A DNA stretch of 64,000 bases, taken from the NCBI GenBank assembly GCA_964057225.1, contig CAXKVF010000075.1, positions 744,001-808,000 on the forward strand, in the 5' to 3' direction. This document shows, in pieces, positions 1 through 64,000 of the stretch (the first letter of the stretch is position 1; every line of letters begins with the position of its first letter). The translations under genes were made by a program, and so were the position numbers. Under the pieces are notes generated by a model that had not been told where the DNA came from, ran no database searches, and saw only the letters and a program-made list of their open reading frames with translations. The DNA comes from Auanema rhodensis. Taxonomy: Eukaryota; Animalia; Nematoda.

Positions 1-3000
1 CTAAAAACAAATTTTTATTGATATTGCTTCATGGTAACCATGACTTTGAAATTTACGTGAACTTTAATTTATGCTAATTAAATGTACACGTGATGTGCAC
101 TTGGTATGTAACTCGCTTCACGTGAAAGATAAAGAGATGCGGTTTTCAAAATTAGATTCCCCATGTCCATATTAGTCTAAAAACAAATTTTTATTGATAT
201 TGGTGCATGGTAACCATGACTTTGAAATTTACGTGAACTTTAATTTATGCTAATTAAATGTACACGTGATGTGCACTTGGTATGTAACTCGCTTCACGTG
301 AAAGATAAAGAGATGCGGTTTTCAAAATTAGATCCCCCATGTCCATATTAGTCTAAAAACAAATTTTGATTGATATTGGTGCATGGTAACCATGACTTTG
401 AAATTTACGTGAACTTTAATTTATGCTAATTAAATGTACACGTGATGTGCACTTGGTATGTAACTCGCTTCACGTGAAAGATAAAGAGATGCGGTTTTCA
501 AAATTAGATTCCCCATGTCCATATTAGTCTAAAAACAAATTTTTATTGATATTGGTTCATGGTAACCATGACTTTGAAATTTACGTGAACTTTAATTTAT
601 GCTAATTAAATGTACACGTGATGTGCACTTGGTATGTAACTCGCTTCACGTGAAAGATAAAGAGATGCGGTTTTCAAAATTAGATTCCCCATGTCCATAT
701 TAGTCTAAAAACAAGTTTTTATTGATATTGGTGCATGGTAACCATGACTTTGAAATTTACGTGAACTTTAATTTATGCTAATTAAATGTACACGTGATGT
801 GCACTTGGTATGTAACTCGCTTCACGTGAAAGATAAAGAGATGCGGTTTTCAAAATTAGATTCCCCATGTCCATATTAGTCTAAAAACAAATTTTGATTG
901 ATATTGGTGCATGGTAACCATGACTTTGAAATTTACGTGAACTTTAATTTATGCTAATTAAATGTACACGTGATGTGCACTTGGTATGTAACTCGCTTCA
1001 CGTGAAAGATAAAGAGATGCGGTTTTCAAAATTAGATTCCCCATGTCCATATTAGTCCAAAAACAAATTTTTATTGATATTGGTGCATGGTAACCATGAC
1101 TTTGAAATTTACGTGAACTTTAATTTATGCTAATTAAATGTACACGTGATGTGCACTTGGTATGTAACTCGCTTCACGTGAAAGATAAAGAGATGCGGTT
1201 TTCAAAATTAGATTCCCCATGTCCATATTAGTCTAAAAACAAATTTTTATTGATATTGGTGCATGGTAACCATGACTTTGAAATTTACGTGAACTTTAAT
1301 TTATGCTAATTAAATGTACACGTGATGTGCACTTGGTGTGTAACTCGCTTCACGTGAAAGATAAAGAGATGCGGTTTTCAAAATTAGATTTCCCATGTCC
1401 ATATTAGTCTAAAAACAAATTTTTATTGATATTGGTGCATGGTAACCATGACTTTGAAATTTACGTGAACTTTAATTTATGCTAATTAAATGTACACGTG
1501 ATGTGCACTTGGTATGTAACTCGCTTCACGTGAAAGATAAAGAGATGCGGTTTTCAAAATTAGATTCCCCATGTCCATATTAGTCTAAAAACAAATTTTT
1601 ATTGATATTGGTTCATGGTAACCATGACTTTGAAATTTACGTGAACTTTAATTTATGCTAATTAAATGTACACGTGATGTGCACTTGGTATGTAACCCGC
1701 TTCACGTGAAAGATAAAGGGATGCGGTTTTCAAAATTAGATTCCCCATGTCCATATTAGTCTAAAAACAAATTTTTATTGATATTGGTGCATGGTAACCA
1801 TGACTTTGAAATTTACGTGAACTTTAATTTATGCTAATTAAATGTACACGTGATGTGCACTTGGTATGTAACTCGCTTCACGTGAAAGATAAAGAGATGC
1901 GGTTTTCAAAATTAGATTCCCCATGTCCATATTAGTCTAAAAACAAATTTTTATTGATAATGGTTCATGGTAACCATGACTTTGAAATTTACGTGAACTT
2001 TAATTTATGCTAATTAAATGTACACGTGATGTGCACTTGGTATGTAACTCGCTTCACGTGAAAGATAAAGAGATGCGGTTTTCAAAATTAGATTCCCCAT
2101 GTCCATATTAGTCTAAAAACAAATTTTTATTGATATTGCTTCATGGTAACCATGACTTTGAAATTTACGTGAACTTTAATTTATGCTAATTAAATGTACA
2201 CGTGATGTGCACTTGGTATGTAACTCGCTTCACGTGAAAGATAAAGAGATGCGGTTTTCAAAATTAGATTCCCCATGTCCATATTAGTCTAAAAACAAAT
2301 TTTTATTGATATTGGTTCATGGTAACCATGACTTTGAAATTTACGTGAACTTTAATTTATGCTAATTAAATGTACACGTGATGTGCACTTGGTATGTAAC
2401 TCGCTTCACGTGAAAGATAAAGAGATGCGGTTTTCAAAAATAGATTCCCCATGTCCATATCAGTCTAAAAACAAATTTTTATTGATATTGGTTCATGGTA
2501 ACCATGACTTTGAAATTTACGTGAACTTTAATTTATGCTAATTAAATGTACACGTGATGTGCACTTGGTATGTAACTCGCTTCACGTGAAAGATAAAGAG
2601 ATGCGGTTTTCAAAATTAGATTCCCCATGTCCATATTAGTCTAAAAACAAATTTTTATTGATAATGGTTCATGGTAACCATGACTTTGAAATTTACGTGA
2701 ACTTTAATTTATGCTAATTAAATGTACACGTGATGTGCACTTGGTATGTAACTCGCTTCACGTGAAAGATAAAGAGATGCGGTTTTCAAAATTAGATTCC
2801 CCATGTCCATATTAGTCTAAAAACAAATTTTTATTGATATTGCTTCATGGTAACCATGACTTTGAAATTTACGTGAACTTTAATTTATGCTAATTAAATG
2901 TACACGTGATGTGCACTTGGTATGTAACTCGCTTCACGTGAAAGATAAAGAGATGCGGTTTTCAAAATTAGATTCCCCATGTCCATATTAGTCTAAAAAC

Positions 3001-6000
3001 AAATTTTTATTGATATTGGTTCATGGTAACCATGACTTTGAAATTTACGTGAACTTTAATTTATGCTAATTAAATGTACACGTGATGTGCACTTGGTATG
3101 TAACTCGCTTCACGTGAAAGATAAAGAGATGCGGTTTTCAAAAATAGATTCCCCATGTCCATATCAGTCTAAAAACAAATTTTTATTGATATTGGTTCAT
3201 GGTAACCATGACTTTGAAATTTACGTGAACTTTAATTTATGCTAATTAAATGTACACGTGATGTGCACTTGGTATGTAACTCGCTTCACGTGAAAGATAA
3301 AGAGATGCGGTTTTCAAAATTAGATTCCCCATGTCCATATTAGTCTAAAAACAAATTTTTATTGATATTGGTTCATGGTAACCATGACTTTGAAATTTAC
3401 GTGAACTTTAATTTATGCTAATTAAATGTACACGTGATGTGCACTTGGTATGTAACTCGCTTCACGTGAAAGATAAAGAGATGCGGTTTTCAAAATTAGA
3501 TTCCCCATGTCCATATTAGTCTAAAAACAAATTTTTATTGATATTGGTGCATGGTAACCATGACTTTGAAATTTACGTGAACTTTAATTTATGCTAATTA
3601 AATGTACACGTGATGTGCACTTGGTATGTAACTCGCTTCACGTGAAAGATAAAGAGATGCGGTTTTCAAAATTAGATTTCCCATGTCCATATTAGTCTAA
3701 AAACAAATTTTTATTGATATTGGTGCATGGTAACCATGACTTTGAAATTTACGTGAACTTTAATTTATGCTAATTAAATGTACACGTGATGTGCACTTGG
3801 TATGTAACTCGCTTCACGTGAAAGATAAAGAGATGCGGTTTTCAAAATTAGATTCCCCATGTCCATATTAGTCTAAAAACAAATTTTTATTGATATTGGT
3901 TCATGGTAACCATGACTTTGAAATTTACGTGAACTTTAATTTATGCTAATTAAATGTACACGTGATGTGCACTTGGTATGTAACCCGCTTCACGTGAAAG
4001 ATAAAGGGATGCGGTTTTCAAAATTAGATTCCCCATGTCCATATTAGTCTAAAAACAAATTTTTATTGATATTGGTGCATGGTAACCATGACTTTGAAAT
4101 TTACGTGAACTTTAATTTATGCTAATTAAATGTACACGTGATGTGCACTTGGTATGTAACTCGCTTCACGTGAAAGATAAAGAGATGCGGTTTTCAAAAT
4201 TAGATTCCCCATGTCCATATTAGTCTAAAAACAAATTTTTATTGATAATGGTTCATGGTAACCATGACTTTGAAATTTACGTGAACTTTAATTTATGCTA
4301 ATTAAATGTACACGTGATGTGCACTTGGTATGTAACTCGCTTCACGTGAAAGATAAAGAGATGCGGTTTTCAAAATTAGATTCCCCATGTCCATATTAGT
4401 CTAAAAACAAATTTTTATTGATATTGCTTCATGGTAACCATGACTTTGAAATTTACGTGAACTTTAATTTATGCTAATTAAATGTACACGTGATGTGCAC
4501 TTGGTATGTAACTCGCTTCACGTGAAAGATAAAGAGATGCGGTTTTCAAAATTAGATTCCCCATGTCCATATTAGTCTAAAAACAAATTTTTATTGATAT
4601 TGGTTCATGGTAACCATGACTTTGAAATTTACGTGAACTTTAATTTATGCTAATTAAATGTACACGTGATGTGCACTTGGTATGTAACTCGCTTCACGTG
4701 AAAGATAAAGAGATGCGGTTTTCAAAAATAGATTCCCCATGTCCATATCAGTCTAAAAACAAATTTTTATTGATATTGGTTCATGGTAACCATGACTTTG
4801 AAATTTACGTGAACTTTAATTTATGCTAATTAAATGTACACGTGATGTGCACTTGGTATGTAACTCGCTTCACGTGAAAGATAAAGAGATGCGGTTTTCA
4901 AAATTAGATTCCCCATGTCCATATTAGTCTAAAAACAAATTTTTATTGATAATGGTTCATGGTAACCATGACTTTGAAATTTACGTGAACTTTAATTTAT
5001 GCTAATTAAATGTACACGTGATGTGCACTTGGTATGTAACTCGCTTCACGTGAAAGATAAAGAGATGCGGTTTTCAAAATTAGATTCCCCATGTCCATAT
5101 TAGTCTAAAAACAAATTTTTATTGATATTGCTTCATGGTAACCATGACTTTGAAATTTACGTGAACTTTAATTTATGCTAATTAAATGTACACGTGATGT
5201 GCACTTGGTATGTAACTCGCTTCACGTGAAAGATAAAGAGATGCGGTTTTCAAAATTAGATTCCCCATGTCCATATTAGTCTAAAAACAAATTTTTATTG
5301 ATATTGGTTCATGGTAACCATGACTTTGAAATTTACGTGAACTTTAATTTATGCTAATTAAATGTACACGTGATGTGCACTTGGTATGTAACTCGCTTCA
5401 CGTGAAAGATAAAGAGATGCGGTTTTCAAAAATAGATTCCCCATGTCCATATCAGTCTAAAAACAAATTTTTATTGATATTGGTTCATGGTAACCATGAC
5501 TTTGAAATTTACGTGAACTTTAATTTATGCTAATTAAATGTACACGTGATGTGCACTTGGTATGTAACTCGCTTCACGTGAAAGATAAAGAGATGCGGTT
5601 TTCAAAATTAGATTCCCCATGTCCATATTAGTCTAAAAACAAATTTTTATTGATATTGGTTCATGGTAACCATGACTTTGAAATTTACGTGAACTTTAAT
5701 TTATGCTAATTAAATGTACACGTGATGTGCACTTGGTATGTAACTCGCTTCACGTGAAAGATAAAGAGATGCGGTTTTCAAAATTAGATTCCCCATGTCC
5801 ATATTAGTCTAAAAACAAATTTTTATTGATATTGGTGCATGGTAACCATGACTTTGAAATTTACGTGAACTTTAATTTATGCTAATTAAATGTACACGTG
5901 ATGTGCACTTGGTATGTAACTCGCTTCACGTGAAAGATAACGAGATGCGGTTTTCAAAATTAGATCCCCCATGTCCATATTAGTCTAAAAACAAATTTTG

Positions 6001-9000
6001 ATTGATATTGGTGCATGGTAACCATGACTTTGAAATTTACGTGAACTTTAATTTATGCTAATTAAATGTACACGTGATGTGCACTTGGTATGTAACTCGC
6101 TTCACGTGAAAGATAAAGAGATGCGGTTTTCAAAATTAGATTCCCCATGTCCATATTAGTCTAAAAACAAATTTTTATTGATATTGGTTCATGGTAACCA
6201 TGACTTTGAAATTTACGTGAACTTTAATTTATGCTAATTAAATGTACACGTGATGTGCACTTGGTATGTAACTCGCTTCACGTGAAAGATAAAGAGATGC
6301 GGTTTTCAAAATTAGATTCCCCATGTCCATATTAGTCTAAAAACAAATTTTTATTGATATTGGTGCATGGTAACCATGACTTTGAAATTTACGTGAACTT
6401 TAATTTATGCTAATTAAATGTACACGTGATGTGCACTTGGTATGTAACTCGCTTCACGTGAAAGATAAAGAGATGCGGTTTTCAAAATTAGATTCCCCAT
6501 GTCCATATTAGTCTAAAAACAAATTTTTATTGATATTGGTTCATGGTAACCATGACTTTGAAATTTACGTGAACTTTAATTTATGCTAATTAAATGTACA
6601 CGTGATGTGCACTTGGTATGTAACTCGCTTCACGTGAAAGATAAAGAGATGCGGTTTTCAAAATTAGATTCCCCATGTCCATATTAGTCTAAAAACAAAT
6701 TTTTATTGATATTGGTTCATGGTAACCATGACTTTGAAATTTACGTGAACTTTAATTTATGCTAATTAAATGTACACGTGATGTGCACTTGGTATGTAAC
6801 TCGCTTCACGTGAAAGATAAAGAGATGCGGTTTTCAAAATTAGATTCCCCATGTCCATATTAGTCTAAAAACAAATTTTTATTGATATTGGTGCATGGTA
6901 ACCATGACTTTGAAATTTACGTGAACTTTAATTTATGCTAATTAAATGTACACGTGATGTGCACTTGGTATGTAACTCGCTTCACGTGAAAGATAAAGAG
7001 ATGCGGTTTTCAAAATTAGATTCCCCATGTCCATATTAGTCTAAAAACAAATTTTTATTGATATTGGTTCATGGTAACCATGACTTTGAAATTTACGTGA
7101 ACTTTAATTTATGCTAATTAAATGTACACGTGATGTGCACTTGGTATGTAACTCGCTTCACGTGAAAGATAAAGAGATGCGGTTTTCAAAATTAGATCCC
7201 CCATGTCCATATTAGTCTAAAAACAAATTTTGATTGATATTGGTGCATGGTAACCATGACTTTGAAATTTACGTGAACTTTAATTTATGCTAATTAAATG
7301 TACACGTGATGTGCACTTGGTATGTAACTCGCTTCACGTGAAAGATAAAGAGATGCGGTTTTCAAAATTAGATTCCCCATGTCCATATTAGTCTAAAAAC
7401 AAATTTTTATTGATATTGGTGCATGGTAACCATGACTTTGAAATTTACGTGAACTTTAATTTATGCTAATTAAATGTACACGTGATGTGCACTTGGTATG
7501 TAACTCGCTTCACGTGAAAGATAAAGAGATGCGGTTTTCAAAATTAGATTCCCCATGTCCATATTAGTCTAAAAACAAATTTTTATTGATATTGCTTCAT
7601 GGTAACCATGACTTTAAAATTTACGTGAACTTTAATTTATGCTAATTAAATGTACACGTGATGTGCACTTGGTATGTAACTCGCTTCACGTGAAAGATAA
7701 AGAGATGCGGTTTTCAAAATTAGATTCCCCATGTCCATATTAGTCTAAAAACAAATTTTTATTGATATTGGTTCATGGTAACCATGACTTTGAAATTTAC
7801 GTGAACTTTAATTTATGCTAATTAAATGTACACGTGATGTGCACTTGGTATGTAACTCGCTTCACGTGAAAGATAAAGAGATGCGGTTTTCAAAATTAGA
7901 TTCCCCATGTCCATATTAGTCTAAAAACAAATTTTTATTGATATTGGTGCATGGCAACCATGACTTTGAAATTTACGTGAACTTTAATTTATGCTAATTA
8001 AATGTACACGTGATGTGCACTTGGTATGTAACTCGCTTCACGTGAAAGATAAAGAGATGCGGTTTTCAAAATTAGATTCCCCATGTCCATATTAGTCTAA
8101 AAACAAATTTTTATTGATATTGCTTCATGGTAACCATGACTTTGAAATTTACGTGAACTTTAATTTATGCTAATTAAATGTACACGTGATGTGCACTTGG
8201 TATGTAACTCGCTTCACGTGAAAGATAAAGAGATGCGGTTTTCAAAATTAGATTCCCCATGTCCATATTAGTCTAAAAACAAATTTTTATTGATATTGCT
8301 TCATGGTAACCATGACTTTGAAATTTACGTGAACTTTAATTTATGCTAATTAAATGTACACGTGATGTGCACTTGGTATGTAACTCGCTTCACGTGAAAG
8401 ATAAAGAGATGCGGTTTTCAAAATTAGATTCCCCATGTCCATATTAGTCTAAAAACAAATTTTTATTGATATTGGTGCATGGTAACCATGACTTTGAATT
8501 TTACGTGAACTTTAATTTATGCTAATTAAATGTACACGTGATGTGCACTTGGTATGTAACTCGCTTCACGTGAAAGATAAAGAGATGCGGTTTTCAAAAT
8601 TAGATTCCCCATGTCCATATTAGTCTAAAAACAAATTTTTATTGATATTGGTGCATGGTAACCATGACTTTGAAATTTACGTGAACTTTAATTTATGCTA
8701 ATTAAATGTACACGTGATGTGCACTTGGTATGTAACTCGCTTCACGTGAAAGATAAAGAGATGCAGTTTTCAAAATTAGATTCCCCATGTCCATATTAGT
8801 CTAAAAACAAATTTTTATTGATATTGGTTCATGGTAACCATGACTTTGAAATTTACGTGAACTTTAATTTATGCTAATTAAATGTACACGTGATGTGCAC
8901 TTGGTATGTAACTCGCTTCACGTGAAAGATAAAGAGATGCGGTTTTCAAAATTAGATTCCCCATGTCCATATTAGTCTAAAACAAATTTTTATTGATATT

Positions 9001-12000
9001 GGTGCATGGTAACCATGACTTTGAATTTTACGTGAACTTTAATTTATGCTAATTAAATGTACACGTGATGTGCACTTGGTATGTAACTCGCTTCACGTGA
9101 AAGATAAAGAGATGCGGTTTTCAAAATTAGATTCCCCATGTCCATATTAGTCTAAAAACAAATTTTTATTGATATTGGTTCATGGTAACCATGACTTTGA
9201 AATTTACGTGAACTTTAATTTATGCTAATTAAATGTACACGTGATGTGCACTTGGTATGTAACTCGCTTCACGTGAAAGATAAAGAGATGCGGTTTTCAA
9301 AATTAGATTCCCCATGTCCATATTAGTCTAAAAACAAATTTTTATTGATATTGGTGCATGGTAACCATGACTTTGAAATTTACGTGAACTTTAATTTATG
9401 CTAATTAAATGTACACGTGATGTGCACTTGGTATGTAACTCGCTTCACGTGAAAGATAAAGAGATGCAGTTTTCAAAATTAGATTCCCCATGTCCATATT
9501 AGTCTAAAAACAAATTTTTATTGATATTGGTTCATGGTAACCATGACTTTGAAATTTACGTGAACTTTAATTTATGCTAATTAAATGTACACGTGATGTG
9601 CACTTGGTATGTAACTCGCTTCACGTGAAAGATAAAGAGATGCGGTTTTCAAAATTAGATTCCCCATGTCCATATTAGTCTAAAAACAAATTTTTATTGA
9701 TATTGGTGCATGGTAACCATGACTTTGAATTTTACGTGAACTTTAATTTATGCTAATTAAATGTACACGTGATGTGCACTTGGTATGTAACTCGCTTCAC
9801 GTGAAAGATAAAGAGATGCGGTTTTCAAAATTAGATTCCCCATGTCCATATTAGTCTAAAAACAAATTTTTATTGATATTGGTGCATGGTAACCATGACT
9901 TTGAAATTTACGTGAACTTTAATTTATGCTAATTAAATGTACACGTGATGTGCACTTGGTATGTAACTCGCTTCACGTGAAAGATAAAGAGATGCAGTTT
10001 TCAAAATTAGATTCCCCATGTCCATATTAGTCTAAAAACAAATTTTTATTGATATTGGTTCATGGTAACCATGACTTTGAAATTTACGTGAACTTTAATT
10101 TATGCTAATTAAATGTACACGTGATGTGCACTTGGTATGTAACTCGCTTCACGTGAAAGATAAAGAGATGCGGTTTTCAAAATTAGATTCCCCATGTCCA
10201 TATTAGTCTAAAACAAATTTTTATTGATATTGGTGCATGGTAACCATGACTTTGAATTTTACGTGAACTTTAATTTATGCTAATTAAATGTACACGTGAT
10301 GTGCACTTGGTATGTAACTCGCTTCACGTGAAAGATAAAGAGATGCGGTTTTCAAAATTAGATTCCCCATGTCCATATTAGTCTAAAAACAAATTTTTAT
10401 TGATATTGGTTCATGGTAACCATGACTTTGAAATTTACGTGAACTTTAATTTATGCTAATTAAATGTACACGTGATGTGCACTTGGTATGTAACTCGCTT
10501 CACGTGAAAGATAAAGAGATGCGGTTTTCAAAATTAGATTCCCCATGTCCATATTAGTCTAAAAACAAATTTTTATTGATATTGGTGCATGGTAACCATG
10601 ACTTTGAAATTTACGTGAACTTTAATTTATGCTAATTAAATGTACACGTGATGTGCACTTGGTATGTAACTCGCTTCACGTGAAAGATAAAGAGATGCGG
10701 TTTTCAAAATTAGATCCCCCATGTCCATATTAGTCTAAAAACAAATTTTGATTGATATTGGTGCATGGTAACCATGACTTTGAAATTTACGTGAACTTTA
10801 ATTTATGCTAATTAAATGTACACGTGATGTGCACTTGGTATGTAACTCGCTTCACGTGAAAGATAAAGAGATGCGGTTTTCAAAATTAGATTCCCCATGT
10901 CCATATTAGTCTAAAAACAAATTTTTATTGATATTGGTTCATGGTAACCATGACTTTGAAATTTACGTGAACTTTAATTTATGCTAATTAAATGTACACG
11001 TGATGTGCACTTGGTATGTAACTCGCTTCACGTGAAAGATAAAGAGATGCGGTTTTCAAAAATAGATTCCCCATGTCCATATCAGTCTAAAAACAAATTT
11101 TTATTGATATTGGTTCATGGTAACCATGACTTTGAAATTTACGTGAACTTTAATTTATGCTAATTAAATGTACACGTGATGTGCACTTGGTATGTAACTC
11201 GCTTCACGTGAAAGATAAAGAGATGCGGTTTTCAAAATTAGATTCCCCATGTCCATATTAGTCTAAAAACAAATTTTTATTGATATTGGTTCATGGTAAC
11301 CATGACTTTGAAATTTACGTGAACTTTAATTTATGCTAATTAAATGTACACGTGATGTGCACTTGGTATGTAACTCGCTTCACGTGAAAGATAAAGAGAT
11401 GCGGTTTTCAAAATTAGATTCCCCATGTCCATATTAGTCTAAAAACAAATTTTTATTGATATTGGGGCATGGTAACCATGACTTTGAAATTTACGTGAAC
11501 TTTAATTTATGCTAATTAAATGTACACGTGATGTGCACTTGGTATGTAACTCGCTTCACGTGAAAGATAAAGAGATGCGGTTTTCAAAATTAGATCCCCC
11601 ATGTCCATATTAGTCTAAAAACAAATTTTGATTGATATTGGTGCATGGTAACCATGACTTTGAAATTTACGTGAACTTTAATTTATGCTAATTAAATGTA
11701 CACGTGATGTGCACTTGGTATGTAACTCGCTTCACGTGAAAGATAAAGAGATGCGGTTTTCAAAATTAGATCCCCCATGTCCATATTAGTCTAAAAACAA
11801 ATTTTTATTGATATTGGTTCATGGTAACCATGACTTTGAAATTTACGTGAACTTTAATTTATGCTAATTAAATGTACACGTGATGTGCACTTGGTATGTA
11901 ACTCGCTTCACGTGAAAGATAAAGAGATGCGGTTTTCAAAATTAGATTCCCCATGTCCATATTAGTCTAAAAACAAATTTTTATTGATATTGGTGCATGG

Positions 12001-15000
12001 TAACCATGACTTTGAAATTTACGTGAACTTTAATTTATGCTAATTAAATGTACACGTGATGTGCACTTGGTATGTAACTCGCTTCACGTGAAAGATAAAG
12101 AGATGCGGTTTTCAAAATTAGATTCCCCATGTCCATATTAGTCTAAAAACAAATTTTGATTGATATTGGTGCATGGTAACCATGACTTTGAAATTTACGT
12201 GAACTTTAATTTATGCTAATTAAATGTACACGTGATGTGCACTTGGTATGTAACTCGCTTCACGTGAAAGATAAAGAGATGCGGTTTTCAAAATTAGATC
12301 CCCCATGTCCATATTAGTCTAAAAACAAATTTTTATTGATATTGGTTCATGGTAACCATGACTTTGAAATTTACGTGAACTTTAATTTATGCTAATTAAA
12401 TGTACACGTGATGTGCACTTGGTATGTAACTCGCTTCACGTGAAAGATAAAGAGATGCGGTTTTCAAAATTAGATTCCCCATGTCCATATTAGTCTAAAA
12501 ACAAATTTTTATTGATATTGGTGCATGGTAACCATGACTTTGAAATTTACGTGAACTTTAATTTATGCTAATTAAATGTACACGTGATGTGCACTTGGTA
12601 TGTAACTCGCTTCACGTGAAAGATAAAGAGATGCGGTTTTCAAAATTAGATTCCCCATGTCCATATTAGTCTAAAAACAAATTTTTATTGATATTGCTTC
12701 ATGGTAACCATGACTTTGAAATTTACGTGAACTTTAATTTATGCTAATTAAATGTACACGTGATGTGCACTTGGTATGTAACTCGCTTCACGTGAAAGAT
12801 AAAGAGATGCGGTTTTCAAAATTAGATTCCCCATGTCCATATTAGTCTAAAAACAAATTTTTATTGATATTGGTTCATGGTAACCATGACTTTGAAATTT
12901 ACGTGAACTTTAATTTATGCTAATTAAATGTACACGTGATGTGCACTTGGTATGTAACTCGCTTCACGTGAAAGATAAAGAGATGCGGTTTTCAAAATTA
13001 GATTCCCCATGTCCATATTAGTCTAAAAACAAATTTTTATTGATATTGGTTCATGGTAACCATGACTTTGAAATTTACGTGAACTTTAATTTATGCTAAT
13101 TAAATGTACACGTGATGTGCACTTGGTATGTAACTCGCTTCACGTGAAAGATAAAGAGATGCGGTTTTCAAAATTAGATTCCCCATGTCCATATTAGTCT
13201 AAAAACAAATTTTTATTGATATTGGTGCATGGTAACCATGACTTTGAAATTTACGTGAACTTTAATTTATGCTAATTAAATGTACACTTGATGTACACTT
13301 GGTATGTAACTCGCTTCACGTGAAAGATAAAGAGATGCGGTTTTCAAAATTAGATTCCCCATGTCCATATTAGTCTAAAAACAAATTTTTATTGATATTG
13401 GTTCATGGTAACCATGACTTTGAAATTTACGTGAACTTTAATTTATGCTAATTAAATGTACACGTGATGTGCACTTGGTATGTAACTCGCTTCACGTGAA
13501 AGATAAAGAGATGCGGTTTTCAAAATTAGATTCCCCATGTCCATATTAGTCTAAAAACAAATTTTTATTGATATTGGTGCATGGTAACCATGACTTTGAA
13601 ATTTACGTGAACTTTAATTTATGCTAATTAAATGTACACGTGATGTGCACTTGGTATGTAACTCGCTTCACGTGAAAGATAAAGAGATGCGGTTTTCAAA
13701 ATTAGATTCCCCATGTCCATATTAGTCTAAAAACAAATTTTTATTGATAATGGTTCATGGTAACCATGACTTTGAAATTTACGTGAACTTTAATTTATGC
13801 TAATTAAATGTACACGTGATGTGCACTTGGTATGTAACTCGCTTCACGTGAAAGATAAAGAGATGCGGTTTTCAAAATTAGATTCCCCATGTCCATATTA
13901 GTCTAAAAACAAATTTTTATTGATATTGCTTCATGGTAACCATGACTTTGAAATTTACGTGAACTTTAATTTATGCTAATTAAATGTACACGTGATGTGC
14001 ACTTGGTATGTAACTCGCTTCACGTGAAAGATAAAGAGATGCGGTTTTCAAAATTAGATTCCCCATGTCCATATTAGTCTAAAAACAAATTTTTATTGAT
14101 ATTGGTGCATGGTAACCATGACTTTGAAATTTACGTGAACTTTAATTTATGCTAATTAAATGTACACGTGATGTGCACTTGGTATGTAACTCGCTTCACG
14201 TGAAAGATAAAGAGATGCGGTTTTCAAAAATAGATTCCCCATGTCCATATCAGTCTAAAAACAAATTTTTATTGATATTGGTTCATGGTAACCATGACTT
14301 TGAAATTTACGTGAACTTTAATTTATGCTAATTAAATGTACACGTGATGTGCACTTGGTATGTAACTCGCTTCACGTGAAAGATAAAGAGATGCGGTTTT
14401 CAAAATTAGATTCCCCATGTCCATATTAGTCTAAAAACAAATTTTTATTGATATTGGTTCATGGTAACCATGACTTTGAAATTTACGTGAACTTTAATTT
14501 ATGCTAATTAAATGTACACGTGATGTGCACTTGGTATGTAACTCGCTTCACGTGAAAGATAAAGAGATGCGGTTTTCAAAATTAGATTCCCCATGTCCAT
14601 ATTAGTCTAAAAACAAATTTTTATTGATATTGGTTCATGGTAACCATGACTTTGAAATTTACGTGAACTTTAATTTATGCTAATTAAATGTACACGTGAT
14701 GTGCACTTGGTATGTAACTCGCTTCACGTGAAAGATAAAGAGATGCGGTTTTCAAAAATAGATTCCCCATGTCCATATCAGTCTAAAAACAAATTTTTAT
14801 TGATATTGGTTCATGGTAACCATGACTTTGAAATTTACGTGAACTTTAATTTATGCTAATTAAATGTACACGTGATGTGCACTTGGTATGTAACTCGCTT
14901 CACGTGAAAGATAAAGAGATGCGGTTTTCAAAATTAGATTCCCCATGTCCATATTAGTCTAAAAACAAATTTTTATTGATATTGCTTCATGGTAACCATG

Positions 15001-18000
15001 ACTTTGAAATTTACGTGAACTTTAATTTATGCTAATTAAATGTACACGTGATGTGCACTTGGTATGTAACTCGCTTCACGTGAAAGATAAAGAGATGCGG
15101 TTTTCAAAATTAGATTCCCCATGTCCATATTAGTCTAAAAACAAATTTTTATTGATATTGGTTCATGGTAACCATGACTTTGAAATTTACGTGAACTTTA
15201 ATTTATGCTAATTAAATGTACACGTGATGTGCACTTGGTATGTAACTCGCTTCACGTGAAAGATAAAGAGATGCGGTTTTCAAAAATAGATTCCCCATGT
15301 CCATATCAGTCTAAAAACAAATTTTTATTGATATTGGTTCATGGTAACCATGACTTTGAAATTTACGTGAACTTTAATTTATGCTAATTAAATGTACACG
15401 TGATGTGCACTTGGTATGTAACTCGCTTCACGTGAAAGATAAAGAGATGCGGTTTTCAAAATTAGATTCCCCATGTCCATATTAGTCTAAAAACAAATTT
15501 TTATTGATATTGGTGCATGGTAACCATGACTTTGAAATTTACGTGAACTTTAATTTATGCTAATTAAATGTACACGTGATGTGCACTTGGTATGTAACTC
15601 GCTTCACGTGAAAGATAAAGAGATGCGGTTTTCAAAATTAGATCCCCCATGTCCATATTAGTCTAAAAACAAATTTTGATTGATATTGGTGCATGGTAAC
15701 CATGACTTTGAAATTTACGTGAACTTTAATTTATGCTAATTAAATGTACACGTGATGTGCACTTGGTATGTAACTCGCTTCACGTGAAAGATAAAGAGAT
15801 GCGGTTTTCAAAATTAGATTCCCCATGTCCATATTAGTCTAAAAACAAATTTTTATTGATATTGGTTCATGGTAACCATGACTTTGAAATTTACGTGAAC
15901 TTTAATTTATGCTAATTAAATGTACACGTGATGTGCACTTGGTATGTAACTCGCTTCACGTGAAAGATAAAGAGATGCGGTTTTCAAAATTAGATTCCCC
16001 ATGTCCATATTAGTCTAAAAACAAATTTTTATTGATATTGGTGCATGGTAACCATGACTTTGAAATTTACGTGAACTTTAATTTATGCTAATTAAATGTA
16101 CACGTGATGTGCACTTGGTATGTAACTCGCTTCACGTGAAAGATAAAGAGATGCGGTTTTCAAAATTAGATCCCCCATGTCCATATTAGTCTAAAAACAA
16201 ATTTTGATTGATATTGGTGCATGGTAACCATGACTTTGAAATTTACGTGAACTTTAATTTATGCTAATTAAATGTACACGTGATGTGCACTTGGTATGTA
16301 ACTCGCTTCACGTGAAAGATAAAGAGATGCGGTTTTCAAAATTAGATTCCCCATGTCCATATTAGTCTAAAAACAAATTTTTATTGATATTGGTGCATGG
16401 TAACCATGACTTTGAAATTTACGTGAACTTTAATTTATGCTAATTAAATGTACACGTGATGTGCACTTGGTATGTAACTCGCTTCACGTGAAAGATAAAG
16501 AGATGCGGTTTTCAAAATTAGATTCCCCATGTCCATATTAGTCTAAAAACAAATTTTTATTGATATTGGTTCATGGTAACCATGACTTTGAAATTTACGT
16601 GAACTTTAATTTATGCTAATTAAATGTACACGTGATGTGCACTTGGTATGTAACTCGCTTCACGTGAAAGATAAAGAGATGCGGTTTTCAAAATTAGATT
16701 CCCCATGTCCATATTAGTCTAAAAACAAATTTTTATTGATATTGGTTCATGGTAACCATGACTTTGAAATTTACGTGAACTTTAATTTATGCTAATTAAA
16801 TGTACACGTGATGTGCACTTGGTATGTAACTCGCTTCACGTGAAAGATAAAGAGATGCGGTTTTCAAAATTAGATTCCCCATGTCCATATTAGTCTAAAA
16901 ACAAATTTTTATTGATATTGGTGCATGGTAACCATGACTTTGAAATTTACGTGAACTTTAATTTATGCTAATTAAATGTACACGTGATGTGCACTTGGTA
17001 TGTAACTCGCTTCACGTGAAAGATAAAGAGATGCGGTTTTCAAAATTAGATTCCCCATGTCCATATTAGTCTAAAAACAAATTTTTATTGATATTGCTTC
17101 ATGGTAACCATGACTTTGAAATTTACGTGAACTTTAATTTATGCTAATTAAATGTACACGTGATGTGCACTTGGTATGTAACTCGCTTCACGTGAAAGAT
17201 AAAGAGATGCGGTTTTCAAAATTAGATTCCCCATGTCCATATTAGTCTAAAAACAAATTTTTATTGATATTGGTTCATGGTAACCATGACTTTGAAATTT
17301 ACGTGAACTTTAATTTATGCTAATTAAATGTACACGTGATGTGCACTTGGTATGTAACTCGCTTCACGTGAAAGATAAAGAGATGCGGTTTTCAAAATTA
17401 GATTCCCCATGTCCATATTAGTCTAAAAACAAATTTTTATTGATATTGGTTCATGGTAACCATGACTTTGAAATTTACGTGAACTTTAATTTATGCTAAT
17501 TAAATGTACACGTGATGTGCACTTGGTATGTAACTCGCTTCACGTGAAAGATAAAGAGATGCGGTTTTCAAAATTAGATTCCCCATGTCCATATTAGTCT
17601 AAAAACAAATTTTTATTGATATTGGTGCATGGTAACCATGACTTTGAAATTTACGTGAACTTTAATTTATGCTAATTAAATGTACACGTGATGTGCACTT
17701 GGTATGTAACTCGCTTCACGTGAAAGATAAAGAGATGCGGTTTTCAAAATTAGATTCCCCATGTCCATATTAGTCTAAAAACAAATTTTTATTGATATTG
17801 GTTCATGGTAACCATGACTTTGAAATTTACGTGAACTTTAATTTATGCTAATTAAATGTACACGTGATGTGCACTTGGTATGTAACTCGCTTCACGTGAA
17901 AGATAAAGAGATGCGGTTTTCAAAATTAGATTCCCCATGTCCATATTAGTCTAAAAACAAATTTTTATTGATATTGGTTCATGGTAACCATGACTTTGAA

Positions 18001-21000
18001 ATTTACGTGAACTTTAATTTATGCTAATTAAGTGTACACGTAATGTGCACTTGGTATGTAACTCGCTTCACGTGAAAGATACAGAGATGCGGTTTACAAA
18101 ATTAGATTCCCCATGTCCATATTAGTCTAAAAACAAATTTTTATTGATATTGGTGCATGGTAACCATGACTTTGAAATTTACGTGAACTTTAATTTATGC
18201 TAATTAAATGTACACGTGATGTGCACTTGGTATGTAACTCGCTTCACGTGAAAGATAAAGAGATGCGGTTTTCAAAATTAGATTCCCCATGTCCATATTA
18301 GTCTAAAAACAAATTTTTATTGATATTGGTTCATGGTAACCATGACTTTGAAATTTACGTGAACTTTAATTTATGCTAATTAAATGTACACGTGATGTGC
18401 ACTTCGTATGTAACTCGCTTCACGTGAAAGATAAAGAGATGCGGTTTTCAAAATTAGATTCCCCATGTCCATATTAGTCTAAAAACAAATTTTTATTGAT
18501 ATTGGTTCATGGTAACCATGACTTTGAAATTTACGTGAACTTTAATTTATGCTAATTAAATGTACACGTGATGTGCACTTGGTATGTAACTCGCTTCACG
18601 TGAAAGATAAAGAGATGCGGTTTTCAAAATTAGATTCCCCATGTCCATATTAGTCTAAAAACAAATTTTTATTGATATTGGTTCATGGTAACCATGACTT
18701 TGAAATTTACGTGAACTTTAATTTATGCTAATTAAATGTACACGTGATGTGCACTTGGTATGTAACTCGCTTCACGTGAAAGATAAAGAGATGCGGTTTT
18801 CAAAATTAGATTCCCCATGTCCATATTAGTCTAAAAACAAATTTTTATTGATATTGGTTCATGGTAACCATGACTTTGAAATTTACGTGAACTTTAATTT
18901 ATGCTAATTAAGTGTACACGTAATGTGCACTTGGTATGTAACTCGCTTCACGTGAAAGATAAAGAGATGCGGTTTTCAAAATTAGATTCCCCATGTCCAT
19001 ATTAGTCTAAAAACAAATTTTTATTGATATTGGTGCATGGTAACCATGACTTTGAAATTTACGTGAACTTCAATTTATGCTAATTAAATGTACACGTGAT
19101 GTGCACTTGGTATGTAACTCGCTTCACGTGAAAGATAAAGAGATGCGGTTTTCAAAATTAGATCCCCCATGTCCATATTAGTCTAAAAACAAATTTTGAT
19201 TGATATTGGTGCATGGTAACCATGACTTTGAAATTTACGTGAACTTTAATTTATGCTAATTAAATGTACACGTAATGTGCACTTGGTATGTAACTCGCTT
19301 CACGTGAAAGATAAAGAGATGCGGTTTTCAAAATTAGATTCCCCATGTCCATATTAGTCTAAAAACAAATTTTTATTGATATTGGTTCATGGTAACCATG
19401 ACTTTGAAATTTACGTGAACTTTAATTTATGCTAATTAAATGTACACGTGATGTGCACTTGGTATGTAACTCGCTTCACGTGAAAGATAAAGAGATGCGG
19501 TTTTCAAAATTAGATTCCCCATGTCCATATTAGTCTAAAAACAAATTTTTATTGATATTGGTGCATGGTAACCATGACTTTGAAATTTACGTGAACTTTA
19601 ATTTATGCTAATTAAATGTACACGTGATATGCACTTGGTATGTAACTCGCTTCACGTGAAAGATGAAGAGATGCGGTTTTCAAAATTAGATTCCCCATGT
19701 CCATATTAGTCTAAAAACAAATTTTTATTGATATTGGTGCATGGTAACCATGACTTTGAAATTTACGTGAACTTTAATTTATGCTAATTAAATGTACACG
19801 TGATGTGCACTTGGTATGTAACTCGCTTCACGTGAAAGATAAAGAGATGCGGTTTTCAAAATTAGATTCCCCATGTCCATATTAGTCTAAAAACAAATTT
19901 TTATTGATATTGGTTCATGGTAACCATGACTTTGAAATTTACGTGAACTTTAATTTATGCTAATTAAATGTACACGTGATGTGCACTTGGTATGTAACTC
20001 GCTTCACGTGAAAGATAAAGAGATGCGGTTTTCAAAATTAGATTCCCCATGTCCATATTAGTCTAAAAACAAACTTTTATTGATATTGGTTCATGGTAAC
20101 CATGACTTTGAAATTTACGTGAACTTTAATTTATGCTAATTAAGTGTACACGTAATGTGCACTTGGTATGTAACTCGCTTCACGTGAAAGATAAAGAGAT
20201 GCGGTTTTCAAAATTAGATTCCCCATGTCCATATTAGTCTAAAAACAAATTTTTATTGATATTGGTGCATGGTAACCATGACTTTGAAATTTACGTGAAC
20301 TTCAATTTATGCTAATTAAATGTACACGTGATGTGCACTTGGTATGTAACTCGCTTCACGTGAAAGATAAAGAGATGCGGTTTTCAAAATTAGATTCCCC
20401 ATGTCCATATTAGTCTAAAAACAAATTTTTATTGATATTGGTGCATGGTAACCATGACTTTGAATTTTACGTGAACTTTAATTTATGCTAATTAAATGTA
20501 CACGTGATGTGCACTTGGTATGTAACTCGCTTCACGTGAAAGATAAAGAGATGCGGTTTTCAAAATTAGATCCCCCATGTCCATATTAGTCTAAAAACAA
20601 ATTTTGATTGATATTGGTGCATGGTAACCATGACTTTGAAATTTACGTGAACTTTAATTTATGCTAATTAAATGTACACGTAATGTGCACTTGGTATGTA
20701 ACTCGCTTCACGTGAAAGATAAAGAGATGCGGTTTTCAAAATTAGATTCCCCATGTCCATATTAGTCTAAAAACAAATTTTTATTGATATTGGTTCATGG
20801 TAACCATGACTTTGAAATTTACGTGAACTTTAATTTATGCTAATTAAATGTACACGTGATGTGCACTTGGTATGTAACTCGCTTCACGTGAAAGATAAAG
20901 AGATGCGGTTTTCAAAATTAGATTCCCCATGTCCATATTAGTCTAAAAACAAATTTTTATTGATATTGGTGCATGGTAACCATGACTTTGAAATTTACGT

Positions 21001-24000
21001 GAACTTTAATTTATGCTAATTAAATGTACACGTGATATGCACTTGGTATGTAACTCGCTTCACGTGAAAGATGAAGAGATGCGGTTTTCAAAATTAGATT
21101 CCCCATGTCCATATTAGTCTAAAAACAAATTTTTATTGATATTGGTGCATGGTAACCATGACTTTGAAATTTACGTGAACTTTAATTTATGCTAATTAAA
21201 TGTACACGTGATGTGCACTTGGTATGTAACTCGCTTCACGTGAAAGATAAAGAGATGCGGTTTTCAAAATTAGATTCCCCATGTCCATATTAGTCTAAAA
21301 ACAAATTTTTATTGATATTGGTTCATGGTAACCATGACTTTGAAATTTACGTGAACTTTAATTTATGCTAATTAAATGTACACGTGATGTGCACTTGGTA
21401 TGTAACTCGCTTCACGTGAAAGATAAAGAGATGCGGTTTTCAAAATTAGATTCCCCATGTCCATATTAGTCTAAAAACAAATTTTTATTGATATTGGTTC
21501 ATGGTAACCATGACTTTGAAATTTACGTGAACTTTAATTTATGCTAATTAAGTGTACACGTAATGTGCACTTGGTATGTAACTCGCTTCACGTGAAAGAT
21601 AAAGAGATGCGGTTTTCAAAATTAGATTCCCCATGTCCATATTAGTCTAAAAACAAATTTTTATTGATATTGGTGCATGGTAACCATGACTTTGAAATTT
21701 ACGTGAACTTCAATTTATGCTAATTAAATGTACACGTGATGTGCACTTGGTATGTAACTCGCTTCACGTGAAAGATAAAGAGATGCGGTTTTCAAAATTA
21801 GATTCCCCATGTCCATATTAGTCTAAAAACAAATTTTTATTGATATTGGTGCATGGTAACCATGACTTTGAATTTTACGTGAACTTTAATTTATGCTAAT
21901 TAAATGTACACGTGATGTGCACTTGGTATGTAACTCGCTTCACGTGAAAGATAAAGAGATGCGGTTTTCAAAATTAGATCCCCCATGTCCATATTAGTCT
22001 AAAAACAAATTTTGATTGATATTGGTGCATGGTAACCATGACTTTGAAATTTACGTGAACTTTAATTTATGCTAATTAAATGTACACGTAATGTGCACTT
22101 GGTATGTAACTCGCTTCACGTGAAAGATAAAGAGATGCGGTTTTCAAAATTAGATTCCCCATGTCCATATTAGTCTAAAAACAAATTTTTATTGATATTG
22201 GTTCATGGTAACCATGACTTTGAAATTTACGTGAACTTTAATTTATGCTAATTAAATGTACACGTGATGTGCACTTGGTATGTAACTCGCTTCACGTGAA
22301 AGATAAAGAGATGCGGTTTTCAAAATTAGATTCCCCATGTCCATATTAGTCTAAAAACAAATTTTTATTGATATTGGTGCATGGTAACCATGACTTTGAA
22401 ATTTACGTGAACTTTAATTTATGCTAATTAAATGTACACGTGATATGCACTTGGTATGTAACTCGCTTCACGTGAAAGATGAAGAGATGCGGTTTTCAAA
22501 ATTAGATTCCCCATGTCCATATTAGTCTAAAAACAAATTTTTATTGATATTGGTGCATGGTAACCATGACTTTGAAATTTACGTGAACTTTAATTTATGC
22601 TAATTAAATGTACACGTGATGTGCACTTGGTATGTAACTCGCTTCACGTGAAAGATAAAGAGATGCGGTTTTCAAAATTAGATTCCCCATGTCCATATTA
22701 GTCTAAAAACAAATTTTTATTGATATTGCTTCATGGTAACCATGACTTTGAAATTTACGTGAACTTTAATTTATGCTAATTAAATGTACACGTGATGTGC
22801 ACTTGGTATGTAACTCGCTTCACGTGAAAGATAAAGAGATGCGGTTTTCAAAATTAGATTCCCCATGTCCATATTAGTCTAAAAACAAATTTTTATTGAT
22901 ATTGGTGCATGGTAACCATGACTTTGAAATTTACGTGAACTTTAATTTATGCTAATTAAATGTACACGTGATGTGCACTTGGTATGTAACTCGCTTCACG
23001 TGAAAGATAAAGAGATGCGGTTTTCAAAATTAGATTCCCCATGTCCATATTAGTCTAAAAACAAATTTTTATTGATATTGGTGCATGGTAACCATGACTT
23101 TGAAATATACGTGAACTTTAATTTATGCTAATTAAATGTACACGTGATGTGCACTTGGTATGTAACTCGCTTCACGTGAAAGATAAAAAGATGCGGTTTT
23201 CAAAATTAGATTCCCCATGTCCATATTAGTCTAAAAACAAATTTTTATTGATATTGGTGCATGGTAACCATGACTTTGAATTTTACGTGAACTTTAATTT
23301 ATGCTAATTAAATGTACACGTGATGTGCACTTGGTATGTAACTCGCTTCACGTGAAAGATAAAGAGATGCGGTTTTCAAAATTAGATTCCCCATGTCCAT
23401 ATTAGTCTAAAAACAAATTTTTATTGATATTGGTTCATGGTAACCATGACTTTGAAATTTACGTGAACTTTAATTTATGCTAATTAAATGTACACGTGAT
23501 GTGCACTTGGTATGTAACTCGCTTCACGTGAAAGATAAAGAGATGCGGTTTTCAAAATTAGATTTCCCATGTCCATATTAGTCTAAAAACAAATTTTTAT
23601 TGATATTGGTGCATGGTAACCATGACTTTGAATTTTACGTGAACTTTAATTTATGCTAATTAAATGTACACGTGATGTGCACTTGGTATGTAACTCGCTT
23701 CACGTGAAAGATAAAGAGATGCGGTTTTTAAAATTAGATTCCCCATGTCCATATTAGTCTAAAAACAAATTTTTATTGATATTGGTTCATGGTAACCATG
23801 ACTTTGAAATTTACGTGAACTTTAATTTATGCTAATTAAATGTACACGTGATGTGCACTTGGTATGTAACTCGCTTCACGTGAAAGATAAAGAGATGCGG
23901 TTTTCAAAATTAGATTCCCCATGTCCATATTAGTCTAAAAACAAATTTTTATTGATATTGCTTCATGGTAACCATGACTTTGAAATTTACGTGAACTTTA

Positions 24001-27000
24001 ATTTATGCTAATTAAATGTACACGTGATGTGCACTTGGTATGTAACTCGCTTCACGTGAAAGATAAAGAGATGCGGTTTTCAAAATTAGATTCCCCCTGT
24101 CCATATTAGTCTGAAATCAAATTTTTATTGATATTGGTTCATGGTAACCATGACTTTGAAATATACGTGAACTTTAATTTATGCTAATTAAATGTACACG
24201 TGATGTGCACTTGGTATGTAACTCGCTTCACGTGAAAGATAAAGAGATGCGGTTTTCAAAATTAGATTCCCCATGTCCATATTAGTCTAAAAACAAATTT
24301 TTATTGATATTGGTGCATGGTAACCATGACTTTGAAATATACGTGAACTTTAATTTATGCTAATTAAATGTACACGTGATGTGCACTTGGTATGTAACTC
24401 GCTTCACGTGAAAGATAAAGAGATGCGGTTTTCAAAATTAGATTCCCCATGTCCATATTAGTCTAAAAACAAATTTTTATTGATATTGGTTCATGGTAAC
24501 CATGACTTTGAAATTTACGTGAACTTTAATTCATGCTAATTAAATGTACACGTGATGTGCACTTGGTATGTAACTCGCTTCACGTGAAAGATAAAGAGAT
24601 GCGGTTCTCAAAATTAGATTCCCCATGTCCATATTAGTCTAAAAACAAATTTTTATTGATATTGCTTCATGGTAACCATGACTTTGAAATTTACGTGAAC
24701 TTTAATTTATGCTAATTAAATGTACACGTGATGTGCACTTGGTATGTAACTCGCTTCACGTGAAAGATGAAGAGATGCGGTTTTCAAAATTAGATTCCCC
24801 ATGTCCATATTAGTCTAAAAACAAATTTTTATTGATATTGGTGCATGGTAACCATGACTTTGAAATTTACGTGAACTTTAATTTATGCTAATTAAATGTA
24901 CACGTGATGTGCACTTGGTATGTAACTCGCTTCACGTGAAAGATAAAGAGATGCGGTTTTCAAAATTAGATTCCCCATGTCCATATTAGTCTAAAAACAA
25001 ATTTTTATTGATATTGGTGCATGGTAACCATGACTTTGAAATTTACGTGAACTTTAATTTATGCTAATTAAATGTACACGTGATGTGCACTTGGTATGTA
25101 ACTCGCTTCACGTGAAAGATAAAGAGATGCGGTTTTCAAAATTAGATTCCCCATGTCCATATTAGTCTAAAAACAAATTTTTATTGATATTGGTTCATGG
25201 TAACCATGACTTTGAAATTTACGTGAACTTTAATTCATGCTAATTAAATGTACACGTGATGTGCACTTGGTATGTAACTCGCTTCACGTGAAAGATAAAG
25301 AGATGCGGTTTTCAAAATTAGATTCCCCATGTCCATATTAGTCTAAAAACAAATTTTTATTGATATTGGTGCATGGTAACCATGACTTTGAAATTTACGT
25401 GAACTTTAATTTATGCTAATTAAATGTACACGTGATGTGCACTTGGTATGTAACTCGCTTCACGTGAAAGATAAAGAGATGCGGTTTTCAAAATTAGATT
25501 CCCCATGTCCATATTAGTCTAAAAACAAATTTTTATTGATATTGGTTCATGGTAACCATGACTTTGAAATTTACGTGAACTTTAATTTATGCTAATTAAA
25601 TGTACACGTGATGTGCACTTGGTATGTAACTCGCTTCACGTGAAAGATAAAGAGATGCGGTTTTCAAAATTAGATTCCCCATGTCCATATTAGTCTAAAA
25701 ACAAATTTTTATTGATATTGCTTCATGGTAACCATGACTTTGAAATTTACGTGAACTTTAATTTATGCTAATTAAATGTACACGTGATGTGCACTTGGTA
25801 TGTAACTCGCTTCACGTGAAAGATAAAGAGATGCGGTTTTCAAAATTAGATTCCCCCTGTCCATATTAGTCTAAAAACAAATTTTTATTGATATTGGTTC
25901 ATGGTAACCATGACTTTGAAATATACGTGAACTTTAATTTATGCTAATTAAATGTACACGTGATGTGCACTTGGTATGTAACTCGCTTCACGTGAAAGAT
26001 AAAGAGATGCGGTTTTCAAAATTAGATTCCCCATGTCCATATTAGTCTAAAAACAAATTTTTATTGATATTGGTGCATGGTAACCATGACTTTGAAATAT
26101 ACGTGAACTTTAATTTATGCTAATTAAATGTACACGTGATGTGCACTTGGTATGTAACTCGCTTCACGTGAAAGATAAAGAGATGCGGTTTTCAAAATTA
26201 GATTCCCCATGTCCATATTAGTCTAAAAACAAATTTTTATTGATATTGGTTCATGGTAACCATGACTTTGAAATTTACGTGAACTTTAATTCATGCTAAT
26301 TAAATGTACACGTGATGTGCACTTGGTATGTAACTCGCTTCACGTGAAAGATGAAGAGATGCGGTTTTCAAAATTAGATTCCCCATGTCCATATTAGTCT
26401 AAAAACAAATTTTTATTGATATTGCTTCATGGTAACCATGACTTTGAAATTTACGTGAACTTTAATTTATGCTAATTAAATGTACACGTGATGTGCACTT
26501 GGTATGTAACTCGCTTCACGTGAAAGATAAAGAGATGCGGTTTTCAAAATTAGATTCCCCATGTCCATATTAGTCTAAAAACAAATTTTTATTGATATTG
26601 GTGCATGGTAACCATGACTTTGAAATTTACGTGAACTTTAATTTATGCTAATTAAATGTACACGTGATGTGCACTTGGTATGTAACTCGCTTCACGTGAA
26701 AGATAAAGAGATGCGGTTTTCAAAATTAGATTCCCCATGTCCATATTAGTCTAAAAACAAATTTTTATTGATATTGGTTCATGGTAACCATGACTTTGAA
26801 ATTTACGTGAACTTTAATTCATGCTAATTAAATGTACACGTGATGTGCACTTGGTATGTAACTCGCTTCACGTGAAAGATAAAGAGATGCGGTTTTCAAA
26901 ATTAGATTCCCCATGTCCATATTAGTCTAAAAACAAATTTTTATTGATATTGGTGCATGGTAACCATGACTTTGAAATTTACGTGAACTTTAATTTATGC

Positions 27001-30000
27001 TAATTAAATGTACACGTGATGTGCACTTGGTATGTAACTCGCTTCACGTGAAAGATAAAGAGATGCGGTTTTCAAAATTAGATTCCCCATGTCCATATTA
27101 GTCTAAAAACAAATTTTTATTGATATTGGTTCATGGTAACCATGACTTTGAAATTTACGTGAACTTTAATTTATGCTAATTAAATGTACACGTGATGTGC
27201 ACTTGGTGTGTAACTCGCTTCACGTGAAAGATAAAGAGATGCGGTTTTCAAAATTAGATTCCCCATGTCCATATTAGTCTAAAAACAAATTTTTATTGAT
27301 ATTGCTTCATGGTAACCATGACTTTGAAATTTACGTGAACTTTAATTTATGCTAATTAAATGTACACGTGATGTGCACTTGGTATGTAACTCGCTTCACG
27401 TGAAAGATAAAGAGATGCGGTTTTCAAAATTAGATTCCCCATGTCCATATTAGTCTAAAAACAAATTTTTATTGATATTGGTTCATGGTAACCATGACTT
27501 TGAAATTTACGTGAACTTTAATTTATGCTAATTAAATGTACACGTGATGTGCACTTGGTATGTAACTCGCTTCACGTGAAAGATAAAGAGATGCGGTTTT
27601 CAAAATTAGATTCCCCATGTCCATATTAGTCTAAAAACAAATTTTTATTGATATTGGTTCATGGTAACCATGACTTTGAAATTTACGTGAACTTTAATTT
27701 ATGCTAATTAAATGTACACGTGATGTGCACTTGGTATGTAACTCGCTTCACGTGAAAGATAAAGAGATGCGGTTTTCAAAATTAGATTCCCCATGTCCAT
27801 ATTAGTCTAAAAACAAATTTTTATTGATATTGGTTCATGGTAACCATGACTTTGAAATTTACGTGAACTTTAATTTATGCTAATTAAATGTACACGTGAT
27901 GTGCACTTGGTGTGTAACTCGCTTCACGTGAAAGATAAAGAGATGCGGTTTTCAAAATTAGATTCCCCATGTCCATATTAGTCTAAAAACAAATTTTTAT
28001 TGATATTGCTTCATGGTAACCATGACTTTGAAATTTACGTGAACTTTAATTTATGCTAATTAAATGTACACGTGATGTGCACTTGGTATGTAACTCGCTT
28101 CACGTGAAAGATAAAGAGATGCGGTTTTCAAAATTAGATTCCCCATGTCCATATTAGTCTAAAAACAAATTTTTATTGATATTGGTTCATGGTAACCATG
28201 ACTTTGAAATTTACGTGAACTTTAATTTATGCTAATTAAATGTACACGTGATGTGCACTTGGTATGTAACTCGCTTCACGTGAAAGATAAAGAGATGCGG
28301 TTTTCAAAATTAGATTCCCCATGTCCATATTAGTCTAAAAACAAATTTTTATTGATATTGGTTCATGGTAACCATGACTTTGAAATTTACGTGAACTTTA
28401 ATTTATGCTAATTAAATGTACACGTGATGTGCACTTGGTATGTAACTCGCTTCACGTGAAAGATAAAGAGATGCGGTTTTCAAAATTAGATTCCCCATGT
28501 CCATATTAGTCTAAAAACAAATTTTTATTGATATTGGTGCATGGTAACCATGACTTTGAAATTTACGTGAACTTTAATTTATGCTAATTAAATGTACACG
28601 TGATGTGCACTTGGTATGTAACTCGCTTCACGTGAAAGATAAAGAGATGCGGTTTTCAAAATTAGATTTCCCATGTCCATATTAGTCTAAAAACAAATTT
28701 TTATTGATATTGGTGCATGGTAACCATGACTTTGAAATTTACGTGAACTTTAATTTATGCTAATTAAATGTACACGTGATGTGCACTTGGTATGTAACTC
28801 GCTTCACGTGAAAGATAAAGAGATGCGGTTTTCAAAATTAGATTCCCCATGTCCATATTAGTCTAAAAACAAATTTTTATTGATATTGGTTCATGGTAAC
28901 CATGACTTTGAAATTTACGTGAACTTTAATTTATGCTAATTAAATGTACACGTGATGTGCACTTGGTATGTAACCCGCTTCACGTGAAAGATAAAGAGAT
29001 GCGGTTTTCAAAATTAGATTCCCCATGTCCATATTAGTCTAAAAACAAATTTTTATTGATATTGGTGCATGGTAACCATGACTTTGAAATTTACGTGAAC
29101 TTTAATTTATGCTAATTAAATGTACACGTGATGTGCACTTGGTATGTAACTCGCTTCACGTGAAAGATAAAGAGATGCGGTTTTCAAAATTAGATTCCCC
29201 ATGTCCATATTAGTCTAAAAACAAATTTTTATTGATAATGGTTCATGGTAACCATGACTTTGAAATTTACGTGAACTTTAATTTATGCTAATTAAATGTA
29301 CACGTGATGTGCACTTGGTATGTAACTCGCTTCACGTGAAAGATAAAGAGATGCGGTTTTCAAAATTAGATTCCCCATGTCCATATTAGTCTAAAAACAA
29401 ATTTTTATTGATATTGCTTCATGGTAACCATGACTTTGAAATTTACGTGAACTTTAATTTATGCTAATTAAATGTACACGTGATGTGCACTTGTTATGTA
29501 ACTCGCTTCACGTGAAAGATAAAGAGATGCGGTTTTCAAAATTAGATTCCCCATGTCCATATTAGTCTAAAAACAAATTTTTATTGATATTGGTTCATGG
29601 TAACCATGACTTTGAAATTTACGTGAACTTTAATTTATGCTAATTAAATGTACACGTGATGTGCACTTGGTATGTAACTCGCTTCACGTGAAAGATAAAG
29701 AGATGCGGTTTTCAAAAATAGATTCCCCATGTCCATATCAGTCTAAAAACAAATTTTTATTGATATTGGTTCATGGTAACCATGACTTTGAAATTTACGT
29801 GAACTTTAATTTATGCTAATTAAATGTACACGTGATGTGCACTTGGTATGTAACTCGCTTCACGTGAAAGATAAAGAGATGCGGTTTTCAAAATTAGATT
29901 CCCCATGTCCATATTAGTCTAAAAACAAATTTTTATTGATAATGGTTCATGGTAACCATGACTTTGAAATTTACGTGAACTTTAATTTATGCTAATTAAA

Positions 30001-33000
30001 TGTACACGTGATGTGCACTTGGTATGTAACTCGCTTCACGTGAAAGATAAAGAGATGCGGTTTTCAAAATTAGATTCCCCATGTCCATATTAGTCTAAAA
30101 ACAAATTTTTATTGATATTGCTTCATGGTAACCATGACTTTGAAATTTACGTGAACTTTAATTTATGCTAATTAAATGTACACGTGATGTGCACTTGGTA
30201 TGTAACTCGCTTCACGTGAAAGATAAAGAGATGCGGTTTTCAAAATTAGATTCCCCATGTCCATATTAGTCTAAAAACAAATTTTTATTGATATTGGTTC
30301 ATGGTAACCATGACTTTGAAATTTACGTGAACTTTAATTTATGCTAATTAAATGTACACGTGATGTGCACTTGGTATGTAACTCGCTTCACGTGAAAGAT
30401 AAAGAGATGCGGTTTTCAAAAATAGATTCCCCATGTCCATATCAGTCTAAAAACAAATTTTTATTGATATTGGTTCATGGTAACCATGACTTTGAAATTT
30501 ACGTGAACTTTAATTTATGCTAATTAAATGTACACGTGATGTGCACTTGGTATGTAACTCGCTTCACTTGAAAGATAAAGAGATGCGGTTTTCAAAATTA
30601 GATTCCCCATGTCCATATTAGTCTAAAAACAAATTTTTATTGATATTGGTTCATGGTAACCATGACTTTGAAATTTACGTGAACTTTAATTTATGCTAAT
30701 TAGATGTACACGTGATGTGCACTTGGTATGTAACTCGCTTCACGTGAAAGATAAAGAGATGCGGTTTTCAAAATTAGATTCCCCATGTCCGTATTAGTCT
30801 AAAAACAAATTTTTATTGATATTGGTGCATGGTAACCATGACTTTGAAATTTACGTGAACTTTAATTTATGCTAATTAAATGTACACGTGATGTGCACTT
30901 GGTATGTAACTCGCTTCACGTGAAAGATAAAGAGATGCGGTTTTCAAAATTAGATCCCCCATGTCCATATTAGTCTAAAAACAAATTTTGATTGATATTG
31001 GTGCATGGTAACCATGACTTTGAAATTTACGTGAACTTTAATTTATGCTAATTAAATGTACACGTGATGTGCACTTGGTATGTAACTCGCTTCACGTGAA
31101 AGATAAAAAGATGCGGTTTTCAAAATTAGATTCCCCATGTCCATATTAGTCTAAAAACAAATTTTTATTGATATTGGTTCATGGTAACCATGACTTTGAA
31201 ATTTACGTGAACTTTAATTTATGCTAATTAAATGTACACGTGATGTGCACTTGGTATGTAACTCGCTTCACGTGAAAGATAAAGAGATGCGGTTTTCAAA
31301 ATTAGATTCCCCATGTCCATATTAGTCTAAAAACAAATTTTTATTGATATTGGTGCATGGTAACCATGACTTTGAAATTTACGTGAACTTTAATTTATGC
31401 TAATTAAATGTACACGTGATGTGCACTTGGTATGTAACTCGCTTCACGTGAAAGATAAAGAGATGCGGTTTTCAAAATTAGATTCCCCATGTCCATATTA
31501 GTCTAAAAACAAATTTTTATTGATATTGCTTCATGGTAACCATGACTTTGAAATTTACGTGAACTTTAATTTATGCTAATTAAATGTACACGTGATGTGC
31601 ACTTGGTATGTAACTCGCTTCACGTGAAAGATAAAGAGATGCGGTTTTCAAAATTAGATTCCCCATGTCCATATTAGTCTAAAAACAAATTTTTATTGAT
31701 ATTGGTGCATGGTAACCATGACTTTGAAATTTACGTGAACTTTAATTTATGCTAATTAAATGTACACGTGATGTGCACTTGGTATGTAACTCGCTTCACG
31801 TGAAAGATAAAGAGATGCGGTTTTCAAAATTAGATTCCCCATGTCCATATTAGTCTAAAAACAAATTTTTATTGATATTGGTTCATGGTAACCATGACTT
31901 TGAAATTTACGTGAACTTTAATTTATGCTAATTAAATGTACACGTGATGTGCACTTGGTATGTAACTCGCTTCACGTGAAAGATAAAGAGATGCGGTTTT
32001 TAAAATTAGATTCCCCATGTCCATATTAGTCTAAAAACAAATTTTTATTGATATTGGTGCATGGTAACCATGACTTTGAAATTTACGTGAACTTTAATTT
32101 ATGCTAATTAAATGTACACGTGATGTGCACTTGGTATGTAACTCGCTTCACGTGAAAGATAAAGAGATGCGGTTTTCAAAATTAGATTCCCCATGTCCAT
32201 ATTAGTCTAAAAACAAATTTTTATTGATATTGGTTCATGGTAACCATGACTTTGAAATTTACGTGAACTTTAATTTATGCTAATTAAATGTACACGTGAT
32301 TTGCACTTGGTATGTAACTCGCTTCACGTGAAAGATAAAGAGATGCGGTTTTCAAAATTAGATTCCCCATGTCCATATTAGTCTAAAAACAAATTTTTAT
32401 TGATATTGGTGCATGGTAACCATGACTTTGAAATTTACGTGAACTTTAATTTATGCTAATTAAATGTACACGTGATGTGCACTTGGTATGTAACTCGCTT
32501 CACGTGAAAGATAAAGAGATGCGGTTTTCAAAATTAGATTCCCCATGTCCATATTAGTCTAAAAACAAATTTTTATTGATATTGGTTCATGGTAACCATG
32601 ACTTTGAAATTTACGTGAACTTTAATTTATGCTAATTAAATGTACACGTGATGTGCACTTGGTATGTAACTCGCTTCACGTGAAAGATAAAGAGATGCGG
32701 TTTTCAAAATTAGATTCCCCATGTCCATATTAGTCTAAAAACAAATTTTTATTGATATTGGTGCATGGTAACCATGACTTTGAAATTTACGTGAACTTTA
32801 ATTTATGCTAATTAAATGTACACGTGATGTGCACTTGGTATGTAACTCGCTTCACGTGAAAGATAAAGAGATGCGGTTTTCAAAATTAGATTCCCCATGT
32901 CCATATTAGTCTAAAAACAAATTTTTATTGATATTGGTTCATGGTAACCATGACTTTGAAATTTACGTGAACTTTAATTTATGCTAATTAAATGTACACG

Positions 33001-36000
33001 TGATTTGCACTTGGTATGTAACTCGCTTCACGTGAAAGATAAAGAGATGCGGTTTTCAAAATTAGATTCCCCATGTCCATATTAGTCTAAAAACAAATTT
33101 TTATTGATATTGGTGCATGGTAACCATGACTTTGAAATTTACGTGAACTTTAATTTATGCTAATTAAATGTACACGTGATGTGCACTTGGTATGTAACTC
33201 GCTTCACGTGAAAGATAAAGAGATGCGGTTTTCAAAATTAGATTCCCCATGTCCATATTAGTCTAAAAACAAATTTTTATTGATATTGGTTCATGGTAAC
33301 CATGACTTTGAAATTTACGTGAACTTTAATTTATGCTAATTAAATGTACACGTGATGTGCACTTGGTATGTAACTCGCTTCACGTGAAAGATAAAGAGAT
33401 GCGGTTTTCAAAATTAGATTCCCCATGTCCATATTAGTCTAAAAACAAATTTTTATTGATATTGGTGCATGGTAACCATGACTTTGAAATTTACGTGAAC
33501 TTTAATTTATGCTAATTAAATGTACACGTGATGTGCACTTGGTATGTAACTCGCTTCACGTGAAAGATAAAAAGATGCGGTTTTCAAAATTAGATTCCCC
33601 ATGTCCATATTAGTCTAAAAACAAATTTTTATTGATATTGGTTCATGGTAACCATGACTTTGAAATTTACGTGAACTTTAATTTATGCTAATTAAATGTA
33701 CACGTGATTTGCACTTGGTATGTAACTCGCTTCACGTGAAAGATAAAGAGATGCGGTTTTCAAAATTAGATTCCCCATGTCCATATTAGTCTAAAAACAA
33801 ATTTTTATTGATATTGGTGCATGGTAACCATGACTTTGAAATTTACGTGAACTTTAATTTATGCTAATTAAATGTACACGTGATGTGCACTTGGTATGTA
33901 ACTCGCTTCACGTGAAAGATAAAGAGATGCGGTTTTCAAAATTAGATTCCCCATGTCCATATTAGTCTAAAAACAAATTTTTATTGATATTGGTTCATGG
34001 TAACCATGACTTTGAAATTTACGTGAACTTTAATTTATGCTAATTAAATGTACACGTGATTTGCACTTGGTATGTAACTCGCTTCACGTGAAAGATAAAG
34101 AGATGCGGTTTTCAAAATTAGATTCCCCATGTCCATATTAGTCTAAAAACAAATTTTTATTGATATTGGTGCATGGTAACCATGACTTTGAAATTTACGT
34201 GAACTTTAATTTATGCTAATTAAATGTACACGTGATGTGCACTTGGTATGTAACTCGCTTCACGTGAAAGATAAAGAGATGCGGTTTTCAAAATTAGATT
34301 CCCCATGTCCATATTAGTCTAAAAACAAATTTTTATTGATATTGGTTCATGGTAACCATGACTTTGAAATTTACGTGAACTTTAATTTATGCTAATTAAA
34401 TGTACACGTGATGTGCACTTGGTATGTAACTCGCTTCACGTGAAAGATAAAGAGATGCGGTTTTCAAAATTAGATTCCCCATGTCCATATTAGTCTAAAA
34501 ACAAATTTTTATTGATATTGGTGCATGGTAACCATGACTTTGAAATTTACGTGAACTTTAATTTATGCTAATTAAATGTACACGTGATGTGCACTTGGTA
34601 TGTAACTCGCTTCACGTGAAAGATAAAGAGATGCGGTTTTCAAAATTAGATTCCCCATGTCCATATTAGTCTAAAAACAAATTTTTATTGATATTGGTTC
34701 ATGGTAACCATGACTTTGAAATTTACGTGAACTTTAATTTATGCTAATTAAATGTACACGTGATTTGCACTTGGTATGTAACTCGCTTCACGTGAAAGAT
34801 AAAGAGATGCGGTTTTCAAAATTAGATTCCCCATGTCCATATTAGTCTAAAAACAAATTTTTATTGATATTGGTGCATGGTAACCATGACTTTGAAATTT
34901 ACGTGAACTTTAATTTATGCTAATTAAATGTACACGTGATGTGCACTTGGTATGTAACTCGCTTCACGTGAAAGATAAAGAGATGCGGTTTTCAAAATTA
35001 GATTCCCCATGTCCATATTAGTCTAAAAACAAATTTTTATTGATATTGGTTCATGGTAACCATGACTTTGAAATTTACGTGAACTTTAATTTATGCTAAT
35101 TAAATGTACACGTGATGTGCACTTGGTATGTAACTCGCTTCACGTGAAAGATAAAGAGATGCGGTTTTCAAAATTAGATTCCCCATGTCCATATTAGTCT
35201 AAAAACAAATTTTTATTGATATTGGTGCATGGTAACCATGACTTTGAAATTTACGTGAACTTTAATTTATGCTAATTAAATGTACACGTGATGTGCACTT
35301 GGTATGTAACTCGCTTCACGTGAAAGATAAAAAGATGCGGTTTTCAAAATTAGATTCCCCATGTCCATATTAGTCTAAAAACAAATTTTTATTGATATTG
35401 GTTCATGGTAACCATGACTTTGAAATTTACGTGAACTTTAATTTATGCTAATTAAATGTACACGTGATTTGCACTTGGTATGTAACTCGCTTCACGTGAA
35501 AGATAAAGAGATGCGGTTTTCAAAATTAGATTCCCCATGTCCATATTAGTCTAAAAACAAATTTTTATTGATATTGGTGCATGGTAACCATGACTTTGAA
35601 ATTTACGTGAACTTTAATTTATGCTAATTAAATGTACACGTGATGTGCACTTGGTATGTAACTCGCTTCACGTGAAAGATAAAGAGATGCGGTTTTCAAA
35701 ATTAGATTCCCCATGTCCATATTAGTCTAAAAACAAATTTTTATTGATATTGGTTCATGGTAACCATGACTTTGAAATTTACGTGAACTTTAATTTATGC
35801 TAATTAAGTGTACACGTAATGTGCACTTGGTATGTAACTCGCTTCACGTGAAAGATACAGAGATGCGGTTTTCAAAATTAGATTCCCCATGTCCATATTA
35901 GTCTAAAAACAAATTTTTATTGATATTGGTGCATGGTAACCATGACTTTGAAATTTACGTGAACTTTAATTTATGCTAATTAAATGTACACGTGATGTGC

Positions 36001-39000
36001 ACTTGGTATGTAACTCGCTTCACGTGAAAGATAAAGAGATGCGGTTCTCAAAATTAGATTCCCCATGTCCATATTAGTCTAAAAACAAATTTTTATTGAT
36101 ATTGGTTCATGGTAACCATGACTTTGAAATTTACGTGAACTTTAATTTATGCTAATTAAATGTACACGTGATGTGCACTTGGTATGTAACTCGCTTCACG
36201 TGAAAGATAAAGAGATGCGGTTTTCAAAATTAGATTCCCCATGTCCATATTAGTCTAAAAACAAATTTTTATTGATATTGGTTCATGGTAACCATGACTT
36301 TGAAATTTACGTGAACTTTAATTTATGCTAATTAAGTGTACACGTGATGTGCACTTGGTATGTAACTCGCTTCACGTGAAAGATACAGAGATGCGGTTTT
36401 CAAAATTAGATTCCCCATGTCCATATTAGTCTAAAAACAAATTTTTATTGATATTGGTGCATGGTAACCATGACTTTGAAATTTACGTGAACTTTAATTT
36501 ACGCTAATTAAATATACACGTGATGTGCACTTGGTATGTAACTCGCTTCACGTGAAAGATAAAGAGATGCGGTTTTCAAAATTAGATTCCCCATGTCCAT
36601 ATTAGTCTAAAAACAAATTTTTATTGATATTGGTTCATGGTAACCATGACTTTGAAATTTACGTGAACTTTAATTTATGCTAATTAAATGTACACGTGAT
36701 GTGCACTTGGTATGTAACTCGCTTCAAGTGAAAGATAAAGAGATGCGATTTTCAAAATTAGATTCCCCATGTCCATATTAGTCTAAAAACAAATTTTTAT
36801 TGATATTGGTTCATGGTAACCATGACTTTGAAATTTACGTGAACTTTAATTTATGCTAATTAAATGTACACGTGATTTGCACTTGGTATGTAACTCGCTT
36901 CACGTGAAAGATAAAGAGATGCGGTTTTCAAAATTAGATTCCCCATGTCCATATTAGTCTAAAAACAAATTTTTATTGATATTGGTGCATGGTAACCATG
37001 ACTTTGAAATTTACGTGAACTTTAATTTATGCTAATTAAATGTACACGTGATGTGCACTTCGTATGTAACTCGCTTCACGTGAAAGATAAAGAGATGCGG
37101 TTTTCAAAATTAGATTCCCCATGTCCATATTAGTCTAAAAACAAATTTTTATTGATATTGGTTCATGGTAACCATGACTTTGAAATTTACGTGAACTTTA
37201 ATTTATGCTAATTAAATGTACACGTGATGTGCACTTGGTATGTAACTCGCTTCACGTGAAAGATAAAGAGATGCGGTTTTCAAAATTAGATTCCCCATGT
37301 CCATATTAGTCTAAAAACAAATTTTTATTGATATTGGTTCATGGTAACCATGACTTTGAAATTTACGTGAACTTTAATTTATGCTAATTAAATGTACACG
37401 TGATGTGCACTTGGTATGTAACTCGCTTCACGTGAAAGATAAAGAGATGCGGTTTTCAAAATTAGATTCCCCATGTCCATATTAGTCTAAAAACAAATTT
37501 TTATTGATATTGGTTCATGGTAACCATGACTTTGAAATTTACGTGAACTTTAATTTATGCTAATTAAATGTACACGTGATGTGCACTTCGTATGTAACTC
37601 GCTTCACGTGAAAGATAAAGAGATGCGGTTTTCAAAATTAGATTCCCCATGTCCATATTAGTCTAAAAACAAATTTTTATTGATATTGGTTCATGGTAAC
37701 CATGACTTTGAAATTTACGTGAACTTTAATTTATGCTAATTAAATGTACACGTGATGTGCACTTGGTATGTAACTCGCTTCACGTGAAAGATAAAGAGAT
37801 GCGGTTTTCAAAATTAGATTCCCCATGTCCATATTAGTCTAAAAACAAATTTTTATTGATATTGGTTCATGGTAACCATGACTTTGAAATTTACGTGAAC
37901 TTTAATTTATGCTAATTAAATGTACACGTGATGTGCACTTGGTATGTAACTCGCTTCACGTGAAAGATAAAGAGATGCGGTTTTCAAAATTAGATTCCCC
38001 ATGTCCATATTAGTCTAAAAACAAATTTTTATTGATATTGGTTCATGGTAACCATGACTTTGAAATTTACGTGAACTTTAATTTATGCTAATTAAGTGTA
38101 CACGTGATGTGCACTTGGTATGTAACTCGCTTCACGTGAAAGATACAGAGATGCGGTTTTCAAAATTAGATTCCCCATGTCCATATTAGTCTAAAAACAA
38201 ATTTTTATTGATATTGGTGCATGGTAACCGTGACTTTGAAATTTACGTGAACTTTAATTTATGCTAATTAAATATACACGTGATGTGCACTTGGTATGTA
38301 ACTCGCTTCACGTGAAAGATAAAGAGATGCGGTTTTCAAAATTAGATTCCCCATGTCCATATTAGTCTAAAAACAAATTTTTATTGATATTGGTTCATGG
38401 TAACCATGACTTTGAAATTTACGTGAACTTTAATTTATGCTAATTAAATGTACACGTGATGTGCACTTGGTATGTAACTCGCTTCACGTGAAAGATAAAG
38501 AGATGCGGTTTTCAAAATTAGATTCCCCATGTCCATATTAGTCTAAAAACAAATTTTTATTGATATTGGTGCATGGTAACCATGACTTTGAAATTTACGT
38601 GAACTTTAATTTATGCTAATTAAATGTACACGTGATGTGCACTTGGTATGTAACTCGCTTCACGTGAAAGATAAAGAGATGCGGTTTTCAAAATTAGATT
38701 CCCCATGTCCATATTAGTCTAAAAACAAATTTTTATTGATATTGGTTCATGGTAACCATGACTTTGAAATTTACGTGAACTTTAATTTATGCTAATTAAA
38801 TGTACACGTGATGTGCACTTGGTGTGTAACTCGCTTCACGTGAAAGATAAAGAGATGCGGTTTTCAAAATTAGATTCCCCATGTCCATATTAGTCTAAAA
38901 ACAAATTTTTATTGATATTGCTTCATGGTAACCATGACTTTGAAATTTACGTGAACTTTAATTTATGCTAATTAAATGTACACGTAATGTGCACTTGGTA

Positions 39001-42000
39001 TGTAACTCGCTTCACGTGAAAGATAAAGAGATGCGGTTTTCAAAATTAGATTCCCCATGTCCATATTAGTCTAAAAACAAATTTTTATTGATATTGGTTC
39101 ATGGTAACCATGACTTTGAAATTTACGTGAACTTTAATTTATGCTAATTAAATGTACACGTGATGTGCACTTGGTATGTAACTCGCTTCACGTGAAAGAT
39201 AAAGAGATGCGGTTTTCAAAATTAGATTCCCCATGTCCATATTAGTCTAAAAACAAATTTTTATTGATATTGGTGCATGGTAACCATGACTTTGAAATTT
39301 ACGTGAACTTTAATTTATGCTAATTAAATGTACACGTGATGTGCATTTGGTATGTAACTCGCTTCACGTGAAAGATAAAGAGATGCGGTTTTCAAAATTA
39401 GATTCCCCATGTCCATATTAGTCTAAAAACAAATTTTTATTGATATTGCTTCATGGTAACCATGACTTTGAAATTTACGTGAACTTTAATTTATGCTAAT
39501 TAAATGTACACGTGATGTGCACTTGGTATGTAACTCGCTTCACGTGAAAGATAAAGAGATGCGGTTTTCAAAATTAGATCCCCCATGTCCATATTAGACT
39601 AAAAACAAATTTTTATTGATATTGGTGCATGGTAACCATGACTTTGAAATTTACGTGAACTTTAATTTATGCTAATTAAATGTACACGTGATGTGCACTT
39701 GGTATGTAACTCGCTTCACGTGAAAGATAAAGAGATGCGGTTTTCAAAATTAGATTCCCCATGTCCATATTAGTCTAAAAACAAATTTTTATTGATATTG
39801 GTGCATGGTAACCATGACTTTGAAATTTACGTGAACTTTAATTTATGCTAATTAAATGTACACGTGATGTGCACTTGGTATGTAACTCGCTTCACGTGAA
39901 AGATAAAGAGATGCGGTTTTCAAAATTAGATTCCCCATGTCCATATTAGTCTAAAAACAAATTTTTATTGATATTGGTGCATGGTAACCATGACTTTGAA
40001 ATTTACGTGAACTTTAATTTATGCTAATTAAATGTACACGTGATGTGCACTTGGTATGTAACTCGCTTCACGTGAAAGATAAAGAGATGCGGTTTTCAAA
40101 ATTAGATTCCCCATGTCCATATTAGTCTAAAAACAAATTTTTATTGATATTGGTTCATGGTAACCATGACTTTGAAATTTACGTGAACTTTAATTTATGC
40201 TAATTAAATGTACACGTGATGTGCACTTGGTATGTAACTCGCTTCACGTGAAAGATAAAGAGATGCGGTTTTCAAAATTAGATTCCCCATGTCCATATTA
40301 GTCTAAAAACAAATTTTTATTGATATTGCTTCATGGTAACCATGACTTTGAATTTTACGTGAACTTTAATTTATGCTAATTAAATGTACACGTGATGTGC
40401 ATTTGGTATGTAACTCGCTTCACGTGAAAGATAAAGAGATGCGGTTTTCAAAATTAGATTCCCCATGTCCATATTAGTCTAAAAACAAATTTTTATTGAT
40501 ATTGGTTCATGGTAACCATGACTTTGAAATTTACGTGAACTTTAATTTATGCTAATTAAATGTACACGTGATGTGCACTTGGTATGTAACTCGCTTCACG
40601 TGAAAGATAAAGAGATGCGGTTTTCAAAATTAGATTCCCCATGTCCATATTAGTCTAAAAACAAATTTTTATTGATATTGCTTCATGGTAACCATGACTT
40701 TGAAATTTACGTGAACTTTAATTTATGCTAATTAAATGTACACGTGATGTGCACTTGGTATGTAACTCGCTTCACGTGAAAGATAAAAAGATGCGGTTTT
40801 CAAAATTAGATTCCACATGTCCATATTAGTCTAAAAACAAATTTTTATTGATATTGGTTCATGGTAACCATGACTTTGAAATTTACGTGAACTTTAATTT
40901 ATGCTAATTAAATGTACACGTGATGTGCACTTGGTATGTAACTCGCTTCACGTGAAAGATAAAGAGATGCGGTTTTCAAAATTAGATTCCCCATGTCCAT
41001 ATTAGTCTAAAAACAAATTTTTATTGATATTGGTTCATGGTAACCATGACTTTGAAATTTACGTGAACTTTAATTTATGCTAATTAAATGTACACGTGAT
41101 GTGCACTTGGTATGTAACTCGCTTCACGTGAAAGATAAAGAGATGCGGTTTTCAAAATTAGATTCCCCATGTCCATATTAGTCTAAAAACAAATTTTTAT
41201 TGATATTGGTTCATGGTAACCATGACTTTGAAATTTACGTGAACTTTAATTTATGCTAATTAAGTGTACACGTGATGTGCACTTGGTATGTAACTCGCTT
41301 CACGTGAAAGATACAGAGATGCGGTTTTCAAAATTAGATTCCCCATGTCCATATTAGTCTAAAAACAAATTTTTATTGATATTGGTGCATGGTAACCATG
41401 ACTTTGAAATTTACGTGAACTTTAATTTATGCTAATTAAGTGTACACGTGATGTGCACTTGGTATGTAACTCGCTTCACGTGAAAGATACAGAGATGCGG
41501 TTTTCAAAATTAGATTCCCCATGTCCATATTAGTCTAAAAACAAATTTTTATTGATATTGGTGCATGGTAACCATGACTTTGAAATTTACGTGAACTTTA
41601 ATTTATGCTAATTAAATATACACGTGATGTGCACTTGGTATGTAACTCGCTTCACGTGAAAGATAAAGAGATGCGGTTTTCAAAATTAGATTCCCCATGT
41701 CCATATTAGTCTAAAAACAAATTTTTATTGATATTGGTTCATGGTAACCATGACTTTGAAATTTACGTGAACTTTAATTTATGCTAATTAAATGTACACG
41801 TGATGTGCACTTGGTATGTAACTCGCTTCACGTGAAAGATAAAGAGATGCGGTTTTCAAAATTAGATTCCCCATGTCCATATTAGTCTAAAAACAAATTT
41901 TTATTGATATTGGTGCATGGTAACCATGACTTTGAAATTTACGTGAACTTTAATTTATGCTAATTAAATGTACACGTGATGTGCACTTGGTATGTAACTC

Positions 42001-43920
42001 GCTTCACGTGAAAGATAAAGAGATGCGGTTTTCAAAATTAGATCCCCCATGTCCATATTAGACTAAAAACAAATTTTTATTGATATTGGTGCATGGTAAC
42101 CATGACTTTGAAATTTACGTGAACTTTAATTTATGCTAATTAAATGTACACGTGATGTGCACTTGGTATGTAACTCGCTTCACGTGAAAGATAAAGAGAT
42201 GCGGTTTTCAAAATTAGATTCCCCATGTCCATATTAGTCTAAAAACAAATTTTTATTGATATTGGTTCATGGTAACCATGACTTTGAAATTTACGTGAAC
42301 TTTAATTTATGCTAATTAAGTGTACACGTGATGTGCACTTGGTATGTAACTCGCTTCACGTGAAAGATACAGAGATGCGGTTTTCAAAATTAGATTCCCC
42401 ATGTCCATATTAGTCTAAAAACAAATTTTTATTGATATTGGTGCATGGTAACCATGACTTTGAAATTTACGTGAACTTTAATTTATGCTAATTAAATATA
42501 CACGTGATGTGCACTTGGTATGTAACTCGCTTCACGTGAAAGATAAAGAGATGCGGTTTTCAAAATTAGATTCCCCATGTCCATATTAGTCTAAAAACAA
42601 ATTTTTATTGATATTGGTTCATGGTAACCATGACTTTGAAATTTACGTGAACTTTAATTTATGCTAATTAAATGTACACGTGATGTGCACTTGGTATGTA
42701 ACTCGCTTCACGTGAAAGATAAAGAGATGCGGTTTTCAAAATTAGATTCCCCATGTCCATATTAGTCTAAAAACAAATTTTTATTGATATTGGTGCATGG
42801 TAACCATGACTTTGAAATTTACGTGAACTTTAATTTATGCTAATTAAATGTACACGTGATGTGCACTTGGTATGTAACTCGCTTCACGTGAAAGATAAAG
42901 AGATGCGGTTTTCAAAATTAGATTCCCCATGTCCATATTAGTCTAAAAACAAATTTTTATTGATATTGGTTCATGGTAACCATGACTTTGAAATTTACGT
43001 GAACTTTAATTTATGCTAATTAAATGTACACGTGATGTGCACTTGGTATGTAACTCGCTTCACGTGAAAGATAAAGAGATGCGGTTTTCAAAATTAGATT
43101 CCCCATGTCCATATTAGTCTAAAAACAAATTTTTATTGATATTGCTTCATGGTAACCATGACTTTGAAATTTACGTGAACTTTAATTTATGCTAATTAAA
43201 TGTACACGTGATGTGCACTTGGTATGTAACTCGCTTCACGTGAAAGATAAAAAGATGCGGTTTTCAAAATTAGATTCCCCATGTCCATATTAGTCTAAAA
43301 ACAAATTTTTATTGATATTGGTTCATGGTAACCATGACTTTGAAATTTACGTGAACTTTAATTTATGCTAATTAAATGTACACGTGATGTGCACTTGGTA
43401 TGTAACTCGCTTCACGTGAAAGATAAAGAGATGCGGTTTTCAAAATTAGATTCCCCATGTCCATATTAGTCTAAAAACAAATTTTTATTGATATTGGTTC
43501 ATGGTAACCATGACTTTGAAATTTACGTGAACTTTAATTTATGCTAATTAAATGTACACGTGATGTGCACTTGGTATGTAACTCGCTTCACGTGAAAGAT
43601 AAAGAGATGCGGTTTTCAAAATTAGATTCCCCATGTCCATATTAGTCTAAAAACAAATTTTTATTGATATTGGTTCATGGTAACCATGACTTTGAAATTT
43701 ACGTGAACTTTAATTTATGCTAATTAAATGTACACGTGATGTGCACTTGGTATGTAACTCGCTTCACGTGAAAGATAAAGAGATGCGGTTTTCAAAATTA
43801 GATTCCCCATGTCCATATTAGTCTAAAAACAAATTTTTATTGATATTGGTTCATGGTAACCATGACTTTGAAATTTACGTGAACTTTAATTTATGCTAAT
43901 TAAGTGTACACGTGATGTGC
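1..43920 (+). repeat. 176-bp tandem satellite array, left block (~250 monomers; continues beyond window start)
   Basis: CTAAAAACAAATTTTTATTG recurs at 1, 177, 353, ... (period 176). Monomers differ by about 0-3 substitutions and rare 1-bp deletions (near 8980 and 10210). Monomer GC is ~56/176. Confidence 0.99.
43917..43920 (+). repeat. Left target-site duplication GTGC (or GTGCA to 43921)
   Basis: The empty site is GATGTGCACTTGG. The left flank ends GATGTGC(A) and the right flank starts GTGCACTTGG. Confidence 0.9.
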
Positions 43921-44397
43921 AGTCAAAAGACTGTATAATAAAAAAGAAAAAAAACAAAGAATAAAAGAATTTATTAGAAATTAGAAAAATAAAAGAGAGA
44001 CTTAAACTGATTAAAATATATCACAAATATCTTATATCAACAATTTTAGGTAAACAATTGATCTTATCACTAATCTTAGATGTGCATGCTTGATAATCTG
44101 ATTACGGTAGTTGATCTTGGCAACATGCCCAAAGTTGTAACTTTGTTAGAACTTGTCTAAATGAAATAAGAATGATATATTCGTGCTTGTCGTTGTAAGA
44201 CGAATTCAACTGTACTATATTCATGTAGTTAACTATATGTAGTTAAGTATGTGATTTTATATGATATAGGTTTTATCAATGTTTTACATACTTCTCAAGA
44301 TAATATAATGTTTAACGTACTCAACAGAGTGTTTGTGAATAACTTTACGTTATATAGCACATGAAACATAGGTGGGTAACTATAGCCAACTGCGACA
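43921..44397 (-). repeat. 3' LTR (477 bp)
   Basis: Direct repeat of 47487-47963, preceded on the minus strand by the PPT. The outer boundary is ambiguous by 1 bp (43921 or 43922). Confidence 0.95.
43970..43975 (-). terminator. Putative polyadenylation signal AATAAA in 3' LTR
   Basis: Plus-strand TTTATT ~50 bp from the LTR end, followed on the minus strand by a U-rich stretch. Confidence 0.55.
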
Positions 44398-47062
44398 TCC
44401 CCGTCCTACAAAAAATTCTCGTCCTCGAGAAGTAAAATCTCTTCATTAAAGGAAAAACTTTCACAGATACTATTTCCAATTGGTCAGGAATTTTGTATAG
44501 TAAGTCTGTTTGAACTTTTAAAGGTTTTTTGTTTTCCTCTAGTTCATTAATAAATGCAGAAGTGTTATATTCTGATATCACTCTGTACGGTCCTCGAAAA
44601 TCGAAAGCTTGTTTCTTATTCGGATCACCTCTTTTTTCAAAAGGTATTTTAATGAAAACTCGATCACTTATTTTTGGTGAATCGGATTTTTTCTCACTCT
44701 TTTTATCATAGTATGATTTAAACCTTTTTTTGGTTTTATCATTCCTATTTTTATTTTCTATTGAAACAATAGGAAGAGCCATAGCACTATTGCTAGGTCC
44801 ATTCATTCTCTTGTTTAGAAGATTTTTGAAAACCTTCTTAAATCCGTTCCTGACTCTAATAGGAACAGGTCGAACTTTCTGTCTGATTGGTTTTGTGACC
44901 ATATCAGTATGTGTTAGGTCGGCTTCATTTAGAGCAACCTGCACATTATTTTTAACTAACCCCAAATTAGGAGCTTTAAACTTTTGACTCTCAAAAGTTC
45001 GTTTATCCAATCGGTAAGAGTCCTGATGCTGTATTTCGCATTCGTGTTCAGGTTTTTCTCTCAAACTGATCTTTTTTATCGCTGGATTTGGCTCTATTGT
45101 TTCAAAACCAGATCTCCAGTGACCTATAAATTCTCCTGCCTTAATTATCACAGGGTTGTCCGTGTTATTATGTAAATTCACGGTTGATATATTATCTTTG
45201 ATGGGATATATTCCCGAAACTGCAACAGCAGTAAGAGCGTTAAAAAACATTTCTCTTTTTATTGAAATCGCGTCACAAGAAACTAACACTTGATTTTGCG
45301 AAAAAGGAGGTAAATACACTCTTTTTAAAGTCATTGCTTGAGTTTTATTGAACTTCAAGCATATGTCTAAAGAATTCAAACAATTTGTACCCAATATCAT
45401 TTGATTTTCTTTGTTTTTGCTGACTAAAAAGTCAACAATTGCCTCTTTGTGGTTTTCATCACACAAAACAGACATTCGCACGGCGCCAACAAAATGCATT
45501 TGATCACCTGATGCGTTAACTATGAACTTTTTATTAGTCCATGGTAATTCCACTATTCTTTCATCTGCGTTGATTTTTTTTTGTTTCAACGAATCGATTA
45601 CTCGAACTAGCAATGATGAACTGATGACCGAAATTTGCGATCCAGTATCTAGTAATGCATCATGCATATGGACTTGACATAAAGTCATTCTCCCTAATGC
45701 TGGTTTACCAAACAATGGGGGGTTTCTCAAATCACTTGAAGTGATTTGGATTGCTCGATTCCAACTCTCAGCTTTTCTGTTAATGCTGGGTGGTTCTCGA
45801 GGAGTATTAAGTCTACTTTCATTCTCTATTCTCTCATTTTGTCTTTTAAAACATACGTTTGCAGTATGTCCTTTTTTATTACAGTTCACACAAATAATTT
45901 CATTATTATTAGTGTTTCTCACTCTTCTCTCATCGGAGATATGTGGATAATGTTTCCGGCTCAAGTTTTGTTTCTGCTCGGATTCATTGGATTGATTGAT
46001 TGAACGAGTTAACTTATTTCGTTCACATCTGAGGGCGATTTGTTTTACTTTTTCGTAAATTTCTTCGTCCTCCTCATCCTCTATTTTTTCAAGGATGGAA
46101 ACTCCACAAGAACAATTACAAAGTTCTTGGTACAGTTTATTTGCTCTTTCGAACGATAATAAACCAGGAATTAAATCTGGATTAGCCAGTTGAGTCAGTT
46201 TTTCTAACTCATCGCAGTAATTTACTAACGACTGGGATCTATTCCATTTCAAACTTTTCAAGTTTTCAGTAGCCTGCATTCTTCCCTGTCTTTGTGAAAC
46301 GGTTGACTCTCTACGTAAACTGTTCACTATGACATCTAAGGAACTTTGCTTTATGGCTTCAGGTAACTCTCTATAGCGATTTCTGATCTCGCCTTGGAGT
46401 TTATTGATGAATAAAAGTTTTTTTTCACGTTGAGAAAAAACATCATCTGGGTATTTATAGTTAAATCGTTCTGTGAAATCAACGAATTCACTATACGATC
46501 CACCCTTATAAGCCTCAACCTCAGGTAGTAACTGGGTTTTCATGAGTTTTGCAATATCGTAAAAGGACTTACCCTGATAACTGCACTCCTGGCTGTAAAG
46601 TTCGTTCTTTCTTGCTGAGCTTTTCAGCTGTAAAGAAGAAAAGGATTTATTCAGTTTAGAATTTACTAACGAACCTTTTTCACTATCTGTAATTGACAGA
46701 TTCATAAATTTTTCATCGGTTACTTGTTCAACCTGTAAAAAATCATGTTTAACATTATGATTAATCAAATTTTCAATTTTAATCAAAACATTATCATTGT
46801 TAGAATCACAGATGTTGTGGATCTGATTTAACAAATCAATCTCTTTTTGAAAACTTTTTATTTCAGAACTAGAGATTTTTAAATTCTTAGCTATTTTAGC
46901 TAGATTTTTCTCGGCTTCGACTCTTGGTCTACAACCGGTTTTAGTATGATTTAAAATCAAACTTTGAGCAAAAGATAAAATGTTATCTATATTACTCTCA
47001 AATTTATCAAAATTAAAAGGTAGTCTTACCTCGTTCATTTCGATATCCAGTTCCTCACTCAT
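44345..47062 (-). CDS. 905-aa Gag-protease polyprotein with internally deleted pol (RT N-terminal stub fused to integrase C-terminal GPY/F region)
   Basis: CCHC zinc knuckle CVNCNKKGHTANVC (45851-45892); protease ALLDTGSQIS (DTG at 45641-45649); RT-start-like PIRQKVRPVP...PSNSAMALPIV (~44750-44890); integrase tail KSYYDKK...DRVFIK...FRGPYRV (GPY at 44585-44593). No YxDD, RNase H, HHCC or DD35E motif. Confidence 0.92.
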   Translation of the reverse strand: MSEELDIEMNEVRLPFNFDKFESNIDNILSFAQSLILNHTKTGCRPRVEAEKNLAKIAKNLKISSSEIKSFQKEIDLLNQIHNICDSNNDNVLIKIENLINHNVKHDFLQVEQVTDEKFMNLSITDSEKGSLVNSKLNKSFSSLQLKSSARKNELYSQECSYQGKSFYDIAKLMKTQLLPEVEAYKGGSYSEFVDFTERFNYKYPDDVFSQREKKLLFINKLQGEIRNRYRELPEAIKQSSLDVIVNSLRRESTVSQRQGRMQATENLKSLKWNRSQSLVNYCDELEKLTQLANPDLIPGLLSFERANKLYQELCNCSCGVSILEKIEDEEDEEIYEKVKQIALRCERNKLTRSINQSNESEQKQNLSRKHYPHISDERRVRNTNNNEIICVNCNKKGHTANVCFKRQNERIENESRLNTPREPPSINRKAESWNRAIQITSSDLRNPPLFGKPALGRMTLCQVHMHDALLDTGSQISVISSSLLVRVIDSLKQKKINADERIVELPWTNKKFIVNASGDQMHFVGAVRMSVLCDENHKEAIVDFLVSKNKENQMILGTNCLNSLDICLKFNKTQAMTLKRVYLPPFSQNQVLVSCDAISIKREMFFNALTAVAVSGIYPIKDNISTVNLHNNTDNPVIIKAGEFIGHWRSGFETIEPNPAIKKISLREKPEHECEIQHQDSYRLDKRTFESQKFKAPNLGLVKNNVQVALNEADLTHTDMVTKPIRQKVRPVPIRVRNGFKKVFKNLLNKRMNGPSNSAMALPIVSIENKNRNDKTKKRFKSYYDKKSEKKSDSPKISDRVFIKIPFEKRGDPNKKQAFDFRGPYRVISEYNTSAFINELEENKKPLKVQTDLLYKIPDQLEIVSVKVFPLMKRFYFSRTRIFCRTGMSQLAIVTHLCFMCYIT
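44398..44407 (-). promoter_or_regulatory. Polypurine tract (plus-strand primer)
   Basis: Minus strand AGGACGGGGA abuts the TGT start of the 3' LTR and has a T6 tract 3 nt upstream. Confidence 0.75.
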
Positions 47063-47093
47063 GATGGAGATATAGGCAATGACTGTTTGTCAA

Positions 47094-47100
47094 CTGGAAA
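47094..47100 (-). promoter_or_regulatory. Putative nematode-type 3' splice / SL trans-splice acceptor TTTCCAG
   Basis: Minus strand TTTTATTTCCAG ends 31 nt upstream of the gag ATG and follows an AU-rich leader. Confidence 0.4.
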
Positions 47101-47471
47101 TAAAATTATTAGTTTTCTATACGAAAAAATAATTTAAAATATTGTCAAAAAAATTCTATACGAACAATGACAAAAAATTTTGATTTCTTCTCGAAATCAA
47201 AAGTGAAAGTTTCAACTCTCTCAAGTTTCTCCGAAAAAAAATTCTGTTAACACCTAATCAGTGTTTAGCAAAAATTTTTTTTTTTCCTCTTTTTTTTTTT
47301 TTTTCACAAAAAATTTTATGAAAAAAAAAAAAAAAAAAAAATTCAGAAAAATCGGAAAAACCCTATACGGGAGAGTTGTGACTAAATCACCAAGAGCTAT
47401 ACGCTCAAAAATAGGTTAAGAAACTATACGTTTCCCTATTTAACAAAAAATACAATCAATCGAGCAGAGAA

Positions 47472-47486
47472 CCGGTTCGGCCCCCA
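47472..47486 (-). promoter_or_regulatory. Primer-binding site, tRNA-Pro type
   Basis: Minus strand TGGGGGCCGAACCGG directly after the 5' LTR. It is complementary to ...CCGGTTCGGCCC-CCA, the tRNA-Pro 3' end I recall from C. elegans (not database-checked). Confidence 0.85.
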
Positions 47487-47963
47487 AGTCAAAAGACTGT
47501 ATAATAAAAAAGAAAAAAAACAAAGAATAAAAGAATTTATTAGAAATTAGAAAAATAAAAGAGAGACTTAAACTGATTAAAATATATCACAAATATCTTA
47601 TATCAACAATTTTAGGTAAACAATTGATCTTATCACTAATCTTAGATGTGCATGCTTGATAATCTGATTACGGTAGTTGATCTTGGCAACATGCCCAAAG
47701 TTGTAACTTTGTTAGAACTTGTCTAAATGAAATAAGAATGATATATTCGTGCTTGTCGTTGTAAGACGAATTCAACTGTACTATATTCATGTAGTTAACT
47801 ATATGTAGTTAAGTATGTGATTTTATATGATATAGGTTTTATCAATGTTTTACATACTTCTCAAGATAATATAATGTTTAACGTACTCAACAGAGTGTTT
47901 GTGAATAACTTTACGTTATATAGCACATGAAACATAGGTGGGTAACTATAGCCAACTGCGACA
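47487..47963 (-). repeat. 5' LTR (477 bp)
   Basis: Plus strand AGTCAAAAGACTG...GCCAACTGCGACA, matching 43921-44397 with no mismatch seen by eye. The minus strand begins TGTCGCAG and is followed directly by the PBS. The inner boundary is ambiguous by 1 bp. Confidence 0.95.
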
Positions 47964-47967
47964 GTGC
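47964..47967 (+). repeat. Right target-site duplication GTGC (or GTGCA to 47968)
   Basis: Follows the LTR end ...GCGACA and duplicates 43917-43920. Confidence 0.9.
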
Positions 47968-50900
47968 ACTTGGTATGTAACTCGCTTCACGTGAAAGATA
48001 CAGAGATGCGGTTTTCAAAATTAGATTCCCCATGTCCATATTAGTCTAAAAACAAATTTTTATTGATATTGGTGCATGGTAACCATGACTTTGAAATTTA
48101 CGTGAACTTTAATTTATGCTAATTAAATATACACGTGATGTGCACTTGGTATGTAACTCGCTTCACGTGAAAGATAAAGAGATGCGGTTTTCAAAATTAG
48201 ATTCCCCATGTCCATATTAGTCTAAAAACAAATTTTTATTGATATTGGTTCATGGTAACCATGACTTTGAAATTTACGTGAACTTTAATTTATGCTAATT
48301 AAATGTACACGTGATGTGCACTTGGTATGTAACTCGCTTCACGTGAAAGATAAAGAGATGCGGTTTTCAAAATTAGATTCCCCATGTCCATATTAGTCTA
48401 AAAACAAATTTTTATTGATATTGGTGCATGGTAACCATGACTTTGAAATTTACGTGAACTTTAATTTATGCTAATTAAATGTACACGTGATGTGCACTTG
48501 GTATGTAACTCGCTTCACGTGAAAGATAAAGAGATGCGGTTTTCAAAATTAGATTCCCCATGTCCATATTAGTCTAAAAACAAATTTTTATTGATATTGG
48601 TTCATGGTAACCATGACTTTGAAATTTACGTGAACTTTAATTTATGCTAATTAAATGTACACGTGATGTGCACTTGGTGTGTAACTCGCTTCACGTGAAA
48701 GATAAAGAGATGCGGTTTTTAAAATTAGATTCCCCATGTCCATATTAGTCTAAAAACAAATTTTTATTGATATTGCTTCATGGTAACCATGACTTTGAAA
48801 TTTACGTGAACTTTAATTTATGCTAATTAAATGTACACGTGATGTGCACTTGGTATGTAACTCGCTTCACGTGAAAGATAAAGAGATGCGGTTTTCAAAA
48901 TTAGATTCCCCATGTCCATATTAGTCTAACAACAAATTTTTATTGATATTGGTTCATGGTAACCATGACTTTGAAATTTACGTGAACTTTAATTTATGCT
49001 AATTAAATGTACACGTGATGTGCACTTGGTATGTAACTCGCTTCACGTGAAAGATAAAGAGATGCGGTTTTCAAAATTAGATTGCCCATGTCCATATTAG
49101 TCTAAAAACAAATTTTTATTGATATTGGTGCATGGTAACCATGACTTTGAAATTTACGTGAACTTTAATTTATGCTAATTAAATGTACACGTGATGTGCA
49201 CTTGGTATGTAACTCGCTTCACGTGAAAGATAAAGAGATGCGGTTTTCATAATTAGATCCCCCATGTCCATATTAGTCTAAAAACAAATTTTTATTGATA
49301 TTGGTGCATGGTAACCATGACTTTGAAATTTACGTGAACTTTAATTTATGCTAATTAAATGTACACGTGATGTGCACTTGGTATGTAACTCGCTTCACGT
49401 GAAAGATAAAGAGATGCGGTTTTCAAAATTAGATCCCCCATGTCCATATTAGACTAAAAACAAATTTTTATTGATATTGGTGCATGGTAACCATGACTTT
49501 GAAATTTACGTGAACTTTAATTTATGCTAATTAAATGTACACGTGATGTGCACTTGGTATGTAACTCGCTTCACGTGAAAGATAAAGAGATGCGGTTTTC
49601 AAAATTAGATTCCCCATGTCCATATTAGTCTAAAAACAAATTTTTATTGATATTGGTGCATGGTAACCATGACTTTGAAATTTACGTGAACTTTAATTTA
49701 TGCTAATTAAATATACACGTGATGTGCACTTGGTATGTAACTCGCTTCACGTGAAAGATAAAGAGATGCGGTTTTCAAAATTAGATTCCCCATGTCCATA
49801 TTAGTCTAAAAACAAATTTTTATTGATATTGGTGCATGGTAACCATGACTTTGAAATTTACGTGAACTTTAATTTATGCTAATTAAATATACACGTGATG
49901 TGCACTTGGTATGTAACTCGCTTCACGTGAAAGATAAAGAGATGCGGTTTTCAAAATTAGATTCCCCATGTCCATATTAGTCTAAAAACAAATTTTTATT
50001 GATATTGGTTCATGGTAACCATGACTTTGAAATTTACGTGAACTTTAATTTATGCTAATTAAATGTACACGTGATGTGCACTTGGTATGTAACTCGCTTC
50101 ACGTGAAAGATAAAGAGATGCGGTTTTCAAAATTAGATTCCCCATGTCCATATTAGTCTAAAAACAAATTTTTATTGATATTGGTGCATGGTAACCATGA
50201 CTTTGAAATTTACGTGAACTTTAATTTATGCTAATTAAATGTACACGTGATGTGCACTTGGTATGTAACTCGCTTCACGTGAAAGATAAAGAGATGCGGT
50301 TTTCAAAATTAGATTCCCCATGTCCATATTAGTCTAAAAACAAATTTTTATTGATATTGGTTCATGGTAACCATGACTTTGAAATTTACGTGAACTTTAA
50401 TTTATGCTAATTAAATGTACACGTGATGTGCACTTGGTGTGTAACTCGCTTCACGTGAAAGATAAAGAGATGCGGTTTTTAAAATTAGATTCCCCATGTC
50501 CATATTAGTCTAAAAACAAATTTTTATTGATATTGCTTCATGGTAACCATGACTTTGAAATTTACGTGAACTTTAATTTATGCTAATTAAATGTACACGT
50601 GATGTGCACTTGGTATGTAACTCGCTTCACGTGAAAGATAAAGAGATGCGGTTTTCAAAATTAGATTCCCCATGTCCATATTAGTCTAAAAACAAATTTT
50701 TATTGATATTGGTTCATGGTAACCATGACTTTGAAATTTACGTGAACTTTAATTTATGCTAATTAAATGTACACGTGATGTGCACTTGGTATGTAACTCG
50801 CTTCACGTGAAAGATAAAGAGATGCGGTTTTCAAAATTAGATTGCCCATGTCCATATTAGTCTAAAAACAAATTTTTATTGATATTGGTGCATGGTAACC

Positions 50901-53900
50901 ATGACTTTGAAATTTACGTGAACTTTAATTTATGCTAATTAAATGTACACGTGATGTGCACTTGGTATGTAACTCGCTTCACGTGAAAGATAAAGAGATG
51001 CGGTTTTCATAATTAGATCCCCCATGTCCATATTAGTCTAAAAACAAATTTTTATTGATATTGGTGCATGGTAACCATGACTTTGAAATTTACGTGAACT
51101 TTAATTTATGCTAATTAAATGTACACGTGATGTGCACTTGGTATGTAACTCGCTTCACGTGAAAGATAAAGAGATGCGGTTTTCAAAATTAGATCCCCCA
51201 TGTCCATATTAGACTAAAAACAAATTTTTATTGATATTGGTGCATGGTAACCATGACTTTGAAATTTACGTGAACTTTAATTTATGCTAATTAAATGTAC
51301 ACGTGATGTGCACTTGGTATGTAACTCGCTTCACGTGAAAGATAAAGAGATGCGGTTTTCAAAATTAGATTCCCCATGTCCATATTAGTCTAAAAACAAA
51401 TTTTTATTGATATTGGTGCATGGTAACCATGACTTTGAAATTTACGTGAACTTTAATTTATGCTAATTAAATGTACACGTGATGTGCACTTGGTATGTAA
51501 CTCGCTTCACGTGAAAGATAAAGAGATGCGGTTTTCAAAATTAGATTCCCCATGTCCATATTAGTCTAAAAACAAATTTTTATTGATATTGGTGCATGGT
51601 AACCATGACTTTGAAATTTACGTGAACTTTAATTTATGCTAATTAAATGTACACGTGATGTGCACTTGGTATGTAACTCGCTTCACGTGAAAGATAAAGA
51701 GATGCGGTTTTCAAAATTAGATCCCTCATGTCCATATTAGTCTAAAAACAAATTTTTATTGATATTGGTGCATGGTAACCATGACTTTGAAATTTACGTG
51801 AACTTTAATTTATGCTAATTAAATGTACACGTGATGTGCACTTGGTATGTAACTCGCTTCACGTGAAAGATAAAGAGATGCGGTTTTCAAAATTAGATTC
51901 CCCATGTCCATATTAGTCTAAAAACAAATTTTTATTGATATTGGTGCATGGTAACCATGACTTTGAAATTTACGTGAACTTTAATTTATGCTAATTAAAT
52001 GTACACGTGATGTGCATTTGGTATGTAACTCGCTTCACGTGAAAGATAAAGAGATGCGGTTTTCAAAATTAGATTCCCCATGTCCATATTAGTCTAAAAA
52101 CAAATTTTTATTGATATTGGTTCATGGTAACCATGACTTTGAAATTTACGTGAACTTTAATTTATGCTAATTAAATGTACACGTGATGTGCACTTGGTAT
52201 GTAACTCGCTTCACGTGAAAGATAAAGAGATGCGGTTTTCAAAATTAGATTCCCCATGTCCATATTAGTCTAAAAACAAATTTTTATTGATATTGCTTCA
52301 TGGTAACCATGACTTTGAAATTTACGTGAACTTTAATTTATGCTAATTAAATGTACACGTGATGTGCACTTGGTATGTAACTCGCTTCACGTGAAAGATA
52401 AAAAGATGCGGTTTTCAAAATTAGATTCCCCATGTCCATATTAGTCTAAAAACAAATTTTTATTGATATTGGTTCATGGTAACCATGACTTTGAAATTTA
52501 CGTGAACTTTAATTTATGCTAATTAAATGTACACGTGATGTGCACTTGGTATGTAACTCGCTTCACGTGAAAGATAAAGAGATGGGTTTTCAAAATTAGA
52601 TTCCCCATGTCCATATTAGTCTAAAAACAAATTTTTATTGATTTTGGTTCATGGTAACCATGACTTTGAAATTTACGTGAACTTTAATTTATGCTAATTA
52701 AATGTACACGTGATGTGCACTTGGTATGTAACTCGCTTCACGTGAAAGATAAAGAGATGCGGTTTTCAAAATTAGATTCCCCATGTCCATATTAGTCTAA
52801 AAACAAATTTTTATTGATATTGGTTCATGGTAACCATGACTTTGAAATTTACGTGAACTTTAATTTATGCTAATTAAATGTACACGTGATGTGCACTTGG
52901 TATGTAACTCGCTTCACGTGAAAGATAAAGAGATGCGGTTTTCAAAATTAGATTCCACATGTCCATATTAGTCTAAAAACAAATTTTTATTGATATTGGT
53001 GCATGGTAACCATGACTTTGAAATTTACGTGAACTTTAATTTATGCTAATTAAATGTACACGTGATGTGCACTTGGTATGTAACTCGCTTCACGTGAAAG
53101 ATAAAGAGATGCGGTTTTCAAAATTAGATTCCCCATGTCCATATTAGTCTAAAAACAAATTTTTATTGATATTGGTTCATGGTAACCATGACTTTGAAAT
53201 TTACGTGAACTTTAATTTATGCTAATTAAATGTACACGTGATGTGCACTTGGTATGTAACTCGCTTCACGTGAAAGATAAAGAGATGCGGTTTTCAAAAT
53301 TAGATTCCCCATGTCCATATTAGTCTAAAAACAAATTTTTATTGATATTGGTTCATGGTAACCATGACTTTGAAATTTACGTGAACTTTAATTCATGCTA
53401 ATTAAATGTACACGTGATGTGCACTTGGTATGTAACTCGCTTCACGTGAAAGATAAAGAGATGCGGTTTTCACAATTAGATTCCCCATGTCCATATTAGT
53501 CTAAAAACAAATTTTTATTGATATTGGTGCATGGTAACCATGACTTTGAAATTTACGTAAACTTTAATTTATGCTAATTAAATGTACACGTGATGTGCAC
53601 TTGGTATGTAACTCGCTTCACGTGAAAGATAAAGAGATGCGGTTTTCAAAATTAGATTCCCCATGTCCATATTAGTCTAAAAACAAATTTTTATTGATAT
53701 TGCTTCATGGTAACCATGACTTTGAAATTTACTTGAACTTTAATTTATGCTAATTAAATGTACACGTGATGTGCACTTGGTATGTAACTCGCTTCACGTG
53801 AAAGATAAAGAGATGCGGTTTTCAAAATTAGATTCCCCATGTCCATATTAGTCTAAAAACAATTTTTTATTGATATTGGTTCATGGTAACCATGACTTTG

Positions 53901-56900
53901 AAATTTACGTGAACTTTAATTTATGCTAATTAAATGTACACGTGATGTGCACTTGGTATGTAACTCGCTTCACGTGAAAGATAAAGAGATGCGGTTTTCA
54001 AAATTAGATTCCCCATGTCCATATTAGTCTAAAAACAAATTTTTATTGATATTGCTTCATGGTAACCATGACTTTGAAATTTACGTGAACTTTAATTTAT
54101 GCTAATTAAATGTACACGTGATGTGCACTTGGTATGTAACTCGCTTCACGTGAAAGATAAAGAGATGCGGTGTTCAACATTAGATTCCCCATGTCCATAT
54201 TAATCTAAAAACAAATTTTAATTGATATTGGTTCATGGTAACCATGACTTTGAAATTTACGTGAACTTTAATTTATGCTAATTAAATGTACACGTGATGT
54301 GCACTTGGTATGTAACTCGCTTCACGTGAAAGATAAAGAGATGCGGTTTTCAAAATTAGATTCCCCATGTCCATATTAGTCTAAAAACAAATTTTAATTG
54401 ATATTGGTTCATGGTAACCATGACTTTGAAATTTACGTGAACTTTAATTTATGCTAATTAAATGTACACGTGATGTGCACTTGGTATGTAACTCGCTTCA
54501 CGTGAAAGATAAAGAGATGCGGTTTTCAAAATTAGATTCACCATGTCCATATTAGTCTAAAAACAAATTTTTATTGATATTGGTTCATGGTAACCATGAC
54601 TTTGAATTTTACGTGAACTTTAATTTATGCTAATTAAATGTACACGTGATGTGCACTTGGTATGTAACTCGCTTCATGTGAAAGATAAAGAGATGCGGTT
54701 TTCAAAATTAGATTCCCCATGTCCATATTAGTCTAAAAACAAATTTTTATTGATATTGGTGCATGGTAACCATGACTTTGAAATTTACGTGAACTTTAAT
54801 TTATGCTAATTAAATGTACACGTGATGTGCACTTGGTATGTAACTCGCTTCACGTGACAGATAAAGAGATGCGGTTTTCAAAATTAGATTCCCCATGTCC
54901 ATATTAGTCTAAAAACAAATTTTTATTGATATTGGTTCATGGTAACCATGACTTTGAAATTTACGTGAACTTTAATTCATGCTAATTAAATGTACACGTG
55001 ATGTGCACTTGGTATGTAACTCGCTTCACGTGAAAGATAAAGAGATGCGGTTTTCACAATTAGATTCCCCATGTCCATATTAGTCTAAAAACAAATTTTT
55101 ATTGATATTGGTGCATGGTAACCATGACTTTGAAATTTACGTGAACTTTAATTTATGCTAATTAAATGTACACGTGATGTGCACTTGGTATGTAACTCGC
55201 TTCACGTGAAAGATAAAGAGATGCGGTTTTCAAAATTAGATTCCCCATGTCCATATTAGTCTAAAAACAAATTTTTATTGATATTGCTTCCTGGTAACCA
55301 TGACTTTGAAATTTACGTGAACTTTAATTTATGCTAATTAAATGTACACGTGATGTGCACTTGGTATGTAACTCGCTTCACGTGAAAGATAAAGAGATGC
55401 GGTTTTCAAAATTAGATTCCCCATGTCCATATTAGTCTAAAAACAATTTTTTATTGATATTGGTTCATGGTAACCATGACTTTGAAATTTACGTGAACTT
55501 TAATTTATGCTAATTAAATGTACACGTGATGTGCACTTGGTATGTAACTCGCTTCACGTGAAAGATAAAGAGATGCGGTTTTCAAAATTAGATTCCCCAT
55601 GTCCATATTAGTCTAAAAACAAATTTTTATTGATATTGCTTCATGGTAACCATGACTTTGAAATTTACGTGAACTTTAATTTATGCTAATTAAATGTACA
55701 CGTGATGTGCACTTGGTATGTAACTCGCTTCACGTGAAAGATAAAGAGATGCGGTTTTCAAAATTAGATTCCCCATGTCCATATTAGTCTAAAAACAATT
55801 TTTTATTGATATTGGTTCATGGTAACCATGACTTTGAAATTTACGTGAACTTTAATTTATGCTAATTAAATGTACACGTGATGTGCACTTGGTATGTAAC
55901 TCGCTTCACGTGAAAGATAAAGAGATGCGGTTTTCAAAATTAGATTCCCCATGTCCATATTAGTCTAAAAACAAATTTTTATTGATATTGCTTCATGGTA
56001 ACCATGACTTTGAAATTTACGTGAACTTTAATTTATGCTAATTAAATGTACACGTGATGTGCACTTGGTATGTAACTCGCTTCACGTGAAAGATAAAGAG
56101 ATGCGGTTTTCAAAATTAGATTCCCCATGTCCATATTAGTCTAAAAACAAATTTTAATTGATATTGGTTCATGGTAACCATGACTTTGAAATTTACGTGA
56201 ACTTTAATTTATGCTAATTAAATGTACACGTGATGTGCACTTGGTATGTAACTCGCTTCACGTGAAAGATAAAGAGATGCGGTTTTCAAAATTAGATTCC
56301 CCATGTCCATATTAGTCTAAAAACAAATTTTAATTGATATTGGTTCATGGTAACCATGACTTTGAAATTTACGTGAACTTTAATTTATGCTAATTAAATG
56401 TACACGTGATGTGCACTTGGTATGTAACTCGCTTCACGTGAAAGATAAAGAGATGCGGTTTTCAAAATTAGATTCCCCATGTCCATATTAGTCTAAAAAC
56501 AAATTTTTATTGATATTGGTTCATGGTAACCATGACTTTGAAATTTACGTGAACTTTAATTTATGCTAATTAAATGTACACGTGATGTGCACTTGGTATG
56601 TAACTCGCTTCACGTGAAAGATAAAGAGATGCGGTTTTCAAAATTAGATTCCCCATGTCCATATTAGTCTAAAAACAAATTTTTATTGATATTGCTTCAT
56701 GGTAACCATGACTTTGAAATTTACGTGAACTTTAATTTATGCTAATTAAATGTACACGTGATGTGCACTTGGTATGTAACTCGCTTCACGTGAAAGATAA
56801 AGAGATGCGGTTTTCAAAATTAGATTCCCCATGTCCATATTAGTCTAAAAACAAATTTTAATTGATATTGGTTCATGGTAACCATGACTTTGAAATTTAC

Positions 56901-59900
56901 GTGAACTTTAATTTATGCTAATTAAATGTACACGTGATGTGCACTTGGTATGTAACTCGCTTCACGTGAAAGATAAAGAGATGCGGTTTTCAAAATTAGA
57001 TTCCCCATGTCCATATTAGTCTAAAAACAAATTTTTATTGATATTGGTGCATGGTAACCATGACTTTGAAATTTACGTGAACTTTAATTTATGCTAATTA
57101 AATGTACACGTGATGTGCACTTGGTATGTAACTCGCTTCACGTGAAAGATAAAGAGATGCGGTTTTCAAAATTAGATTCCCCATGTCCATATTAGTCTAA
57201 AAACAAATTTTTATTGATATTGGTTCATGGTAACCATGACTTTGAAATTTACGTGAACTTTAATTTATGCTAATTAAATGTACACGTGATGTGCACTTGG
57301 TATGTAACTCGCTTCACGTGAAAGATAAAGAGATGCGGTTTTCAAAATTAGATTCCCCATGTCCATATTAGTCTAAAAACAAATTTTTATTGATATTGCT
57401 TCATGGTAACCATGACTTTGAAATTTACGTGAACTTTAATTTATGCTAATTAAATGTACACGTGATGTGCACTTGGTATGTAACTCGCTTCACGTGAAAG
57501 ATAAAGAGATGCGGTTTTCAAAATTAGATTCCCCATGTCCATATTAGTCTAAAAACAAATTTTTATTGATATTGGTTCATGGTAACCATGACTTTGAAAT
57601 TTACGTGAACTTTAATTTATGCTAATTAAATGTACACGTGATGTGTACTTGGTATGTAACTCGCTTCACGTGAAAGATAAAGAGATGCGGTTTTCAAAAT
57701 TAGATGCCCCATGTCCATATTAGTCTAAAAACAAATTTTTATTGATATTGCTTCATGGTAACCATGACTTTGAAATTTACGTGAACTTTAATTTATGCTA
57801 ATTAAATGTACACGTGATGTGCACTTGGTATGTAACTCGCTTCACGTGAAAGATAAAGAGATGCGGTTTTCAAAATTAGATTCCCCATGTCCATATTAGT
57901 CTAAAAACAAATTTTTATTGATATTGGTTCATGGTAACCATGACTTTGAAATTTACGTGAACTTTAATTTATGCTAATTAAATGTACACGTGATGTGTAC
58001 TTGGTATGTAACTCGCTTCACGTGAAAGATAAAGAGATGCGGTTTTCAAAATTAGATGCCCCATGTCCATATTAGTCTAAAAACAAATTTTTATTGATAT
58101 TGCTTCATGGTAACCATGACTTTGAAATTTACGTGAACTTTAATTTATGCTAATTAAATGTACACGTGATGTGCACTTGGTATGTAACTCGCTTCACGTG
58201 AAAGATAAAGAGATGCGGTTTTCAAAATTAGATTCCCCATGTCCATATTAGTCTAAAAACAAATTTTTATTGATATTGGTTCATGGTAACCATGACTTTG
58301 AAATTTACGTGAACTTTAATTTATGCTAATTAAATGTACACGTGATGTGCACTTGGTATGTAACTCGCTTCACGTGAAAGATAAAGAGATGCGGTTTTCA
58401 AAATTGGATTCCCCATGTCCATATTAGTCTAAAAACAAATTTTTATTGATATTGCTTCATGGTAACCATGACTTTGAAATTTACGTGAACTTTAATTTAT
58501 GCAAATTAATGTACACGTGATGTGCACTTGGTATGTAACTCGCTTCAAGTGAAAGATAAAGAGATGCGGTTTTCAAAATTAGATTCCCCATGTCCATATT
58601 AGTCTAAAAACAAATTTTTATTGATATTGCTTCATGGTAACCATGACTTTGAAATTTACGTGAACTTTAATTTATGATAATTAAATGTACACGTGATGTG
58701 CACTTGGTATGTAACTCGCTTCACGTGAAAGATAAAGAGATGCGGTTTTCAAAATTAGATTCCCCATGTCCATATTAGTCTAAAAACAAATTTTTATTGA
58801 TATTGCTTCATGGTAACCATGACTTTGAAATTTACGTGAACTTTAATTTATGCTAATTAAATGTACACGTGATGTGCACTTGGTATGTAACTCGCTTCAC
58901 GTGAAAGATAAAGAGATGCGGTTTTCAAAATTAGATTCCCCATGTCCATATTAGTCTAAAAACAATTTTTTATTGATATTGGTTCATGGTAACCATGACT
59001 TTGAAATTTACGTGAACTTTAATTTATGCTCATTAAATGTACACATGATGTGCACTTGGTATGTAACTCGCTTCACGTGAAAGATAAAGAGATGCGGTTT
59101 TCAAAATTAGATTCCCCATGTCCATATTAGTCTAAAAACAAATTTTTATTGATATTGGTGCATGGTAACCATGACTTTGAAATTTACGTGAACTTTAATT
59201 TATGCTAATTAAATGTACACGTGATGTGCACTTGGTATGTAACTCGCTTCACGTGAAAGATAAAGAGATGCGGTTTTCAAAATTAGATTCCCCATGTCCA
59301 TATTAGTCTAAAAACAAATTTTTATTGATATTGCTTCATGGTAACCATGACTTTGAAATTTACGTGAACTTTAATTTATGCTAATTAAATGTACACGTGA
59401 TGTGCACTTGGTATGTAACTCGCTTCACGTGAAAGATAAAGAGATGCGGTTTTCAAAATTAGATTCCCCATGTCCATATTAGTCTAAAAACAAATTTTTA
59501 TTGATATTGGTTCATGGTAACCATGACTTTGAAATTTACGTGAACTTTAATTTATGCTAATTAAATGTACACGTGATGTGCACTTGGTATGTAACTCGCT
59601 TCACGTGAAAGATAAAGAGATGCGGTTTTCAAAATTAGATTCCCCATGTCCATATTAGTCTAAAAACAAATTTTTATTGATATTGGTGCATGGTAACCAT
59701 GACTTTGAATTTTACGTGAACTTTAATTTATGCTAATTAAATGTACACGTGATGTGCACTTGGTATGTAACTCGCTTCACGTGAAAGATAAAGAGATGCG
59801 GTTTTCAAAATTAGATTCCCCATGTCCATATTAGTCTAAAAACAAATTTTTATTGATATTGGTTCATGGTAACCATGACTTTGAAATTTACGTGAACTTT

Positions 59901-62900
59901 AATTTATGCTAATTAAATGTACACGTGATGTGTACTTGGTATGTAACTCGCTTCACGTGAAAGATAAAGAGATGCGGTTTTCAAAATTAGATGCCCCATG
60001 TCCATATTAGTCTAAAAACAAATTTTTATTGATATTGCTTCATGGTAACCATGACTTTGAAATTTACGTGAACTTTAATTTATGCTAATTAAATGTACAC
60101 GTGATGTGCACTTGGTATGTAACTCGCTTCACGTGAAAGATAAAGAGATGCGGTTTTCAAAATTAGATTCCCCATGTCCATATTAGTCTAAAAACAAATT
60201 TTTATTGATATTGGTTCATGGTAACCATGACTTTGAAATTTACGTGAACTTTAATTTATGCTAATTAAATGTACACGTGATGTGCACTTAGTATGTAACT
60301 CGCTTCACGTGAAAGATAAAGAGATGCGGTTTTCAAAATTGGATTCCCCATGTCCATATTAGTCTAAAAACAAATTTTTATTGATATTGCTTCATGGTAA
60401 CCATGACTTTGAAATTTACGTGAACTTTAATTCATGCAAATTAATGTACACGTGATGTGCACTTGGTATGTAACTCGCTTCAAGTGAAAGATAAAGAGAT
60501 GCGGTTTTCAAAATTAGATTCCCCATGTCCATATTAGTCTAAAAACAAATTTTTATTGATATTGGTGCATGGTAACCATGACTTTGAATTTTACGTGAAC
60601 TTTAATTTATGCTAATTAAATGTACACGTGATGTGCACTTGGTATGTAACTCGCTTCACGTGAAAGATAAAGAGATGCGGTTTTCAAAATTAGATTCCCC
60701 ATGTCCATATTAGTCTAAAAACAAATTTTTATTGATATTGGTTCATGGTAACCATGACTTTGAAATTTACGTGAACTTTAATTTATGCTAATTAAATGTA
60801 CACGTGATGTGTACTTGGTATGTAACTCGCTTCACGTGAAAGATAAAGAGATGCGGTTTTCAAAATTAGATGCCCCATGTCCATATTAGTCTAAAAACAA
60901 ATTTTTATTGATATTGCTTCATGGTAACCATGACTTTGAAATTTACGTGAACTTTAATTTATGCTAATTAAATGTACACGTGATGTGCACTTGGTATGTA
61001 ACTCGCTTCACGTGAAAGATAAAGAGATGCGGTTTTCAAAATTAGATTCCCCATGTCCATATTAGTCTAAAAACAAATTTTTATTGATATTGGTTCATGG
61101 TAACCATGACTTTGAAATTTACGTGAACTTTAATTTATGCTAATTAAATGTACACGTGATGTGCACTTAGTATGTAACTCGCTTCACGTGAAAGATAAAG
61201 AGATGCGGTTTTCAAAATTGGATTCCCCATGTCCATATTAGTCTAAAAACAAATTTTTATTGATATTGCTTCATGGTAACCATGACTTTGAAATTTACGT
61301 GAACTTTAATTTATGCAAATTAATGTACACGTGATGTGCACTTGGTATGTAACTCGCTTCAAGTGAAAGATAAAGAGATGCGGTTTTCAAAATTAGATTC
61401 CCCATGTCCATATTAGTCTAAAAACAAATTTTTATTGATATTGCTTCATGGTAACCATGACTTTGAAATTTACGTGAACTTTAATTTATTCTAATTAAAT
61501 GTACACGTGATGTGCACTTGGTATGTAACTCGCTTCACGTGAAAGATAAAGAGATGCGGTTTTCAAAATTAGATTCCCCATGTCCATATTAGTCTAAAAA
61601 CAAATTTTTATTGATATTAGTTCATGGTAACCATGACTTTCAAATTTACGTGAACTTTAATTTATGCTAATTAAATGTACACGTGATGTGCACTTGGTAT
61701 GTAACTCGCTTCACGTGAAAGATAAAGAGATGCGGTTTTCAAAATTAGATTCCCCATGTCCATATTAGTCTAAAAACAAATTTTTATTGATATTGGTGCA
61801 TGGTAACCATGACTTTGAATTTTACGTGAACTTTAATTTATGCTAATTAAATGTACACGTGATGTGCACTTGGTATGTAACTCGCTTCACGTGAACGATA
61901 AAGAGATGCGGTTTTCAAAATTAGATTCCCCATGTCCATATTAGTCTAAAAACAAATTTTTATTGATATTGGTTCATGGTAACCATGACTTTGAAATTTA
62001 CGTGAACTTTAATTTATGCTAATTAAATGTACACGTGATGTGCACTTGGTATGTAACTCGCTTCACGTGAAAGATAAAGAGATGCGGTTTTCAAAATTAG
62101 ATTCCCCATGTCCATATTAGTCTAAAAACAAATTTTTATTGATATTGGTTCATGGTAACCATGACTTTGAAATTTACGTGAACTTTAATTTATGCTAATT
62201 AAATGTACACGTGATGTGCACTTGGTATGTAACTCGCTTCACGTGAAAGATAAAGAGATGCGGTTTTCAAAATTAGATTCCCCATGTCCATATTAGTCTA
62301 AAAACAAATTTTTATTGATATTGGTTCATGGTAACCATGACTTTGAAATGTACGTGAACTTTAATTTATGCTAATTAAATGTACACGTGATGTGCACTTG
62401 GTATGTAACTCGCTTCACGTGAAAGATAAAGAGATGCGGTTTTCAAAATTGGATTCCCCATGTCCATATTAGTCTAAAAACAAATTTTTATTGATATTGC
62501 TTCATGGTAACCATGACTTTGAAATTTACGTGAACTTTAATTTATGCAAATTAATGTACACGTGATGTGCACTTGGTATGTAACTCGCTTCACGTGAAAG
62601 ATAAAGAGATGCGGTTTTCAAAATTAAATTCCCCATGTCCATATTAGTCTAAAAACAAATTTTTATTGATATTGCTTCATGGTAACCATGACTTTGAAAT
62701 TTACGTGAACTTTAATTTATTCTAATTAAATGTACACGTGATGTGCACTTGGTATGTAACTCGCTTCACGTGAAAGATAAAGAGATGCGGTTTTCAAAAT
62801 TAGATTCCCCATGTCCATATTAGTCTAAAAACAAATTTTTATTGATATTGGTTCATGGTAACCATGACTTTGAAATTTACGTGAACTTTAATTTATGCTA

Positions 62901-64000
62901 ATTAAATGTACACGTGATGTGCACTTGGTATGTAACTCGCTTCGCGTGAAAGATAAAGAGATGCGGTTTTCAAAATTAGATGCCCCATGTCCATATTAGT
63001 CTAAAAACAAATTTTTATTGATATTGCTTCATGGTAACCATGACTTTGAAATTTACGTGAACTTTAATTTATGCTAATTAAATGTACACGTGATGTGCAC
63101 TTGGTATGTAACTCGCTTCACGTGAAAGATAAAGAGATGCGGTTTTCAAAATTAGATTCCCCATGTCCATATTAGTCTAAAAACAAATTTTTATTGATAT
63201 TAGTTCATGGTAACCATGACTTTCAAATTTACGTGAACTTTAATTTATGCTAATTAAATGTACACGTGATGTGCACTTGGTATGTAACTCGCTTCACGTG
63301 AAAGATAAAGAGATGCGGTTTTCAAAATTAGATTCCCCATGTCCATATTAGTCTAAAAACAAATTTTTATTGATATTGGTTCATGGTAACCATGACTTTG
63401 AAATTTACGTGAACTTTAATTTATGCTAATTAAATGTACACGTGATGTGCACTTGGTATGTAACTCGCTTCGCGTGAAAGATAAAGAGATGCGGTTTTCA
63501 AAATTAGATGCCCCATGTCCATATTAGTCTAAAAACAAATTTTTATTGATATTGCTTCATGGTAACCATGACTTTGAAATTTACGTGAACTTTAATTTAT
63601 GCTAATTAAATGTACACGTGATGTGCACTTGGTATGTAACTCGCTTCACGTGAAAGATAAAGAGATGCGGTTTTCAAAATTAGATTCCCCATGTCCATAT
63701 TAGTCTAAAAACAAATTTTTATTGATATTAGTTCGTGGTAACCATGACTTTCAAATTTACGTGAACTTTAATTTATGCTAATTAAATGTACACGTGATGT
63801 GCACTTGGTATGTAACTCGCTTCACGTGAAAGATAAAGAGATGCGGTTTTCAAAATTAGATTCCCCATGTCCATATTAGTCTAAAAACAAATTTTTATTG
63901 ATATTGCTTCATGGTAACCATGACTTTGAAATTTACGTGAACTTTAATTTATGCTAATTAAATGTACACGTGATGTGCACTTGGTATGTAACTCGCTTCA
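47964..64000 (+). repeat. 176-bp tandem satellite array, right block (~91 monomers; continues beyond window end)
   Basis: Resumes at GTGCACTTGGTATG directly after the LTR end, in the same orientation and register as the left block. Confidence 0.99.

What the first reader, a model, noticed from the sequence alone, without database searches (positions are those of the whole stretch)
43921..47963. Young non-autonomous LTR element with an intact Gag-PR ORF and no RT, RNase H or integrase core, inserted in a satellite array
Seen: apparently identical LTRs, a clean TSD, an intact PBS and PPT, and an uninterrupted 905-codon ORF, but none of the enzymes for reverse transcription or integration. The RT stub has drifted (PSNSAMALPIV where gypsy RTs have S-x-SPW-x-SPVV), although the LTR identity says this copy is recent. 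Known: gag-only or pol-deleted non-autonomous LTR elements are described, mostly in plants (e.g. TR-GAG). Inference: the deletion is old, and this is an established parasitic lineage that makes its own capsid and protease and borrows Pol from a helper. It may be an undescribed satellite-associated helper/passenger system in a probable nematode.
Basis: partly seen in the sequence, partly recalled or inferred. Interest (0 to 1): 0.85.

Follow-up and report, generated by a model that had tools for sequence, protein, structure and literature searches.

The report
Pol-deleted Cer1-like retrotransposon in nematode satellite
A very young copy of a nematode Cer1-type LTR retrotransposon that has lost its reverse transcriptase, RNase H and integrase core sits in a 176-bp satellite array; this kind of element is known, and one copy cannot show that it belongs to an established parasitic lineage.

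Summary
The window is one 176-bp satellite array, interrupted once at 43921-47963 by a 4,043-bp LTR element on the minus strand. It has two 477-bp LTRs that are 100% identical, a 4-bp target duplication, a PBS containing the published Cer1 tRNA-Pro PBS, a weak PPT and one 905-codon ORF.

Compared with an intact 2,191-aa relative, the ORF is Gag, zinc knuckle, protease, a dUTPase-fold domain and the first ~55 residues of RT. These are joined in frame to the integrase C-terminal domain. About 730 residues are missing (RT core, RNase H, integrase zinc and core domains). All relatives are clade V nematode elements at about 30% identity or less.

- **Old deletion:** moderate support. The copy keeps clade-conserved residues in Gag and protease as well as intact relatives do, but it is the worst of 29 sequences in the RT stub.
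- **Established lineage, helper, satellite preference:** untestable here. No second copy or parent was found in any searchable collection.
- **Look-alike proteins elsewhere:** apparent Gag-protease-integrase-tail proteins in other nematodes are gene-model artefacts.

In passing, the leader carries five covarying hairpins with an identical GUAUA loop.

The parts
1..43920 (+). 176-bp satellite array, left of the insertion
   Evidence: TRF period 176, 249.6 copies, 98% matches
43917..43920 (.). Left copy of the target-site duplication, GTGC on the + strand. A 5-bp reading (GTGCA, 43917-43921) is equally possible.
   Evidence: Junction sequences and the uninterrupted monomer GATGTGCACTTGG, seen 307 times. 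Phase arithmetic. Relatives have 4-bp duplications.
43921..44397 (-). 3' LTR, 477 bp, TGTCGC...TTTTGACT
   Evidence: 477/477 identical to the 5' LTR. TATATAA at LTR position 42 and AATAAA at position 423.
44398..44409 (-). Polypurine-like tract GTAGGACGGGGA, abutting the 3' LTR
   Evidence: Read from the sequence. A similar G-rich tract precedes the 3' LTR in L005, and a similar tract lies upstream of the presumed LTR in L001.
44345..47062 (-). Single 905-codon ORF: Gag, zinc knuckle, protease, dUTPase-fold domain, RT N-terminal stub, integrase C-terminal domain, 37-aa tail. The last 53 nt lie in the 3' LTR.
46007..46555 (-). Gag capsid-like region (aa 170-352)
   Evidence: Aligns to nematode Gag proteins. 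23/27 conserved columns are kept. Relative P0001 gives a sub-threshold match to Pfam Retrotrans_gag.
45851..45892 (-). CCHC zinc knuckle (aa 391-404)
   Evidence: Pattern match. It aligns to the zf-CCHC of P0001 and P0005.
45347..45685 (-). Aspartic protease (aa 460-572), with LLDTGS at 45638-45655 and ILGTN at 45383-45397
   Evidence: Weak Pfam gag-asp_proteas match, E 0.02. Motifs located. 26/34 conserved columns are kept.
45113..45340 (-). Conserved beta domain between protease and RT (aa ~575-650) with a dUTPase-like fold
   Evidence: Alignment A2. AlphaFold pLDDT above 90 over this stretch. 49 of the top 50 Foldseek PDB hits are dUTPases, E 0.02-0.09.
44747..44920 (-). RT N-terminal stub (aa 715-772), ending in the deletion junction (about aa 767-772, 44747-44764, in an A-rich run)
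   Evidence: Aligns to P0005 959-1012, just before its RVT_1 domain at 1008-1174. 15/30 conserved columns are kept.
44459..44746 (-). Integrase C-terminal domain remnant (aa 773-868, contains GPYRV)
   Evidence: Aligns to P0005 1742-1839, downstream of its rve core at 1549-1646. 20/31 conserved columns are kept.
47063..47471 (-). Leader between the PBS and the gag ATG. It holds five C(GUAUA)G hairpins at 47421-47433, 47394-47406, 47360-47372, 47153-47165 and 47114-47126, and a long U-run/A-run hairpin at 47341-47275.
   Evidence: Fold z-score -7.0. Stems of 3-7 bp. 95% of cells paired and covariation 1.10 against 0.23 in shuffles.
47472..47486 (-). Primer binding site TGGGGGCCGAACCGG
   Evidence: Contains the 14-nt Cer1 PBS complementary to C. 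elegans tRNA-Pro(TGG) (PMC3315495). Its first 8-10 nt are also found in L001, L005 and L006.
47487..47963 (-). 5' LTR, 477 bp
47964..47967 (.). Right copy of the target-site duplication (GTGC)
47964..64000 (+). 176-bp satellite array, right of the insertion, in the same phase

Best explanation
This is a recently integrated, internally deleted and therefore non-autonomous copy of a Cer1-like Ty3/gypsy LTR retrotransposon of a nematode.

Shown:
- Its single ORF encodes Gag, a CCHC nucleocapsid, an aspartic protease, a dUTPase-fold domain and the first ~55 residues of RT.
- These are fused in frame to the integrase C-terminal domain.
- RT core, RNase H and the integrase zinc and catalytic domains (about 730 residues) are absent.
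- All cis elements are present: identical LTRs, a tRNA-Pro PBS, a PPT-like tract and a structured leader.

Inferred mechanism:
- The element is transcribed from the 5' LTR, and its own Gag and protease build or join particles.
- RT, RNase H and integrase come in trans from an autonomous Cer1-like element in the same cell.
- tRNA-Pro primes at the PBS, and the helper's integrase makes the 4-bp duplication.

Inferred, with moderate support:
- The deletion is much older than this insertion, because the useless Pol remnants have diverged more than Gag and protease.
- The copy would then descend from a deleted lineage that has persisted or propagated, rather than being a one-off.
For: - Anatomy and clean insertion.
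- Deletion map: query aa 193-772 align to P0005 334-1012, and aa 769-863 to P0005 1742-1839. The missing interval in P0005 holds RVT_1, RT_RNaseH, Integrase_H2C2 and rve.
- Clade: the closest proteins are Ostertagia, Nippostrongylus, Ancylostoma, Cooperia, Haemonchus, Oesophagostomum and Caenorhabditis nigoni.
- PBS: it contains the Cer1 tRNA-Pro PBS.
- LTR ends and duplication: TGTCG...GACT and a 4-bp duplication match the C. nigoni full-length element L005.
- The clade is active elsewhere: L005 and L006 have 100% identical LTRs and intact ORFs of 2,362 and 2,194 aa.
- Older deletion: conserved columns kept are 58/73 in Gag, protease and linker against 15/30 in the RT stub (Fisher p = 0.004) and 20/31 in the integrase remnant. 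P0005, P0136 and P0152 show the opposite pattern, with Pol remnants more conserved than Gag.
Against: - There is only one copy. No sibling, parent or helper was found, so propagation of the deleted form is not shown.
- The stub test is small. Six of its 30 columns abut the junction, and without them p = 0.06.
- Conserved columns were defined mainly on strongylid elements that are only about 30% identical to this copy.
- The integrase remnant is not significantly decayed (p = 0.14), and the reading frame stays open through about 190 codons of supposedly useless sequence. That fits a young deletion, or else selection on this part.
- An intact ORF says nothing about selection, because identical LTRs leave no time for decay.
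Confidence: 0.55

Rival explanations
1. One-off deletion at birth. A full-length RNA of an autonomous Cer1-like element was packaged, and RT switched template between A-rich tracts during the reverse transcription that produced this very copy. The copy was dead on arrival, there is no lineage, and the unusual RT N-terminus is simply that of a divergent but functional parent.
For: - The junction lies in an A-rich run, a plausible site for template switching.
- Identical LTRs and an intact frame are expected for any new copy.
- No second copy is known.
- The integrase remnant is still well conserved.
- P0005, an uninterrupted 2,191-aa polyprotein, also departs from SPW, with Y in place of W.
Against: - A functional RT would need the stub's changes at positions that the four long comparison polyproteins keep, or replace only conservatively: II to MN, W to M, LV to SI.
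- The copy scores lowest of 29 sequences in this segment while being average or better in Gag and protease.
- An in-frame deletion has only a 1 in 3 prior chance.
Confidence: 0.25
2. Deletion in place. A full-length autonomous element inserted here by itself, and later lost its RT-to-integrase segment through a genomic deletion. No helper was ever needed.
For: The insertion signature (LTRs, duplication) is the same for an autonomous element. Satellite regions are prone to rearrangement.
Against: - LTR identity leaves little time for this.
- The deletion is exactly in frame, and the rest of the element is untouched.
- The decayed stub is unexplained, as in the first rival.
Confidence: 0.12
3. 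Domesticated Gag-protease gene of the host, not a mobile element.
For: The ORF is long and intact, and Gag and protease keep their conserved residues.
Against: It has identical LTRs, a target duplication, a PBS and a PPT, and it sits inside a satellite array. These are the marks of a fresh retrotransposition, not of a fixed host gene.
Confidence: 0.02

Closest known systems
Cer1 of Caenorhabditis elegans and Cer1-like Ty3/gypsy elements of nematodes
   Same: - A PBS directly after the 5' LTR that contains the 14-nt Cer1 sequence complementary to tRNA-Pro(TGG).
- A single open frame rather than separate gag and pol.
- LTR ends TGTCG...GACT and a 4-bp duplication, as in the C. nigoni element L005.
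- Gag, protease and integrase-tail homology to nematode polyproteins.
   Different: - It lacks RT core, RNase H and the integrase zinc and core domains, and is about 4.0 kb instead of about 7-9 kb.
- Protein identity to any relative is about 30% or less.
- Only 37 residues follow the integrase C-terminal domain, where intact relatives have 350-460.
- Homology to Cer1 Gag itself was not tested.
TR-GAG elements of plants (terminal-repeat retrotransposons with a GAG domain)
   Same: Non-autonomous LTR elements that keep a capsid gene and the cis signals but depend on a partner for Pol (my own knowledge; the term is used in PMC13570524).
   Different: TR-GAG elements keep gag only and are defined as multi-copy families in plants. 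This copy also keeps protease, a dUTPase-fold domain and Pol remnants, is in an animal, and is known from one copy.
IAP I-delta-1 and MusD/ETn of mouse (from my own knowledge, not checked here)
   Same: An internal in-frame deletion gives a fusion polyprotein, and the deleted form is mobilised in trans by full-length elements.
   Different: They are vertebrate endogenous retroviruses with different breakpoints, and their trans-mobilisation has been shown by experiment. Nothing of the sort is shown here.
Non-autonomous LTR retrotransposons annotated in Strongylida genomes (PMC13195028)
   Same: The same host group. That paper defines the category as LTR elements lacking at least one of its five domains: Gag, protease, reverse transcriptase, endonuclease, integrase.
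   Different: That category is a bulk annotation class of mostly degenerate copies. This copy is young and has an intact Gag-protease frame.

Membership tests
LTR retrotransposon, Ty3/gypsy (Metaviridae), Cer1-like clade | Two direct LTRs flanked by a short target-site duplication | tested here: met
   LTRs are 477/477 identical. The duplication is 4 bp, or 5 bp on the other reading, and the satellite phase is restored when the element is removed.
LTR retrotransposon, Ty3/gypsy (Metaviridae), Cer1-like clade | PBS complementary to tRNA-Pro(TGG) directly after the 5' LTR, as in Cer1 | tested here: met
   Window 47486-47473 equals the 14-nt Cer1 PBS quoted in PMC3315495. No tRNA gene of the host itself was available.
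LTR retrotransposon, Ty3/gypsy (Metaviridae), Cer1-like clade | Gag with CCHC knuckle and an aspartic protease with D-T/S-G | tested here: met
   Motifs located. Alignments to nematode Gag-protease proteins. The Pfam protease match is below its cut-off.
LTR retrotransposon, Ty3/gypsy (Metaviridae), Cer1-like clade | Pol order protease, RT, RNase H, integrase | tested here: inconclusive
   Only remnants are left. The RT N-terminus precedes the integrase C-terminus, which fits the order. Full-length relatives show the complete order.
LTR retrotransposon, Ty3/gypsy (Metaviridae), Cer1-like clade | Sequence homology to Cer1 Gag or Pol itself | not tested
   No Cer1 protein was returned by any tool. 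The nearest proxy is the C. nigoni polyprotein P0136, E 2e-11. A search from P0155 returned no C. elegans entry.
Autonomous LTR retrotransposon | Encodes RT, RNase H and an integrase catalytic core | tested here: not met
   No Pfam RT, RNase H or rve match. The interval P0005 1013-1741 has no counterpart. Only 3.1 kb lie between the LTRs, and the ORF fills about 2.7 kb of it.
Established non-autonomous LTR family (TR-GAG-like helper/passenger system) | Several copies at different loci sharing the same deletion junction | not testable with these tools
   There is no other copy in the window. The exact-product look-up and the protein and DNA searches found no close kin. The source assembly is not searchable here.
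Established non-autonomous LTR family (TR-GAG-like helper/passenger system) | An autonomous partner in the same genome with matching LTR ends, PBS and packaging region | not testable with these tools
   The best full-length relatives are about 30% identical and come from other species.
Established non-autonomous LTR family (TR-GAG-like helper/passenger system) | The deletion predates the copy (Pol remnants relaxed relative to Gag) | tested here: inconclusive
   Stub 15/30 against Gag, protease and linker 58/73, p = 0.004. Without the junction-proximal columns p = 0.06. The integrase remnant gives 20/31, p = 0.14.
TR-GAG in the strict sense | Gag is the only coding domain | tested here: not met
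   Protease, a dUTPase-fold domain and Pol remnants are also encoded.
Satellite-targeting retrotransposon | Insertions enriched in the satellite relative to its share of the genome | not testable with these tools
   One insertion in 60 kb of array, and no genome-wide data.

The most novel reading that the evidence does not exclude
The copy represents a long-lived parasitic sub-lineage of Cer1-like elements in an unsampled nematode. It makes its own capsid and protease. It carries its own packaging or dimerisation array, five hairpins with the same GUAUA loop. It keeps the integrase C-terminal domain under selection, for instance to ride into the helper's particles or to keep the frame open. 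It borrows RT and integrase from a helper, possibly with a preference for satellite DNA.
Probability: 0.25. Interest if true: 0.55.

Novelty: new member of a known kind. Interest (0 to 1): 0.3.

Why it matters
As it stands, this is a well-preserved example of a familiar process: an internally deleted LTR retrotransposon mobilised in trans. The clade (Cer1-like, tRNA-Pro primed) is already known from nematodes.

It would matter more if the assembly holds many copies with the same junction. That would be a clear animal counterpart of plant gag-retaining non-autonomous families. The reiterated leader hairpins would then be a candidate packaging signal open to testing.

The insertion also shows that a Cer1-like RT and integrase source was active very recently in this genome, and that the satellite array can take such insertions.

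Tried and rejected
- **Widespread Gag-protease-integrase-tail architecture in other nematodes.** Five database proteins (P0011, P0044, P0053, P0075, P0087) showed it in a domain map. tblastn of the full-length P0005 against the three loci I fetched (L002, L003, L004) found RT, RNase H and integrase coding sequence inside their predicted introns. Those three are gene-model artefacts of full-length, frameshifted copies; the loci of P0011 and P0075 were not fetched.
- **Search for siblings or a parent.** All came back empty or distant: exact-product look-up, word-indexed protein search, exhaustive HMMER search of 1.84 billion representatives (best about 30% identity), protein-guided scan of metagenome contigs, and exact LTR-PBS searches in metagenome and prokaryote genome contigs. 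An exact search with the satellite in prokaryote genome contigs was also empty.
- **Direct link to Cer1 Gag.** A search from the C. nigoni polyprotein returned no C. elegans protein.
- **Host tRNA-Pro.** No tRNA gene was found in the three nematode loci scanned.
- **Leader hairpins in relatives.** The L001 leader repeats a different motif (GTACGGA, five times) but has no significant fold (z 0.09). The L005 leader has no GUAUA hairpins.
- **Known families and structures.** Rfam gave no match in the element. The PDB sequence search gave nothing meaningful.
- **Satellite identity.** A literature search for a 176-bp nematode satellite found nothing relevant.
- **Second deletion after the integrase tail.** The tails of intact relatives are not homologous to one another, so this cannot be decided.


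Full report
**1. What is there.**

The whole window is one tandem array of a 176-bp, 32% G+C satellite, with 98% matches between monomers. It is interrupted once.

The repeat phase jumps by 4223 = 176 + 4047 across the interruption. That equals a 4,043-bp insert plus a 4-bp duplication. Removing the insert and one duplicate leaves monomers 98-100% identical to the array consensus.

The insert carries two 477-bp direct repeats, 43921-44397 and 47487-47963, identical at every position. No other copy or solo LTR is in the window.

The element is on the minus strand. On that strand the LTRs run TGTCGC...TTTTGACT. The flanking duplication is GCAC (GTGC on the plus strand). A reading with 476-bp LTRs and a 5-bp duplication fits the sequence equally. 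Two full-length relatives have unambiguous 4-bp duplications, so I take 4 bp.

**2. Cis elements.**

The PBS, TGGGGGCCGAACCGG (47486-47472), follows the 5' LTR directly. Dennis et al. 2012 (PMC3315495) report that TGGGGGCCGAACCG lies directly next to the Cer1 5' LTR. [quoted passage not shown] The window carries this 14-mer exactly.

Its first 8-10 nt also follow the LTR in three full-length relatives: L001, L005 (C. nigoni) and L006 (Ancylostoma ceylanicum). L005 additionally shares the LTR termini TGTCG...GACT.

The tract before the 3' LTR, GTAGGACGGGGA (44409-44398), is only weakly purine-rich. A similar tract precedes the 3' LTR in L005, and one lies upstream of the presumed LTR in L001.

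**3. The ORF.**

One ORF of 905 codons runs from 47062 to 44345. Its last 53 nt lie inside the 3' LTR.

Pfam sees only a sub-threshold protease match. An exhaustive HMMER search finds 337 relatives. Every one that carries a name is from a clade V nematode: Ostertagia, Nippostrongylus, Ancylostoma, Cooperia, Trichostrongylus, Haemonchus, Oesophagostomum or Caenorhabditis nigoni. None exceeds about 30% identity over long stretches.

The comparison that settles the architecture is with P0005, an uninterrupted 2,191-aa Gag-Pol from a 7.2-kb Logan unitig:
- Query aa 193-772 align to P0005 334-1012.
- Query aa 769-863 align to P0005 1742-1839.
- The interval between holds RVT_1 (1008-1174), the RNase H domains (1237-1372), the integrase zinc domain (1477-1535) and the integrase core (1549-1646).

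So about 730 residues are missing, and the two sides are joined in frame within an A-rich stretch coding ENKN (aa 769-772).

The encoded parts, in order:

| Part | Residues | Note |
|---|---|---|
| Gag capsid-like region | aa 170-352 | |
| CCHC knuckle | aa 391-404 | |
| Protease | aa 460-572 | DTG and ILG motifs |
| Conserved beta domain | aa ~575-650 | dUTPase-like fold |
| RT N-terminus | aa 715-772 | stub |
| Integrase C-terminal domain | aa 773-868 | contains GPYRV |
| Tail | aa 869-905 | unrelated sequence |

The element cannot reverse-transcribe or integrate by itself.

**4. Recent insertion.**

There are no differences in 477 bp. Assuming a C. elegans-like mutation rate of 2-3 x 10^-9 per site per generation (my own knowledge), the 95% upper bound is about 10^6 generations. 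This is an inference, and gene conversion between LTRs could mask a greater age.

Two consequences follow. The intact ORF is not evidence of selection. And some source of RT and integrase acted on this element recently, unless the deletion happened in place after insertion.

**5. Is the deletion older than the copy?**

I aligned each segment with all relatives that cover it. I then took the columns where at least 75% of the relatives agree, and counted how often a sequence has the consensus residue.

| Segment | Query | Comparison polyproteins |
|---|---|---|
| Gag | 23/27 | P0005 18, P0136 16, P0152 19 |
| Zinc knuckle and protease | 26/34 | P0005 26, P0136 16, P0152 31 |
| Linker | 9/12 | P0152 11 |
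| RT stub | 15/30 | P0005 23, P0136 21, P0116 26, P0152 28 |
| Integrase remnant | 20/31 | P0005 27, P0136 23, P0152 31 |

The query's stub value is the lowest of 29 sequences. Its departures are II to MN, W to M (the comparators have W or Y), LV to SI, and KKDG to NKN.

In P0005, P0136 and P0152 the Pol remnants are more conserved than Gag, as is usual for retroelements. The query shows the reverse. Stub against Gag, protease and linker gives Fisher p = 0.004.

The caveats are real:
- Six stub columns abut the junction and may belong to the event itself. Without them p = 0.06.
- The conserved columns come mostly from strongylid elements that are distant from the query.
- The integrase remnant is not significantly decayed (p = 0.14).
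- The frame has stayed open through about 190 post-linker codons.

I therefore rate 'old deletion, persisting lineage' at roughly 0.55.

**6. What could not be shown.**

No sibling, parent or helper exists in any searchable collection. Copy number, shared junctions, helper identity and satellite preference all remain untested.

A tempting shortcut failed. Five annotated nematode proteins appeared to have the same Gag-protease-integrase-tail layout. In the three loci I fetched, the predicted introns contain the RT, RNase H and integrase coding sequence. Those three are artefacts of gene prediction on frameshifted full-length copies.

**7. Mechanism proposed.**

Shown: the coding content and the cis elements described above.

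Inferred:
- Transcription starts from the 5' LTR. A TATATAA at LTR position 42 and an AATAAA at position 423 are present.
- The Gag-protease fusion is translated and assembles into particles with, or alongside, a helper's Gag-Pol.
- tRNA-Pro primes minus-strand synthesis.
- The helper's integrase makes a 4-bp staggered cut in the GTGCAC palindrome of the satellite monomer.

Rivals:
- A template-switch deletion during the very reverse transcription that made this copy (0.25).
- A genomic deletion in place after an autonomous insertion (0.12).
- Domestication (0.02).

**8. Comparison with what is known.**

The element belongs with the Cer1-like Ty3/gypsy elements of nematodes, by its PBS, LTR ends, duplication length, single frame and protein homology. 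Direct homology to Cer1 Gag itself was not tested.

It works like the gag-retaining non-autonomous elements of plants (TR-GAG) and like in-frame deleted mouse IAP elements. It is not a TR-GAG in the strict sense, because it keeps protease and more.

Non-autonomous LTR elements are already a recognised annotation class in strongylid genomes (PMC13195028).

Verdict: a new member of a known kind, of modest interest, unless the assembly shows a family.

**9. Things seen in passing.**

- **Leader hairpins.** The 409-nt leader folds far better than shuffles (z = -7.0). It carries five hairpins with the identical loop GUAUA closed by C-G, on stems of 3-7 bp that differ in sequence. Of the cells in a 4-bp stem model, 95% pair, and covariation is 1.10 against 0.23 in shuffles (0 of 500 shuffles reach it). 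The loop contains the self-complementary UAUA, so a role in RNA dimerisation or Gag binding is conceivable. That is speculation.
- **dUTPase-fold domain.** The domain between protease and RT is conserved across the clade and is predicted with pLDDT above 90. It matches dUTPases in 49 of the top 50 PDB hits, though only at E 0.02-0.09. By eye the catalytic motif-3 aspartate is not conserved.
- **Active relatives.** The C. nigoni and A. ceylanicum relatives have 100% identical LTRs and intact frames, so the clade is active or was so very recently.

**10. Limits kept.**

The report says where the element is broken, not how it could be restored. Two steps are referred.

Noticed in passing
window 47114-47433 (minus strand): hairpins at 47421-47433, 47394-47406, 47360-47372, 47153-47165 and 47114-47126: Five hairpins in the leader share the loop GUAUA closed by a C-G pair, on stems of different sequence (covarying). 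A sixth CGTATAG, in gag at 46497, has no stem. They may be a packaging or dimerisation signal. Rfam has no match.
   Followed up: yes
window 47275-47341 (minus strand): A run of about 21 U faces runs of 15 and 11 A in the leader. It is predicted to form one long A-U hairpin between the two groups of GUAUA hairpins.
   Followed up: partly
window 45113-45340 (minus strand; ORF aa ~575-650): The 'linker' between protease and RT is a domain conserved across the clade. It has a confidently predicted beta fold that matches trimeric dUTPases (49 of the top 50 PDB hits, weak E-values). The catalytic aspartate does not look conserved, and Pfam does not recognise the domain.
   Followed up: partly
L002 5985-10395, L003 3791-8795, L004 5365-8685: Three public gene models, in Oesophagostomum (P0044), Nippostrongylus (P0053) and Cooperia (P0087), look like Gag-protease-integrase-tail proteins. 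They splice out frameshifted RT, RNase H and integrase sequence as introns, so they are annotation artefacts and not deletion derivatives.
   Followed up: yes
L005 1480-11131 (C. nigoni) and L006 2215-10478 (A. ceylanicum): Full-length relatives with 100% identical LTRs (727 and 861 bp), 4-bp duplications (TCTT, TTTG), a TGGGGGCC PBS and intact single ORFs of 2,362 and 2,194 aa. The clade looks currently or very recently active in other nematodes.
   Followed up: partly
L001 95-258: The leader of the Logan full-length relative repeats GTACGGA five times, but its predicted fold is no better than shuffles. A reiterated leader motif may be a shared habit of the clade, with the sequence differing by lineage.
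   Followed up: partly
window 47094-47100 (minus strand): TTTCCAG, close to the nematode 3' splice-acceptor consensus, lies 31 nt upstream of the gag ATG. It could be a cis- or trans-splice acceptor giving a leaderless mRNA.
   Followed up: no
window 1-43920 and 47964-64000: The 176-bp monomer contains several palindromes: CACGTG twice, GTGCAC once and CATGGTAACCATG once. The element inserted inside the GTGCAC palindrome. No published match to the satellite was found.
   Followed up: partly
window 44348-44458 (minus strand); P0005 1844-2191, P0152 1735-2194, P0155 1992-2362: Intact relatives carry 350-460 residues after the integrase C-terminal domain, and these tails are not homologous to one another. 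The window element has only 37 residues there and reads through the PPT into the LTR. A second deletion is possible but cannot be decided.
   Followed up: partly
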